Assembly: GCA_947623725.1 (NCBI GenBank)
Contig: CANQHI010000005.1
Location: forward strand, 1 to 59,148
DNA: 59,148 bases
Reading direction: 5' to 3'
Origin: an uncultured Clostridia bacterium
GTDB lineage: Bacteria; Bacillota; Clostridia; TANB77; CAG-508
The notes under the pieces were generated by a model that saw only the letters and a program-made list of their open reading frames with translations, was not told the origin of the DNA and ran no database searches. Positions 1 to 59,148 of the stretch are shown here, in pieces. The translations under genes were made by a program, and so were the position numbers. The number at the start of each line of letters is the position of its first letter. Within the stretch, counting starts at the first letter, position 1.

Positions 1-81
1 AACCCAGGAGCATTCAACAAGACACCCACCTGTGAAAACAGGCTCTTAAAATATTTAATCTTACGGCTAATGTGGGGGTTT

Positions 82-930
82 TTAATTTATAATAATTTTT
101 CTTTTTACATTTCTATTTTTAATTTCCCCTATTCCTATAAATTTATTGTTATAATATAAATTAATTAACCCATCTTTTTTATCTGTTTCTATTTTTACTC
201 CATTTATTATTTTTTTATAATCTCTATCATTTAGATTAATTTTGATATTTTCTCTTATTTCGCAACTGCTACCTTCAATATATTCTAATGTATTTTCTAA
301 ATCAATGAATCTTCCTGAATCTTCAATTTTAAAATTTCCTATTCTTGTCCTTTTTAAATCTTTCATATATCCTAATGTATCTAACTTTTCAGCAATATCT
401 TCACATAAACTTCTTATATACGTTCCTTTCGAACATACTACTCTAAATATAATTTCTTTATTATCAAACTTTATAAGTTCTATATCATATATATTTATTT
501 TTCTTGGTTTTCTTTCTACTTCTATTCCCTTTCTTGCTAAATCATATAATTTTTCGCCATTTATCTTTATTGCAGAATACATTGGCGGAATTTGCATGGA
601 TTCTCCTTTAAATCTATCTAGCACTTCTGTAATATTTTCTTTACTTATATCATCAGGAACCGCTTTTTCTTCTATAATTTTTCCTTCACTATCTCCTGTA
701 TCTCTTTTTTCACCTAAACATAAAGTTGCAATATATTCTTTATCATGTTCAACAAGATAATCCGATAGTTTAGTAGCTTCTCCAATTAATATTGCTAAAA
801 CTCCTGTTGCCATTGGATCTAATGTTCCTATATGTCCAACTTTTTTTATATTATACTTTTTTCTTGCATCTCTGACCATATCAAAAGAGGTTTTTCCAAG
901 AGGTTTATCAACTATTAATATCCCATTCAT
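82..930 (-). CDS. truB: tRNA pseudouridine(55) synthase TruB
   Basis: 282-aa ORF with GILIVDKPLGKTSFDMV, HIGTLDPMATGVL (catalytic Asp) and MQIPPMYSA motifs typical of TruB. Confidence 0.9.
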   Translation of the reverse strand: MNGILIVDKPLGKTSFDMVRDARKKYNIKKVGHIGTLDPMATGVLAILIGEATKLSDYLVEHDKEYIATLCLGEKRDTGDSEGKIIEEKAVPDDISKENITEVLDRFKGESMQIPPMYSAIKINGEKLYDLARKGIEVERKPRKINIYDIELIKFDNKEIIFRVVCSKGTYIRSLCEDIAEKLDTLGYMKDLKRTRIGNFKIEDSGRFIDLENTLEYIEGSSCEIRENIKINLNDRDYKKIINGVKIETDKKDGLINLYYNNKFIGIGEIKNRNVKRKIIIN

Positions 931-986
931 TTATTTGTAATTTTACCTTTCTAATCGTTTTTAATCTTTTAGCTTTTTAACTAAAT

Positions 987-1970
987 TCAATTCATAAAAA
1001 ATGATTTTAAAGCTTCTTCTACTTCATTTTTAGTTTCTAAGTGATTTATTATATTCCTTAAATTTGAAGCATTAGGCATATTTTTTAAATAATAACAAAT
1101 ATGTTTTCTCATTTCTCTTATACCAACATATTCTCCTTTTTCTTCAACTTCAAGATTAATATGTTCTAACATTATATCAAGTATCTCTTTTTTATCAATT
1201 TCTCTCAAAGGTTTATGTAATAAGTAATTTTGAATATGCTCAAAAATCCATGGATTTCCTAAACTTGCCCTAGATATCATTATTCCATCACAATTTGTTT
1301 GCTGAAACATTTTTTCTGCATCATATATTGTTTTTATATCTCCATTTCCAATTATAGGAATACTTACTTTTTCTTTTATTTCTTTAATAATATTCCAATC
1401 TGCATTGCCTGAATAATACTCTGCTCTTGTTCTACCATGTACTGTTATTGCTTGAGCTCCTGCTTTTTCTATTGCCTGTGCTACTTCTATTCCATTAATA
1501 TGTTCACTATCCCAGCCTTTTCTAATCTTAACTGTTACTGGCATTTGTGAGTTTTCTACAGCAGTCTTAGTTATGCTATATACTTTATCTAAATTTAAAA
1601 GTAATTTACTCCCATCTCCATTTTTTACTATTTTAGGAGCCGGACACCCCATATTAATATCTATGATGTCTCCAATTTTTTCTTCATTTATATATTTTGT
1701 TGCAAATTCAATAGATTCTTCATCACTTCCAAAAATTTGCACAGCAACTGGTCTTTTTTCCCCTTCCATATTAAAAAGCTTTTTTGTTTTTTCATCACCA
1801 TAAAATAATGCTTTGCTACTAATCATTTCTGTATAAACAAGACCTGGATTAAATTTTTCACAAATAATACGAAAAGACCTATCTGTAAGTCCAGCCATAG
1901 GTCCTAAAAAAATATTGTTTTCTAATTCTAAATCTCCAATTTTTAATTTTTTTATTTTGTTTTTGCCCAA
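987..1970 (-). CDS. dus: tRNA-dihydrouridine synthase (Dus family), the C-terminal module of the fused 701-aa ORF 987..3092
   Basis: FLGPMAGLTD, DINMGCP and VHGRT motifs. A candidate own start is TTG 1968-1970 (or ATT 1971-1973), right after a purine-rich GAAGGACGGAGA. No stop codon separates it from the upstream SEDS module. Confidence 0.8.
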   Translation of the reverse strand: MGKNKIKKLKIGDLELENNIFLGPMAGLTDRSFRIICEKFNPGLVYTEMISSKALFYGDEKTKKLFNMEGEKRPVAVQIFGSDEESIEFATKYINEEKIGDIIDINMGCPAPKIVKNGDGSKLLLNLDKVYSITKTAVENSQMPVTVKIRKGWDSEHINGIEVAQAIEKAGAQAITVHGRTRAEYYSGNADWNIIKEIKEKVSIPIIGNGDIKTIYDAEKMFQQTNCDGIMISRASLGNPWIFEHIQNYLLHKPLREIDKKEILDIMLEHINLEVEEKGEYVGIREMRKHICYYLKNMPNASNLRNIINHLETKNEVEEALKSFFMN

Positions 1971-1976
1971 AATTCT

Positions 1977-3092
1977 CCGTCCTTCTTTTCCAACAAATAT
2001 TGCTTTTTGTCTTCTTCCACTTATATTTAAAAGCATTGCTATCATAATAAAATTGCTCAAAAGCGAACTTCCTCCATAACTAACAAATGGAAGTGGAACT
2101 CCTGTTATTGGCAGTAATCCCATAGTCATTCCAATGTTTTCTATCATGTGAAAGAAAAGTATTCCTGAAATTCCTGCCGCAATTAATGCACCTAAATCAT
2201 CTTTTGCAGTTTTAGCAACATACAGTGATTTTGTAACTAACACAACATAAAGTATTATTACAGATCCTGCAACTATAAATCCCATTTCTTCACCTATAAC
2301 AGAAAATATAAAGTCTGTAGATTTAGGATACAAGAAACCCAGTTGTGTTTGATTACCTTTTAATAATCCCATTCCTAAAAGTTCTCCTGCCCCTATTGCA
2401 ATCTTTGATTGTGTTAGGTTATACCCAGAACCTCTAGGATCTAAATCAGGATTTAAAAATACATCTATTCTCTTTTTTGCATGGTCTGGCAAAACAAATT
2501 TATATAAAAGCGGAATTGCTATAGCAATTAGTATAGCTGATATTATAATATATCTTTTATCTATACCACCAACAAATAACATAAACAAAAATGCTATTAA
2601 AAATGCTGCTGCAGTTCCATAGTCTGGTTGCTTAACTATCAACGCTAATGGAATTGCTATTATTAGAAAAAGTATAATTAACCTTGTTGGTCTACTTATT
2701 TCTTTTTCACCTTTTTTCTTCATTCTAGACATTATAAATGCTAAAAAAATTACTATAATTATTTTGGCAAATTCAGATGGCTGTATTGAAAATGTTTTAA
2801 AGTTATACCAACTTGTTGCACCAGATATTGGTGCAGTAAACAGTACTCCTATTAAGCTTAATATAATTAAAACATATAGTATAGGAGATATTTTAGCAAT
2901 TGTATCATAATCTATGAGTGTAAATATCAATAAAAATGGAATACTTATACCTGTCCACATTAATTGCTTTCTAAATTCTTCTTGATTTGTACTTTCAGTT
3001 GCTGAATAAATTGCAAATAATCCTATTATTACTAATAGGATTGTGCATATTAATATCCACCATTCAAGATTTTTTGTAATTTTTTTCTTCAT
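1977..3092 (-). CDS. rodA: SEDS-family protein (FtsW/RodA/SpoVE), the N-terminal module of the fused ORF 987..3092
   Basis: Polytopic membrane protein with QPDYGTA and LPITGVPLPFVSYGGSS motifs. Sits directly downstream of minD-minE as in many Firmicutes. It runs in frame into dus. Confidence 0.8.
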
Positions 3093-3124
3093 AGTTTATC
3101 CTTTATATTATGACCTACATAGGT

Positions 3125-3895
3125 TTATTTTCTATTTTTCTTTTGATTTTTATTCTTTTTACTTTTATTTATTGTATTTACTTTATTATTCATTACTTTT
3201 TCTGTGTTATCATTCTTTTTGTTTTCTGTATTGTTTACCGTATCTTCATTATCATTTTTATTGTTTAAATTTTCTTTATTTTCGTTATCACTTTTATTAT
3301 TTACATTTTCTTTGTTTTCATTATCAACTTTATTATTTACATTCTCTTTATTTTCATTATCACTTTTATTATTCACATTTTCTTTATTTTCGTTATTACT
3401 TTTATTATTTTCATTTTCTTTATTTTTATCATCATTTTTATTATTTGCATTTTTTTCATTATCATTAGGTTTTTTGTTCTCTTTGTCATTTTTATTTTTT
3501 GAATCTTCTTTTTTGTTTGCATTTTCACTATTTTCTTCTTTATTATCTTTTTTATTCTTTTCTAGTTTTTCTAAATTCATTTTATTCGATAATTTTCTAG
3601 TTTCACTCTTAATTCCTGCAATTGGAATATTTGCATAAAGTGCTGGTGCTCCAGTTGTACCATCACTATTTTGCTTATTTGTTAACTTTACATCTATCTC
3701 GTCTTCATTAACATCTATGTATTTTTTTATTACATCAATTATTTCTTGTTTCATCATATCAAGAAAATCCGCTGAAACATTTGCTCTATCTTGCAAAAGA
3801 ACTAAATGTAATCTTTCTTTTGCTTCATTTTTATTTATACTTTCTAGTTGCTTATTTGAAATTTTCTTTAAAAATCTTGTAATGCTCTCAAACAT
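3125..3895 (-). CDS. minE: Cell division topological specificity factor MinE with a roughly 155-aa N/K/E-rich repeat tail
   Basis: The first ~100 aa are MinE-like (AKERLHLVLLQDRANVS...DVKL...APALYANIPI). The rest is low complexity with (NENKENVNNKSD)n. Sits immediately downstream of minD. Confidence 0.85.
   Translation of the reverse strand: MFESITRFLKKISNKQLESINKNEAKERLHLVLLQDRANVSADFLDMMKQEIIDVIKKYIDVNEDEIDVKLTNKQNSDGTTGAPALYANIPIAGIKSETRKLSNKMNLEKLEKNKKDNKEENSENANKKEDSKNKNDKENKKPNDNEKNANNKNDDKNKENENNKSNNENKENVNNKSDNENKENVNNKVDNENKENVNNKSDNENKENLNNKNDNEDTVNNTENKKNDNTEKVMNNKVNTINKSKKNKNQKKNRK
3270..3449 (-). repeat. Five contiguous, in-frame 36-bp tandem repeats inside the minE tail
   Basis: Units at 3270-3305, 3306-3341, 3342-3377, 3378-3413 and 3414-3449. 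Consensus is ttttctttattttcgttatcacttttattatttaca on the + strand. Confidence 0.9.
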
Positions 3896-3925
3896 CTCTC
3901 AATACCTCCGATTTAAGATCTATTC

Positions 3926-4720
3926 TTATTTTCTCTTTTTTCTTTTTAATCTTTTTAAAAATCCTTCTTTTTTTCTACCTGGAATAGTTACTTCTATATT
4001 TTCACCTAAAATTCTTCTTGCAATTTCTATATATGCTTTTCCAGACGGAGCCTTTTTATTTGATACCGCAGGCTCACCTTTATTGGTTTGAGTTATTATA
4101 TTTTCATCTTCTGGTACAACACCTATTAAGTCTATTGATAATAAGTCTAAAATATCTTCTACATCCATCATTTCGCCTTTTTTTACCATTTCTGGTCTTA
4201 ATCTATTTATTATCAATTCTGGATTTTTTATTTCTGATGCTTCTAACAAACCTATTATTCTATCTGCATCACGTATTGAGGATATTTCAGCATTTGTAAC
4301 GACGATTGCTCTATTTGCTCCTGATATTGCATTTTTAAATCCTTGCTCTATACCTGCAGGGCAATCCACTAATATAAAATCAAATTCTTCTTTTAATCTT
4401 GATGTTAATTCTTTCATTTGTTCTTCATTTACTGATGTTTTATCCCTTGTCTGTGCCGCCGGTAATAAAAATAAATCTGTAAATCTTTTATCTTTGATTA
4501 GTGCTTGTCTAAGTTTACATTTTTCTTCAACTACATCAACAATGTCATACACTATTCTATTTTCTAGTCCCATAACAACGTCTAAGTTTCTTAATCCAAT
4601 ATCAGTATCAACTAAGACAACTTTTTTTCCTTTTAGTGCTAAGGCAGCTCCAAGATTAGCTGTAGTAGTAGTTTTACCGACACCACCTTTTCCTGATGTT
4701 ATGACTATAACCTCTCCCAT
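3926..4720 (-). CDS. minD: Septum site-determining ATPase MinD
   Basis: GEVIVITSGKGGVGKTT deviant Walker A. Start chosen at the ATG at 4720, preceded by AAGGAGGAAAAT. The longer ORF to 4747 begins at TTG with no SD. Confidence 0.9.
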   Translation of the reverse strand: MGEVIVITSGKGGVGKTTTTANLGAALALKGKKVVLVDTDIGLRNLDVVMGLENRIVYDIVDVVEEKCKLRQALIKDKRFTDLFLLPAAQTRDKTSVNEEQMKELTSRLKEEFDFILVDCPAGIEQGFKNAISGANRAIVVTNAEISSIRDADRIIGLLEASEIKNPELIINRLRPEMVKKGEMMDVEDILDLLSIDLIGVVPEDENIITQTNKGEPAVSNKKAPSGKAYIEIARRILGENIEVTIPGRKKEGFLKRLKRKKRK

Positions 4721-4895
4721 ATTTTCCTCCTTGTAATTTATATGCAAATTACATATATATTATATTTTTTATTTAGCTAAAAGTCAATGTAAAAATACAA
4801 AATTATTACAAAAATATTACATATTTTTTACTTTTATTAATTAATTATTTTAACTTAAAATTATTTGAATATTTATTCATAAAAATGAACCCTCT

Positions 4896-4974
4896 TTATT
4901 AAACTTTTTTGTCTAATAATTTGGGTTTACTTCGTTATTAAACAAATTTTGTCTAACAATTTAGGTTCACTTCA
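4896..4974. repeat. Two tandem copies of a 39/40-bp unit in the spacer upstream of minD
   Basis: 4896-4934 is ttattaaacttttttgtctaataatttgggtttacttcg. 4935-4974 is ttattaaacaaattttgtctaacaatttaggttcacttca. Confidence 0.85.
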
Positions 4975-5006
4975 TTAATTGTTACTACTTTAATTATAAT
5001 TATTTA

Positions 5007-5706
5007 TTATGCTTCTTCGATTTGCCCGTTATTTTCTTCACTTGCACTTTCATCATTATTTTCATTAACTAATTCTAAACTTGCTATTGATACTTCATAT
5101 GCAACTCTTTGTTCTACTGTTCCATCTTCATGCTTTTTCTCATAATTTCTAGATTGAACTCTACCTATTATTTTTACTTCTGTTCCAACTTCCATTTTTG
5201 AACAAAATCTTGCATTTCTACCCCATGCAATACATGGAATATAATCTGATTTATTATATGCTCTATTTACTGCAAGTAAAATATCTGCAATTTCTCTTCC
5301 GAAAGGGAGTTTGTCTGTAAATAGGAGTTTTACATATATATCCTATTAAAGTTACTTCATTTGATATAAAGTCTTTGCTTGCAACAACTTCTTCGTCTTG
5401 ATTTTCTAAAAATTCAATGTCTTTTGCAAATACTGTTAAAATCAATCTATTTTTTTCTTTTTCATAACTATTGTATGATCTAAATTGACCTTTTACTTTT
5501 ACTTTTTTATCAACTACTAATTCATCTTCTTTAAATAATCTTTCAGAAATTGTAATTGGTATAATATCTGCATTTCCACTAAGTCTTGGTACACTTAAAT
5601 TAAATGTAAAAAATTTTTCTCCATATATTTCATGACTAAATACTTTTTCATCTGTTATTTTTCCTACTAATACTAAATTGTTATTCTCTAAATAATTTGT
5701 TTCCAA
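5007..5706 (-). pseudogene. SSB-family protein with two OB-fold halves, reading frame broken by 1 nt near 5299-5301
   Basis: ORFs 5263..5706 and 5007..5195 join when one base is removed at TTT-CGG-AAG. The product then reads ...YRQTPF(G/R)REIADILLAVNRAYNKSDYIPCIAWGRNARFCSKMEVGTEVKIIGRVQSRNYEKK..., which is SSB/OB-like. Confidence 0.7.
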
Positions 5707-5862
5707 TTTGTTTTCCTCCTTAAATTTTTGTTCTTGTGTATCTCTTTATTTTTATACGCTAATTATTATTATACAATAAAATTTTAATTTTGTCTACATA
5801 AAAAGTTGATTTTCTTCTTATTTTTGTAAAAATTTTGTAATATTTCTAAAATTTTCTATATT

Positions 5863-6156
5863 TTAATCAACTTTATTTTCATTATTATCCCTTGTATTAA
5901 CAACATTTGAGCTTTCTGTCTTAACATAATTTTCTTGTGCATTTGGATTTAATCCAGAATCTGTATCTAATATTTGTGTATTTTGATTCATTTCAACTGA
6001 ACTTTCTACACTATTCGATAAAATTGTATTTGCTGAAGTCTTTAAAATTTCGTCATTTTTTTTAGTTATGGCAAATGATAGCACAAAAAGTAATGCTACT
6101 GTACTTAATGAAATTAAATAAGATAATATCTTCTCTTTATTAAAAACCATAAACAT
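5863..6156 (-). CDS. Small hypothetical membrane-anchored protein
   Basis: Start MFMVFNKEK preceded by GGAGGTAATTTT. One N-terminal TM segment. Confidence 0.5.
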   Translation of the reverse strand: MFMVFNKEKILSYLISLSTVALLFVLSFAITKKNDEILKTSANTILSNSVESSVEMNQNTQILDTDSGLNPNAQENYVKTESSNVVNTRDNNENKVD

Positions 6157-6234
6157 AAAATTACCTCCAACTAATGTATTTATATTCATATTAATTGGAG
6201 AATATTACTTTGTATAAAATAATTCTATTTTAAA

Positions 6235-6372
6235 TTATATTAAACCCATTTTTTTCATCATTTTCTTTCCTTGTTTTACCATTTTATTTGATCCCATTGA
6301 ACATTCTGCATAGATCATAGCTGCTCCTGCTGTTATTACCATTCCAGTTATCATTCCTTTAACAAATTTCAT
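6235..6372 (-). CDS. 45-aa hypothetical small protein, not in the supplied ORF track
   Basis: GGAGGTAATAATT precedes the ATG. Translation is MKFVKGMITGMVITAGAAMIYAECSMGSNKMVKQGKKMMKKMGLI. Hand-translated. Confidence 0.35.
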   Translation of the reverse strand: MKFVKGMITGMVITAGAAMIYAECSMGSNKMVKQGKKMMKKMGLI

Positions 6373-6457
6373 AATTATTACCTCCTTAAATTTTTAATTT
6401 GCTTTTCATAGATTAACAACAAATGATTAATTATCATTCAGATATTTTCTTCTATTA

Positions 6458-6826
6458 TTATGTGTGTTTTACATATTTTCTATACCAAAAAATTATTTCA
6501 TAAATTGCAATTATTATTAAAAAAATTGCAAATGCTTTTCTTAAAAAACTTAAATTTATTTTATTTGCAATATTTGATCCACATATTGCACCTATTATTC
6601 CTGAGATTGCAAGTGGTATTGCTATTTTCCAATTTAATTTTTTATTCTTTATATTTATAATAGTAGCTATTATTGATGTTGGAATAAAAAATATTATGTT
6701 GCTAGATTGAGCAATTAATTGATTAACATTCATAAAACAAGTTAAAAATGTAATAAGTATAGTTCCTCCTCCCATTCCCATACCACTTACTATGCCTGAT
6801 ATTATTCCTATCAAAATTATTATCAT
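6458..6826 (-). CDS. TauE/SafE (TSUP) family membrane protein, second-half module only
   Basis: 122 aa and 4 TM, with the GMGMGGGTILITFL motif. Its ATG overlaps the stop of the preceding half (ATGA). Confidence 0.65.
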   Translation of the reverse strand: MIIILIGIISGIVSGMGMGGGTILITFLTCFMNVNQLIAQSSNIIFFIPTSIIATIINIKNKKLNWKIAIPLAISGIIGAICGSNIANKINLSFLRKAFAIFLIIIAIYEIIFWYRKYVKHT

Positions 6827-7255
6827 TTATTAAATATTAGAATAGCTGAATAAATTAAAAAAATTATAAAAATTAATACTAAATATTTATCATTTATTTT
6901 TTTTAAAATATTTGCTCCAAGCCAGCCTCCTATTAAACCTCCTATTCCACTTAATACGCCTAATCTCAAATCTACATTTCCTGCTCTTTTATAAAAAATC
7001 ATACCTGCTAACACCATTGGCAAAATACAAAAAATCGCAATTGCTCTTGCTTCTTTTTCTTCTGTATGAATTAAATAAACTAAGCCGTGGCACAGCTATT
7101 AAGCCTCCTCCTGAAGCAAATAAACCACTTAAAAATCCTGTACATATTCCTAGCAAAATGATTTTTATTTTTGTTCTTTTATCTAATTTTTGATCTTTTT
7201 TCATATTTTTATTTTTTTCATTTAGTTTATTTTTATACAATAAATTTGTTTTCAT
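6823..7255 (-). pseudogene. TauE/SafE (TSUP) family first-half module, frame broken near 7085-7087
   Basis: ORFs 6989..7255 and 6823..7023 join if one base is removed at CCA-CGG-CTT. The product then reads SGGGLIAVP(G/R)LVYLIHTEEKEARAIAIFCILPMVLAGMIFY. Confidence 0.65.
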
Positions 7256-7308
7256 TTTTTATTGTTTTAAATATTTTTTAACATTAATAAAATTTTCAAT
7301 TTCTATAG

Positions 7309-7334
7309 TAAAAAGTCGGCCTAAAACCGACTTA
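7309..7334 (-). terminator. Rho-independent terminator after pilin-like gene 1
   Basis: The minus strand reads AAGTCGG-ttttagg-CCGACTT followed by TTTT. Confidence 0.65.
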
Positions 7335-7352
7335 AAAACTTAATATAAATTA

Positions 7353-8792
7353 TTAATTGCTTTCTAATAAAGCATGATACTCTGTTGATTTTTTGTAGTT
7401 TGCTTCAACTTCTTTTTCAGACAATCCTTTACTATATAGCCTTAATGCATAACAGTTTAATTTTGAATAATTCCATGCATAATTTTCGTATTCTTCATTA
7501 ATCCTTCCAATTGTAAAACAATTAAAAGAATTTAAAAGTTCATTTGTGAAAATATCCCATTGTACTTTATTAAAATCTGCATCATACACTTTCTTACCAT
7601 TTATGTAACATTTATAACTGTAAAATTCTCCACTTTTATTAAAACTTGATCCATCACTATAAACCCCATTTTCACTATTCTTATTTTGACTCTTTGAAGT
7701 GTCCAATGTAATCGTTATGTAACAAGGTTTATTAGGCTCAAATTCAGTTTCTGATAAACTATTAACTACATTCCACTGGTACGATTTATGACAATAGTCA
7801 GACAATTCTCTACACTGTTTATATCCACCATTAACAGACCATTCTATACCTGGATTACTTGCATTTCCATTATTATGAACAATCCCAAATCTAAACCATG
7901 ACCACTCATTACTATCTTTAATTCCATAATAGAATAAACCATTACAATATCCATTAAACTTTTCATTATTAGAAATCCAATAATTATTTCCTAGGTTCCA
8001 ACTTCCATAAAATTCAAATGTAAATCCTTGTTTTGACAATGCCTCTTTTTGTTCTTGTTTATCATATTGTATTGTAATATAATCATCAACTCCATCAAAA
8101 TTAAATGATGTACTTGTTAATCCACTTTCATTTGTTCCTTCTTCACTAAAGTTATGTAATTCTACTCCTGTCCCTAATTGTTTCTCAATATCTTCTTTAC
8201 TTTGTCCTGTTCCTTTATCTATTATTGATGAATCTATATTTATTATTAAATTATCTTTTACTGCTAGCATATCTCCTGCTGACCATGATTTATATTTTCC
8301 TTCTTCTAATTGAATTATTTCTCCTGTTTCATAATTTACTAGCCAATTATAATTTGCATTTCCATATCCACTTAATTCTGTTCCTTTTTCTACATAATAC
8401 CAACCATTGTCATATTGTTTTCCAGTATTTTCTACTTTTACTATATGCCAATTATATGAATTTTCTATGTTTTTTTCTTTTAACTCATCTCCTAATCTTT
8501 CCGAGCTTACATTTTCTAAATATTTACCTAATTGTACCGAGATTACATTTTGTCCTAAATATTCTCTTTCACTCTCTAAATTATACTTTTCTACTGTTGT
8601 TTTTGCTCTTTTAAACAATCCATTTTGGCTTAAAGCTGTAGTTAAAGTTACTCCTGTTAATATTAAGAGTATTATTATCGTTATTACTAATGCTACCAAG
8701 GTGATTCCACATTCTTTATAATTTACTTTTCTCATTATTTTTTGCTTTCTTACTGATTCTTTTTTTATAAACTTTATTTTTTTATTCATCAT
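7353..8792 (-). CDS. Pilin-like-anchored protein, paralog 1, with a LamG/concanavalin-like C-terminal region
   Basis: N-terminus is ...RKVNYKECGITLVALVITIIILLILTGVTLTTALSQNGLFKRAK. It resembles a class III (prepilin) signal but has Ala, not Glu, at +5. FNFDGVDDYITI is a typical LamG-like motif. Start chosen at the ATG at 8792 after AAAAGGAGATTTT. Confidence 0.7.
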   Translation of the reverse strand: MMNKKIKFIKKESVRKQKIMRKVNYKECGITLVALVITIIILLILTGVTLTTALSQNGLFKRAKTTVEKYNLESEREYLGQNVISVQLGKYLENVSSERLGDELKEKNIENSYNWHIVKVENTGKQYDNGWYYVEKGTELSGYGNANYNWLVNYETGEIIQLEEGKYKSWSAGDMLAVKDNLIINIDSSIIDKGTGQSKEDIEKQLGTGVELHNFSEEGTNESGLTSTSFNFDGVDDYITIQYDKQEQKEALSKQGFTFEFYGSWNLGNNYWISNNEKFNGYCNGLFYYGIKDSNEWSWFRFGIVHNNGNASNPGIEWSVNGGYKQCRELSDYCHKSYQWNVVNSLSETEFEPNKPCYITITLDTSKSQNKNSENGVYSDGSSFNKSGEFYSYKCYINGKKVYDADFNKVQWDIFTNELLNSFNCFTIGRINEEYENYAWNYSKLNCYALRLYSKGLSEKEVEANYKKSTEYHALLESN

Positions 8793-8842
8793 AAAATCTC
8801 CTTTTATTATCAATACTTTACAAGTAATTTTATACACAAATT

Positions 8843-9039
8843 TTTTTATTAATTAAAAAGCTTAATAAAAAAACTATAAATCTTATAACTCAACTTTTTC
8901 AATGAGTTTATAAAATTTATAGTTTTTTATTTGTTATTAAATTGTAATAATTTTATTTTTCTAAAATCTTGTTAAAATATTATATTTATGATAAATTTTA
9001 TTTATATTCATTTTTATTAAGCTTTTTAATTAATTATAA
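8843..9039. promoter_or_regulatory. Putative invertible segment (switch L1) bounded by inverted arm-core-arm sites
   Basis: Site 8843-8871 is TTTTTATTAA/TTAAAAAGC/TTAATAAAAA. Site 9011-9039 is TTTTTATTAA/GCTTTTTAA/TTAATTATAA. They form a 24-nt perfect inverted repeat. The interior holds hairpin 8868-8928 and the promoter-like TTGTTA-17-TAAATT (8969-8997, + strand). Confidence 0.55.
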
Positions 9040-9065
9040 TATATTTATTTATCTATTTTTATCAA

Positions 9066-10320
9066 TTAATTATCTACTACTAGCTTAAAACTAACAACAC
9101 CATCTGTTTCATTTTTTTCTAATCTATAACCACTTGATGTCAAATCAATAGAAACCATTGGTCGAAGTGAATTTTGTGCACCAACTTCATATCCGATGTG
9201 CAGTACATACATTCGCACCTGCAACTCGATATGCATCAGTAAAATAGAATACAGCTTGTAATCCAAAGTCACAATTATCATCATATAAATGAACATAACG
9301 CCCTGCCAAGTAATAACTAACACCAAAATAATCTAAACCATCCTCTTTTTTTAATAACAAATCATAATATTTAGGATTTATAAATTCACTTTGTCTATTA
9401 AGATAATCATGTCCATAGAATGATTCTCTAAATGTTAAATTACTATTTCCCGTTTCATTATTAGTTTTATATCCATTCTCTTGTTCCCACATCAGGCATT
9501 CTTTATCACTTCCATTCTCTGTACCATCAACCTCATTATATTCATACATCCATTTTGAATCATATTCTTCCCACATTTTAGGATATTTTAGACTTGTATA
9601 TGTTGTTTTACTTCCTCCAAAATGCATCTTTCCTTCATCATTTTCAAACCAACCACTAGGATCATACTTATATTTTCTATAATCATAATTGCTTACCTTT
9701 TGTATATCACTTCTTCTTAAATTTGCTACACTTATTCCATTTTTCATTTTACCATTTTCATCATATTGTCCATAACATTGTCTACATATCTCATTTATTG
9801 CCCATACGCCATTATTATATCCTGTTGCTCCTCTTAATGTTAAGGTTTCATTTGTTGGTCTACTTGATATTAATCTTATTGTCTTTGTATATTTATTATA
9901 ATCCCAGATTCTCCAATCCAAGTCTTCTGTTGTAAATTTTTGATCTCCATTTTCTTCTGCATTTACAATTGTATTACCATCATTATCTTGTTGTGAAGTT
10001 AATCCTGATGTTATACTTTTTATTATAAATGAACTGGTATCATTTTTTTCTATTGGTTCATATCCTTCTACATAACATCCTACATAGTCATTATAATCTA
10101 TTGATATCTCATCTAACTCTTCTGCTATACTATCCAATGCTAATTGTTCTTGTTTTTCTGACTCTTGATATTCTTTTACTGCCTTTTTTGCCATTTTAAA
10201 CAATCCATTTTGCCCTAATGCTGTAGTTAAAGTTACTCCTGCTAGAATCAATAATAATATTATTGTTATTACCAAAGCTACCAATGTAATACCTTTTTCT
10301 TTATAATTTACTTTTCTCAT
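9066..10320 (-). pseudogene. Pilin-like-anchored protein, paralog 2, frame broken near 9193-9195
   Basis: Same N-terminus (MRKVNYKEKGITLVALVITIILLLILAGVTLTTALGQNGLF). Frame A stops at 9187. Frame B (9066..9326) supplies the family C-terminus ...NSLRPMVSIDLTSSGYRLEK..., which matches paralog 3. Removing one base at CAT-CGG-ATA joins them. Confidence 0.7.
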
Positions 10321-10346
10321 CCTTTGCACCTCTAACTTCATTAATT

Positions 10347-10567
10347 TTTTTATTAATCTAAAAACTTAATAAAAAAAATAATTAAACATTTATAGACCTT
10401 GTATTATAGATTCGAAGCTAGAATCCAGTTAAATTTTTTATAAAAATTTAACTAAAATTTTGGTCAATAAAGTTTAATTATTTTTTATTTTATACTTGTT
10501 TAAATATTTATGTTATGATAATATTCTTATATATAAAATTTTTATTAAGTTTTTAGATTAATAATTT
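10347..10567. promoter_or_regulatory. Putative invertible segment (switch L2)
   Basis: Site 10347-10375 is TTTTTATTAA/TCTAAAAAC/TTAATAAAAA. Site 10539-10567 is TTTTTATTAA/GTTTTTAGA/TTAATAATTT. They form a 26-nt perfect inverted repeat. Promoter-like TTGTTT-17-TAATAT with TGn lies at 10496-10524 (+). Confidence 0.55.
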
Positions 10568-10968
10568 TATGGTGCCGGATTAATTTTTATTTCTTTAGGC
10601 TTTATTTTTTTTACATTTTTAGATAATTCATATGTTTGATTCTCATTCCATCTCATAACTTTTATATTTTTATAAATATCAAGTACTTCTTGATACTTAT
10701 CGCGTTCTTCTTCCCAAACTGAATCTGGAATTTTATCAAAAGCATCAAACATTTTTTCAGCTTCTGCTAAATATATCACTTGTTCTTGTGGAGACATTTT
10801 GTCATATTTTTTTGCAAATTCTGCAAGATTATCTAGACTAGCATTTGCTTTAATAAATGTAAAAAAATCTTTAACTTTAATGCCAGCCATTTGTATTTGC
10901 ATAACAGCCATTACAATTAAAATAACTATGAAAATTAATAATAAAAATATTATTGCTAAAATAGTCAT
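10567..10968 (-). CDS. Hypothetical N-terminally anchored protein
   Basis: 133-aa ORF with a hydrophobic N-terminus. No recognisable family. Confidence 0.5.
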   Translation of the reverse strand: MTILAIIFLLLIFIVILIVMAVMQIQMAGIKVKDFFTFIKANASLDNLAEFAKKYDKMSPQEQVIYLAEAEKMFDAFDKIPDSVWEEERDKYQEVLDIYKNIKVMRWNENQTYELSKNVKKIKPKEIKINPAP

Positions 10969-11064
10969 TTATCTTTTGTTACTCCTCACATTCAAAATTA
11001 TACAAATTTATTATAGCATTAGATTAATTTAATAGCAAGTATTTTTTCTTTACTCATAAATGAC

Positions 11065-11092
11065 AGAAAAGGCACCACCTATTAGTGATGCC
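11065..11092 (-). terminator. Probable terminator after the lipoprotein gene
   Basis: Minus strand has GGCATCACT-aatag-GGTGGTGCC (with G-U pairs) followed by TTTTC. Confidence 0.45.
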
Positions 11093-11123
11093 TCTTCCTT
11101 TTTTATGCACTTTGAAAAAAATA

Positions 11124-12026
11124 TTATACTTCATTTGCTTCTTCATAATACCTTACAATTGATGTCAAATATCCGTCGTATGTTCTTCCTTCTTCCTCCA
11201 CACTATTATATATTTGGGTTGAATATAATATTCCTTCTTCTTCATCTATCCAACACTGCTTAACATGTTCATCTACAAATTGTATATCCGACATGTTATA
11301 ATCTTTAAAAACGTATAACTCTCCCGGATCAGTTCTTTCTAAAGATGAATGATATTGTAAAAATAGTCCATCATGCACATCATCATATAATAGTAAAAGG
11401 TATGCTAAATCTGTTGGATCATAATTATAGCCTAAATCTTTTATTTTTTCTGGAATTAATTCATTTCCTTGTAAATCAATCCTTTCTCCTCTTAAATATT
11501 TCACTAACTTACAATTCTGTATTATATATGTCCCTTCGCCTGGAATATATTGATAATTTTTTGAATTTATATTATTTTCATTATTTGAAAAAAAATCCAT
11601 ATCACTTGGTAAATCCAAATTATCCTTGTTATAGTAATTTCCATCAATCAATATATATCCACATAATACTTCATCAGATGCTTCTAACTCAATAGTATGT
11701 TTTTTATATATAGTTTTCTTACCATCCCATTTGCCAGACATATACAGTTCTTTTACTTCATCGTAAATTTCTTTAAAAGGAGTTTTTACTCCGCTACTTT
11801 CTCCATCTACAAATATCACTCCTTTACTACATGTTATTTTATTCAGACCGATATGTTTAACAACATCATGTTCGTCACCTTCTGACACATTTTCAAAATA
11901 TGCAGAAGCTTCTTGTGCAATGGAGACAATATCTTTTTCATTTTCAGTCTCGGATTCGCTTTGTGAAGTGCAGGCTGTTAAAATACAAGCCAAGATAATA
12001 AAACTTAGAAGTAATCTCTTTTTCAT
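11124..12026 (-). CDS. Hypothetical lipoprotein
   Basis: MKKRLLLSFIILACILTAC contains a lipobox (LTAC). The ATG at 12026 is preceded by AAAGGAGAGCAACAAA. Confidence 0.65.
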   Translation of the reverse strand: MKKRLLLSFIILACILTACTSQSESETENEKDIVSIAQEASAYFENVSEGDEHDVVKHIGLNKITCSKGVIFVDGESSGVKTPFKEIYDEVKELYMSGKWDGKKTIYKKHTIELEASDEVLCGYILIDGNYYNKDNLDLPSDMDFFSNNENNINSKNYQYIPGEGTYIIQNCKLVKYLRGERIDLQGNELIPEKIKDLGYNYDPTDLAYLLLLYDDVHDGLFLQYHSSLERTDPGELYVFKDYNMSDIQFVDEHVKQCWIDEEEGILYSTQIYNSVEEEGRTYDGYLTSIVRYYEEANEV

Positions 12027-12254
12027 TTTGTTGCTCTCCTTTTTTGTATTTATTTTTTCAATGTGCATTTTTAGATACTATCCTTAACATATCAAGAATA
12101 GCCTCTAATTTAATGTTTCAAAAAACACTATAATATATTATACTAAAAATTTACTTGTTAGTCAAATATTATGTTAATCTAATATTTTTTCTAAAAATTA
12201 AATATTTTCGAAAAATAATGAGCTAAAAATATAATTTTTAACTCATCATTTTTA

Positions 12255-14690
12255 TTATTTTACAACTATTTCTTCTTCACTTGCTGTGATTTTTGCTTTA
12301 CCTTTTATCTTTTGATCAAGCATTGCTTCAGCAATCTTATCTTCAACCATAGTTTGAATTGCCCTCTTTAATGGTCTTGCACCATAAGAATCATCAGTTC
12401 CTTTTTTAGCAATTAAGTCTTTAGCTTTTTCATCAACTTCTAATTCTATATCTTGATTTTTTAGAAGCTTCTTAACATTTTCAATTAACAAGTCTACTAT
12501 TTTTCTTATTTGCTCATCACTTAATTTATGGAATACTATTGTTTCATCAATACGATTTAAAAATTCTGGTTTAAATTCTTTCTTCAATTCTGCCATAACA
12601 TCTTTTTTAGTATTCTCATATTCTCTATTTCTGTCTGCTTCATCATTATTGCTTGTAAATCCTAGAGTTTTCTTTTCTGTAATTAATCTTGCTCCAACAT
12701 TTGATGTCATTATTACTACTGTATTCTTGAAGCTCACAGTTCTTCCTTGATTGTCCGTTAATCTTCCATCATCTAATAATTGCAAAAGCATATTCATAAC
12801 ATCAGGGTGAGCTTTTTCAATTTCATCAAATAATATTACAGAATATGGTTTTCTTCTAACTTTTTCTGTTAATTGTCCTGCTTCATCATATCCAACATAT
12901 CCTGGAGGAGCACCAATAAGTTTTGCTGTAGAATGAGATTCCATATATTCAGACATATCAATTCTAATCATTGCATCTTCAGTTCCAAATAGACTCTCTG
13001 CTAATGCTTTTGAAAGTTCTGTTTTTCCTACACCTGTTGGTCCTAAGAATAAGAACGAACCAATTGGTTTATTTGGATCTTTTAATCCCATTCTGCTTCT
13101 TTTAATTGCTTTTGCAACTGCCGAAACAGCTTCATCTTGTCCTATTACTCTCTTATGTAGATTTTCTTCTAAGTTCTTTAATTTTTCGTTTTCATTTTCT
13201 GAAACTTTTGTTACTGGAATTCCTGTCCATGATGCAACTACTTCTGCTATATCATCATATTTTAAATATAAGACTTCTTTTGAATTTTTGTCTTCCCACT
13301 CTTTTTTAGCTTTTTCATATTCTTTTTTCAATTTCTTTTGTTCATCACGAAGTTTTGCTGCCTTTTCAAAATCTTGTACTCTAATTGCATCTTCTTTTGA
13401 TTTATCTAATTTTTCTACTTCATCTTTATATTTTTTAAGTTCATCTGGCTCTGTATAATTTCTCATTTTTACTTTAGATGCAGCTTCATCCATTAAATCA
13501 ACTGCTTTATCTGGTAAAAATCTATCATTAATATATCTTGATGAAAGTTCGACTGATGCTTTAATTGCTTCATCTGTAATTTTTACATTATGATGAGCTT
13601 CATATTTATCTCTTAAACCATTTAAAATTTTGATTGTATCTTCTTCTGATGGTTCATCAACTGTAACTTTGCTAAATCTTCTCTCTAATGCTGCATCTTT
13701 TTCAATGTATTTCATATATTCTTTTAAAGTTGTTGCACCAATTAATTGAATTTCTCCCCTTGCTAAAAGTGGTTTTAAAATATTTGCAGCATCAACTGCC
13801 CCTTCTGCAGAACCTGCCCCAACTATTGTATGAATCTCGTCTATAAATAAAATTACATCTTTTGCTTTTTGTACTTCTTTTAATGCTTTCTTTATTCTTT
13901 CTTCAAAATCTCCTCTATATTTTGCACCTGCTACCATACTTGATATATCAATGCTTACAACTCTTTTACCTTTTAATAATTCTGGTACATCATTTGCAAC
14001 TATTCTCTCAGCTAAACCTTCAACAACTGCTGTTTTTCCAACTCCTGGTTCACCAAGTAAACAAGGATTATTTTTTGTTCTTCTAGATAAAATTTGTATA
14101 ACTCTTTGAATCTCATCTAATCTTCCTATAACTGGATCAAGCTTTCCTTCTTCTGCTTGTTTAGTTAAATCTGTTCCATATTGATTTAATGTTGGAGTAG
14201 AATTAAAACTACTACGAGTTTCAACTTTAGTTGTTTGATTCTTATGCTCTTCCTCTTCATTCATTATTTTAATAATGTCATTGTAAAGTTCTTGAGGATT
14301 AGCATTTAACTCTAATAAAATTCTAGCTGCAACACTATCCCCTTCTCTTAAAATTCCAACTAAAATGTGTTCTGTTCCGATATATTCACTTCCAATTCGT
14401 CTTGCTTCTATAAAGGCATTTTCAATTACCTTTTTACTTCTTGGAGTAAATCCAATTTCTTCTGGATCAACTGCTTGTTCTCCAACTCCTAAAATACCTT
14501 CAATTTCTTCTTTTATTTTATCAGAAGTTATATTTTGATTTTCTAAAACTTTGCTTGCAATTCCTGTACCTTCTTCTGCAAGTCCATACAAAATATGTTC
14601 TGACCCAATATAATCATGACCAAATTCTATAGACAAATCTTGTGCTAATTCAAGGGCTTTCTCTGCTCTTGCGGTAAATTTATAATACAT
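12255..14690 (-). CDS. clpC: ATP-dependent Clp protease ATP-binding subunit ClpC
   Basis: Clp N-repeat, two AAA+ modules (GEPGVGKTA and GPTGVGKTE) and a UVR-like linker. Last gene of the ctsR operon. Start chosen at MYYKFTARAEKAL after AAAGGAA. Confidence 0.92.
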   Translation of the reverse strand: MYYKFTARAEKALELAQDLSIEFGHDYIGSEHILYGLAEEGTGIASKVLENQNITSDKIKEEIEGILGVGEQAVDPEEIGFTPRSKKVIENAFIEARRIGSEYIGTEHILVGILREGDSVAARILLELNANPQELYNDIIKIMNEEEEHKNQTTKVETRSSFNSTPTLNQYGTDLTKQAEEGKLDPVIGRLDEIQRVIQILSRRTKNNPCLLGEPGVGKTAVVEGLAERIVANDVPELLKGKRVVSIDISSMVAGAKYRGDFEERIKKALKEVQKAKDVILFIDEIHTIVGAGSAEGAVDAANILKPLLARGEIQLIGATTLKEYMKYIEKDAALERRFSKVTVDEPSEEDTIKILNGLRDKYEAHHNVKITDEAIKASVELSSRYINDRFLPDKAVDLMDEAASKVKMRNYTEPDELKKYKDEVEKLDKSKEDAIRVQDFEKAAKLRDEQKKLKKEYEKAKKEWEDKNSKEVLYLKYDDIAEVVASWTGIPVTKVSENENEKLKNLEENLHKRVIGQDEAVSAVAKAIKRSRMGLKDPNKPIGSFLFLGPTGVGKTELSKALAESLFGTEDAMIRIDMSEYMESHSTAKLIGAPPGYVGYDEAGQLTEKVRRKPYSVILFDEIEKAHPDVMNMLLQLLDDGRLTDNQGRTVSFKNTVVIMTSNVGARLITEKKTLGFTSNNDEADRNREYENTKKDVMAELKKEFKPEFLNRIDETIVFHKLSDEQIRKIVDLLIENVKKLLKNQDIELEVDEKAKDLIAKKGTDDSYGARPLKRAIQTMVEDKIAEAMLDQKIKGKAKITASEEEIVVK

Positions 14691-14726
14691 AATTATCATT
14701 CCTTTCTTTATATAATTCATTAATTA

Positions 14727-14854
14727 AAAGATAAATATAGTTATTTTTTCATGCCTTGTTGTCGCTGAAAAGTGATAAATCACTTTTCGCTCCATTCGCG
14801 GGCTTCGCCCTTGAGCGCTACGCGGCTATTCAAAAATAACTATATTTATCTTTT
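14727..14854. repeat. GC-rich insert flanked by 23-bp perfect inverted repeats in the mcsB-clpC spacer
   Basis: 14727-14749 (aaaagataaatatagttattttt) is the reverse complement of 14832-14854. The interior is far more GC-rich than its surroundings and contains the palindrome GAAAAGTGAT-nn-ATCACTTTTC. Confidence 0.85.
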
Positions 14855-14876
14855 TAATAGCCACAAATTATAACAA

Positions 14877-15893
14877 TTATTTTCCATTTATAATATCTTG
14901 TACAATTTTTGCTCTTTCAATATATTGCTCATATATAGAAAGTTCCTTACCCACTCTTAATTGCAAATTAGCAGGCTTCGTTTGCAAAATTAATTTACTT
15001 ATTTTAGTATCATCTAGTTCTTTTATTATTCCTAAATCAGTTCCTAATTTTACACTTGAAAGTAATTCTCGTGCTTCTTCCTCTGACAGTTTTCTAGCAT
15101 TTGAAAGCACCCCAAAGTCTCTATAAATTTTATCTTCTAAATCAATTCCTTTTTTAGCTAAATATTTTCTTGCTGTTCTTTCCTGTTCTATTACTTTTTG
15201 CGAAATTAATTTTACATTTTTGGTTATTTCTTTTTCTGTTACACCTAAAGTTTGGTTATTTGATATTTGATATAAGTCACCTTCGGGTTTTGAGCCTTCT
15301 CCATACATTCCTCTAATGCTCATTCCTAAGTTATTTACAGCATTTAATACTTTTCTAATATTTTCTGTTAAAGATAAAGCAGTAAGATGTGCTAAAACTG
15401 ATACTTTTAATCCAGTTCCAACATTAGTAGGACAAGCTGTTAAATAACCATATTTTTTGCTAAAACTATATGGAACTAATTCTTCTAGTTTTTGGTCTAT
15501 CTCTATTGCTAAATTCATTAAGTTTTCAAGTTCCATTCCTGAACTAAATACTTGTAGCTTAATGTGGTCTTCTTCATTAACTTCTATACAAATATTTTCT
15601 TCTTCATTAATTATTATTGCTGCATATTTATTTCTACTTTTTGAAAACTCTGGGCTTATGATGTGCTTTTCAACTAAGGCTTGTTTATTTATATTATCTA
15701 AATCATTTAAACTTATAAATTTTAAACCATAACCTATACTTGGTGTTACATCTTTTAATTTATTATATACTGTTTTCAGTTGCTCTTCATTACATTTTTG
15801 CACATAAGGAAGTCCTTCTATATTTCTTGATAATCTTACTCTTGAGCTTATTATTACATCAGAATCTTTTCCATTTTGTAAATACCAATTCAT
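14877..15893 (-). CDS. mcsB: Protein arginine kinase McsB
   Basis: 338 aa, ATP:guanido phosphotransferase-like (LTACPTNVGTGLK, SNNQTLG). Sits between mcsA and clpC. Confidence 0.9.
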   Translation of the reverse strand: MNWYLQNGKDSDVIISSRVRLSRNIEGLPYVQKCNEEQLKTVYNKLKDVTPSIGYGLKFISLNDLDNINKQALVEKHIISPEFSKSRNKYAAIIINEEENICIEVNEEDHIKLQVFSSGMELENLMNLAIEIDQKLEELVPYSFSKKYGYLTACPTNVGTGLKVSVLAHLTALSLTENIRKVLNAVNNLGMSIRGMYGEGSKPEGDLYQISNNQTLGVTEKEITKNVKLISQKVIEQERTARKYLAKKGIDLEDKIYRDFGVLSNARKLSEEEARELLSSVKLGTDLGIIKELDDTKISKLILQTKPANLQLRVGKELSIYEQYIERAKIVQDIINGK

Positions 15894-16432
15894 TACTTAT
15901 TCATCTCCTTTATTTCATCTCTTATTTTAGCTGCATCTTCATATCTTTCTTCTTTTATAGCTTTCTCTAATTCTTTTTCTAATCTTTCTTTTTTGTTTTC
16001 ATTTTGGTCTTGTTTATTTGAATCTTCTTTCTTATTTTCTTCTACTTTTATTTTTTCTGCTTTTCCATTTGGCCCTCTACCTATATGTTTTGCTGTACCA
16101 TGTAAATTTTTAAGTAATGAATCTATTGGACTTGAAAATACATCATAACAATCGCTACATCCAAACATTCCTGTATCTATGAAATCATTATATGTCATTC
16201 CACAAGTTTTGCACTTTAGTTCATTTGTTTGTAACATTGGCAAAAACTCTGTTTCTGCATAATCATTAAAGAAATCTCCTAAAAAGCTATTGAAACTTAT
16301 AGGCATTTCTAAGTTTTCCATTCCTAATTTTTTTGCACAACTACTACAAAGTGCAATTTCCTTTTTTACTCCATTTATAATCTGAGTATATCTAATATTG
16401 GCTTCATTTTTTCCACAATTTTGACACAACAT
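15893..16432 (-). CDS. mcsA: McsA (zinc-finger and UVR-motif activator of McsB)
   Basis: N-terminal CxxC pairs (CQNCG...CSSC, CKTCG...CSDC) and a C-terminal UVR-like EERYEDAAKIRDEI. Operon position fits. Confidence 0.85.
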   Translation of the reverse strand: MLCQNCGKNEANIRYTQIINGVKKEIALCSSCAKKLGMENLEMPISFNSFLGDFFNDYAETEFLPMLQTNELKCKTCGMTYNDFIDTGMFGCSDCYDVFSSPIDSLLKNLHGTAKHIGRGPNGKAEKIKVEENKKEDSNKQDQNENKKERLEKELEKAIKEERYEDAAKIRDEIKEMNK

Positions 16433-16523
16433 TTTTTGTTCCTCCTTAAAAAATTTATAATTTTAAGCTTGCATAATATTTAATTTATATTTATTGTCTG
16501 TTATTGTCCAAAATAACTATTTT

Positions 16524-16967
16524 TTATACTAAATTGATTAGCATATTTTTAAATATTTTTGCTCTTAGCTCATCTTTATTATCTTTTACTGAGCTAAGTA
16601 CTTTATCATTAGTTGCTCCTTTAATTAACTTTGCTATTTTTTCATCTATGATGTTATAGTCAAGAAAGTTATTTACAAAAATGTCAACTTCTTTTGCACT
16701 CACTCTATCTCCTATACTTGTTATAATATGCATTAAATAGTCACTGTGAGTAAGATTTACTTTTTTTATTTTAATGTAACCTCCACCTCCTCTTTGGCTT
16801 TCTACATAATAACCATGTATTGGTGTAAATCTTGTTGATATTACATAGTTTATTTGAGATGGCACACAATTAAAATGTTCTGCTAAATCATTTCTTTGTA
16901 TTACTGCTTGATTATCTTCATCTAACATATCTTTTATAAATTCTTCTATTATGTCTGATATTCTCAT
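16524..16967 (-). CDS. ctsR: Class III stress-gene repressor CtsR
   Basis: MRISDIIEEFIKDML...VESQRGGGGYIKI is the characteristic CtsR glycine loop. First gene of the operon. Confidence 0.9.
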   Translation of the reverse strand: MRISDIIEEFIKDMLDEDNQAVIQRNDLAEHFNCVPSQINYVISTRFTPIHGYYVESQRGGGGYIKIKKVNLTHSDYLMHIITSIGDRVSAKEVDIFVNNFLDYNIIDEKIAKLIKGATNDKVLSSVKDNKDELRAKIFKNMLINLV

Positions 16968-17040
16968 ATATTTTTCTTTGATATATTCGATATTAAATGG
17001 TTTTAGGTATTTAATATTGAAATAATCATTCTCTCCTTTC

Positions 17041-17064
17041 TTGACTTTGACTTTCTTTGACTTT
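17041..17064 (-). promoter_or_regulatory. CtsR operator
   Basis: The minus strand reads AGTCAAAGAAAGTCAAA (17062..17046), matching RGTCAAA-NAN-RGTCAAA. A third GTCAA follows, and the site lies immediately downstream of the -10. Confidence 0.8.
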
Positions 17065-17068
17065 TATT

Positions 17069-17097
17069 ATTATACTACCTAAATTTTTAAAATGCAA
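17069..17097 (-). promoter_or_regulatory. SigA-type promoter of the ctsR operon
   Basis: The minus strand has TTGCAT, a 17-nt spacer and TATAAT. Confidence 0.7.
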
Positions 17098-17184
17098 TAC
17101 TTTTTACAAAAAAATCTTGATAATTTTATAATTATTCTATATAATGTGTTTGTAAAATCTTTTAAATTTGAAAGGAGTGTTTTT

Positions 17185-17718
17185 ATGAATTTAAACATAA
17201 CAGGAAAAGATTTCGATTTGACTGATTCAATTAGAAATTATATTGAAGATAAAGTTAGTAAAATATCAAAATATATAGGAGATGAATTTGACGCAACAGC
17301 TACACTCAAAATAGAAGGAAATGAACAAGTTGCTGAAATTAGAGTAACTTATGATGGTGAAGTTATAAAAGCTGTCACAGCAAGTAAGGACTTATACTCT
17401 TCTGTTGATAAGGATATTGATATATTAGAAGGACAAATTAGAAAAATAAAAACAAAAAAAGATAGACAAAACATGACAGATACTATTAGATTCCAAGCTT
17501 CACAATCTGAAAATGATAATTTAGATTTAGATGGAGAAATAATTAAAACAATATATTATAGCATCAAGCCTCTTACTCCAGAAGATGCTAAACTAATACT
17601 TGAAGAAGATGTTAAAAATAAATTTTTACCTTTTATCAATGTAGATACAAATAAGGTAAATGTTATATATAAATTAAAAGACGGCAAAAACTTTGGTATG
17701 CTTGAACCAGAAGCCTAA
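17185..17718 (+). CDS. hpf: Ribosome hibernation-promoting factor, long form
   Basis: MNLNITGKDFDLTDSIRNYIEDKV... plus a C-terminal dimerisation domain. ATG follows GAAAGGAGTGTTTTT. The longer ORF from 17092 overlaps the ctsR promoter. Confidence 0.88.
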   Translation: MNLNITGKDFDLTDSIRNYIEDKVSKISKYIGDEFDATATLKIEGNEQVAEIRVTYDGEVIKAVTASKDLYSSVDKDIDILEGQIRKIKTKKDRQNMTDTIRFQASQSENDNLDLDGEIIKTIYYSIKPLTPEDAKLILEEDVKNKFLPFINVDTNKVNVIYKLKDGKNFGMLEPEA

Positions 17719-17731
17719 GTAAAAATATACA

Positions 17732-17766
17732 AAAGAGAGATTTTTAACATTTTATCTCTCTTTTTA
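17732..17766 (+). terminator. Terminator after hpf
   Basis: AGAGAGAT-12 nt-ATCTCTCT followed by TTTTT. Confidence 0.7.
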
Positions 17767-17821
17767 TATGCAAAAAAATATATATGTCTTGTGTGTGACG
17801 GAAGAAAGGAATTAAACATTT

Positions 17822-19258
17822 ATGAAATACGATGTAATTGTTATAGGAATGGGCCCTAGTTCAGTTTTCTTAGCTTATGAACTTACAAAACTTAACAAAG
17901 CTAAAAATATTTTATTAATCGAAGAAGGAAAAGAAGTTGAAAATCGTTCTTGCCCAATTGAAAAAGCTGGTAAATGTGTAAAATGTAAACCTTTTTGCAA
18001 TATTACAAGTGGATTTTCAGGAGCTGGTGCATTTTCTGATGGAAAACTCTCTTTATATAATCCTGAAGATGATGATATTTATATTGGTGGTGAACTACAT
18101 AAATACATTGGCGTTCAAGAAACTAAAGATTTAATCGACTATACTGATAAAATTTATCTTGATTTTGGTGCTGATAAAAAATTAGAAGGTACCGAATTTA
18201 AAGATGAAATTAAAAAATATTATGATAAAGCTAAAAAGAATGGAATTAACTTAATTAGCATTCCTATAAGACATTTAGGTACAGAAAAAAGTCATGAGCT
18301 TTATGGTAGAATAGAAAAACATCTTGTAGACAATAATGTAAATATGAGATTCAATTGCATTGTTGATGATGTAATTATCGAAAACGACAAAATAAAAGGT
18401 GTAAAAGTTAAAGATTCTAATTTAGTAAATGATGAAAATGCTCCATTAGAAGAAATTTATGCAGATAATGTTGTTATTGCTGTTGGAAGAAAAGGAGCAA
18501 ATTGGCTTACAGATTTATGCTCAAAACATAATATAAAAACAGAAGCCGGAATTGTTGATATTGGAATAAGATATGAACTTCCTGATGAAATTATGAAGGA
18601 CATAAATAAATATATGTATGAAGGAAAATTCATTGGTCATCCCTACCCTTTCGGTGATAAAGTTAGAACATTTTGTCAAAATCCTAGTGGCTTTGTTGCT
18701 CCAGAAGTTTATGATAACAATTTAACTCTAGTTAATGGACATTCGTATAAGGATAGAAAAAGCACTAATACCAATTTAGCAATCTTAGTTTCTCACCATT
18801 TTAACTATCCTTTCAATAAGCCTATTGAATATGGTAGAAATGTGGCTAAAAATCTAAATGAATTAGGAAACGGAAATGTTGTTGTTCAAAGACTTGGAGA
18901 TATTTATCGTGGAAAACGTACTTGGCAAGAAGAATTTGAAAATAATGAAGTCGTTCCTACACTAAAATCAGCTGTAGCTGGTGATATTACTTTTGCTCTA
19001 GGTTATAGAACAATGACGGATATATTAGAATTTATTAAACAAATGGATAAAGTTGTTGAAGGTTTTGCTAATCCATCAAATTTGTTATATGGTCCAGAAA
19101 TTAAATTTTATAGTAATAAAGTTATTATTGATAAAAATCTTGAAACTAATATTAAAGGATTGTATTCTATTGGAGATGGTGGAGGTCTTACTCGTGGACT
19201 TATGATGGCATCGTGCTCTGGAGTTTATCTTGCAAGAATACTTGCTGAAAAAATATAA
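17822..19258 (+). CDS. FAD-dependent protein (COG2509-like uncharacterised dehydrogenase)
   Basis: N-terminal YDVIVIGMGPSS dinucleotide fold and C-terminal GDGGGLTRG. 478 aa. Confidence 0.7.
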   Translation: MKYDVIVIGMGPSSVFLAYELTKLNKAKNILLIEEGKEVENRSCPIEKAGKCVKCKPFCNITSGFSGAGAFSDGKLSLYNPEDDDIYIGGELHKYIGVQETKDLIDYTDKIYLDFGADKKLEGTEFKDEIKKYYDKAKKNGINLISIPIRHLGTEKSHELYGRIEKHLVDNNVNMRFNCIVDDVIIENDKIKGVKVKDSNLVNDENAPLEEIYADNVVIAVGRKGANWLTDLCSKHNIKTEAGIVDIGIRYELPDEIMKDINKYMYEGKFIGHPYPFGDKVRTFCQNPSGFVAPEVYDNNLTLVNGHSYKDRKSTNTNLAILVSHHFNYPFNKPIEYGRNVAKNLNELGNGNVVVQRLGDIYRGKRTWQEEFENNEVVPTLKSAVAGDITFALGYRTMTDILEFIKQMDKVVEGFANPSNLLYGPEIKFYSNKVIIDKNLETNIKGLYSIGDGGGLTRGLMMASCSGVYLARILAEKI

Positions 19259-19284
19259 ATCATTTTAATAAAATTTTACAAAAA

Positions 19285-19316
19285 ATATGTGCATCTTAAA
19301 ATGCACATATTTTTTA
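19285..19316. terminator. Bidirectional terminator between the FAD protein gene and rpsT
   Basis: ATATGTGCAT-cttaaa-ATGCACATAT flanked by an A-run and a T-run. Confidence 0.75.
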
Positions 19317-19332
19317 TAAGTATTAAAACTAA

Positions 19333-19746
19333 TTATTCTGCTTTTTTTGTTGTCTTTTTTGCTGTTGTTGCTTTTGTAGCAGATTTTTTTGTTTCAGTTT
19401 TTTCTTTCTTTTCCTCTACTACTTCTGGCTTTTTAGTTTCAGCTTCTTTTACAACTGTTTTCTTAGCTGGAGCTTTTTTTGCCTTTTCTGTTTTTACTGC
19501 TAACTTCTTATCTAAATTAGATTTTTTTCTTGAAGCTGCATTTTTAGAAATAACTCCTTTTGATGCTGCTTGATCTATTTTCTTTTTAGCAGCTCTTAAC
19601 AATTCTTCAGCATTTTTATCACCTTTAGCATTTGCTGATTCATATTTTTTAACAGCTGTCTTATATTCTGATTTAACCATATTGTTATTTAATGTTTTCT
19701 TTTCTGCGATTTTTACTCTCTTTATAGCTGATTTAATGTTTGGCAT
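19333..19746 (-). CDS. rpsT: 30S ribosomal protein S20 with a roughly 50-aa Lys/Ala/Thr/Glu-rich C-terminal extension
   Basis: MPNIKSAIKRVKIAEKKTLNN...ASKGVISKNAASRKKS is S20. The ORF continues for 137 aa in total. Confidence 0.88.
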   Translation of the reverse strand: MPNIKSAIKRVKIAEKKTLNNNMVKSEYKTAVKKYESANAKGDKNAEELLRAAKKKIDQAASKGVISKNAASRKKSNLDKKLAVKTEKAKKAPAKKTVVKEAETKKPEVVEEKKEKTETKKSATKATTAKKTTKKAE

Positions 19747-19992
19747 TTTTGCACCTCCTCCTAGTGTGTTAATTTATAACATAAACTATTATACCACTAT
19801 TTTTTCAGTTGTGCAAGATTTTTACTAGTTATTTTTAGATTATTTGTTAAAAATTTATAATTTATTTTTAAAACTGCCAATGTTTTAGACAAAAAACAAG
19901 GAATTACCTTTAGAGCAATCCCTTGTTTCATAATTAAATAATATTCTTACGTTTATATTTTCTTAATAAATTTTGTTAAGTTTATTCAAAAA

Positions 19993-20193
19993 CTATTTCA
20001 TTTCAGATTCAGCTTTTTGAATTAATTTCTTAACCATATTTCCACCTATTCTTCCAGCATCTCTTGAAGATAAATCACCATTGTATCCATCTTTTAAAGA
20101 AACACCAACTTCATTAGCTACTTCATATTTAAACTTATTTAATGCATCTGTAGCTTCTGGAACTGCTTTGTAATTGCTGTTTGAGTTTGCCAT
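19993..20193 (-). CDS. Alpha/beta-type small acid-soluble spore protein
   Basis: MANSNSN...LNKFKYEVANEVGV...SRDAGRIGGNMVKKLI is the SASP signature. ATG is preceded by AGGAGGTGAATGAC. Confidence 0.9.
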   Translation of the reverse strand: MANSNSNYKAVPEATDALNKFKYEVANEVGVSLKDGYNGDLSSRDAGRIGGNMVKKLIQKAESEMK

Positions 20194-20385
20194 GTCATTC
20201 ACCTCCTGAATTTCTATTAAAAAAGTTTAAAAATTAATTTAAATAAAATAAATCAATTTTTAATTTTCTTTTTCAATATATATGATGCACATAATTTATA
20301 ATTTTAATCTGGAAATTTCTAGGATTTTTTATTTTACAATTTTTTACATTTTTTATTTTAAATTATTATAAATTTTATAATATTA

Positions 20386-21204
20386 TTAATAACTTGTCCA
20401 ATAATAATATAAAATATTATTATCTATATCATAAACTCCTATTTCCCATCCGGTTGCTTCTTCATCTGTAAAATGATGTTTTTTATATTCATCACTTGTT
20501 CTGCACACTTTTTCATAGTGATAATATCCATTTTCTATTGAAAGTACTTCTTCATTGTATTCAAAATCATCTAATTTTTCATCTTCTAGTCTATTCTTGT
20601 TCCACTTTGGACTTTGTTCTAATGTTTTTATTACTTCTTTTCCTTGTTCATCTGTAAATTGATATGTATAATAATCTAAACCATCACCCTGAGGACCACC
20701 TCTTACACTATATATTTCTCTTGTTTTATAATTATTTGTTTTTATACCTAAAATCTCACTATAATTTTTATGATGATTAAAAGGACCATTTTCAAAATAA
20801 TATAGTTTTGCATTTTTTAAATCAAATATGGCATATCCCTTCTCATAATAATATAAATCTTCTCTATCTATTTCTACTACATAATCATCTCTAATTTCAT
20901 AAAACTCCTTCATTATATATTCATAATATTTATTTTTACTCCATATATCACTATTTTCTAATTGTTTTCTAAAAGTATCCATACTATCACTATAATAGTT
21001 TTTTATTTTATATACCTTATATTTTCCAAACCTGTCAAAACCATATTTCGTACAATATTCTATATTAATATCTTCTATTTGTAATCCCAAGTTTTTATAA
21101 TCTGTGTCACCTTTTATTTTATAAAAAAATATAGATAAATGAGAAATAATTATAACAATTATAATTATTAATAATATATATATAATTATCTTTTTATTTT
21201 TCAT
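20386..21204 (-). CDS. Hypothetical N-terminally anchored protein
   Basis: 272-aa ORF with one TM. Tyr/Glu/Lys-rich with no recognisable domain. Confidence 0.5.
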   Translation of the reverse strand: MKNKKIIIYILLIIIIVIIISHLSIFFYKIKGDTDYKNLGLQIEDINIEYCTKYGFDRFGKYKVYKIKNYYSDSMDTFRKQLENSDIWSKNKYYEYIMKEFYEIRDDYVVEIDREDLYYYEKGYAIFDLKNAKLYYFENGPFNHHKNYSEILGIKTNNYKTREIYSVRGGPQGDGLDYYTYQFTDEQGKEVIKTLEQSPKWNKNRLEDEKLDDFEYNEEVLSIENGYYHYEKVCRTSDEYKKHHFTDEEATGWEIGVYDIDNNILYYYWTSY

Positions 21205-21230
21205 ATTTTCTCCTTGTTTAATAAAAGTTA

Positions 21231-22304
21231 TTATTTTATTACAAAATTATTCTTTTGTACTTTTATTGTAACTTTATATGACTTTATAACTCCATATTTA
21301 CTAGAAACAACTCCAAAATTGTTTAGTATGCTTGAAAATATACTAATTAGTAATGATTTATTAGATGTTACATATTCTTTTAAATCTGTAAAATCTGTAA
21401 AATCATAAGTATCTTCAATTACCATATTTACTTTCCAAGTATTATCTAAGTTTTTTTCAATTTCTATACTTGTTGGAGAACCATGTATAGCAAATAATAA
21501 ATCTTTATTATTAAATTCAATTATACAATCTTCATTATTTTCACTATTATCCTTAAATTTATCTTTTTCACTACAATATTTTTTTATAAGTTCTTTTATT
21601 TTATTATCAAATTCTTCACTTTCTAGTATATCTTCAATAACTTCTTTATCATTAATCAATAAATCTTGTGGTTGCTTTCCAAATAAAGATAATGAATGCG
21701 ATAATAATTTAGCTGAAAGTTTCATATTTGCTAATAATCCTCCAACAACCACAACTTGCCAAAATGTATATTGCATTGCATAAAAAACGGTATAAGCAAT
21801 AGGAGAGTTTTTCTTAGTTAAATCAAATATAAAACTCATACTTTTTATAAAGTTCTCTGCTACATCTTTATCTACTTCTTCCCAATTAGTTTTTTTAGCT
21901 TCTTTTAATAATTCATTAAATTTTTGTGTATAATTAAACAATTTGTATATTTCATTTAGTGAAAACGACATCGTCTCTATTATATTTTTTGAAAAAGTTT
22001 TGATATTTTTTATATCATTAGAAACTTTTTCTTTTACATCATTTAAAGCTTCATAGTTCATCATGTTTAGATACGTTAATGCAATATATTTTTGAGCTAA
22101 AACATATTTTTTCTTTTTACTAAGAAAAAACTTATGATTTTTCCATGCTATTCTAGTACATAAATACAATTCTTTATTCCATATTATTCTAGGTGATTTA
22201 GCAAATCCCAATAATTCATATAAATTATCTAGGCATCCTCTTCCAAACATTTCATATTTATAATTATATGGTCTATTACATAATAAACATCTTTTTTCTT
22301 CCAT
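21231..22304 (-). CDS. Hypothetical protein
   Basis: 357-aa ORF with an N-terminal CLLCNRP...GRGC motif. No family recognised. Confidence 0.5.
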   Translation of the reverse strand: MEEKRCLLCNRPYNYKYEMFGRGCLDNLYELLGFAKSPRIIWNKELYLCTRIAWKNHKFFLSKKKKYVLAQKYIALTYLNMMNYEALNDVKEKVSNDIKNIKTFSKNIIETMSFSLNEIYKLFNYTQKFNELLKEAKKTNWEEVDKDVAENFIKSMSFIFDLTKKNSPIAYTVFYAMQYTFWQVVVVGGLLANMKLSAKLLSHSLSLFGKQPQDLLINDKEVIEDILESEEFDNKIKELIKKYCSEKDKFKDNSENNEDCIIEFNNKDLLFAIHGSPTSIEIEKNLDNTWKVNMVIEDTYDFTDFTDLKEYVTSNKSLLISIFSSILNNFGVVSSKYGVIKSYKVTIKVQKNNFVIK

Positions 22305-22327
22305 TTTTAATACTCATTTCTTACCAT

Positions 22328-22423
22328 TTATTTTTGTTTATTCATTATATTTGATATTTGTTCTTTTAACTCATTTATATAGTTTAATATCTTTGTTAAT
22401 ATTATATTATCTTTACTTTTCAT
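22328..22423 (-). pseudogene. Truncated HEPN/DUF86-like toxin remnant (31 codons)
   Basis: Its ATG overlaps the MNT stop. Translation MKSKDNIILTKILNYINELKEQISNIMNKQK resembles the N-terminus of DUF86 HEPN partners of MNT, then stops. Hand-translated. Confidence 0.4.
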
Positions 22424-22721
22424 ATACTATTACTCCTGTTCTTTCTATTTCCTTTTCAATTTTAGAATTTTTATTTATTTCTATTTTCTCTATTACATCA
22501 ACTTCTTTATTTAATTTTTCTTGTATCTTTCCAACTATTGCATAAAATTTTAATCCTTTAACTTTTCCTTTACTATCTAATAGTATATCTATGTCACTAT
22601 TTTGATTTGGATTTTTCTTCGCATATGATCCAAATAATATCGCTTTTTCAACTTCTGTATTACTAAGTATTTCATATAATATTGCTTTTATTTCATCAAT
22701 TGAATATATTTTTGTTGTCAT
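22413..22721 (-). CDS. Nucleotidyltransferase-domain protein (MNT-type antitoxin-like)
   Basis: ILFGSYAKKNPNQNSDIDILLD is a minimal nucleotidyltransferase motif. Confidence 0.75.
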   Translation of the reverse strand: MTTKIYSIDEIKAILYEILSNTEVEKAILFGSYAKKNPNQNSDIDILLDSKGKVKGLKFYAIVGKIQEKLNKEVDVIEKIEINKNSKIEKEIERTGVIVYEK

Positions 22722-22851
22722 TTTTTTCACACACCTTTCTTTTTATTATTATATCATATTTTATAATATAATTTCTTTTTATAAAGTTCTGATACACTTT
22801 TATTTACTTATTTTCAATTATTTTTTATCTCTTTTCTTATCTTACTATTTT

Positions 22852-24048
22852 TTAATTTATTACACTAGAAATAGGTATAATATAATTCTTTTCATCTATT
22901 TTCATTAGTTTATCATATAAACAAATAATTCCACCATTTCCTATTTTCATATTTGTTTTTTCAAGATGTTTAAAACTTTTTATCATATCTTTTCTAGGAT
23001 TTGCTGTTTTCTTTATTACTAATGGGTATAATGTGTTATTCTTAAAAATAATTAAATCGATTTCTTCCGTTTCTTTATTTCTAAAATGTGATATTTCTAA
23101 ATTTATTCCTTTATTTTCATATGACTTTATAAGTTCTGAAATTACATACGATTCAAAAAAATTGTCTGATAAATCACTCAATTGTAATGTTCTTGCACTT
23201 TCCCAATTTGCTAGATAACAAGCTAATCCTAAATCCATAAATATTATTTTAGGCATATGAGTAAGTCTTTTTATTTTATTTGATGAATATGGTTCTAATA
23301 AATATACAAGTCCTGTACTTACTAATATTGAAAACCAATCTTTAATTGTATTTACTGAAACTCCTACATCATTTGCAATATCTGAATAATTTAAATTTGT
23401 ACCTGTTCTTATTGCAACAGCCCTCATAAATTTTTTAAATGCCTCTACATTGCCTATTTTTTTTATATCTTTTTCTATATATTTGTCAATATATGAATAA
23501 TAAAAGTCATTTCTATCCATATTTTCTATATCATATAATTCTGGCATTCCTCCATTGAAAATTCGTTCAAATATTTCATTTACATCTATATATTTATTCT
23601 GTTTCAGATTATCTGGATCAAAAATTTCTTTTCTTGTATTTCTCATAATTTCGCTATATGTAAAACTATTCATTTTAACTATACCAGCTCTATTTGCAAG
23701 TGATTCTGTAACATTTTTCATAAGATCAAATAATTGAGAACCAGACAACCAATATTGTCCTCTTGTCTTATCCTTATCAACTTTCATTTTTATATATGGA
23801 AGTAGCTCTGGAGCATATTGTACTTCATCAATAAAAAGTGGTGCAGGATATGAATCTAAAAATATTTTTGGATTTTCTTTTGCTTCTCTTCTTAAGATTT
23901 CATCTTCTAATGAAATTTTAGTCATATTTTCTGGTATTACACTTTCAAGCAAAGTTGTTTTTCCAACTTTTCTTGGTCCTGTTACCACTAATACTTTGAA
24001 TGTATCATTAATTTTTTTTATTCGTTCTTTTACCTCTCTTTCATACAT
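22852..24048 (-). CDS. AAA-family ATPase with a DUF4143-like C-terminus
   Basis: VVTGPRKVGKTTLL Walker A. 398 aa, an architecture common in mobile or accessory DNA. Confidence 0.7.
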   Translation of the reverse strand: MYEREVKERIKKINDTFKVLVVTGPRKVGKTTLLESVIPENMTKISLEDEILRREAKENPKIFLDSYPAPLFIDEVQYAPELLPYIKMKVDKDKTRGQYWLSGSQLFDLMKNVTESLANRAGIVKMNSFTYSEIMRNTRKEIFDPDNLKQNKYIDVNEIFERIFNGGMPELYDIENMDRNDFYYSYIDKYIEKDIKKIGNVEAFKKFMRAVAIRTGTNLNYSDIANDVGVSVNTIKDWFSILVSTGLVYLLEPYSSNKIKRLTHMPKIIFMDLGLACYLANWESARTLQLSDLSDNFFESYVISELIKSYENKGINLEISHFRNKETEEIDLIIFKNNTLYPLVIKKTANPRKDMIKSFKHLEKTNMKIGNGGIICLYDKLMKIDEKNYIIPISSVIN

Positions 24049-24093
24049 TTTTTTATTCCCCCAAATAACATATATTTATATTTTATATTTTCG

Positions 24094-24159
24094 TTGCAAA
24101 AAAGTCAATATTATTATTGCAAAAAAGTCAATATGTTTGCTTAAAAAAAGTCAAATATT
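24094..24159. repeat. Three direct repeats with 23-bp periodicity upstream of the ATPase gene
   Basis: ttgcaaaaaagtcaatat at 24094 and 24117, and ttgcttaaaaaaagtcaaatat at 24137. The GTCAA cores lie at 24104, 24127 and 24150. Confidence 0.8.
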
Positions 24160-24259
24160 ATATTTCATATTAGACATTTATTTCATTACAAAAAAAAATT
24201 TAAACTACTATACTTTTTAATTTATAGCAATTTAAATTTTTCCATATATAAATTATATT

Positions 24260-25189
24260 TTAAGCTAAAATTTTTGCTTCAATATTTCTAATTTTATATT
24301 TTCCATTTTCTTCAATAAAATCATATAAGCTTTTATCTAAGCTGTCACTGTTTTGTTTTAAATCAGTTGTATAATAAAAATTAATTTTGTCTATTTTTAC
24401 GCCATTTGTAACTAAAGCTTTAAAAGTTTCTGCCATGTGTCTTTCATCTTCACATATAAAAACAAGTTGTGGTATCGAAATGAAATCTGAATCTCCAGGA
24501 TTAAAATTATCATAAAAATCTTTCCATAAATTCATTCTTTCGACTAATCTTTTTTCCCAATTTTCATTTCTTCTAACTACTTCATATACAAAACTTATTT
24601 TTCTATTATTTGCAACTAAATCAATACTTAATGTAGGTTTAAACTGTTTACTAAGAGTTTTTGCTTGAATTACTGGTTTTAGTTTATAATCTGAAAAAGT
24701 TTTTACTTTTCTCATATATGCAATAACTAATTGATTTCCAGCAAGTTTTTTCTTTATCATTTCAACAGGTTTTGCATTATCACTTGGTTGCCATTTGCAT
24801 TCTACCTCTCTTGATGTAAGCAAATATTTTCCCATCTTCTCCATGCAGTAAACTCTATATATTCCACTTCCTTCTGGTGATGTAAAATAATATCTTGTAA
24901 GTATTTTGCTTCTAATTAATTGGTCTAATTTATTGTTTAATTTATCTTGAGTTTTTATATCTGCTTTTTGAAGTTGTAATAATTGAAACATTTGTCTTGA
25001 TGTTAAAAATTCAAATTTATTTATTAATTCTAAAATTTGAAAATGTATTTCATTTATATGTCCTACATTTATCTTCTGTATAATCTGATTCATTGAGACA
25101 TAACCGTCTTTTCCATCAAATACTTTTATCTCCCCTTCTCTCATTCTAAAAGGTGAGACTGTTGTTTTAATTTCATTATCTGCTAACAT
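24260..25189 (-). CDS. Replication-relaxation family protein (plasmid/ICE-type)
   Basis: 309-aa ORF whose N-terminal winged-helix-like region and overall pattern resemble the replication-relaxation family. ATG follows AGGAGGAAAAA. Confidence 0.55.
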   Translation of the reverse strand: MLADNEIKTTVSPFRMREGEIKVFDGKDGYVSMNQIIQKINVGHINEIHFQILELINKFEFLTSRQMFQLLQLQKADIKTQDKLNNKLDQLIRSKILTRYYFTSPEGSGIYRVYCMEKMGKYLLTSREVECKWQPSDNAKPVEMIKKKLAGNQLVIAYMRKVKTFSDYKLKPVIQAKTLSKQFKPTLSIDLVANNRKISFVYEVVRRNENWEKRLVERMNLWKDFYDNFNPGDSDFISIPQLVFICEDERHMAETFKALVTNGVKIDKINFYYTTDLKQNSDSLDKSLYDFIEENGKYKIRNIEAKILA

Positions 25190-25323
25190 TTTTTCCTCCT
25201 ACAAAAAATTATTTATAGTTTTAGTACTATTTTTTAATTACATCAATTAATTTAATTAAAAATAGTATACTCACATTTTTATTATATCACTTATGTCAAC
25301 AAGATACAATACTTATATTTATT

Positions 25324-26097
25324 TTAATTTTCTGATACAATACTTAGTTTTATTTTCTTTTTCTCAGGAATGATTTTTTTTACTTTTACATTTACATTTT
25401 GACCATATTTTATATCACTATTATATTCACACAATCCAACTAAATTAGGCTTAAGTTCAATAAAAATTCCATCTTTATTTTTTGTATATTCTTTTGCTAT
25501 TCCTTGAACAATGCTTCCTTCTTTTATATCTTTAATATTTTCTTCCCAACTGCCAAGCATATCTTTATATGATAAATAAAATTTTTTATTTTCTTTATCT
25601 ATTTCTTTTATTTTTACTTTTATTTTTTGGCCTATTTTCAATTTTTCTTCTGGTGATTTCATTCTTGATACTGAAATATCATTGATATAAAGTAGACCTG
25701 TTGAACCTCCACCTATTTCAACAAAGGCTCCATAAGGTTTTATATTCCTTACAATTCCATTAACTACATCTCCTTCTGATAATTCATTTATCACCCAAAA
25801 AAGACTTTCATCTTTTACTTTTTTTCTTGATAAATTACATATCTTCTGAGCTTCATTAACTTTATCTACTTTAAACTGAATATAATTATTTCCTTTTAAA
25901 ATTTCGCCTAATTCATCACTTGGAACTATTCCCTTTATGCTATTTCCTAAATCAATATAGGCATTATGCTTTCTATCAATATTAGTTATCTTTCCACTTA
26001 ACGTAATGTTGTTATCTGAAGCATTTTTTAAATCTTTAATAGAATATTTAATTTCTTCTTGATTCCAGCCTTCTGGAATAAATCTTTGGTATATCAT
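25324..26097 (-). CDS. S1 RNA-binding domain protein
   Basis: Repeated S1-like segments (GDVVNGIVRNIKPYGAFVEIGG, GSIVQGIAKEY...GIFIEL). Confidence 0.7.
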   Translation of the reverse strand: MIYQRFIPEGWNQEEIKYSIKDLKNASDNNITLSGKITNIDRKHNAYIDLGNSIKGIVPSDELGEILKGNNYIQFKVDKVNEAQKICNLSRKKVKDESLFWVINELSEGDVVNGIVRNIKPYGAFVEIGGGSTGLLYINDISVSRMKSPEEKLKIGQKIKVKIKEIDKENKKFYLSYKDMLGSWEENIKDIKEGSIVQGIAKEYTKNKDGIFIELKPNLVGLCEYNSDIKYGQNVNVKVKKIIPEKKKIKLSIVSEN

Positions 26098-26170
26098 ATT
26101 TTCTTCCTTCGTTTTTATAATTATATATTTAATTAGAAGTTATCAAAATTTCTAGTAGCTTCTAAGAAGT

Positions 26171-26653
26171 TTATCCTAAAAAACTATATCCCCAATCACT
26201 TTTAAAATTGTGAACTAATCTCAAAATATCTTCATACATGTTCTGATTATTTTTTCCATATGGATATTCTTTTTTTAGTTCATCCTCATTAGATATTATC
26301 CTATCTTTTAAATCATGATATACATTTTTTTCAATTACAAATGGTGATTTTTTCATCATTTCATGATCGATTTGAAAATATAGTATATTAACTGCACTCC
26401 AAATGTCAAAAGCAGATCCATTTATTGCCTTTATAATTGCATTTTGATATTCATTTAAAATATTTACATCTTTATTTTCTTCATATAATGCATAAATTCC
26501 ATGTGGTATAATTCTTGTCCAATCTGTTGGAACATCTACTTGAGCGTCTAATACAGGAAGATTATATCCATTTCTCCCTGTTAAAAATTCAAATAGCTCA
26601 CCTGATTCAAAAGCTTTTTTAGCATTTTCTTTTATACTATTAAATTGTATCAT
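26171..26653 (-). CDS. Hypothetical protein
   Basis: 160-aa ORF with no recognisable family. Confidence 0.5.
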   Translation of the reverse strand: MIQFNSIKENAKKAFESGELFEFLTGRNGYNLPVLDAQVDVPTDWTRIIPHGIYALYEENKDVNILNEYQNAIIKAINGSAFDIWSAVNILYFQIDHEMMKKSPFVIEKNVYHDLKDRIISNEDELKKEYPYGKNNQNMYEDILRLVHNFKSDWGYSFLG

Positions 26654-26688
26654 TTATATTTCCCTCCATAAATAATATATATACACTA

Positions 26689-27537
26689 TTATTTTATTCT
26701 ATTTAAAATCGCTTCTACCTCTTTTTCACTTAAATATCTCCATTGTCCTAATTTTAAATCTTTTACATCTATATTTCCTATTTTTACTCTATGCAGTGCT
26801 AGTACTTTTTTTCCTACTGCTTCACACATTTTTCTAATTTCTCTATTCTTGCCTTCTTTTATTGTTATTTGCAATCTTGAAAAATTTTTTTCTTCATCTG
26901 TTTTTAGAATTTTTACTTTTGCTGGTCTTGTTAAGTATTCTTCCTTCTCTATATCTTTTTGATTTGCTTTATTTTTTATATTTTCTTTACTTTTTGAATT
27001 TTCTTTGTTTTTTATATTTTCATGATTTTTAATACTAGAATAATCTTTCTTTTCTAAAGATATTTTTACACCTTTTTCTATTTCATCTATTTCTTCTTTA
27101 GTAATAATTCCCTTTAAAGTAACATTATATGTTTTTGGAATTTCATTTTTCGGATGAGTTATTTTATTTATAAAATCTCCATCGTTAGATAATATTAGTG
27201 CTCCTGATGTATACATATCTAGCCTACCTGCTGGTACTAATCTTTCACTAATTCCACCTATCAAATCTACGACTTTCTCTCTATTAAATTGATCATCTAA
27301 TGTTGTTACATATCCTATAGGTTTATTTAATAATACATAAATTTTTTTATCTTCTATTTTTAGCACTTTGCCGTCATATTCTATTACATCTTTTTTTGGA
27401 TTTACTTTAGTTCCAAGTTCTAAAACAGTTTGTCCATTAACTTTGATTTTTCCTTGCAAAATTAATTCTTCTGCTTTTCTTCTTGATGCAACTCCAGAAC
27501 TTGCAATAAATTTTTGTAGTCTTACATTTTCTTCCAA
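26689..27537 (-). CDS. rluB: Pseudouridine synthase, RsuA/RluB family, with a K/N/E-rich internal insertion
   Basis: S4 domain (RLQKFIASSGVASRRKAEELI) and a catalytic GRLDMYTSG motif. Confidence 0.8.
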   Translation of the reverse strand: MEENVRLQKFIASSGVASRRKAEELILQGKIKVNGQTVLELGTKVNPKKDVIEYDGKVLKIEDKKIYVLLNKPIGYVTTLDDQFNREKVVDLIGGISERLVPAGRLDMYTSGALILSNDGDFINKITHPKNEIPKTYNVTLKGIITKEEIDEIEKGVKISLEKKDYSSIKNHENIKNKENSKSKENIKNKANQKDIEKEEYLTRPAKVKILKTDEEKNFSRLQITIKEGKNREIRKMCEAVGKKVLALHRVKIGNIDVKDLKLGQWRYLSEKEVEAILNRIK

Positions 27538-27539
27538 AT

Positions 27540-28223
27540 TTATTTTTCCTCCATTAGATCTTTTACTATAAAATCAATACAATTGTTAAAAATATTTTTT
27601 AACGTCTGTTCATCAAACATAGTATAAACTCCATTTTCTATTTCCATATTTTTTATATTATTCAAATAATCTAATGTTTTTGTAATATCATTTTTAGTTA
27701 TCTGAAATCCCTCACCATCTTTTAATATCACATCTTCACTAACATTAGTACTAACTTCTATCTTTTTTTGTAAATCTATAGTAAATATTCTAAAATCTTT
27801 TTGTTTTTCAGCAACTGCATCATCCCATGTTTTTATTTCTTCACTATTATCTAATTTTTTTAGCTTAATTAAATCTTTATCATTATCAAAACCAAAGAAA
27901 TGATTACGATAGCTATATTCATTCCAAAAATAATCTGTTATCAAATGTATATAATAACCTAAAACAAAAGGATTATTAAAATTAGATTTATAGTTTTGTT
28001 TAAATTTCTTTAAGTCTGGAATTAATAAATGTATTCCATTTATATCAACATATTCTCCAAAATGAGTAATCTCATAAGGAAGTACTTTTGAAGTATTTTC
28101 TATAATATGTCCTGCTAAAATATCAGGTGCAACATTTCCAAAAATGAATTCATCAATATCATTGACTTTTATTTTTTTAGTTAACTCATTTGCAGTTGCT
28201 ATATGTATTATCCAACTTGGCAT
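27540..28223 (-). CDS. Hypothetical protein, possibly of the zinc-dependent phospholipase C-like hydrolase family
   Basis: MPSWIIHIA...GNVAPD...HLITDYFWN pattern. Weak assignment from memory. Confidence 0.4.
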   Translation of the reverse strand: MPSWIIHIATANELTKKIKVNDIDEFIFGNVAPDILAGHIIENTSKVLPYEITHFGEYVDINGIHLLIPDLKKFKQNYKSNFNNPFVLGYYIHLITDYFWNEYSYRNHFFGFDNDKDLIKLKKLDNSEEIKTWDDAVAEKQKDFRIFTIDLQKKIEVSTNVSEDVILKDGEGFQITKNDITKTLDYLNNIKNMEIENGVYTMFDEQTLKNIFNNCIDFIVKDLMEEK

Positions 28224-29147
28224 TTATATATTCTCCTCTAATTTTTCTAACACATTTTTAAAGTAATCTGGTAATTCTGCTTCTAAATGCATTTGTTTTC
28301 CTGTTTTAGGATGAGTAAATTCTAAAATTGTACTATGAAGCATTTGACCTTTTACTCCAAACTCATTTTTTCCACTAGAATATACTTCATCACCAACAAC
28401 TGGATGCCCTATTTTAGCTAAATGCACTCTTATTTGATGGGTTCTTCCTGTATCAATTTTAACTTTTAACAATGTATATTTTCCATATCTTTTAATTACT
28501 TTTATATGTGTGATTGCTTCTTTTCCATCTACTCTTGCTTCCATCTTTTTTCTATCTAATTTACTTCTTCCAATTGGCATATCAATTGTTGCCTCTTCTT
28601 CACTAATATTGCCTTTTACTAATGCTGTATAAATCTTTTTAACTTTGTGATTTTGTATTTGATTAGATATGTTCAGATGTGCCTCATCATTTTTAGCTAC
28701 AATAATTAAACCAGAAGTATCTTTATCAAGTCTATGTACTATTCCAGGTCTTATCTCTCCTCCAATTCCAGATAAACTCCCTTTTGCATAATTTAATACT
28801 GCATTTACTAAAGTTCCTTCTTGATTACCATTTCCGGGATGAACTACCATTCCCTTTTGTTTATTAATAACTATTATATCATCATCTTCATAAACAACAT
28901 TTAATGGAATATCTTCTGCTTTAATTTCAGTTTCTTTAGGAGGTTCTATTATAATTTTAATTTTATCATTTTCTTTTACTTTATATGACTCTTTTTGTGA
29001 TTTTTCATTTACTAAAATTTTATTATTTTTAATTAGCTTTTGAGCCATACTTCTCGTAATATGAATATCAAGACTTGCTACATAAGTATCAAGTCTTTGA
29101 TTATTTTCTTTTTCATTTACTGTATAAATTTTTTCTTGCATTTCCAC
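28224..29147 (-). CDS. rluD: RluA/RluD-family 23S rRNA pseudouridine synthase
   Basis: S4 domain plus HRLDKDTSGLIIVAKN and GRTHQIRVH motifs. Confidence 0.85.
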   Translation of the reverse strand: MEMQEKIYTVNEKENNQRLDTYVASLDIHITRSMAQKLIKNNKILVNEKSQKESYKVKENDKIKIIIEPPKETEIKAEDIPLNVVYEDDDIIVINKQKGMVVHPGNGNQEGTLVNAVLNYAKGSLSGIGGEIRPGIVHRLDKDTSGLIIVAKNDEAHLNISNQIQNHKVKKIYTALVKGNISEEEATIDMPIGRSKLDRKKMEARVDGKEAITHIKVIKRYGKYTLLKVKIDTGRTHQIRVHLAKIGHPVVGDEVYSSGKNEFGVKGQMLHSTILEFTHPKTGKQMHLEAELPDYFKNVLEKLEENI

Positions 29148-29181
29148 TCTTCCTATTACAATAAAATTTGCTAGTGGTTAA

Positions 29182-31023
29182 TTAACTTTGTTCTTCTGCT
29201 AATCTTTCATATATAATAAAATTTGAATCACTATATAATTCTTTATATTTTTCATCTCTAGATAAAAGCATTTTTAATTTTGAATTTACTTTGCATATAA
29301 TATGTGTTACTCCGTATGTTTCAAATTTTGTATCATAATAAGTTGTTATACTTGATACATTTATGAAATCTGTAAATATATCTTGTCCTTCATATTTTCC
29401 ATTTTCTTTATTATAAGTACCATTAAATTCTGGAGTATACAAGTCACATCTAGAATCTATGAATACTGGTACATCATTTAAAAGTATGTAACTACCATAA
29501 TTATAATCATTAAACAATTTTATGTTTTTGTAATCTAAGTTTTCTTTTATCCAATTAACCGCATCTACCGGATATGTACTAGTACTAATATATGAGGCTC
29601 TTGAATTTTTTGTATATAAGTTTAAGCTTATCATCAATACAATTGCAATAGCCACTATTTCCCCAACTATACTAGTTGAATATTTCATAAAATCTTCAGT
29701 GCCTTGCTTATCATACATATCGATTAAGTTTGTTAGCATTTCGCCAACAACCATTCCTCCAAATAACACTAGCATTGAAACTTGTCTTCTTGTCATTAAT
29801 GCAAGTAAAGTTAACCCACCAAGGAAAAATATATCTCTTAATTTTAATTTAATTTTTGTAAACATTGCCATTGCAATTGTTATTGCCAATGTTATCAATA
29901 TAGGAATATTTTCGATTAATGTTAGTGGTAAATGTTCATTTACACTTTTAGTTGTATTTCCTTGCATTATTCTATATGTATAAGTGTAAGGCATATCTTT
30001 TATTGGTGTAAGAAGTCCTGTAAATAAGCAAATTACCATAATAACAAATAATTTTAAAGTATTATGATTTTTTTCTAATACAATCTTATATGGTTTCTTT
30101 CTTCTTTCATTTTGTTTTATTAAATCTGATTCAAAAATAGAATTTGATTTTTCTAACAATTTATTTAATTTTTGTAATTGAGCTTGATATTTTTCTACTT
30201 TATTTTTCTGTGCTTTCTTTAATTTTTGATTTGTTTCTTTTATTCTTTCTTTTATCCACCATTGATACACTTTATGTGGAATATGCCAGTCTAATATTAC
30301 TGCAATCACATATTCTGCTAAGAATGGTAAATATAATACAAAGTAAAATGGGAATACTGCGGCATGCACATTTGCAATAATTATCGGAATAACAATCAGC
30401 CCAATAGCATATCGCAACTTTGGTTTTTCTAAATATTTTACAATTAATAAAATTGTTGCAACAAATAATATAAATGTCACTAGCTGAGCTCTTGCTGCAA
30501 TATATTCTCTCATGAGTTCCATTTGTCCTAAGGTTAAAACTGCGGACACTACTGGATTTTTACACATTTTCTTATTAGTAAAATATAATAAAATACCTAA
30601 AATTATTGTTAAAATAATTGTAGAAATATATATACCTGTATATCCACCCATAAAATCAAAGATAAGTGAAATTATTATATCATATAGCCAGTGAGGATAC
30701 ATATATGGCAAGTTTTCAATCCATGAAAAATGGTCTTTATAATCTATGCCATTTTCCCTAATTAGTTGCCCTGTTTTTATTGTATAAAAAGTATCATTTT
30801 GTAAACTCTTTGGCACTATTGAAATACAGAATATTGTTATACAAAATACCGCTAAAATATTAAATGCTAAATGTAATGATTTTCTTTCTTTATCTGTTAA
30901 TTTTTTTTCTTTTGTATTTTTCTTTAAAGTACTCTCAATCATATTATTTTTTATCTCTGATTTTTCTGCTTCTTTTGTATTCTCTTCCTTTTTTAAAGAA
31001 TTATTTTTTTTCGGTTTAAACAT
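29182..31023 (-). CDS. Large polytopic membrane protein of unknown function
   Basis: 613 aa with many TM segments, an internal charged coiled-coil-like insertion and a soluble C-terminal domain. Confidence 0.55.
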   Translation of the reverse strand: MFKPKKNNSLKKEENTKEAEKSEIKNNMIESTLKKNTKEKKLTDKERKSLHLAFNILAVFCITIFCISIVPKSLQNDTFYTIKTGQLIRENGIDYKDHFSWIENLPYMYPHWLYDIIISLIFDFMGGYTGIYISTIILTIILGILLYFTNKKMCKNPVVSAVLTLGQMELMREYIAARAQLVTFILFVATILLIVKYLEKPKLRYAIGLIVIPIIIANVHAAVFPFYFVLYLPFLAEYVIAVILDWHIPHKVYQWWIKERIKETNQKLKKAQKNKVEKYQAQLQKLNKLLEKSNSIFESDLIKQNERRKKPYKIVLEKNHNTLKLFVIMVICLFTGLLTPIKDMPYTYTYRIMQGNTTKSVNEHLPLTLIENIPILITLAITIAMAMFTKIKLKLRDIFFLGGLTLLALMTRRQVSMLVLFGGMVVGEMLTNLIDMYDKQGTEDFMKYSTSIVGEIVAIAIVLMISLNLYTKNSRASYISTSTYPVDAVNWIKENLDYKNIKLFNDYNYGSYILLNDVPVFIDSRCDLYTPEFNGTYNKENGKYEGQDIFTDFINVSSITTYYDTKFETYGVTHIICKVNSKLKMLLSRDEKYKELYSDSNFIIYERLAEEQS

Positions 31024-31046
31024 ATATATCTCCTTTTTAACGTCCT

Positions 31047-33455
31047 TTATTTTATTACAATATTATAAATTCTATTTGGTACATAAATTTCTTTAACTAT
31101 TTCTTTGCCTTCGATATATGATTTTATTTTTTCACAATTATGAACTTGAGTCTTAACTTCATCATTGCTTGCATCTTTCATTATATCAATATTTGCTCTT
31201 AATTTTCCATTAACTTGTATTGGTAAATCAATCATCTCATCTAAAGTTTTTGCCTCGTCATATTCTGGCCATTTTCTATATGCTAATTCATCTGTATGTC
31301 CTAGTCTTTGCCATATTTCTTCAGTTATATGAGGTGCAAATGGATTTAATAATTGTAAAAATGTCTCATATTCTTTTTTATTTATTTTTTTAGCCTTAGT
31401 AAATTCATTTACCATTGTCATAAATGTTGATACTGATGTGTTAAATTTCATTTCTTCAATATCTTTTGAAACTTTTTTTACTGCTTTATGCATCATTGAT
31501 TCAAATTCTTTTGAATACTCGTCACCATCAACCATTATATCTTGCAAGCACCAAACTCTATCTAAGAATTTACTACATCCTCTAATGCTTTCCATAGACC
31601 AAGGTGCTGTTTGATCAAATGGTCCCATAAACATTTCATAAACTCTAAAGCTATCAGCTCCAAATTCTCTTACTATATCATCTGGATTAACAACATTTCC
31701 TTTTGATTTAGACATCTTTTCGCCATTTTCACCAAGTATCATACCATGTGAAGTTCTTTTTTGATATGGTTCCTTAGTTGGTACTTTGCCAATATCATAT
31801 AAGAATTTGTGCCAAAATCTTGAATATAATAAGTGAAGTGTTGTATGCTCCATTCCACCATTATACCAATCAACTGGAGACCAGTATTCTAGGGCTTCTT
31901 TTGAAGCAAATTCTTTATCATTGTGTGCATCCATATATCTTAGATAATACCAAGAAGAACCTGCCCATTGTGGCATTGTATCAGTTTCACGTCTTGCATC
32001 TTTTCCGCAATGTGGACATTTTGTTTTTATCCAATCAGTTTGCTTTGCTAAAGGTGATTCTCCATTTTCACCTGGTTCATAATCTTCTATTTCTGGTAAT
32101 TTAAGAGGAAGTTCCTCTTCTGGTACTGGTACCCAACCACAATCTTCACAATAAACCATTGGAATTGGCTCTCCCCAATATCTTTGACGAGAAAATACCC
32201 AATCACGTAATTTATAATTTACTTTTCTCTCTCCAATGCCTTCTTTTTCTAGATAATTAATTACTTTTTCTATTGATTCTTTTTTATTATCAATTCCATT
32301 TAAGAAATCAGAATTAATCATTATCCCGTCACCTGTATATGCACCTTCTGTTTGATCTTCTGCTGGTCTCTCAATTACAGGAATTATATCTAGTCCAAAT
32401 TTTTTAGCAAATTCATAATCTCTTTCATCATGTGCTGGAACAGCCATTATAGCTCCTGTTCCATAAGTAATAAGTACATAATCAGAAATCCAAATAGGTA
32501 TTTCCTTGTTATTTATAGGATTAATTGCTTTTATTCCTTTAATTTCAACACCTGTTTTTTCTTTGTTTAATTCTGATCTTTCAAAATCTGATTTCATTGC
32601 TGCTTTTTCTTGATAAGCTTTAACCTCATCAAGATTTTCAATCATATCTTTATGCTTTTCAATAAAATCATGTTCTGGTGCAACTACCATATATGTTGCT
32701 CCAAATAAAGTATCTGGTCTTGTTGTATAAACAAGTAAAGAATCATCTGTTCCTTTAATTTTGAATTTTACATCTGCTCCTTCACTTCTTCCTATCCAAT
32801 TTTTTTGTTGAGCTTTAATTTTATCAAGAAAATCAACATCATCTAAATCGTCAATTAATCTTTGTGCATATTCAGTAATTTTAAGCATCCATTGAGATTT
32901 TTCTTTTTGAACAACTGGGCTACCACATCTTTCACAAACACCATTTACAACTTCTTCATTTGCTAATCCTACCTTACAACCAGTACAGAAATTAATTGGC
33001 ATAGTTGCTTTATAAGCTAGTCCTTTCTTGAATAATTGTATAAATATCCATTGAGTCCATTTATAATAATCTGGATCAGTTGTATTTATTTCTCTAGACC
33101 AGTCAAAAGAAAATCCTATTGATTTAAGTTGATTTTTAAAATGTGCAATATTTTGTTCTGTTGTAATTTTTGGATGAATATGATTTTTTATTGCATAATT
33201 TTCTGCTGGAAGTCCGAAAGCATCAAAACCTATCGGATATAAAACATTATATCCTTGCATTCTTCTTTTTCTTGCAACTATGTCTAATGCCGTATAACTA
33301 CGTGGATGTCCAACATGAAGTCCTTGTCCTGATGGATATGGGAACTCAATTAATCCAAACCACTTAGGCATTGTGTAATCATCTTTTGCATTAAATGTAC
33401 CATCTTTTTCCCATTTTTTTTGCCATTTTTCTTCTACTTCTTTAAAATTATACAT
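31047..33455 (-). CDS. leuS: Leucine--tRNA ligase
   Basis: 802 aa with HVGHPRSY (HIGH) and KMSKSKGN (KMSKS) motifs. Confidence 0.95.
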
Positions 33456-33725
33456 AAGCTTATTTCCTTGTAAATTAATATTTAGGTTTTTGCTTTAAGG
33501 ATTTGCCTATAAACCATATCTTTATATCATTTAAAAAATGATGCTTTTGTTAAGTTATTTATTTCCGTAAGAATTAATGTATACATTATACAACATAAAT
33601 ACATAAAAATCCATACATTTTAGTGAAATATTATTACTATAATGTTACATTTTTTTAATCTAGCTGTTATATTATTTTTCAATTTATAGTGTATAATGTA
33701 TAGTGTTAAACAAAGGAGAATGTTA

Positions 33726-34820
33726 ATGGATTCAGTTAACCAAGAACTTGAAAAAAGTGGAATTCAAGTAATTTGCCCTATAAACATTATTAATGTAAAC
33801 GAGATTTCAACGTATATTTCTCGCTTACTTTGTTCAAAATTTCCAGACTTTAATTTAAACTATAATGATATGTTTATACGCATTTCAAAACTTAACATGT
33901 ATATTGCAGATATGCCTTTTGGTATGTCTGATGCTTGTTATTTTTACAAGAATCAGAGTATCTACTTTAGAAAAGGGCTTAGTTTTGATGATATAAAAAG
34001 ACTTGCTTTTCATGAGATAGTCCATCATTTCCAAGAAGTTAAGGATTCAAATGGTAATTTACACAAATTAGGTTTATGCACATATTTAAAGCTAAAGTCT
34101 TACGGATTAGCTCTAAATGAAGCTTCTGTTCAACTTATGTCTTCATTTGCAACTGGAGAAAAGCGTGATATTGTTACATACTACGGAATTACTTTACCAA
34201 CTGACAGTCCATCTTACTACCCAATCCTTTGTAATTTAATAAAACAAATTGGATACTTAACTGGTTTTGCTTGTTTATTTAATAGTACATTTTTTTCTAA
34301 TGATAAATTTTTTGATAGATTTAAAGCTTTATTTGGCGAAAAAAATGCATTTATTATTCAGCAAAATTTTGAAAAACTACATGACATAGAAGGAAAAATC
34401 ATTAAGATAAATACAAAAATTCAAACTACTGATATGTCTTATCATAAATTTAAAAATTCGACTGATACTATAAATGGCTATAAAGAACAAATAAGAAAAA
34501 CTTTCTTTGATACGCAAAATTTGATTATTACTTCATATTTCGATGCGAGAATGCGTGAATTATCTAGTGTTGATGCTATTCAAGAATTCAGAAAACGTTT
34601 GTCAAGTTTTAGTAACTTAATTGGTACAAGTGAAAATTATACATTTTTTAACGACTATTATTTAAAGAAAATGGTAGAAGTTGATAAAAAATACGAAGAA
34701 ATTACAAGTGGAGAAAATAATACTCTTATTGTTGTAAAAAAATCTATGTTTTCTACTCTTTTCAGTGCTTTGAAAAAAATATTTATGCATAATCAAGAAG
34801 AACTTGAAAGTGATAATTAA
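33726..34820 (+). CDS. Hypothetical protein with an HExxH metalloprotease-like motif
   Basis: FHEIVHHFQ. The ATG at 33726 lies 8 nt after AAAGGAG. Confidence 0.5.
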   Translation: MDSVNQELEKSGIQVICPINIINVNEISTYISRLLCSKFPDFNLNYNDMFIRISKLNMYIADMPFGMSDACYFYKNQSIYFRKGLSFDDIKRLAFHEIVHHFQEVKDSNGNLHKLGLCTYLKLKSYGLALNEASVQLMSSFATGEKRDIVTYYGITLPTDSPSYYPILCNLIKQIGYLTGFACLFNSTFFSNDKFFDRFKALFGEKNAFIIQQNFEKLHDIEGKIIKINTKIQTTDMSYHKFKNSTDTINGYKEQIRKTFFDTQNLIITSYFDARMRELSSVDAIQEFRKRLSSFSNLIGTSENYTFFNDYYLKKMVEVDKKYEEITSGENNTLIVVKKSMFSTLFSALKKIFMHNQEELESDN

Positions 34821-34832
34821 AATTTTTTATAT

Positions 34833-34864
34833 AAAAGCTGGTCTAAATTTAGACCAGCTTTTTA
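34833..34864. terminator. Bidirectional terminator between the HExxH gene and pilin-like gene 3
   Basis: AAAGCTGGTCT-aaattt-AGACCAGCTTT with flanking A and T runs. Confidence 0.75.
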
Positions 34865-34909
34865 TATTAACAATTCTTGCTTTAAAAAAATTTTCTGTAA
34901 TTTATATAA

Positions 34910-36202
34910 CTAATTATATTTAATTAATTTGAATTTCACAGTTTCATCTTCTTCAACTTTTTCTAAATCGTATCCACTAGATATTAAGTTGATACTAACT
35001 ATTGGGCGAAGTGCACTTCCCTGACACCAAACCTGATTCCAAGTCTCAATCATAGACCTACCTCCTATATCTTCCGAAGTGATAAAACCATTACTCCCCT
35101 CTACCGTACATATACCAAACTCACCATGATCCACAAATAAATGAGTATATCGACACGAAAGCCAGTAAGTCATATAATGCTTGTCAAATAAGATATCCTT
35201 ATATTTCTCATCTTTGAATTCTTCGTTCGAATATTTATGCCCGATACTACTCGATTGTTTTAGTTCCACATTATCACAACTTTTTTGGGCTGTATCAACT
35301 TTCATATTATCATTTTCTAGTTCCCATATCAAGCCTTCTTTATCTTCTCCCACTCCTTCTCCATCTTTATATTCATAAGACCACTCTTCATCTTTTTCCC
35401 ACATTACTGGATAATAACAATTACTTTCATATTTATGAGTACTTCCATAAGATATATCTCCACTTGAATCATATTGCCACCCATTCTCTCTATTTCCAAG
35501 CTTATGCTTATACTGGGTAAAATCATAAGTACTTACATTTTGTATATCACTTCTTTTTAAATTTGCTACTGATATTCCTCTTTTCATTTGATTATTTTCA
35601 TCATATTGTCCATAACATTGTCTACATATTTCATTTACTGCCCACACTCCGTTATTATATCCTGTTGCTCCTTTTAATGTTAATGTTGCCTCTGTTGGTT
35701 TATCTGATATTAATCTTATTGTTTTTGTATATTTATCATAATCCCAGATTCTCCATTCTAATTCTTCTGTTGTAAATTTTTGATCTCCATTTGTTTCTAC
35801 ACCATCAATTGTATTACCATTTTCACCTTGATTTGAAGTCACTCCTGATGTTTCACTTTTTATTATAAATTCACTTCCTGTTGTTTTTCCTGTTGGCTCG
35901 TATCCTTTTACATATGCTCCTACATAATCATTATAATCTATTGATATTTTTTCCATCTCTTCTGCTATACTATCCAATGCTGATTGTTCTTGTTTTTCTG
36001 CCTCTTGATATTCATTTACTGCTTTTTTTGCCATTCTAAACAATCCATTTTCACTTAATGCTGTATTTATTGTTATTCCTGCTAATATTAATAGTATTAT
36101 TATGGTTATTACTAGTGCTACTAATGTGATTCCTTTTTCTTTATGATTTATTTTTCTCCTATTGTGCATTTTATTTTCTTTTACATTATCCTTATTTTTC
36201 AT
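34910..36202 (-). CDS. Pilin-like-anchored protein, paralog 3 (intact counterpart of paralog 2)
   Basis: ...HKEKGITLVALVITIIILLILAGITINTALSENGLFRMAKKAV... with C-terminal YWLSCRY...ALRPIVSINL. ATG follows AAAGGAGAACTAAC. Confidence 0.75.
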   Translation of the reverse strand: MKNKDNVKENKMHNRRKINHKEKGITLVALVITIIILLILAGITINTALSENGLFRMAKKAVNEYQEAEKQEQSALDSIAEEMEKISIDYNDYVGAYVKGYEPTGKTTGSEFIIKSETSGVTSNQGENGNTIDGVETNGDQKFTTEELEWRIWDYDKYTKTIRLISDKPTEATLTLKGATGYNNGVWAVNEICRQCYGQYDENNQMKRGISVANLKRSDIQNVSTYDFTQYKHKLGNRENGWQYDSSGDISYGSTHKYESNCYYPVMWEKDEEWSYEYKDGEGVGEDKEGLIWELENDNMKVDTAQKSCDNVELKQSSSIGHKYSNEEFKDEKYKDILFDKHYMTYWLSCRYTHLFVDHGEFGICTVEGSNGFITSEDIGGRSMIETWNQVWCQGSALRPIVSINLISSGYDLEKVEEDETVKFKLIKYN

Positions 36203-36317
36203 GTTAGTTCTCCTTTTTTTTATTTTTTACTTTTGTTTTATTTTATATACCTTAATTTGAAATTTTTATATTATGCATTGAATTATAATATTATGTTATA
36301 TTATTTCATTTGAAATA

Positions 36318-36346
36318 ATTTTATCAATACTAAAGTATTAAGTCAA
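36318..36346 (-). promoter_or_regulatory. Promoter-like element between switch L3 and gene 3
   Basis: The minus strand has TTGACT, a 17-nt spacer and TAAAAT with an upstream TGn. The same block is conserved at 58850-58878. Confidence 0.45.
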
Positions 36347-36372
36347 TATTAAACAAGACTTTACTTCTATAC

Positions 36373-36569
36373 TTTTTATTAAGTAATAAACTTAATAAAA
36401 AAGCTATAAATTTTATAATCCATATATTTCAACGAATTAATAAGATTCATAACTTTTATTTTTTACTAATTTGTAATAATTTTCTTTATCTATATTATTG
36501 CTTAACTGCTTATATTTATTATATAAATTTATTTATACTATTTTTATTAAGTTTATTACTTAATTATTT
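36373..36569. promoter_or_regulatory. Putative invertible segment (switch L3)
   Basis: Site 36373-36401 is TTTTTATTAA/GTAATAAAC/TTAATAAAAA. Site 36541-36569 is TTTTTATTAA/GTTTATTAC/TTAATTATTT. They form a 24-nt perfect inverted repeat. Promoter-like TTGCTT-18-TATAAA lies at 36498-36527 (+). Confidence 0.55.
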
Positions 36570-36786
36570 TTTTCTGTAATTTTTGTTACTTAAAATTAAA
36601 TTCTAATCTTGTTTTCAGTAAAAAAATCAAATTATACTTTAAAACTTAAAAATTATATCAAATTGATATAATTATTTTTTTTATTTAACATTTATCTGTA
36701 TATTTTTTCTTAATTTGGAAATATTAACTATAAAATTGTTTAGAAGTACTTACATCTTCTAAAAAAGAAAGGATTTTAGTTTTATT

Positions 36787-36999
36787 ATGGGTATTGAAAA
36801 ACATATTCAAGTTACAGGTAAATCAACTGTTTCATGGAAGGACGCAATTGTTCAAACTGTTGAGGAGGTATCAAAAACAATTAATTTTGTAACATCAATT
36901 AAGATTCTTGAACAACGTGCAAAAATAACCGTAAATAAAATAACTGAATACTATGTTGATTTAGATATTACATTTATGGTTGAACAAAAAAATTCATAA
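36787..36999 (+). CDS. Dodecin-family protein
   Basis: 70 aa. KHIQVTGKSTVSWKDAIVQTVEEVSKT...ITEYYVDLDITF matches the dodecin pattern. Confidence 0.7.
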   Translation: MGIEKHIQVTGKSTVSWKDAIVQTVEEVSKTINFVTSIKILEQRAKITVNKITEYYVDLDITFMVEQKNS

Positions 37000-37040
37000 T
37001 TTATTTTACAAAACATTATGAGAAAGGAGATAAATATACT

Positions 37041-37484
37041 ATGAATCCCACTGATACATCAAAAGAGTATGGAGAATATGTAAAAAAGAAAGCTCCAAAT
37101 TCACCTATTTTAAAAGATTGTTTCAATGCTTTCTGGGTTGGTGGATTAATATGCTCTATTGGTCAATTAATATTTTTTTATTGCAAATTTAAAGGTTTAG
37201 ATCAGACAGCATCATCTACAGTAGTTTCAATTTGTTTAATCCTTATATCTGTAATTCTAACTTCTTTAAATATATTTAATAGAATAGGAAAATTTGCAGG
37301 TGCTGGTTCACTTATCCCTATTACTGGATTTGCTAATTCAATTGTTTCACCTTCTATCGAATATAAATCTGAAGGTTATGTTATGGGTGTTGGCGCAAAA
37401 ATGTTTACAGTAGCAGGACCTGTTTTAGTTTATGGAATTTCTGCATCAGTAATTATTGGAATTATTGCTTGTTTATTCATATAA
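37041..37484 (+). CDS. spoVAC: Stage V sporulation protein AC
   Basis: YVKKKAPNSPILKDCFNAFWVGGLICSIGQ...ITGFANS. Operon context fits. Confidence 0.9.
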   Translation: MNPTDTSKEYGEYVKKKAPNSPILKDCFNAFWVGGLICSIGQLIFFYCKFKGLDQTASSTVVSICLILISVILTSLNIFNRIGKFAGAGSLIPITGFANSIVSPSIEYKSEGYVMGVGAKMFTVAGPVLVYGISASVIIGIIACLFI

Positions 37485-37587
37485 CCTTTAACTTAAATTA
37501 ATAATAAAAAATATTTTTTATATACCAAACAAGGTTATAGGCTTGCCTTTTAAAAACCTAAATATATTTACGAGGAATGATTTTTTA

Positions 37588-38592
37588 ATGAAAAAAATAG
37601 GAAAACAAACTTTACAATTAGATAATAAACCTAGCATTTTAAATACTGCTGCTATCGTTGGTCCTAAAGAACTTGATGGACCACTTGCAAAATATTTTGA
37701 CAAATGTGTTGAAGATGAATTTTGGGGTGAAAGTTCTTGGGAAAAAGCAGAAAGTAAATTTATAAAAGAAACCATTAATACAGTTTTAGGAAAAGCTAAT
37801 ATATCTAGTACAGATGTTGATTATGTTTTTGCAGGAGATTTATTAAATCAATGTATTTCATCATGCTTCGGACTTAGAGATAGCAATATCCCTTTTTTTG
37901 GACTTTTTGGTGCTTGTTCAACTTTTGTTGAAGGATTGTGCTTAGGTTCTGTCTTTATGGATTCAGGTGCATGTAATCATATACTTTGTGCTACTTCAAG
38001 TCACTTCTGCAGTGCAGAAAAGCAATTTAGATTTCCACTTGAATTGGGAAATCAAAGAACTCCTACTAGTCAATGGACTGTTACTGGCTCTGGAGCTGTT
38101 ATTCTTGGTAAAAATAATGTTGGTCCTTATATTACTCATATTACACCAGGAAAAATTGTTGATTTAGGAATAAAAGATGCAAATAACATGGGTGCAGCAA
38201 TGGCTCCTGCTGCTTTATCCACACTTTGCACACATTTTGAGGATACAGGAAGAACTCCTGATTATTATGATGCAATTATCACTGGAGATTTAGGTCATTT
38301 AGGAAAAGATATTTTAATTGATATTGCTAAAAATAAAGGATATGACATTGCAAAAAATTATAATGATTGTGGAGTATTAATTTTTGATAAAAAGAAACAA
38401 GATACTCATTCTGGTGGAAGCGGATGTGCTTGCATAGCTACAGTATTTTCAGGATATTTATATAAATTAATGACTGAAAATAAGATTAAAAAATTGTTAT
38501 TGATTGCAACTGGAGCCTTAACTAATTCTACTACAGCTCAACAAGGTGAATCTATTCCTGGTATAGCTCATGCAGTTTCAATAGAAATGTAG
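37588..38592 (+). CDS. spoVAD: Stage V sporulation protein AD
   Basis: Thiolase-like fold protein, MKKIGKQTLQLDNKPSILNTAAIVGPKE... Sits between spoVAC and spoVAE. Confidence 0.9.
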   Translation: MKKIGKQTLQLDNKPSILNTAAIVGPKELDGPLAKYFDKCVEDEFWGESSWEKAESKFIKETINTVLGKANISSTDVDYVFAGDLLNQCISSCFGLRDSNIPFFGLFGACSTFVEGLCLGSVFMDSGACNHILCATSSHFCSAEKQFRFPLELGNQRTPTSQWTVTGSGAVILGKNNVGPYITHITPGKIVDLGIKDANNMGAAMAPAALSTLCTHFEDTGRTPDYYDAIITGDLGHLGKDILIDIAKNKGYDIAKNYNDCGVLIFDKKKQDTHSGGSGCACIATVFSGYLYKLMTENKIKKLLLIATGALTNSTTAQQGESIPGIAHAVSIEM

Positions 38593-38688
38593 TTTGCTTA
38601 TTGTTAAAAGAAAGGAGAAATATATAAATTTTTAAATAATTTGATAAAATTCTGCTAATTTATTTACAAATTTATATTGTAATTTAAA

Positions 38689-39075
38689 ATGGATTATTTT
38701 CAAAGTATCAATTGGATGACAATGCTTAATTGTTTTATAGTTGGTGGAGTACTATGTGTAATCGGACAAATTTTAATAGATAAAACAAAACTAACTCCAG
38801 CTAGAATATTAGTTCTATATGTTACTGTAGGTACTATTTTAGGTGGAATTGGAATTTATCAAAAATTAATTGATTTCGCAGGTTGTGGTGCAACAGTTCC
38901 ATTAACTGGTTTTGGTGCAAATCTTGCTAAAGGTGCTCTTGAAGCAGTAAAAGAACAAGGATTATTAGGAGCATTCATTGGTGGAGTCAAAGCTTCTGCT
39001 GGTGGAATTGCCGCTGCAGTATTCTTTGGTTACCTTGCTTCTCTTATTGCTAAGCCAAAAATAAAGAAACAATAA
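38689..39075 (+). CDS. spoVAE: Stage V sporulation protein AE (AEB-type)
   Basis: FIVGGVLCVIGQILID...VPLTGFGANLAKG. The start is uncertain because no SD lies directly upstream. Confidence 0.8.
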   Translation: MDYFQSINWMTMLNCFIVGGVLCVIGQILIDKTKLTPARILVLYVTVGTILGGIGIYQKLIDFAGCGATVPLTGFGANLAKGALEAVKEQGLLGAFIGGVKASAGGIAAAVFFGYLASLIAKPKIKKQ

Positions 39076-39192
39076 ATTTATATAAAAATTTAATATATAT
39101 AATTAAGTAAAATGTGGTTCTAAAAACAAAACCACATTAAATATTAGAAATATATATAATGTTATAAGGAGCTTATTTGAAGTATAAAATAA

Positions 39193-39222
39193 CCTCAGAA
39201 GTATTAAAACTTCTGAGGTTTG
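39193..39222. terminator. Terminator after rpsI
   Basis: ACCTCAGAAGT-attaaa-ACTTCTGAGGT, an 11-bp stem. Confidence 0.7.
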
Positions 39223-39229
39223 ATATTTT

Positions 39230-39634
39230 TTATCTCTTACTAAATTGAGGTGCTTTACGAGCTTTTTTAAGTCCGTATTTCTTTCTTTCTTTCATACGAG
39301 CATCTCTTGTAAGTAATCCATTAGATTTTAATATTGGTCTGTATTCTTCTCTATTAGCTTCATTTAATGCTCTTGCTATTCCATGACGAACTGCTCCTGC
39401 TTGACCTGCAAATCCACCTCCTGTAACTTTAGCAATAACATCATATTTTGATAAAGTTTCTGTAAGTGTTAATGGTTGTTTTACTATAACTCTTAATGTT
39501 TCTTCACCAAAATATTCTTGTATATCTTTTCCATTTACAGTTATTTTTCCTTTTCCTTCTGTAAGTCTAACTCTTGCTATTGAACTTTTTCTTCTACCTG
39601 TACCTAAGAATACATCTTTCTTTGACTTAGTCAT
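39230..39634 (-). CDS. rpsI: 30S ribosomal protein S9
   Basis: [14 protein letters not shown]...[29 protein letters not shown]. Confidence 0.95.
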
Positions 39635-39653
39635 TTATAGTTTCTCCTCTCTC

Positions 39654-40088
39654 TTAAAATTTCCATACTTCTGGTTTTTGTGCTTCGTTTTCGTGTTCTG
39701 CTCCAGCATATACTCTTAATTTTTTAAGCATTTCTCTTCCAAGTGTATTATGTGGTAACATTCCTTTTACTGCAATCATCATAGCTTTTTCTGGTTTATT
39801 TTCCATCATAACTCTTGCACTTGTTTTTCTCATATTTCCAATGTATCCTGTAAAATGAGTATAAACTTTTTGATCTAATTTCTTTCCTGTAAGTACAGCT
39901 TTTGAACAGTTTATAATTATTACATAATCTCCTACATCCATATTAGGAGTAAATGTTGGTTTATGTTTTCCTCTTAATAATTTAGCAGCTTCTGAAGCAA
40001 CTCTTCCTAAAGGTTTTCCTTCAGCATCTATAATATACCATTTTCTTTCAATTTCATCTTTTTTAACACTATAAGTAGTATTATTCAT
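39654..40088 (-). CDS. rplM: 50S ribosomal protein L13
   Basis: [18 protein letters not shown]...HFTGYIGN... Confidence 0.95.
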
Positions 40089-40237
40089 GGTAAAATTTCC
40101 TCCATTCTATTAAAATAAATATATATGAAACCTTTTAAGAGACTAACCGGGGAATTGTCCTTAAAAGCCATATTATTATAATGCTTTATTATTTTATAAC
40201 AATTTTACAAAAAAGTCAATAAATTTTGTTAAAAATA

Positions 40238-40266
40238 TTGACATAATCGGAAAAATATAGTATCAT
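40238..40266 (+). promoter_or_regulatory. SigA-type promoter of the infC-rpmI-rplT operon
   Basis: TTGACA, a 17-nt spacer and TATCAT. Confidence 0.65.
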
Positions 40267-40269
40267 TAT

Positions 40270-40416
40270 TAATGTTATTAAAGAAGAAGATTTACTTCTC
40301 ACCTTGACTAGCTTAAGTCTTAGAAAAAGGTATTTATAAATTTTTATATTAAGTTGCTTAATATATGTTTTATAGATTTGGGAAGTAGATTGGCTTTAGA
40401 ACAAGCCAATTTTTTA
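40270..40416 (+). promoter_or_regulatory. infC operon leader with an attenuator terminator (L20-leader-like position)
   Basis: A long leader ends in ATTGGCTT-tagaac-AAGCCAAT plus TTTTT (40389-40416), just upstream of the infC SD. The L20-leader assignment rests on position only. Confidence 0.5.
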
Positions 40417-40450
40417 ATTTCTAAATAATTCTTATTGGAGGTGTTTTAAC

Positions 40451-40960
40451 ATAAAACAAGAATTACCTATTAATGAACAAATTAGAGCAGATAAAGTTCA
40501 AGTTATTGATGAAAATAATCAAAAATTGGGGGTTTTGTCTTTAAATGAAGCTTTAGATCTAGCATTTGAAAAACAATTAGATTTAGTTTTAGTTGCTCCA
40601 AATAATAACCCTAAAGTTTGTAAAATTATGAACTATGGTAAATATAAATTTGAGCAATCTAAAAAAGAAAAAGAAGCTAAGAAAAAATCAAGAGCTTTTG
40701 AATTAAAGGAAATTAGAATAACACCAAATATTGATAATCATGATTTAGAATTTAAAATAAAAAATGCTCAAAGATTTTTAGAAGATGGTAATAAAGTTAG
40801 ATTCACTGTTAGATTTAGAGGTAGAGAAATGAATTATTTAAAACAAGGTGAAGAAGTTTTAAATAATATTATCACATCTTTACAAGATATAGCAGTACCT
40901 GAAAAAAAGCCTATTCTAGAAGGTAGAAATATGTTTGTAATTTTTAGTAAAAAAGCTTAA
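40451..40960 (+). CDS. infC: Translation initiation factor IF-3, with non-canonical ATA start
   Basis: In-frame IF-3 sequence (IKQELPINEQIRADKVQVIDENNQKLGVLSL...) begins at ATA 40451-40453, 8 nt after GGAGGTG. The first ATG (40526) would truncate the conserved N-domain. Confidence 0.85.
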   Translation: MKQELPINEQIRADKVQVIDENNQKLGVLSLNEALDLAFEKQLDLVLVAPNNNPKVCKIMNYGKYKFEQSKKEKEAKKKSRAFELKEIRITPNIDNHDLEFKIKNAQRFLEDGNKVRFTVRFRGREMNYLKQGEEVLNNIITSLQDIAVPEKKPILEGRNMFVIFSKKA

Positions 40961-41143
40961 ATTATAAATCTAAATTCATAAATATTTTTCATTAATTATA
41001 TTAAATAATTATTTTATCTTATAATTTTATTACATAATATAAATAATTATTGATTTGTTTATTTTATTTAATTAATATTTAGTTTTTAAACATTTAGTTT
41101 AAATTACTAATTTATTATATATTTTTACAAGGAGGATATTGTT

Positions 41144-41347
41144 ATGCCAAAATTAAAAACAAATAAAGCTGCAAAGAAAAGATATAGTTATACAGCTACT
41201 GGTAAAGTAAAAAGAACAAAAGCTAATAGAAGACATTTGTTAGCTAATAAAACAAACAGACAAAAGTCAAGTGGAAGCGTACAAAATGCTTATGTTGATA
41301 AAACATGTAAAAATCATGTAAAGAAAATGCTACCATATGGTAACTAA
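41144..41347 (+). CDS. rpmI: 50S ribosomal protein L35
   Basis: [14 protein letters not shown]... 67 aa. Confidence 0.93.
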
Positions 41348-41366
41348 AAAAGGAAGGTGAATATAA

Positions 41367-41720
41367 ATGGCAAGAGTAAAAACAGCAGTTATTACTAAGA
41401 AAAAACATAAAAAAATATTAAGAAGAGCTAAAGGTTATTATGGCGCTAAAGGTTATAGATTTAGACAAGCTAAGCAAGCTGTTATGAAATCTGGAAACTA
41501 CGCTTTTACTGGAAGAAAAGATAGAAAAAGTGATTTTAGAAAATTATGGATTGTAAGAATTAACGCAGCTGCTAGATTAAATGATATGACTTATAGTACT
41601 TTAATAGCAGGTCTAAAAAAAGCTAATGTTACAATTAATAGAAAAATGCTTGCAGATTTAGCTGTAAATGATGCTAAAGCATTTGCAGAAGTTTGCAAAA
41701 TTGCTAAAAGTGCAAAATAA
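41367..41720 (+). CDS. rplT: 50S ribosomal protein L20
   Basis: [28 protein letters not shown]... Confidence 0.95.
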
Positions 41721-41730
41721 ATTTTTATAA

Positions 41731-41768
41731 AAAACCATTCTACTTTTGATAAGAGAATGGTTTTTTTA
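41731..41768. terminator. Bidirectional terminator between rplT and spo0A
   Basis: AACCATTCT-12 nt-AGAATGGTT flanked by an A-run and a T-run. Confidence 0.75.
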
Positions 41769-41798
41769 TTTTTTTCAAATATAATAAATTTGCTTAGT

Positions 41799-42620
41799 TT
41801 ATGCAGTTTTTAATTCAAGTCTTAATTTATCAGCAATCATTGCGATAAATTCGCTATTTGTAGGTTTTCCTTTATCTGCTGAAATTGTATATCCAAATAT
41901 ACCTTCAACAGTTTTTGGATCTCCCCTTCCCCACGCAACTTCTATTGCATGACGAATTGCACGTTCAACTCTTGATGGAGTTGTACCAAACTTTTCTGCA
42001 ATATCAGGATAAAGTTCTTTAGTAATTTGATTTATTATATTTATATCGTTTACAACCATTATAATTGCTTCTCTTAAAAACTGATAACCTTTTATATGAG
42101 CAGGTACTCCTACTTCGTGAATCACATTTGTTACTAATGCTTCTAAATTTTCTTTTTCATCTTTATTTGTAACCTGTATATATTGTGATTTTGTTTCTTT
42201 ATTTCCTGTAATTGTTCTTTTTAGTTCTTCTGGATTATAATTTTTAATTTCTTTAATTCTGTCTATTAATACTGCAATGTCAAAAGGTTTTACAATATAA
42301 TAATCTGCACCTAATGCAATTGCTTTTTGAGTTATTTTATCTTGTCCAACTGCTGAAACCATTATATAAACTGGTGTTTTTCCTAATGAAATTTTACTTA
42401 ATCTTTCAAGTACGCCTAAGCCATCTAAATGAGGCATTATTACATCTAATAAAACTACATCTGGCTTTAAAGCTATTATTTGATCATAAGCTTCTTCTCC
42501 GTCACTTGCAACTCCAACAACCTCTAGTTCACTATCTCCTTCTAAATATTTTTTCAATGTGTTACTAAATTCATAATTGTCATCTGCTATTAAAACTTTA
42601 ATTTTCTCATTCATATTCAC
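41799..42620 (-). CDS. spo0A: Sporulation master regulator Spo0A
   Basis: Receiver domain (VLIADDN...[11 protein letters not shown]) and a Spo0A-specific C-terminus ([18 protein letters not shown]). Start is GTG 42620 or ATG 42614. Confidence 0.95.
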
Positions 42621-42874
42621 TTTTGTTTCCCTCCTAAATATTTTTTAATTTGTAAATTTTACCATTTCATTATATTGTATTTTATTTAGGATTTCAAGTA
42701 TTTTTACTAACTTTTTCCAATTTTCTTTGTAAAGGTTGATTTTACTGCAAATTATCGTATAATTTTTTTCGACTTTTTTATATATTTTTTTATATCACAA
42801 AAAATACAATAGTTTTTATTTGTGCGTAAATAACGACAGCAAACACTAAAACTATTGTATTTTATTATACTTAT

Positions 42875-43471
42875 TTAAGTTTCTATGTATATATTATCTT
42901 CATTTATAATGTAATTTTTTATTTTATTTACATTATCAAAAAGTTTTTCTCTAGCTTCTTTTGTAGATTCTAGTTGTAATTCTACATCATTATTATAATT
43001 CGTTTCTATTACCTTTATATTCATCTTTTTGCACCAATATAATACATCTTTTTGATCTTCATAATTTATAAAAATTGTATATTTTTCTCCTTTAATTTTA
43101 GTAGTAACTTCAGACATTTCAAGAGCTTCTTGAGCAGCTTGCGAATATGCTCTAACTAATCCTCCTGTGCCTAATAAAATTCCACCAAAATATCTTGTTA
43201 TTATTACTAGTACATTTTGTAGATTTTTCTTTTTTAATATGTCTAAAATTGGTGCTCCTGCTGTTTTGCTTGGTTCTCCATCATCACTACTTTTTTCTAT
43301 ATTTTCTACAATATATCCATAACAATTATGTTTTGCATCATAATATTTTTTTCTTATCTCATTTATTTTCTCTTCTGCTTCTTCCTTTGTATTTACTTGA
43401 AAAGTATTTGCTATAAATTTTGATTTTTTTACAACAATTTCTGCTGTACATTCATTTTTTATAGTATTCAA
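42875..43471 (-). CDS. yigZ: YigZ/IMPACT-family protein
   Basis: IVVKKSKFIANTFQV...KHNCYGYIV...SDDGEPSKTAG pattern. Confidence 0.8.
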   Translation of the reverse strand: MNTIKNECTAEIVVKKSKFIANTFQVNTKEEAEEKINEIRKKYYDAKHNCYGYIVENIEKSSDDGEPSKTAGAPILDILKKKNLQNVLVIITRYFGGILLGTGGLVRAYSQAAQEALEMSEVTTKIKGEKYTIFINYEDQKDVLYWCKKMNIKVIETNYNNDVELQLESTKEAREKLFDNVNKIKNYIINEDNIYIET

Positions 43472-43543
43472 TTTTACTATTATTCCTCTCTTACCAATAA
43501 ATTTACTTTTATAATGTCTTTACAATAAATTTTATATACTCCT

Positions 43544-44863
43544 TTAATTCAATCCTGCTGTATATCCTGTTGAGTATGCTATCTGCAAATTGAATCCACC
43601 TGTATATCCATCTACATCTATAATTTCACCTGCAAAATATAGTCCTTTTACTATTTTCGACTCCATTGTTTTTGGATTTATTTCCTTTACATTTATTCCA
43701 CCTGAAGTTATTATTGCCTCTTCTATGTTTCCAAAATCACTTATTTCAATCTCAAAATTTTTCAAAATTTCTACTAATTTTATTCTTTCTTCTTTAGTAA
43801 TCTCATTAACTTTTTTATCTGGCTTTATATTGCTTATATCTACTATTACTGGTATTAATTTTTTTGGAAGTAAATCATCTAAACTATTTTTAAAATCTTT
43901 ATTTTTTTGACTATCAAAATCTCTTAATATTCTTGCTTGTAATTTCTCATTTGTTAATGCTGGTTTAAAATCAATTTTTATTTTATATGTATGTGCTTTT
44001 ATATTCCTTACATGCGCAGATGCACTTAATATTATAGGACCAGATAATCCAAAATGAGTAAATAACATTTCTCCAAAATCTTCATAAATTTTTTTATCAT
44101 CTTCAAATAAGCCTATTTTTACATTTTTTAAACTTAAACCTTGTAATTTTTGACATATATCAATATCTTTTTTGCTTGCCTTAAGTGCCACTAATGATGG
44201 TTTAATTTCTGTTATTGTATGGCCTAATTTTTTTGCAATAACATAACCATCACCTGTTGAACCAGTTCCCGGATAACTCATACCACCAGTTGCCAAAATT
44301 ATTTTATCTGCTTTAATTAATCCTTTATTAGTTTTTACTCCTACTACCTTTTTTATATTATCTTCTAATTTACTATATATTTCATTATTAATATTTTTTT
44401 CTTGATTTATTTTACATTTTTTATCTATATTATTCTTTTTTATCAATTCTTCACTAGAACTAATTTTTTCTACAATTATCTCTTCTGCTTTACAATTTGT
44501 AATTACTTCTACTCCATTTAATTTTTTCATAAGTGCTTCTAATACATCTGATGATTTATCACTTACTGGAAATACTCGATTTCCTCTTTCTACTTTTGTA
44601 GGTATATCAAGCAGATTTAAAATATCTTCATTATTAAAATTTTTAAATGCACTAAATAGAAACTTTCCATTACAAGGAATGTTTTTCATAAATTCAGATA
44701 TATCTATTGCATTCGTAATATTACATCTTCCTTTTCCTGTAATCAAAAGTTTCTTTCCTAAACTATTCATTTTTTCAATTAATGTTACTTGATTTCCTTC
44801 TTTTTTTGCACTTATGGCTGATAATATTCCTGCAGGACCACCACCAATTACAATAACTTTCAT
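43544..44863 (-). CDS. NAD(P)/FAD-dependent oxidoreductase, HI0933/BaiN-like family
   Basis: VIVIGGGPAGILSA...ITGKGRCNITN...GGFNLQ, with a K/N-rich insertion. Confidence 0.8.
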   Translation of the reverse strand: MKVIVIGGGPAGILSAISAKKEGNQVTLIEKMNSLGKKLLITGKGRCNITNAIDISEFMKNIPCNGKFLFSAFKNFNNEDILNLLDIPTKVERGNRVFPVSDKSSDVLEALMKKLNGVEVITNCKAEEIIVEKISSSEELIKKNNIDKKCKINQEKNINNEIYSKLEDNIKKVVGVKTNKGLIKADKIILATGGMSYPGTGSTGDGYVIAKKLGHTITEIKPSLVALKASKKDIDICQKLQGLSLKNVKIGLFEDDKKIYEDFGEMLFTHFGLSGPIILSASAHVRNIKAHTYKIKIDFKPALTNEKLQARILRDFDSQKNKDFKNSLDDLLPKKLIPVIVDISNIKPDKKVNEITKEERIKLVEILKNFEIEISDFGNIEEAIITSGGINVKEINPKTMESKIVKGLYFAGEIIDVDGYTGGFNLQIAYSTGYTAGLN

Positions 44864-44885
44864 ATAAATTATCCTTTAGTTATAA

Positions 44886-46121
44886 TTAATTTAACAAATT
44901 TTCTACTGCTTTCATTACTCCTAATTTTCCATATTCATAAGTTAATCCACCTTGTTGAAATGCTATAAAAGGTGATCTTAATGGTCCATCACATGAAAGC
45001 TCTATTGATGAACCTTGTGTAAATGCACCTGCTGCCATTATTACTTGGTCAACATATCCTGGCATATCTCCTGGAATTGGTGCAGAAGAAGAATCTATTG
45101 GTGAACCCATTTGAATTCCTTGACAATATTTTATCAATTTTTCTCTATCACCAAATTCTATAGTTTGGACTATATCTGATCTTTCTTCATTCCATTTTGG
45201 TACAACTTTATATCCTAAATCTTCCATTATTTTACTTGTTAAAATTGCTGTTTTTAAACTACTTGCAACAACACTAGGTGCAAAGAATAATCCTTGCAAT
45301 ATTTTTTTATTCATTCCTAATGTTGGACCAACATCTTTTCCTTCACCTGGTAAAGTTAATCTTTCTGATACTAATTTTATTAAATCTTTTCTTCCTACTA
45401 CATAAGCTCCATTTGGTGCAATTCCACCACCAAGATTTTTTATAAGTGAACCAACTAAAATATCTGCACCTAAATTACTTGGCTCTAATTTATTAGTAAA
45501 TTCTCCATAGCAGTTATCTATCATTATTATTACATCTTTATTTACTTCTCTAATTGCTTTTATTACTTTTTCTATTTTATCTAATGTAATACTTTTTCTA
45601 AGTGCATATCCTCTTGACCTTTGAATTTCAACTAATTTTATATCATTTTTTGATAATCTATCTTTTATTTTTTCATAATCAAAATCATCATTAATTAAAT
45701 CTATTTGTTCATATTTTATGCCAAAAGATTTTAAAGAACTTGGATTTTCTCTAATTCCTATTACTTCATCAAGTGTATCATAAGGCTTACCACTTATGCT
45801 TATCATTGTTTCATTAGGTCTTAATAAACCAAATAAAGTTACATTCAATGCATGTGATGCTGAAATAAATTGTCCTCTAACTAAACTATCTTCTGCTCCA
45901 AATATTTCACTATACATTTTTTCTATTGCTTCTCTTCCAATATCATCATAGCCATATCCTGTTGTTTCATTAAAATGTACTTCTGATATATTATTATGTT
46001 GAAAGGCTTCTAGAACTTTAAGCGAATTGTATTCATTTATTTTATCAATCTTTTCAAATTCTTCTTTTACTTCATTTTCTGCTTTATCTACTATTTTTTT
46101 TATTTCTTCTTTTACAAACAT
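44886..46121 (-). CDS. YnbB-like PLP-dependent (methionine gamma-lyase family, aluminium-resistance) protein
   Basis: VLEAFQHNNISEVHFNETTGYGYDDIGREAIE... pattern. 411 aa. Confidence 0.75.
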   Translation of the reverse strand: MFVKEEIKKIVDKAENEVKEEFEKIDKINEYNSLKVLEAFQHNNISEVHFNETTGYGYDDIGREAIEKMYSEIFGAEDSLVRGQFISASHALNVTLFGLLRPNETMISISGKPYDTLDEVIGIRENPSSLKSFGIKYEQIDLINDDFDYEKIKDRLSKNDIKLVEIQRSRGYALRKSITLDKIEKVIKAIREVNKDVIIMIDNCYGEFTNKLEPSNLGADILVGSLIKNLGGGIAPNGAYVVGRKDLIKLVSERLTLPGEGKDVGPTLGMNKKILQGLFFAPSVVASSLKTAILTSKIMEDLGYKVVPKWNEERSDIVQTIEFGDREKLIKYCQGIQMGSPIDSSSAPIPGDMPGYVDQVIMAAGAFTQGSSIELSCDGPLRSPFIAFQQGGLTYEYGKLGVMKAVENLLN

Positions 46122-46193
46122 TTTATCTCCACAAAATTTATTTTTATATAATATTTAATTCTATTTTTCTAAACTTAACATTGTATAATACTT

Positions 46194-47921
46194 CTAATCT
46201 CCACAATAAATTGGTAATCCTAGATTTGAATATATTGCATAATATTCTCCTAAAAATTTAACATCATTATATTCTAATTCATAAGTACATTCTTTCACAA
46301 CATTTCCACTTAAATCAAGAACCCCCCATTTACCGTCTTTTTTTACACCAACATTATTTCCATTTTGCTCAGTAACAAAATCATATTGATAATCTACTAT
46401 AACATTACCATCGCTGTCTTTGAATCCCCACTTATCATTTTGTTTTGTAGCATATATTGTGTTATTTGGAAATAAATTTTTATATGTTGTTTCATCTCCA
46501 TCTAAAGTAAAATACTTGATAGCTTTATCTGAAATAATTTCTAAATAATTTTCTTCTTGTATTATAGTTCCATTCTCTAACCCTTCTTGTATTTCACCTT
46601 TACTATTAATTATAGTATTTTTGTTATCATCTAAATTCATTGCTTGTAGGCAATTAGTTCCATCTATTTTTTGAATTGTATTATATTCTAAAGGAACTAC
46701 ATTTGATCCATCTGCTTTTATAAGTCCTGTTTTTGATTCATTCGTCGCAATAAATAAATCATCTCTAAAATATTCAATATATGAATAATTAGTATTTAAT
46801 AATTTATTGTTGTCATTGTCCATAATATTATAATTATCATCTTTATCAATTATTATGCTATATTTATCTGAAACTTTTTCTTTGCTTGTATCTTCAGTAT
46901 CTATAGTGTTTCCGGTTTTATCAAATATTATTGTATTTTCTTCTTTTATTGCATTAATATATTCTCCACCAATTATAATTGTATCATAATCAATTGGAAT
47001 AATATTTTTTCCATTTATATCAAAAACACCTTGTGAAGAGTCTTTTTGAACAATTATTACTTCATTTGTTTTATCATAATCAATATTTATATATTCATTT
47101 TCTAAAATAGTTTTATTATTCTTTAAAAGTCCATATCTACCATTTAATGATGTTATGAAATATACATCTTTAGTATTTTCGATTTCTGTTATTCTATTTA
47201 CTTCATTGTAAATCGGCTCTAAAACTATTTTTCCTGATGTTGTAGCATATCCAAATTTATATCCATCATCAGTTTTTATTCTTAGTATAAATCCTGCTTC
47301 AGAATATTTTGTTTTCTCATCATAATATCCGTCAGATAATATATTTTCATATTCTTCGTCTAATATTTTTTGTCCTTTAATATCTATAACTCCATAGTTT
47401 TCTTCTTTTTTAACTTTTAAATATCCTTCTTTATAATCTATATTCACTATTTCTTCATATTCTGCTTCTGTGATTTTATTTCCTTCATAATCCATTATTC
47501 CATATAAGTTACCTTCTTGATATTTAAGAACAGTCTTTTCATAAGGTACTAAGCTTGTGATTGTTTTAAGAGAAATAGCATCTACACTAGTATAGTTTGT
47601 CCATAATTTTTCATTATTTATATCTACTGCATTCCATATGTCATTATCATTATCCACTAAACAAACAAAGACTTCTTTAGTTGGATTAGGAATTTTTAGT
47701 CCATCATATTGTGGTTCAATTACGACTTGTCCATTTGCGTCAATTACTCCAAACTTATTATCTTTTTGTAAAATAAAATATTTTGCATCTTTTGCTTCTA
47801 TTTCTTCAAGTTTTAAAGTGTGTTTTGAATTCATTCCTAGAGTTATACCTACTATTACTCCTATCACTAATAAAATTAATATTACTATAATCAATATTTT
47901 TTTATTATTATTTTTTAGCAT
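46194..47921 (-). CDS. WG-repeat (KWG-type) protein with an N-terminal anchor
   Basis: Repeated xKFGVIDxxGxxVIEPxYD and KWGFKDSDGNVIV units. One N-terminal TM. Confidence 0.75.
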   Translation of the reverse strand: MLKNNNKKILIIVILILLVIGVIVGITLGMNSKHTLKLEEIEAKDAKYFILQKDNKFGVIDANGQVVIEPQYDGLKIPNPTKEVFVCLVDNDNDIWNAVDINNEKLWTNYTSVDAISLKTITSLVPYEKTVLKYQEGNLYGIMDYEGNKITEAEYEEIVNIDYKEGYLKVKKEENYGVIDIKGQKILDEEYENILSDGYYDEKTKYSEAGFILRIKTDDGYKFGYATTSGKIVLEPIYNEVNRITEIENTKDVYFITSLNGRYGLLKNNKTILENEYINIDYDKTNEVIIVQKDSSQGVFDINGKNIIPIDYDTIIIGGEYINAIKEENTIIFDKTGNTIDTEDTSKEKVSDKYSIIIDKDDNYNIMDNDNNKLLNTNYSYIEYFRDDLFIATNESKTGLIKADGSNVVPLEYNTIQKIDGTNCLQAMNLDDNKNTIINSKGEIQEGLENGTIIQEENYLEIISDKAIKYFTLDGDETTYKNLFPNNTIYATKQNDKWGFKDSDGNVIVDYQYDFVTEQNGNNVGVKKDGKWGVLDLSGNVVKECTYELEYNDVKFLGEYYAIYSNLGLPIYCGD

Positions 47922-48066
47922 TTATACTTTCTCCTCGCATAATATGTTTAATATAGATTTTATAAACATATTCTTTCTTAATATATTTTTTAAGTTAATT
48001 AACATTTTGCCTCATTTTATTCAATTAACTTTTAATTTTGATATAACTATTATAGACACAAACGCC

Positions 48067-48636
48067 TTATATGTCAATTATTTTTTTCGCACAGATATAT
48101 CTTAATTTATTATCTAAATCTTTTATGTATGTAAATAATTTTAAATATTGTTCATAGTTATTATTAACTTTTATAATATTTTTTAAACTAGTTTTTTCTA
48201 TTATTTTGTTTGAAATAACTTTATATACTCGTCTTTCATTATTAACAGTATAAACAATTTTTTCACCTAGTTCTATATCCTTTAAATTCGCAAAATAATT
48301 ATTCTTATGTCCATAATTGTAAGCTATTAAAGCAACATTGTTTCCCATAATATTACTTTCCTTAAAGTGACCTATATATCCGTCATCAGGTATATCTTCA
48401 TTCATCTGCTTAATATTGGCCTCAAGTTTTATACTATCTATCTGTAATGTCCATTCCTTTATATCATTAATATTAGGCTCAGATATGCTATTTTCTATAT
48501 TATTTTCTTCCGAGATTAATTCACTTGTTTCAATAGTTTTCATTGAGAAATTTATAAAAAAAATTATGATTATAAAGATTATTGAAGAAATTAATACTGA
48601 TAAAATATTTACATTGAATTTATTAAAATTAATCAT
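48067..48636 (-). CDS. Sortase-like protein lacking the canonical TLxTC cysteine
   Basis: N-terminal TM, then W.L.I..I.L.A.I, ...GH..., FANL..IELGEKIVY...YKV, and LKLFTY where sortases have LTLxTC. An Arg lies 9 residues downstream. Confidence 0.55.
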   Translation of the reverse strand: MINFNKFNVNILSVLISSIIFIIIIFFINFSMKTIETSELISEENNIENSISEPNINDIKEWTLQIDSIKLEANIKQMNEDIPDDGYIGHFKESNIMGNNVALIAYNYGHKNNYFANLKDIELGEKIVYTVNNERRVYKVISNKIIEKTSLKNIIKVNNNYEQYLKLFTYIKDLDNKLRYICAKKIIDI

Positions 48637-48703
48637 ATAAATATTTTACCAGTATTTTACAATTTTGTAAATAGATTTTATTATTTTTTATTTGAAATTA
48701 ATA

Positions 48704-49543
48704 TTAATCTATTAGCTTTTTTAATTCATTTTCCTCTATTCCAACTAATTCTGATATATAACTAATATCTTTTCCTTCTTTAATTAATTTTTTTGCTATT
48801 TCTAACTTTCCTTTTTTATAACCATATAGTTCTATTGAATGTTCATCTCTTATTGCTTTTTCTCTTAAAAATTGCAATCTCTCCATCTTCTCATCTTCAC
48901 TTAATTCTTTTACTGTTATTACACATTTTTCTATTTCTTTATTTTCTTTCATTATCTCCTTAACCTCCTTTGAGTTCGGATTATCTAGAAATAGCATCCA
49001 TTGTGCTTTCTTATTTTTCTTGTCTTTTTCATACTCTTTGAGTGCTTTCCTTAAATTTATTATATTTATTTCTATTAGCTCTGTCAATATCTTTTCACGA
49101 TTTTTCGTCTCTATTAGTTTCCACTTTGTTTCCATTTCATCTATATCTTTTAGTTCTTCTATTTCAAAATCTATTATTGCTATTAATACTGTCCTTTTTA
49201 CATTTTCATATGGCTCTCCTCTTTTAAATTGATCTGAATACAGTCTTGTTGCATAATATAATATTCTCTCTATAAAATTTCCTTTATTTAATAATTGTAC
49301 TTCTACATCTACTTTCTCTTTATTATTAATTTCCAGTTCTAAGTCTAATATTCCTAATTTATCATTCGGTCTATTTCTTATTAATTCTTTATCTTCATTT
49401 ATTTTTATACTTTCTATTTTTTCTTCTAATAGTACTTCTGCAAATGCTTTCGTTATTTCTGGATTGTTTTTACTAAATAAACTTTGAAAAACAACATCTA
49501 TCTTTGGTATTAATAAATTATTTTTTCCATTTGTCATAGGCAT
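48704..49543 (-). CDS. Rpn/YhgA-like PD-(D/E)XK nuclease family protein (putative transposase-like)
   Basis: IPKIDVVFQSLF...LGILDLELE...VDVEVQL...YYATRLY pattern. Confidence 0.7.
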   Translation of the reverse strand: MPMTNGKNNLLIPKIDVVFQSLFSKNNPEITKAFAEVLLEEKIESIKINEDKELIRNRPNDKLGILDLELEINNKEKVDVEVQLLNKGNFIERILYYATRLYSDQFKRGEPYENVKRTVLIAIIDFEIEELKDIDEMETKWKLIETKNREKILTELIEINIINLRKALKEYEKDKKNKKAQWMLFLDNPNSKEVKEIMKENKEIEKCVITVKELSEDEKMERLQFLREKAIRDEHSIELYGYKKGKLEIAKKLIKEGKDISYISELVGIEENELKKLID

Positions 49544-49753
49544 CTTTCCTTCCTGTCTTATTTTTTATATTGGGATTTTTTAAGAAATAAAATTTTTGAA
49601 AAAAATCTTAATTAAATTATAATGTCAAAATATAACAATTGTCAACAAAAATCGTGCGACATAATTTGACATTTTTTTCGCAAAAAAATTTCATATTAAA
49701 TTATTCAATTCCAATTAATTTAATATGAAAACTTTTTTATCTATAAGATTAAT

Positions 49754-51223
49754 TTATTTTATGTTTATATCACAATAAAACTCAACCCCATTTTTATAAT
49801 TATTTATACCATACTTGTTATTATATTTATTCATAATTGCCTTAACAATTGCTAAACCTATACCTGTTCCACCATCATCTCTATTTCTTGATGAATCAAC
49901 TTTATAAAATCTATTCCATATTTTTTCCTGTGCATCATCATCAATTTTATCTCCAGTATTATAAACAAATAACCTTAACTTATTTTCCTTTGTTTTTTCT
50001 GTTCTAATTTCAATTTTCTTTTCTTTATCTTTCATTTTGCAATGTTTTATTGCATTAGTCAAATAATTATTAACTATTTTTTCTATATATTCAGGATTTG
50101 CATATACTTTAATTTTCTTATTTCGTTCATAATCAATTTCTATATTATTTTCCTTTATAACTTTAGTTTCTCTCTTTATCTCTTCTTTAATTATTTCATT
50201 CAAATCAAATTCTTCATCTTTTATTTGTAATTCACCTTGCTCTAATTTCATAAGCTCAAGCAATTCTTTTACCATCTTATCCATTTTATTTGATTCATCA
50301 ATTATTACTTCAGCATAAAACTTTCTTGATTCATCATCTGTATTTACATTTTCTGCTAAGCCTTCTGCATATCCTTGAATTAAAGCTATTGGCGTTTTTA
50401 GTTCATGTGACACATCAGATATAAATTGCTTTCTCATATCATCTATCTTTGATTTTTCTTCAATATCTTTTTCTAGTTGATTATTATTTTTTCTTAATTG
50501 ACCAATTGTAGATTCTAGCTTTTCTGACATTATATTTATATTTCTTCCTAATGTATCAATCTCATCATCATTTATTCCATTTTCTTCGAATTTTTCACTA
50601 AAATCTAATTTCGACATTTTCTTAGTTATGTCATTTAATTTTACAATTCTTTGCGTAACTTTTTTAGAAATAATCGATGCAACAATTCCAGATACTACAG
50701 CCATAAATATTCCTATGATTATAAGCGCTTCACTCGAAATCTTAACTGATTCTTCGATTGGTATAATAGGAATTCTAATATATAATTTATAGCCATTATC
50801 TAAATTAGATATTAACATCATGAATTTATCATTTCTCTCATTGCTCTGTTTTATTATTGTATTTTTATCAGAATATATAGTTTTGGCATTTTTATCAATT
50901 GATATTCTCGAAACATAGTTTATAATTGCTTTATTTTCGCAATATACTATTTCATCATAATTATCTCTTATTAATATCTCCATGTCATTTTTAGTTTCTA
51001 ATTGCCTTAATTCTGAATTAATATTATATTGAATTACACTATTATAATATCTATTTAATTCATCATTAATTTTTTTAGCTTCTTTTGCTTTAGAATATGT
51101 ATAAAATGTTTTTAAAACAATATTGTTTACTATGACTATTACAAAAATTATAAGCATTGTTGAGATTAATAATATTGCAAAAAGTCTAAATCTTATAGAT
51201 TTTAATTTCTCTTCAAAATTCAT
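49754..51223 (-). CDS. Sensor histidine kinase
   Basis: Two TM segments, a HAMP-like region, H-box SHELKTPIALIQGY, and N/G boxes (NAIKH, GGTGIGLAIV). Confidence 0.88.
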   Translation of the reverse strand: MNFEEKLKSIRFRLFAILLISTMLIIFVIVIVNNIVLKTFYTYSKAKEAKKINDELNRYYNSVIQYNINSELRQLETKNDMEILIRDNYDEIVYCENKAIINYVSRISIDKNAKTIYSDKNTIIKQSNERNDKFMMLISNLDNGYKLYIRIPIIPIEESVKISSEALIIIGIFMAVVSGIVASIISKKVTQRIVKLNDITKKMSKLDFSEKFEENGINDDEIDTLGRNINIMSEKLESTIGQLRKNNNQLEKDIEEKSKIDDMRKQFISDVSHELKTPIALIQGYAEGLAENVNTDDESRKFYAEVIIDESNKMDKMVKELLELMKLEQGELQIKDEEFDLNEIIKEEIKRETKVIKENNIEIDYERNKKIKVYANPEYIEKIVNNYLTNAIKHCKMKDKEKKIEIRTEKTKENKLRLFVYNTGDKIDDDAQEKIWNRFYKVDSSRNRDDGGTGIGLAIVKAIMNKYNNKYGINNYKNGVEFYCDINIK

Positions 51224-51231
51224 TTTTCCCT

Positions 51232-51909
51232 CTATTTTACTTCAAATTTATATCCTATTCCCCTCATTGTTTTAATATACTTTCCTTTTTTTCCTAATTT
51301 ATGTCTAATCTTTTTTATATGACTATCGATTGTCCTTGAATCTCCATAATAGTCATAATTCCATACATTATTTAAAATTTTATCTCGAGATAAAGCCACA
51401 TTTTCATTGTCTAATAAATATTTTAAAAGTTCATATTCTCTTAAACTTAATTCTACATTTTTACCATCTATTGAAACATTTCTTCCATCTAAATCTATTT
51501 TTATTCCACCATAATCTTTTACTTCATTTTTTTCTGGCTTAGCTCTATTTAAAATAGCTTTGATTCTAGCAACTAATACTTTTGGGCTAAATGGTTTTGT
51601 AATATATTCATCAACTCCAAGTTCAAATCCAAATAATTCATCTTGCTCTTCTGCTCTTGCTGTTAGCATAATTACTGGAATTTTTGAAGTCTGTCTTATT
51701 TGTCTTAAAACAGACCACCCATCAAGCTTTGGCATCATAACATCTAACAAAATTAAGTTTATTTCTTTATTATTTTCTTCATAAATTTTTAATGCTTTTT
51801 CGCCATCTTCTGCCTCTAAAGTTTTATATCCTTCTTTGGTCAAGAAATCTTTTACTAATTTTCTAATTCTTGCCTCATCGTCCACTATTAATATTGTTAT
51901 ATCTTCCAT
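51232..51909 (-). CDS. OmpR/PhoB-family response regulator
   Basis: Receiver domain (ILIVDDE...LLDVMMPKLDG) and a winged-helix C-terminus (LSLREYELLKYL...RGIGYKF). Confidence 0.9.
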   Translation of the reverse strand: MEDITILIVDDEARIRKLVKDFLTKEGYKTLEAEDGEKALKIYEENNKEINLILLDVMMPKLDGWSVLRQIRQTSKIPVIMLTARAEEQDELFGFELGVDEYITKPFSPKVLVARIKAILNRAKPEKNEVKDYGGIKIDLDGRNVSIDGKNVELSLREYELLKYLLDNENVALSRDKILNNVWNYDYYGDSRTIDSHIKKIRHKLGKKGKYIKTMRGIGYKFEVK

Positions 51910-51984
51910 TTTTATAATCCTTTCTAAGATCTCATTAAAAGATTTAACTTAAATTTTATCAGATAAATATGTTTATTCTGTGAA

Positions 51985-53094
51985 TTATTTGAGTATTTTT
52001 GCTGGTTTTGTTTTTGTAGTAGATTTTTTTCCTTTATCACTATCTTTTAAATAAATATTTCTTCCCGGATATGCAAGCTGAACACCTTGACTTTCTAGAA
52101 TATTTAAAATTGTCAAATTTATTTTATTGTAAAAATCTCTGTATTCAGAATATTTAGTAACAGTTGTCTCTAGATAAATTTCAATATTTAGTGCATCTTC
52201 TTCTATTTTTCCTAATTGCACACTTATAGATTCTGCTATTATATCCTCATTATATTTTAAAATAAATCTAATTCTATTTAAAACCTTTTCTACAGTACTT
52301 TCATCTGTTTCTAATGCAAGCTTAATATTAGCTCTAAAAACTCTTTTCTTAATTTTTTGCCAATTTATCACATTAGAACTTGTTACCAAATCATTAGGAA
52401 CTACAACAATTGTATCTTCAATTGTTCTAATTCTAGTACTTTTTATTGTAATATCTTCTACATTTCCAGAAATTTCTCCTATTTCAACCCAATCACCTAT
52501 TTCAAATGGTTTATCAGTAAAAATAGCTAATCCAGAAATTATCTGCTTTATAAAATCCTGTGCAGCTAAAGCTACAACCGCTCCAGTTAATCCAAGTCCA
52601 GTTGCAAGTCCACTAATGTCATAGCCAAACTCTTTAAGTGTTATATATAATGCAATAATATACAAAATAATTCTAACCACTTTACTTACAACTGTAGTAA
52701 AAAGTGTGTTGTTAACATGTGCTGCTTTATTTATCTTTTCTATGAGAAGTTGTCTTTCTTCAAATACACTTGATATTAATCTCGCAAGTGTCCATATCAC
52801 AATTACAAAAAAACATTTATCTACAAATTCATCTTGAAATTGTTGTAATTCAATCACTTTGCTTGCTATATATACACCTAATACTTTCAAAAATGTTTTT
52901 AATGTTTTGTAAATATTACTCTTTTTTATCTCTTCTTTTTCATATTTTCTAAAAAATAGTTTTACTATTCCATAAGAAATTATTGAGCTAACTAAACAAA
53001 AAGCTATTATTATTGCTAAAGCTATTAGCCAATTTATAACTTGTGACATTTCAATACTTTTTATAAAATCAAAAAACTCATTTAATTTGTCCAT
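51985..53094 (-). CDS. Mechanosensitive ion channel (MscS family)
   Basis: TM segments followed by PFEIGDWVEIG...G.VEDITIKSTRIRT. Confidence 0.85.
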   Translation of the reverse strand: MDKLNEFFDFIKSIEMSQVINWLIALAIIIAFCLVSSIISYGIVKLFFRKYEKEEIKKSNIYKTLKTFLKVLGVYIASKVIELQQFQDEFVDKCFFVIVIWTLARLISSVFEERQLLIEKINKAAHVNNTLFTTVVSKVVRIILYIIALYITLKEFGYDISGLATGLGLTGAVVALAAQDFIKQIISGLAIFTDKPFEIGDWVEIGEISGNVEDITIKSTRIRTIEDTIVVVPNDLVTSSNVINWQKIKKRVFRANIKLALETDESTVEKVLNRIRFILKYNEDIIAESISVQLGKIEEDALNIEIYLETTVTKYSEYRDFYNKINLTILNILESQGVQLAYPGRNIYLKDSDKGKKSTTKTKPAKILK

Positions 53095-53287
53095 AAAATT
53101 CCTCTTAATAAAAATAAAACTATTTAATTTATACCATTTTTTTCAGGAAAATACAAGTATTTTTGTTCTATTAGCCAAATATTTTTTCCATATTTTAACT
53201 TTTAAATTTTAAATTTATTATGTTAAAATTTCAAATTGCAAAAGAGCCAAATTTATAAATTTTAAAACAAAAAAATAAAAATATAAA

Positions 53288-53354
53288 GCTTTGCAGTGGT
53301 GTGCAGCAACCAAGCGTAAGCGCGAATGGAGCACTGAAATGAAATTTCAATTTC
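53288..53354 (+). repeat. Partial second copy of the GC-rich element core
   Basis: AAGCGTAAGCGCGAATGGAGC followed by a hairpin. It matches the minus-strand core GGGCGAAGCCCGCGAATGGAGC plus hairpin of element 14727-14854. Confidence 0.6.
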
Positions 53355-53545
53355 TATAAAATTTTAACTTATTATAATTACTATTTTAATGTTGTAACAA
53401 ATAAAAAAATATGATAATATAAAAAAAACTAATGAAAAATTTTTAGAATTAATTTCTATATTATTTTTCTTAATTTGTATTCAATTACAAAATAAGAAAG
53501 GAGAAGTCGTATAATAACTTATTTGCATTATACGAGGAATAACTT

Positions 53546-55012
53546 ATGAAAAGCAATAATAAAACAATGATACAATATTTTGAATGGTACCTTCCTAACA
53601 ATTGCAATTTATGGCAAAAACTAATAAAAAAGGCTCCAGAACTTAAAAAGTTAGGCATCACCTCTATATGGCTTCCACCAGCTTGTAAATGTGCTGGAGG
53701 AATAAATGATACTGGTTATGGTGTATATGATTTATATGATTTAGGAGAATTCAATCAAAAAGGAACTGTTAGAACAAAATATGGAACTAAAGATGAATAT
53801 ATTGCAGCAATTAGAGCTCTTCAATTAGAGGGAATTCAAGTTCTAGCTGATATTGTTTTAAATCATAGAATGGGTGCTGATGAAAAACAAGATATTATAT
53901 CATATAAAATAAATCCAGATAATCGAAACGAGGTAATTGGAGATTTAAGACATATATCTGCTTGGACTAAATATAACTTTGAAGGCAGACACAATAAGTA
54001 TTCTGATTTTAAACTTGATTGGTCACATTTTACCTCTATTGATTATGATGATAATGCAAAAGAAACTGGGATTTTTAGATTTTATGGAAAACATTTTAGT
54101 GATGAAGTTGATAAAGAACTTGGCAATTATGATTATTTAATGGGCTGTGATGTTGACTTCAATAATTTAGATACAGTTGATGATCTTAATTCTTGGGGCA
54201 AATGGTTTTTGACTCAAACAAATGTTGATGGTTTTAGATTAGATGCTGTAAAGCATATTCGTTCATCATTTTATAAAAGATGGCTTTCTCGATTAAAAAA
54301 TACTTTTAATAAAGATTTATTTACAGTTGGAGAATATTTTAGTACAAATGTTGACGCATTAATTAATTACTTAGACTATAATGACCAAGTAGATTCACTT
54401 TTTGATGTTCCATTACATGATCATTTTAAAATAGCTTCTGAAAGTTCTGGTTATTATGATATGCGACAAATTTTTGAAGATACTTTAGTTGATAGAAGAC
54501 CTTCTAAAACAGTTACTTTCGTTGATAATCATGATACAGAGCCCGGACAGTCTCTTGAATCATGGATAAAAGATTGGTTTAGACCTCTTGCATACAGCAT
54601 GATAATGCTTAGAGAAAAAGGAATTCCTTGCATTTTCTATGGTGATTATTATGGTGTTCCTGATAAAAATATTCCTTCAATGAAAGAATTTTTAGATATT
54701 CTTTTACTTGCTAGAAAAAATTTAGCTTATGGAAAGCAACGAGATTATATAGATGATCCTAATATTATTGGATGGACTCGTGAAGGAGATTACTATCACC
54801 AAGACTCTGGTTTAGCAGTAATTCTAAGTGACGGTGAAGGTGGTTGTAAACAAATGAATGTTGGAAAAAATCTTGCAAATACAATTTTATATGATTGTAC
54901 TGGTAACATAAAAGAAACCGTATATGTTGATGAAGAAGGAAATGGCATTTTCTATGTAAATGGTGGAAGCGTTTCTGTTTGGATAAAAAAAGATAATATG
55001 TATAATCTATAA
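53546..55012 (+). CDS. Alpha-amylase (GH13), apparently cytoplasmic
   Basis: MIQYFEWYLP..., DIVLNHR, GFRLDAVKHI, VGEYF and FVDNHD conserved regions. No signal peptide. Confidence 0.9.
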   Translation: MKSNNKTMIQYFEWYLPNNCNLWQKLIKKAPELKKLGITSIWLPPACKCAGGINDTGYGVYDLYDLGEFNQKGTVRTKYGTKDEYIAAIRALQLEGIQVLADIVLNHRMGADEKQDIISYKINPDNRNEVIGDLRHISAWTKYNFEGRHNKYSDFKLDWSHFTSIDYDDNAKETGIFRFYGKHFSDEVDKELGNYDYLMGCDVDFNNLDTVDDLNSWGKWFLTQTNVDGFRLDAVKHIRSSFYKRWLSRLKNTFNKDLFTVGEYFSTNVDALINYLDYNDQVDSLFDVPLHDHFKIASESSGYYDMRQIFEDTLVDRRPSKTVTFVDNHDTEPGQSLESWIKDWFRPLAYSMIMLREKGIPCIFYGDYYGVPDKNIPSMKEFLDILLLARKNLAYGKQRDYIDDPNIIGWTREGDYYHQDSGLAVILSDGEGGCKQMNVGKNLANTILYDCTGNIKETVYVDEEGNGIFYVNGGSVSVWIKKDNMYNL

Positions 55013-55060
55013 TCATATTTTTACAGTTAAAAAGCTAAAATGAAAGTAAACACGGTTAGA

Positions 55061-55102
55061 AAATAAATGTAAACACACAAAAATGTTTACATTTATTTTT
55101 TT
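55061..55102 (+). terminator. Terminator after the amylase gene
   Basis: AAATAAATGTAAACA-loop-TGTTTACATTTATTT followed by a T-run. Confidence 0.7.
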
Positions 55103-55197
55103 GCACATAATTTTCGAAAATATTTTTATTTGTTTGCGAAATGTCGCAAATATTTAAAACTCTCTTTTGGTATAATTTTGACGGAAAGAGGTGTAAA

Positions 55198-55440
55198 ATG
55201 GAATTATGTTATGCTATACAAAATAGAATAATAGATTTATGTGATGAACAAGACATATCACTAAATAAATTAGCAACGAAATCCGGACTTCCTTTTTCAA
55301 CAATTTTTAGTATATTTTACGGAAAAAGTAAAAGCCCTAGACTTTCTACGATATTACATATATGTGAAGGTTTTAGCATTGACTTATCCGAATTTTTCAA
55401 TGATCCGATATTTGATGATGTTGAATATGAAGATGAATAA
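55198..55440 (+). CDS. XRE-family helix-turn-helix protein
   Basis: IIDLCDEQDISLNKLATKSGLPFSTI is an HTH. ATG follows AAAGAGGTGTAAA. Confidence 0.7.
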   Translation: MELCYAIQNRIIDLCDEQDISLNKLATKSGLPFSTIFSIFYGKSKSPRLSTILHICEGFSIDLSEFFNDPIFDDVEYEDE

Positions 55441-55474
55441 AAAACTCTACCTAAAAATAGTAGATAGAGTTTTT

Positions 55475-56176
55475 TTATTGCAAAACATTCAGTGTGTCAC
55501 TTTCATTAATTCCATTTAAATTATAATACGTATCTGGTATATTACCAACTATGACTGCTTCTGCTAATAACACCTGTGTTTGAACATCTTCATCAATATC
55601 TTTATATGGAGAAAGCATTGTAATATGACAAGTTATATCTATATAAATTCTATGAAGCGTTTGATTAATACCTGCATCTGAAAATTCTGATTTTATATTT
55701 GTTTCTATGTTTCCTTCTGTAACCAAAATCAATCTAATTTTAGGTCCTTTTCCAATAAAAAATTTATTACCTGTAATTGTACCTAAGCTTATATCAAAAT
55801 TAGAATTTCCTTGTTTACTTAATTCTTCTTGTACCTGAAGAGCAATACTTGAGCAAAGTTGATTTATCGTTATTACATCTAATTTTATTAATTTTACATT
55901 TCCCTCTTCATCTTTTTCTACAGAACATAAATCTTGATAGGATATTCCTTCTGTTTTTTCTTTTGTTGCATTGTTAGAAATTGTAGCTGCTGCCGACCTA
56001 GCTAGAACTCTTGATTGCCTTTCTATAAATGGAGTAATTCCATCTATTATTTTTACTGCTGAAAAGTATGCAATGATTATAACTATCATTAAAATTATCA
56101 AGAATTTTTTATGTCTATCTATTTTTTTCGTACTAACTATTCTCGGTATTCGAAATCTTGAATAAATTTTATCCAT
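55475..56176 (-). CDS. yunB: Sporulation protein YunB
   Basis: N-terminal TM, then ...GTITGNKFFIGKGPKIRL...IETNIKSEFSDAGINQTLHRIYI... Confidence 0.8.
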   Translation of the reverse strand: MDKIYSRFRIPRIVSTKKIDRHKKFLIILMIVIIIAYFSAVKIIDGITPFIERQSRVLARSAAATISNNATKEKTEGISYQDLCSVEKDEEGNVKLIKLDVITINQLCSSIALQVQEELSKQGNSNFDISLGTITGNKFFIGKGPKIRLILVTEGNIETNIKSEFSDAGINQTLHRIYIDITCHITMLSPYKDIDEDVQTQVLLAEAVIVGNIPDTYYNLNGINESDTLNVLQ

Positions 56177-56177
56177 C

Positions 56178-57704
56178 TTACCCCATATATTTTTCTATAA
56201 ACAATTGTTGGCCTGGCATTATTTGGTCACTTTTCAACTCATTTGTATCAATTATACTTTGGACTGTACTATTAAACTCTTTAGCAATTTTCCACAAACT
56301 ATCATTTTTTCTTACTTGATATATAACCATATTGTAGTCGTCTTGATTTTGATTTTCTATCTCTTGTATATCATTAATTAATCTTAATTGTACATCATTT
56401 GAAGATATTATATTAAAGTTAATGTCTAATTTAATATTAATTTCGCCTCCCGGCAATATATTAAAATCTTGCAAACTTACATCTGTTTTTAATTTTATAT
56501 TTGCATCTCTATTTAAACCATTGCAACTGATTTTATTTTCAAAAGGAATACTTAAATTTTTCGTCTGAATTCCTGTATTTCCATTTGCTGAACAAATAAA
56601 CATTAAATTAATATTTCCACTAACCCAAACTTCATTATCATTTACTTTTATTTCTTCAACAAGAACATTAACATCTACATCATGAACTTTTTCATCTGCT
56701 ATACTTAATAGTTCTTTTTGATTTACATTTAAAGTTCCATTAAACATTGATTTATTCTGTATCATCTGTATATTATTTTGTTTAAAACTTAAATTCGTGC
56801 TAGGACTATATAAATCCTCAATAACATTAATTTCTTTATTATTATATGCAGTCGCATTTATACCAATTTCCACTTCTACATATATTGAATGTTCTGTTGC
56901 ACTATTAGGCTTTATTACCATATTTTTTATTTCAAAATCATATTCACAAGGATCATTTTCATTAATGTCTTGCATATCAATAAATCCTATAATAGGAAAT
57001 TTTGCATTAGCTGTATTAATTCTTCCATCTTCTGTTAAATATAATATTTTCAAACGCAAATCCGCTTTAGCTAAGATTTTATTATAACTAATTTTTATAT
57101 TCCTATTTCCTATATCACTGTTTACCTTTAAAATTTCTGCTAAATTATCATTCGCATCGATTTTTATAGTTTCTTTTACTGTTGACCTAGTTTGACCAAT
57201 TCCTAAAATAGTGTTAACTTGAATTGTCTTTTCTAATTTCTGTATATCTTTTAAATCAACATTATTAACATATTCAACATCATTACTTGCTAATACTTGT
57301 ATATCAAAATTTAGCATTGCTTTTAAATTTATTTTTCTCTCATTTATAATTCTGCTCTCTATTGAAAGTAATTTAACATCTATATTTACATTCATATCAG
57401 ATGTGATATCTTCTATATTAAAACTTTGTGAAAAATCTAAAACATGGTTTATACTTCTTACTCCTTTAGTCTTTCCATCATCTCCAATGTACATAACATA
57501 TACATTTACTGCACCATCAATTCTAATTTTTCCATCCATTACTTCTTTTTTATAAACATTTACTATTCCGCTTGTTCCAATAAGTTCTAGTATGTCCGGT
57601 TTTATGTCAGGGACAATGCTATCTCCTTCAATTGTTATTGATTCATTTTGATTTGAAATAACTTGATTGACAGCTAGTTTATTTTTTTCTAACTTTATAG
57701 CCAT
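56178..57704 (-). CDS. DUF3794-domain plus C-terminal LysM protein (SipL-like spore-coat morphogenetic protein)
   Basis: N-terminal SIVPDIKPDILELI... (DUF3794-type). C-terminal YQVRKNDSLWKIAKEFNSTVQSIIDTN is a LysM domain. Confidence 0.7.
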   Translation of the reverse strand: MAIKLEKNKLAVNQVISNQNESITIEGDSIVPDIKPDILELIGTSGIVNVYKKEVMDGKIRIDGAVNVYVMYIGDDGKTKGVRSINHVLDFSQSFNIEDITSDMNVNIDVKLLSIESRIINERKINLKAMLNFDIQVLASNDVEYVNNVDLKDIQKLEKTIQVNTILGIGQTRSTVKETIKIDANDNLAEILKVNSDIGNRNIKISYNKILAKADLRLKILYLTEDGRINTANAKFPIIGFIDMQDINENDPCEYDFEIKNMVIKPNSATEHSIYVEVEIGINATAYNNKEINVIEDLYSPSTNLSFKQNNIQMIQNKSMFNGTLNVNQKELLSIADEKVHDVDVNVLVEEIKVNDNEVWVSGNINLMFICSANGNTGIQTKNLSIPFENKISCNGLNRDANIKLKTDVSLQDFNILPGGEINIKLDINFNIISSNDVQLRLINDIQEIENQNQDDYNMVIYQVRKNDSLWKIAKEFNSTVQSIIDTNELKSDQIMPGQQLFIEKYMG

Positions 57705-57799
57705 AGCTTACCTCCTTAATATTTACTTAAATATATGCGAGGTAAATTAAAATATGATTGAATTATTATATATTTCTATTTTTTATAATTTGGTAAAAT

Positions 57800-58792
57800 T
57801 TAATCTTTGATTGCAGATTTTGGAATCGAAATTACAGGTCGTACACCTTCCTTATTATGGTCAAACGTAGCATTATCGAAAGTCCCTATTATACAACGTA
57901 TTGTACACACATATTTATAATTATTATCATTATTATTATCATTACCTCCACGTGCTGCCAACCAATAACCCCACACATCGTTCGTATCACCTAGAAAAAA
58001 AACCTTGTTACCCAAAATAGCTTCATTTCTTACATATACGCTAAATTCTTCACTTTCCTCACCTATTTTATACTTAACCTGCTGAGAATCGTCTTTTATT
58101 ATTGTTAACTTATCTTCTACATTACTTCCATATCTTTCATTATACGCACTTTCTAGCTGTTCTGCAGTTGGACCTCCTGCTGCTGTTACTTCTACCTCTA
58201 TCCCTTTTTCCTTTAATGCCTTTTTAACTCCATTTGCAATGCTTGTCCAATTACTCGCTCCAGTCAAATAATTTATTAATTGCTCTCTATTACCACTTAT
58301 AACATTCCCATACACTACAATTCCACTATGCATTATACCTTTTACATATGGTATTGCATTTTCTTCTAAATAGTCTGAATATATAAAATATACTTTCCCT
58401 TCACTTTCATCTGTATAATAATATTGCCAACCATGTTCAAGAACTTTACCGTTTACTATAACATCACCTAAGTTTACCGTTTGACTATCGTCTGGTTTGT
58501 TGTCTACGTTTTTTGGTATTTCTATTTTTTCTTCTGATGGTGGTACCGGTGGCTCTGGTGTTTTATCTCCATCTACTATTTTGTCTATCTCTTTTTCTAC
58601 TTCTCCTAATTTTTCTGCCTCATCTGATTCTGATTCCTTATAATTTTCTCCTGCATATTTTGCCCTTTGAAATAGTCCATTTTGTCCTAGTGCTGTTGTT
58701 AATGTTACTCCTGCTAATATTAATAGTATTATTATTGTTATTACTAATGCTATTAATGTTATTCCTTTTTCTTTATAATTTTCTTTTCCCAT
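57800..58792 (-). CDS. Pilin-like-anchored protein, paralog 4
   Basis: MGKENYKEKGITLIALVITIIILLILAGVTLTTALGQNGLFQRAK... with C-terminal YWLAARG...EGVRPVISIP. ATG follows AAGGGGGAAAATCAAAAG. Confidence 0.75.
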   Translation of the reverse strand: MGKENYKEKGITLIALVITIIILLILAGVTLTTALGQNGLFQRAKYAGENYKESESDEAEKLGEVEKEIDKIVDGDKTPEPPVPPSEEKIEIPKNVDNKPDDSQTVNLGDVIVNGKVLEHGWQYYYTDESEGKVYFIYSDYLEENAIPYVKGIMHSGIVVYGNVISGNREQLINYLTGASNWTSIANGVKKALKEKGIEVEVTAAGGPTAEQLESAYNERYGSNVEDKLTIIKDDSQQVKYKIGEESEEFSVYVRNEAILGNKVFFLGDTNDVWGYWLAARGGNDNNNDNNYKYVCTIRCIIGTFDNATFDHNKEGVRPVISIPKSAIKD

Positions 58793-58849
58793 CTTTTGAT
58801 TTTCCCCCTTATTATTACTTACTTTTTTCTTATATTTATTAATAAATTA

Positions 58850-58878
58850 ATTTTATTATTTATAAAGTATTAAGTCAA
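58850..58878 (-). promoter_or_regulatory. Promoter-like element between switch L4 and gene 4
   Basis: The minus strand has TTGACT, a 17-nt spacer and TAAAAT. It is homologous to 36318-36346. Confidence 0.45.
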
Positions 58879-58904
58879 TGCCAAGCAATATTTTACTTCT
58901 GTTT

Positions 58905-59101
58905 ATTTTATTAAGTAGAAAGATTAATAAAAAAGTATAAAATCTTGCAATTCATTTATTCCAATGATTATGCAAAATTTTATACTTTACTTTTTTACGA
59001 TTTTGTAATAATTTTTATCTTTATTTTTTTCTTATAATTGACTATATTATGCTATATTTTATATATATAATTTTTTTATTAATCTTTCTAATTAATAATA
59101 T
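58905..59101. promoter_or_regulatory. Putative invertible segment (switch L4)
   Basis: Site 58905-58933 is ATTTTATTAA/GTAGAAAGA/TTAATAAAAA. Site 59073-59101 is TTTTTATTAA/TCTTTCTAA/TTAATAATAT. 25 of 26 positions are inverted-repeat matches. Promoter-like TTGACT-18-TATATA lies at 59038-59067 (+). Confidence 0.5.
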
Positions 59102-59148
59102 TTTTTACTCTATACATTTCTTTATTAAATCTATCATCACTTTATATT

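Follow-up and report, generated by a model that had tools for sequence, protein, structure and literature searches.

In the Bacteroides fragilis capsular polysaccharide invertons (Mpi) and at E. coli fimS (FimB/FimE), scattered promoter-bearing segments with shared repeats are inverted by a recombinase acting in trans. Mpi is a serine recombinase whose repeat sequences differ from those described here, and fimS has 9-bp repeats with adjacent recombinase genes. The core sites of tyrosine recombinases follow a common layout, 13-8-13 in loxP and FRT and 11-6-11 in dif, in which an asymmetric spacer of 6-8 bp is identical between partners. A general scheme of invertible promoters that control surface structures has been described (PMC2784873, PMC10403206). 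The cmr switch of C. difficile (Cdi6) lies upstream of cmrRST, and is inverted by RecV. Its invertible promoter, TSS2, is active in one of the two orientations, and a fixed start, TSS4, lies between cmrR and the right repeat; alone TSS4 is inactive, and it needs autoregulation by CmrR (PMC8844915). At cwpV there is no promoter within the 195-bp invertible region, the promoter lies upstream, and approximately 5% of the population is ON (PMC2784873).

The window (the whole stretch of 59,148 nucleotides analysed here) comes from a low-GC spore-former and carries spoVA genes, spo0A-like genes and ribosomal operons. Related DNA was found in genomes of uncultured Clostridia that had been assembled from gut samples of rabbits, chickens and humans. 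Four homologous elements, L1 to L4, are present in the window, each upstream of a minus-strand paralog, and more were found in related gut Clostridia assemblies (Table 1). The two sites of L3, the element studied here, had been read in an earlier note as TTTTTATTAA, GTAATAAAC, TTAATAAAAA at 36373-36401 and TTTTTATTAA, GTTTATTAC, TTAATTATTT at 36541-36569, forming a 24-nt perfect inverted repeat. Both sequences read exactly as claimed, and the repeat, which extends to 34 nt at 91% complementarity, lies 170 nt upstream of the gene 3 ATG. L3 has the arrangement of an inverton, that is, inverted repeats around a short intergenic segment beside a regulated gene. Five loci in the window carry perfect inverted repeats of 19 nt or more around a loop of 60-400 nt, compared with none in 40 Markov-1 simulations, and the site motif had 10 matches in the window where 0.06 were expected, so the 26% GC content of the genome does not account for the L3 repeat. 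L3 is well defined in sequence, and we take it as truly belonging to a family of invertons in gut Clostridia that had not been described before. We also noted a perfect 23-nt inverted repeat (AAAAGATAAATATAGTTATTTTT, 14726-14748 and 14832-14854) that flanks an 83-nt GC-rich segment in the mcsB-clpC spacer; it is present in one copy, matches no Rfam family and may represent another inverton, a MITE or a structured RNA.

Table 1. Features of the L3 locus and of related switches. Positions are those of the window except where a contig is named; promoters and hairpins are predicted.
Feature	Position	Strand	Description
Paralog 3 (gene 3)	34910..36202	-	430 aa; pilin-like N-terminal transmembrane helix and globular domain
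Gene 3 leader	36203..36311	-	about 110 nt from predicted P_fix start to ATG; RBS AAGGAG at 36210-36215
Block shared with L4	36312..36372	-	includes AGAAGTAAA and TTGACTTAATACTTTA; shared with L4 (58844-58904) and partly L007
P_fix	36318..36346	-	TTGACT, 17 nt, TGa, TAAAAT; outside the inverted repeats, 26 nt from proximal site
Gene-proximal site (both arms)	36373..36401		+ strand reads TTTTTATTAAG (36373-36383), spacer TAATAAA (36384-36390), CTTAATAAAAA (36391-36401)
Perfect inverted repeat	36378..36401 / 36541..36564		24 nt; 139 nt between arms
Hairpin and U-run	36399..36457	-	long, AU-rich; gene-sense strand; U-run merges with proximal site arm
Putative invertible interior	36402..36540		139 bp; homologous to L1, L2 and L4 interiors by alignment
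Conserved interior motif	36471..36483	+	TTGTAATAATTTT; in L1, L3, L4, L002 and L007; near-unchanged in L084
Pint	36498..36527	+	TTGCTT-18-TATAAA; points away from gene 3, toward distal site, as assembled
Gene-distal site	36541..36564		inner arm TTTTTATTAAG, L3 spacer TTTATTA, truncated outer arm CTTAAT
Palindrome and T8	36648..36687	+	between switch and dodecin; terminator-like; z -2.3 in window, -4.5 in L083 (about 1655-1690)
Sister switch L1	8843..9034		spacer CTTTTTA; upstream of paralog 1 (7353-8792, minus)
Sister switch L2	10347..10564		spacer TTTTTAG; 163-bp interior; upstream of paralog 2 (9187-10320, minus)
Sister switch L4	58905..59098		spacer CTTTCTA; upstream of paralog 4 (57800-58792, minus); own P_fix copy 58850-58878
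Spacers of switches elsewhere			L007 CTTTTTA; L010 TTTTATA; L079 TTAAATA; P0014 locus TTTTTAC
Sister-family switches	L008 1990-2188; L071 743-952; L075 1940-2152		

Read from the interior outward, the sites follow the formula TTTTTATTAA(G/T), 7 nt, (C/A)TTAAT, with the second arm completed (…TTAATAAAAA) at the gene-proximal site and the distal outer arm truncated in most switches examined. The architecture is thus 11-7-11 (arm, spacer and arm, in nt), with arms common to all switches, and it shows the inverted arms and the asymmetric, partner-identical spacer of 6-8 bp that characterise core-type sites of tyrosine recombinases. At L3 the distal spacer is the reverse complement of the proximal one, and partner spacers match perfectly in all eight listed switch types, around constant arms. 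The likeness to loxP, FRT and dif, which lies in the 11-7-11 layout and in spacers that match in every pair, is one of site geometry only, and the L3 distal site, unlike those sites, is without most of its outer arm. As with Mpi and fimS, each segment of the L3 family appears to control a different surface structure; unlike them, these switches keep their arms constant around a 7-nt spacer private to each, and the targets are single pilin-like proteins without a PDB fold match.

No recombinase gene was found in the window or beside the related loci. The recombinase is probably of the tyrosine type and encoded outside the window; because no such gene was found, the type suggested by the site geometry is a matter of resemblance only. 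An ORF at 21231-22304 with a weak Phage_int_SAM_6 match was rejected as a candidate, as it has no catalytic domain, no NCBIfam match and no R-H-R-Y tail. A stretch of lower GC content (20386-26653, 22-24%) encodes a nucleotidyltransferase, an AAA/DUF4143 ATPase, a weak Replic_Relax match and ORFs without assignment, with no recognisable recombinase; this island may be a mobile-element remnant. A gene of the PD-(D/E)XK 'Rpn-like' nuclease/transposase family (PF12784) was also noted at 48704-49543 of the window, and another, assigned by N-terminal resemblance alone, at 1244-1891 of contig L010, approximately 400 nt from the switch there. The only integrase seen was borne on a prophage, in contig L103.

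Between the sites, the L3 cassette is predicted to fold on the minus (gene-sense) strand into a long hairpin of -16.5 kcal/mol (z -4.6), compared with -4.9 kcal/mol on the plus strand. Across L1, L3 and L4 the gene-sense fold is significant (z -4.6 to -6.9), with orientation dependence in L3 only: z is -6.9 on the gene-sense strand and -6.2 on the other in L1, and -6.9 and -6.8, respectively, in L4. The loop carries a conserved (A/G)TTGAAA motif. A classical terminator scan fails these hairpins, whose stems are almost wholly A-U, and at L3 we regard the hairpin with its U-run as a putative terminator-like insulator. The suggestion in the earlier note that the invertible part may insulate against read-through fits with the position of this structure, which abuts the proximal site on the gene-sense strand. 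We considered whether the TTGAAA loop might serve as the -35 of a gene-facing promoter in the assembled orientation, and rejected this because L3, L002, L079 and L084 have no usable -10; a plausible -10 is present in L1, and L4 and L007 have one only at 19-nt spacing. The conserved interior motif (Table 1) could be an accessory-protein site or a UP-like element.

Near the distal end of every switch, at the same position, there is a sigma-70-like or extended -10 motif, a predicted promoter that faces away from the gene. It has the form TTGnnn-17-TGnTAtAtT in L1, L2, L4, L007, L010, L079 and the P0014 locus, and TTGCTT-17-TGC-TATAAA in L103; the L3 version, Pint, is the weakest of the set, without the TG and without a T at -7. 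That the invertible part could add or remove a second promoter, as had been proposed, is compatible at sequence level with this conserved interior promoter facing away as assembled. Beyond the distal site, the earlier note had placed a dodecin gene at a distance of about 220 bp on the plus strand, and we measured 222 nt to its start at 36787 (Pfam E = 7.6e-17). It is unlikely that Pint drives dodecin, because the terminator-like palindrome and T8 lie in between and dodecin occurs without any switch in other strains. The same palindrome also bears a minus-strand TGATATAAT extended -10 that is conserved in the related genome.

On the other side of the cassette, a promoter scan recovered the minus-strand TTGACT-17-TAAAAT that had been pointed out between the proximal site and gene 3, with a score of 10/12 and a TG extended -10; we refer to it as P_fix. 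The surrounding block, described earlier as roughly 45 nt conserved with L4, proved to be real and somewhat longer (61 nt), with 46/61 ungapped identities (75%) between L3 and L4 and both hexamers in the same register, 26 nt from the proximal site, at the two loci. Only three copies of the block were found among all loci fetched (L3, L4 and L007, which is L4-like), and in L007 the hexamers are degraded, so promoter function alone does not account for the block being conserved. The P_fix hexamers at their 17-nt spacing, in the form TTGACT-17-TA(A/T)AAT, occur upstream of rplM (40219) and minD (4787) and upstream of 12165 and 24108, and promoter-like matches of this strength are approximately 2.7-fold enriched in intergenic DNA. 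Given this housekeeping-type form and the intergenic enrichment, P_fix is probably a working sigma-A promoter. The promoter-like block is genuine, with the hexamers of rplM and minD, but it is not part of the basic design of these switches: it is absent from L002, L084 and L103, which have the same sites and spacer as L3. In L002 and L084 the RBS directly follows the site, and L103 has a different leader of about 90 nt. We also noted that the octamer TATTAAGT, the inner part of the site arm (36377-36384), recurs at 36336-36343 in the P_fix block, 41 nt from the proximal site and overlapping the -35 and spacer of P_fix; the recurrence may mark an accessory half-site for recombinase binding, or it may be chance in AT-rich DNA.

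The gene 3 leader owes part of its length to a 53-nt tandem duplication (36238-36271 and 36291-36324). It has no attenuator-like fold better than shuffled sequences (z -0.4) and no Rfam match, and a riboswitch or attenuator in the leader was rejected on these grounds. In a blastn search within the window the sole clear relative of this leader was that of L4 (E = 1e-12), and because the block is also absent from the L3 orthologs, we conclude that L3 acquired an L4-type leader and probably gained P_fix secondarily along with it. An origin of the block as a decayed switch duplicate was rejected, since local alignments were at the AT-rich background (z no higher than 3.2 before multiple-test correction). 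The block also resembles the invertible promoter of L008, a member of a sister family described below (z 3.0-4.7), which could reflect mere shared promoter consensus. On balance, we lean slightly towards the view that the L4-type leader supplies switch-independent transcription at L3, in which case L3 and L4 would be default or tunable members of the set. Six switches, L1, L2, L002, L010, L079 and L084, have short leaders with 8-60 nt between site and RBS, and are without any other promoter because there is no room for one.

A fixed promoter between repeat and gene, as in L3 and L4 where the P_fix motif is a predicted second start between the repeat and the start codon, has a precedent in cmr TSS4 (PMC8844915), and the promoter-bypass twist of L3 is in that sense already known. 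L3 would share with cmr a short upstream invertible promoter element, a fixed start between repeat and start codon and a recombinase encoded elsewhere, and both belong to AT-rich gut clostridial lineages. They differ in that P_fix has near-consensus -35 and -10 hexamers, the L3 target is a structural surface protein that cannot autoregulate, the c-di-GMP riboswitch is absent at L3 (no Rfam match), and the L3 sites are compact (11-7-11), with several switches sharing the design, each with its own spacer.

The paralog proteins share a pilin-like N-terminal helix, KEKGITLVALVITIIILLILAG, and the family of paralog 3 has more than 3800 homologs in metagenome-assembled genomes of gut Clostridia. Paralog 3 lacks the combination of a class III signal peptide (G followed by (F/M)TLxE) and an N_methyl match that defines type IV pilins and pseudopilins: it scored 18.3 bits against the N_methyl model, under the cut-off of 21.2, and has Ala in place of Glu at position +5; the paralog proteins in general stay under this threshold and lack the Glu. 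The controlled protein matched neither a Pfam nor an NCBIfam family. An AlphaFold2 model of paralog 3 was confident, with a pLDDT of 86.6 and a pTM of 0.79, and a PDB fold search with the globular domain gave no match at E<0.001. Between close relatives the controlled gene has only about 54% amino-acid identity within flanking DNA that is 92-95% identical, and a divergent gene beside conserved flanks is typical of phase-variable surface antigens. In two IMG/VR contigs, L103 (1504-3202) and L104 (27-1590), a siphovirus-like prophage with a tyrosine integrase, a CI-like repressor, ERF and Gp157 is inserted directly after the coding region for the conserved N-terminal helix (…LILAGITNI and stop), with an L3-type switch upstream; phage integration may use the gene family's conserved 5′ coding segment as an attachment site. 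A further rearrangement was seen in Logan contig L084, where, comparing 785-2713 with window 34910-36999, switch and paralog are reversed relative to dodecin and lie beside ruvA, approximately 40 nt of distal flank having moved with them; switch and gene appear to move or rearrange as a module.

Taken together, we think it likely that L3 is a recombinase-driven invertible promoter-terminator cassette (inverton), one of at least four in this genome. Two core-type sites, with 11-nt arms TTTTTATTAA(G/T) around an asymmetric 7-nt spacer, bracket the 139-bp cassette, in which a long hairpin with a U-run is combined with a predicted sigma-A-type promoter, Pint. The assembled state would be OFF, with Pint directed away from gene 3 and the hairpin and U-run towards it. 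Following inversion (ON), transcription from Pint would cross the proximal site and enter gene 3, with the hairpin placed upstream of Pint as an insulator. P_fix would give switch-independent transcription in either state, making L3 modulated or default-ON rather than a strict ON/OFF switch. Should P_fix be constitutively active, gene 3 could not be gated by the switch. We counted this against the promoter-switch reading, along with the uniform orientation of the assembled copies, the failure to find a recombinase gene in the window or beside related loci, the A-U stems that fail the terminator scan, the weakness of Pint in L3 and the degraded P_fix hexamers of L007.

An alternative is that L3 is static, a fossil that no longer inverts, or never did, and consists of a fixed insulator and a divergent promoter, with gene 3 transcribed from P_fix. 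The resemblance of P_fix to a normal housekeeping promoter would suit such an element, as would the failure to find a recombinase gene in the window or beside related loci. The pattern of conservation argues against it. An L3 switch with the same spacer is present in a syntenic contig of GCA_947588945 (L002/L083), in L084 and in the two IMG/VR contigs, and between the window, L083 and L084 the sites are identical at 53/53 nt (proximal 29/29, distal 24/24), next to a fast-evolving interior with just 63-69% identity between orthologs; identity in the adjoining intergenic DNA is 91.5% among the same three. A fossil would likewise not be expected to show partner spacers that covary in eight switch types. 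Its outward Pint has no consistent target, running antisense into neighbours at L1 and L2 and into a terminator before dodecin at L3, and the short-leader paralogs would be left without any promoter. In L103, where the prophage truncated the gene, the distal site has a 1-nt insertion; this fits relaxed constraint, in a single case.

Orientation bears on both readings. All of approximately 20 assembled copies, representing eight spacer types and including the P0014 locus from six samples and contigs from the same strain as the window (in which the L2 switch is identical), are in the OFF orientation, and no flipped copy was found among them. Assemblies report the majority state, so this uniformity is expected if each paralog is ON in a minority of cells, and it is equally expected of a fossil element, which it favours to that extent. 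Exact-protein contig look-ups returned no record for paralogs 2, 3 and 4 or homologs P0002, P0003 and P0005, and look-ups via dodecin, the 133-aa neighbour of L2 and P0014 returned only the same orientation. A metagenome scan with an orientation-neutral switch pattern gave three chance matches. Scanning viral contigs yielded two further L3-type copies, both OFF and beside a prophage, and with a general site pattern about 120 chance matches and no new paired site. The sequence diagnostic of a flipped L3 is CTTCTATAC, TTTTTATTAAGTAATAAACTTAATAAAAA and TAGTATAAATAAATTT in contiguous order.

Both orientations were found in a sister switch family, which counts further against a static element. Its switches, upstream of homologous genes in other assembled genomes, have arms TTCTTAGAGT/ACTCTAAGAA, 7-nt spacers and interiors of approximately 140-160 bp. 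The L008 interior matches that of L075 only when inverted (score 54, z 7.7, 0/300 shuffles; same orientation z -0.4), and the L008 promoter, TTGACT-17-TGATAAAAT, faces its gene, with those of L075 and L071 facing away. The existence of this family points to recombinases and their sites having diversified together in specificity within the gene family. In view of these observations we consider a static L3 unlikely, and the invertible cassette remains our preferred reading.

A second alternative follows the documented cwpV mechanism (PMC2784873), in which a fixed promoter beyond the distal site transcribes through the cassette and inversion only makes or removes a terminator. L3 and cwpV both have repeats just upstream of a variable cell-surface protein gene and a terminator-like hairpin with a U-run at the repeat/interior junction when OFF, and both systems are mostly OFF (about 5% ON in the cwpV population, all assembled copies OFF in the L3 family). 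The strong strand asymmetry of the L3 hairpin would suit this mechanism, and the conserved minus-strand TGATATAAT near 36656-36664 is a candidate upstream promoter, a gene-sense extended -10 approximately 95 nt upstream of the distal site that is conserved in L002. However, the hairpins of L1 and L4 are as stable on one strand as on the other, so flipping them would not relieve termination, and the upstream context is not conserved in L084 or other switches. The cassettes also contain a conserved promoter, unlike cwpV; the set of features that defines a cwpV-type switch (no interior promoter, a fixed upstream promoter and a terminator in one orientation) is not what these switches have. We therefore regard this mechanism as quite improbable at L3. 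The idea that the repeats are MITE terminal inverted repeats or a long-range RNA stem rather than recombinase sites draws on the several copies with similar ends and interiors in one genome, but is hardly credible, given that every copy has the same place and polarity upstream of one gene family's paralogs instead of the unrelated positions of a MITE, that there are no target-site duplications, that the central 7 nt differ between copies and match within a copy, the opposite of transposon ends, and that no single predicted transcript spans both repeats as assembled and there is no G-U variation.

If L3 and its relatives are invertible cassettes, as we favour, the private spacer of each switch could allow one trans-acting recombinase to flip each without cross-recombination. 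More speculatively, and with considerable doubt, a single recombinase might run an addressable bank of at least four switches per genome, with eight spacer 'addresses' seen so far and combinatorial phase variation of a large, hypervariable family of surface proteins, in which L3 and L4, having acquired a consensus fixed promoter, would be expressed by default and tuned in level or 5′ UTR isoform, not gated. For the field as a whole L3 is an incremental addition to the inverton catalogue, and for annotation it explains why these paralog genes have no promoter of their own. The combination of constant arms with private spacers is a clean natural example that predicts how one recombinase runs many independent switches, and L3 and L4 offer a natural within-genome comparison of gated and promoter-bypassed members. 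If active, these elements would be the phase-variation machinery of a very large protein family in low-GC gut Clostridia.

Follow-up and report, generated by a model that had tools for sequence, protein, structure and literature searches.

The switch that we designate L4, situated upstream of a gene for a prepilin-like protein in an uncultured Clostridia bacterium, is probably an intact member of a multi-copy family of invertible promoters that switch genes for prepilin-like surface proteins on and off. The window, by which we mean the whole stretch of DNA that was analysed, is a complete contig of 59,148 nt with a G+C content of ~25%. L4 lies upstream of gene 4, our name for the minus-strand gene at 57800-58792, and is composed of two inverted sites of 29-30 nt (58905-58933 and 59073-59101), between which are ~140 nt that contain a long hairpin and an outward promoter. 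A repeat finder delimits the L4 arms as 30 nt each with 93% complementarity and 137 nt between them, located 112 nt upstream of the gene 4 ATG; the L4 interior of 141 nt is the modal length for these cassettes. The parts of L4 and of its immediate surroundings are as follows.

55475-56176, minus strand (same strand as gene 4): yunB
56178-57704, minus strand: sipL, with SipL SPOCS and LysM domains (Pfam)
57800..58792, minus strand: gene 4, prepilin-like protein of 330 aa (ORF list, paralog alignment)
58793..58904, minus strand: leader, from the proximal site to the ATG (sequence)
58803-58810, minus strand: putative RBS AAGGGGGA in the gene 4 leader (sequence)
58878..58850, minus strand: fixed promoter-like TTGACT-17-TAAAAT in the gene 4 leader (promoter scan, 10/12 matches)
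58905-58933: putative proximal recombination site, with outer half-site 58905-58914, dimorphic base 58915 (G), 7-nt spacer 58916-58922, position 9 at 58923 and inner half-site 58924-58933
58932..58988: AT-rich long hairpin with A-runs and T-runs on both sides, adjoining the gene-proximal site in the present orientation
58995..59008: central dyad TTACGATTTTGTAA, between hairpin and promoter (seen in alignments)
59029..59067, plus strand: predicted outward promoter, directed toward the distal site and away from gene 4
59073-59101: putative distal recombination site, with inner half-site 59073-59082, position 9 at 59083, spacer 59084-59090, dimorphic base 59091 (A; T on the other strand) and outer half-site 59092-59101

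The distal L4 site stops 47 nt short of the contig end, a position that the original prediction did not mention. That prediction did describe L4 as one of four loci of a single design, each upstream of a paralogous gene, and repeat pairs are indeed found at all three sister loci listed below.

8843..9039: switch L1, upstream of paralog 7353-8837 (minus strand), OFF, spacer TAAAAAG
10346..10567: switch L2, upstream of paralog 9187-10341 (minus strand), OFF, spacer CTAAAAA
36373..36569: switch L3, upstream of paralog 34910-36202 (minus strand), OFF, spacer TAATAAA

The interior of L2 is extended to 165 nt by an insertion of ~24 nt. A core-plus-arm pattern matches four times in the window versus 0.41 matches expected by chance, and the remaining window genes are housekeeping and sporulation genes such as spo0A, clpC, leuS and spoVA.

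These four cassettes belong to a much larger family. A strict scan with the pattern TTATTAA-N9-TTAATAAAA-N{135,165}-TTTTATTAA-N9-TTAATAA across one genome per species (GTDB representatives) returned 85 two-site loci, all of them in ~10 MAGs labelled "uncultured Clostridia bacterium", of which nine are from rabbit gut ("Lapin" bins) and one is a BRZ_EP bin. L4 matches this strict pattern while L1 and L3 fail it. With a relaxed pattern the family reaches 124 cassettes in all, four in the window and the others in ~10 rabbit-gut Clostridia MAGs, with individual MAGs contributing 12, 15, 16, 22, 22 and 26 cassettes in addition to the four of the window. A generic two-site pattern run against JGI metagenomes added one further true relative (L098); another match there (L097, 21% GC) was taken as a chance match in AT-rich, organelle-like DNA. 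A gene with a conserved GITL.AL motif reads away from one side of 111 of the 124 cassettes, while the other 13 have no gene in the DNA covered, and nearly all family cassettes precede genes for proteins with a prepilin-like N-terminus. Interiors measure 139-143 nt in nearly all copies. In gene orientation the consensus consists of the distal site, a reversed promoter, the central dyad, an A/U-rich hairpin with a T-run, the proximal site and a leader of 45-110 nt, followed by an RBS and the ATG. All family data derive from consensus MAG assemblies. Our search of the literature on invertible promoters with pilins in Clostridia or Firmicutes found no description of this system, and the cassette family is a new addition, of unusual size, to the class of invertible promoters.

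Both orientations are present in this family, with 107 cassettes OFF (promoter away from the gene) and four ON (promoter toward the gene; L038, L075, L081 and L083). All four window switches are OFF. In two of the ON cassettes (L038 and L075) the ~190 nt between the repeats align in reverse to paralogs with 89-95% identity (BLAST) while the gene and the outer flank align forward, such that the inversion is limited to the repeat-bounded segment. The view of L4 as a switch like L1-L3 upstream of a paralog is thus upheld by its cassette anatomy and by the occurrence of both orientations across the family, whereas inversion at L4 was itself unseen and is something that we infer from sequence. Additionally, 10 of 122 switches are located within 100 nt of a contig end, versus 1.5 expected, and six of these ten are 43-54 nt from the end, as is L4. 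This excess fits, without proving, breaks in the assembly graph at an element that is repeated or of mixed orientation. No single locus was seen in both orientations across the samples compared (relatives' loci P0039, P0014, P0037 and P0122), a comparison in which similar places were collapsed by the search. For example, three relatives' loci (L099, L100 and L101) and two switches in a fourth (L102) are all OFF in the assemblies of other samples. The inverted L4 junction gave 0 matches in JGI metagenomes. Exact-protein look-ups for other assemblies of L4 found gene 4, yunB, gene 2 and gene 3 not on record; the exact SipL protein occurs on two low-coverage contigs that both end short of the switch, and the exact protein of the gene at the L075 ON locus occurs on one contig only.

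The two L4 sites, which a direct reading returned letter for letter as originally predicted, are ATTTTATTAA, GTAGAAAGA and TTAATAAAAA at 58905-58933 and TTTTTATTAA, TCTTTCTAA and TTAATAATAT at 59073-59101. Sites across the cassettes follow the formula TTTTTATTAA(G/T), a 7-nt spacer and CTTAATAAAAA, and this apparent arrangement of half-site, 7-nt spacer and half-site is the usual layout of a tyrosine-recombinase site. The original prediction also called attention to a core mismatch at L4, the sole one among the four window switches, and proposed that it may slow or lock the switch. Comparison of the 9-mers agrees on the mismatch, in that the two L4 cores are reverse complementary but for one end position (58915 G versus 59091 A), and the same comparison agrees that L1-L3 have no such difference. 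The mismatched base is the outermost position of the 9-nt core; it adjoins the outer half-site and falls outside of the 7-nt spacer. The proposed consequence is not supported by alignment of the 9-nt core, outer to inner, in the 109 gene-assigned cassettes, as 52% of these switches (57 of 109), ON copies included, are unlike between partners at position 1. Elsewhere in the core, partners differ once in 763 comparisons at positions 2-8 (at position 3) and four times at position 9. Position 1 is always G or T in the 109 cassettes, and a distal T with a proximal G, which is the state of L4, is the commonest single configuration (51/109) and also the arrangement at the switch of the closest homologue in another species. 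The L4 mismatch is consequently the normal state of the family and no sign of a broken switch, which removes a false lead.

The ON cassettes allow the role of this base to be defined further. Two of the three ON copies in the analysis (L038 and L075) carry the same T/G pair as L4, and the OFF paralogs in their genomes likewise have T distal and G proximal. Since the pair is the same in ON and OFF copies, the base stays with the flank when the segment flips, and position 1 therefore behaves as part of a half-site rather than as part of the crossover spacer; it also follows that cassettes with this pair have inverted. At position 9 the base is usually C, in which case the inner half-site reads TTTTTATTAAG, and the counterpart of this base in the outer half-site is position 1. 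Whether T or G is present may have a modest effect on binding.

In contrast to position 1, the spacers appear to be under strict constraint. Both L4 spacers are TAGAAAG, a perfect match, and across the family partner spacers are identical in 95% of switches versus 13% for random pairs, with 27 distinct spacers among loci. Identity with the partner combined with variation between loci is how the overlap region of a tyrosine recombinase should behave, and the spacer is a good candidate for such a region. The inner half-sites match in all copies, with 9 of their 10 bases fixed by the search pattern itself. Positions 2-6 of the proximal outer half-site, which were free to vary in the search, show 99-100% conservation. 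Thus the cassettes display what characterizes a core-type tyrosine-recombinase site (loxP, FRT, dif or RecV type), namely inverted half-sites around an asymmetric spacer of 6-8 bp that is identical between partners. The 124 cassettes amount to a natural mutagenesis series of the site, one in which position 1 tolerates change and the 7-nt spacer does not. The four window cassettes all have different spacers, while most cassettes of any one related genome have the same one (for example 16/22 or 10/12). Such sharing does not fit a simple spacer-code model and raises the question of how a partner site is chosen when most loci share one spacer. Some other factor may ensure that a site recombines only with the opposite end of its own cassette, and the fixed length and the central dyad are candidates for this role.

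The cassette interior contains elements at either end that are likely to control transcription. The outward TTGACT-18-TATATA described in the original prediction is present on the plus strand (TTGACT at 59038-59043 and TATATA at 59062-59067), but the promoter that is conserved in the family is an overlapping one, which in L4 consists of TTCTTA (59029-59034), 18 nt and TGc-TATATT (59050-59058). The family consensus is TTGATT-17-TGc-TATATT, and the family-type -35 of L4 (TTCTTA) is weak. In 121 of 123 cassettes the inner arm is preceded, at a distance of 14-15 nt, by the end of an extended -10 element (TGnTAnnnT), a motif that no cassette has at its opposite end, and 104 of these 121 also have a TTGnnn -35 element. 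These motifs predict that the cassette has promoter activity. The interior hairpin, likewise part of the original prediction, is real; its folding energy is -22.9 kcal/mol (z = -7.1) for the gene-direction strand and -18.2 kcal/mol (z = -6.2) for the opposite one. It is followed by UUUUUUAUU, and U-runs come after the hairpin on both strands. The mean MFE of the hairpin over 119 cassettes is -19 kcal/mol. When a structure built from per-sequence folds was analysed by pair counting, these 119 switches gave 188 double-change cells versus 86 in shuffles, with 0 of 500 shuffles as high, and compensatory changes occur in 19 of the 23 hairpin pairs. The stem is almost pure A-U and as such fails the G-C criterion of a standard terminator scan. 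We consider the hairpin to be a putative bidirectional terminator-like element that would insulate each cassette, which in tandem arrays would be of use. The central dyad, located between hairpin and promoter, has the family form TTACAA-N2-TTGTAA and could be the site for an accessory protein.

These features suggest the following mechanism. One end of each cassette would hold a sigma-A-type promoter that faces outward and has an extended -10, and the other end a hairpin with T-runs. In the assembled orientation the promoter would fire away from gene 4, with the hairpin interposed between upstream transcription and the gene, which would constitute the OFF state. After inversion the promoter would lie ~160 nt ahead of the gene 4 ATG, giving the ON state, in which the terminator would shield the promoter from upstream read-through. 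Strand exchange would be carried out by a tyrosine recombinase, encoded elsewhere in the genome, that cuts where the 7-nt spacer meets the half-sites. The G/T difference (58915/59091) lies in the outer half-sites, remains with the flanks and is no bar to inversion.

The putative recombinase was sought in the window and in related loci (~0.5 Mb), and no gene for it was found. Pfam analysis of essentially all ORFs in the 59-kb window detected no integrase or resolvase, and phmmer searches with XerD, Hin and FimB had no match among the 1377 ORFs of all loci. Regular expressions for catalytic motifs gave one match in these 1377 ORFs, which is not recombinase-like. Clustering of the ORFs that neighbour the cassettes revealed no recurrent non-pilin family, save for apparent antisense ORFs. 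One ORF of the window (21231-22304) was considered and rejected, as its Phage_int_SAM_6 score is 18.4 bits versus 27.5, it lacks the R/HxxR/Y motifs and it has no PDB relative. The enzyme would have to act in trans. There is a precedent for this in RecV of C. difficile, which acts in trans at several loci (PMC5903667). The architecture of the sites points to a tyrosine recombinase as the class of enzyme involved. A serine invertase system (Hin, Gin or Cin) has sites of ~26 bp with a 2-bp central crossover, a recombinational enhancer and an invertase gene within or beside the segment. The cassettes do not conform to this: their spacer is an odd 7 nt, the segment is without an ORF, and no Hin-like ORF was found in the window or the loci.

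A different type of enzyme is nonetheless a reading to be weighed. Inversion by a serine invertase of the Hin, Gin or Mpi type, or by a non-canonical enzyme of the Piv/IS110 type, would accommodate the lack of a recombinase in the loci searched, and the tight interior length (139-143 nt) together with the central dyad would suit an enhancer or topological filter. It would also ease the problem that spacers shared within a genome leave partner choice unexplained by spacer identity alone. A serine enzyme is nevertheless hard to reconcile with an odd, asymmetric 7-nt spacer between perfect inverted half-sites of 10-11 nt, a design ill-suited to a 2-bp staggered cut on the dyad axis, with identity that is needed over 7 nt rather than 2 and with a search of the loci in which no Hin-like ORF was found, and we regard this reading as quite unlikely. 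We regard as highly improbable a scenario without any inversion, in which the cassette is a static promoter-terminator module or MITE-like element, its palindromic ends are operators and the opposite orientations arose from independent insertions. The orientation data bear on this scenario in both directions. That 96% of cassettes have one orientation, that no polymorphism was seen at the same locus and that no recombinase was found nearby are what a static element would give, but it is hard to see what a static module would gain from a promoter that is directed away from its neighbouring gene 96% of the time. Moreover, flipped copies keep their flanks, outer half-sites and G/T bases with breakpoints exactly at the repeats, partner spacers co-vary as strand exchange but not operator binding requires, and contig breaks beside switches exceed expectation.

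Granting that the family inverts, L4 itself may have decayed or become locked OFF through its G/T pair, its degenerate distal outer arm (TTAATAATAT) or its weak -35, with gene 4 silent or otherwise driven. A single assembly includes L4, where it is OFF, and the distal outer half-site and -35 of L4 do deviate from consensus. In RecV switches small repeat changes can alter the inversion rate, and repeat changes are known to lock the C. difficile flagellar switch (PMC12282940). Locking of L4 by its mismatch thus has a sound precedent, yet it is not supported. The T/G pair is the commonest in the family and is found in flipped copies too, conservation of the distal outer arm is weak throughout the family, and L4 satisfies a strict pattern that two of its sister switches fail. 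Its spacers are identical, its inner half-sites perfect, its hairpin and extended -10 intact and its interior modal in length, and it precedes an intact ORF with a confident fold, all of which makes a defunct L4 very unlikely. It is unlikely, though less so, that gene 4 is mainly expressed from the fixed TTGACT-17-TAAAAT of its leader with the switch only modulating, or that the switch mainly drives antisense or outward transcription past the contig end. This leader element matches 10 of 12 consensus positions (58878..58850), and TTGACT is present in 8 of the 12 clade members with this leader, a ninth (L1 of the window) having TTGATA. However, this AT-rich region contains 12 promoter-like matches versus 11.2 in shuffled sequence, the -35 is lost in four clade members that include the ON copy L038, and the ~45-nt leader of the wider family is without such a motif.

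The protein controlled by L4 begins with MGKENYKEKG, followed by ITLIALVITIIILLILAGVT, and continues with a long helix and a globular C-terminal domain. The four window paralogs share an N-terminus of the form KEKG-ITL(V/I)ALVITIIILLILAGVT before they diverge. With type IV pilins and pseudopilins, the gene 4 protein shares a short, basic leader whose last residue is Gly, then ~20 hydrophobic residues, and a long helix at the N-terminus. Of the features that define a type IV pilin (Gly at -1, Glu at +5 and a score above the Pfam threshold), the gene 4 protein has the Gly at -1 as well as the hydrophobic helix, but position +5 is an Ala that is invariant in 32 homologues, unlike the Glu needed there for pilus assembly, and the Pfam N_methyl (PF07963) score is 18.5 bits versus a cutoff of 21.2. 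To judge by its sequence the product is prepilin-like and no demonstrated pilin, and it is presumably displayed at the surface. There are weak profile matches to the N-termini of geopilin, MshA and PilA, and one homologue (P0080) is named a prepilin-type cleavage/methylation domain protein by NCBI. An AlphaFold2 model (pLDDT 84) has a long N-terminal helix and a globular domain, and a PDB fold search with this model gave no significant match, faint similarity to C-type lectins being all that it returned. The window contains neither pilus machinery nor a gene for a prepilin peptidase. The protein family is large (5700 matches) with variable C-terminal domains that are themselves large and diverse, for example DUF6273-like, FGE-sulfatase and Big_2. 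The best gene 4 homologue (54% identity, Lapin-005 bin108) has the same cassette upstream. The locus of a 51% homologue (P0003) is without a switch, so not all family genes are switch-controlled.

Downstream of gene 4 the end of the gene (57800) and the start of sipL (57704) are separated by a gap of 95 nt (57705-57799). The original prediction saw no terminator here, and our analysis also found no terminator-like hairpin; the gap has no significant structure (z = -1.2), as is the case for the gene 4 leader (z = -1.2). By a crude test, 68% of 79 family genes likewise have no terminator in the next 130 nt, which makes gene 4 an unexceptional case. Read-through from gene 4 into sipL and yunB in the ON state is possible but unsupported. 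The gene order at the sipL locus is the same in two other samples. Upstream of sipL, the motif TCATATT-13-CATATATT looks by eye like a sigma-E-type promoter, and by analogy with the B. subtilis consensus this would provide sipL with a sigma-E-like promoter of its own.

Dozens of cassettes per genome also bring to mind a genome-wide system of one-of-many expression for hypervariable prepilin-like proteins that lack Glu at +5, a tentative idea that we consider possible though doubtful. Each consensus assembly has zero to two ON cassettes and nearly all others OFF. If true, such a system would represent antigenic or adhesin variation in a gut spore-former. Its recombinase could be non-canonical. 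Since most loci of a genome share a spacer, something besides spacer sequence must choose partners. This could be the fixed distance of ~170 bp from one site centre to the other, or the central dyad. Exchange between loci could also reshuffle the chromosome.

Among known systems, the RecV switches of C. difficile (cwpV, flgB and cmrRST, among others) are found in another member of the Clostridia and likewise consist of short segments, flanked by inverted repeats, that precede surface-related genes. In the proposed RecV site model, inverted half-sites surround a 6-bp spacer that must match between partners (PMC12282940). The layout of half-site, spacer and half-site is thus alike in both, with a spacer of 6 nt there and of 7 nt here, whereas the cassette half-site TTTTTATTAAG is unrelated to the RecV motif. 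The RecV system is composed of ~7 dissimilar switches, while here there are 12-26 or more near-identical cassettes per MAG that, unlike RecV switches, all regulate one protein family. The cassettes also depart from the RecV model in having no strict locus-specific spacer code, as most loci of a genome share a spacer, and they carry the promoter inside of the segment, in contrast to the flgB switch that acts after the start of transcription.

The fimS element of E. coli is inverted by the tyrosine recombinases FimB and FimE, of which FimE biases the switch from ON to OFF. Like the cassettes, fimS is an invertible promoter for a pilus or fimbrial subunit gene that is flanked by short inverted repeats, and the states observed here are also mostly OFF. 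It differs in being a single locus with adjacent recombinase genes, 9-bp repeats, a 314-bp segment and a need for IHF and Lrp, whereas the cassettes occupy many loci, have no adjacent recombinase and contain a segment of ~200 bp. The capsular polysaccharide promoters of Bacteroides fragilis consist of many similar invertible cassettes on which Mpi, a serine recombinase, acts in trans. The likeness would extend to multi-copy cassettes between conserved inverted repeats, variable surface structures as targets, a recombinase encoded elsewhere and combinatorial ON/OFF states. The site layout described here points instead to a tyrosine recombinase, and the cassettes further differ from those of B. 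fragilis in having a Gram-positive spore-forming host, single genes rather than operons as targets and a conserved terminator-like hairpin inside of the segment. If inversion is confirmed, this would be among the largest sets of invertible promoters known to us in a Gram-positive bacterium, and the Bacteroides style of many switches that control many surface variants would be extended to spore-forming Firmicutes.

Family alignments of the cassettes, each a predicted invertible promoter switch with two inverted recombination sites, reveal a conserved dyad, TTACAA-N2-TTGTAA, that in most family members lies at an equivalent place in mid-cassette, with the hairpin on one side and the promoter on the other. 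The interior length of the cassettes is also very tight, at 139-143 nt. An interior of 164 nt occurs in one relative, L039, and L2, one of the four switches of the window (L1-L4), has a similarly long interior, its insertion holding a G+C-bearing mini-hairpin, GGATTCTAGCTTCGAATC.

58995-59008: the conserved dyad, which reads TTACGATTTTGTAA in L4
10376-10538: L2 interior, 165 nt, of which about 24 nt are inserted sequence

The dyad could be bound by a protein with an accessory or regulatory role and, combined with the tight interior length, may be a sign that synapsis is geometrically constrained. When the cassettes of related genomes (L010-L094, grouped by MAG) are compared, most cassettes in each genome have one 7-nt spacer in common, for example GAAAAAA in 16 of 22 cassettes and TAAAAAG in 10 of 12. 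Recombination between loci should be expected where cassettes carry the same spacer, and the choice of partner therefore needs explaining. Cassettes L1-L4 have four different spacers.

Only 47 nt separate the end of L4 from the end of the contig (59101-59148). Of 122 switches across the family, 10 are at most 100 nt from the end of a contig, where 1.5 would be expected; these include L4, L020, L041, L046, L060, L075, L083, L085 and L094, and in six of the 10 the distance is 43-54 nt. This clustering suggests that assemblies break at cassettes, through either mixed orientation or repeat collapse.

Promoter-like sequences outside the switch occur both in the leader of gene 4, the prepilin-like paralog downstream of L4, and just upstream of sipL.

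58850-58878, minus strand: fixed promoter-like motif TTGACT-17-TAAAAT in the leader that separates the switch from gene 4
57715-57760, minus strand: TCATATT-13-CATATATT, just upstream of sipL

The leader motif and a small conserved stem, AAAGTATT/AATACTTT, overlap; most, not all, members of the clade of the window keep the motif, and the wider family lacks it. Its resemblance to sporulation promoters of the sigma-E/K type makes the sequence before sipL a candidate for one; if it is a true promoter, sipL would be expressed independently of gene 4. The mechanical call of the paralog 1 ORF (7353-8837, minus strand) begins at a GTG that overlaps the proximal arm of L1, and the true start is probably a downstream ATG, before MRKVNYKE or MMNKK, matching the other paralogs.

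Several other genes of the window deserve comment.

48704-49543, minus strand: PD-(D/E)XK "transposase" family protein (PDDEXK_2), adjoining the sortase and WG-repeat protein
48067-48636, minus strand: sortase
46194-47921: WG-repeat protein
20386-25189, minus strand: poorly annotated block among housekeeping genes
987-3092, minus strand: single ORF of 701 aa with FtsW/RodA/SpoVE (residues 12-361) and dihydrouridine synthase (396-696) domains

The PDDEXK_2 protein carries the sole recombination-related domain in the window and is not an obvious invertase. The poorly annotated block, which looks like a mobile-element remnant, contains two genes without a family, one of these with only a weak Phage_int_SAM_6 match, as well as an AAA_14/DUF4143 ATPase and a weak Replic_Relax match. 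The 701-aa ORF is a true fusion, or else two genes that a lost stop codon or an assembly error has merged.

A distant relative of the cassettes is found in another organism.

1208-1395 of VOFF01000680.1: L098 cassette

L098 shares the half-sites of the family cassettes and is likewise followed by a pilin-like gene, while its interior differs and its terminal repeats are longer (AAAACGTCTACAATT / AATTGTAGACATTTT).
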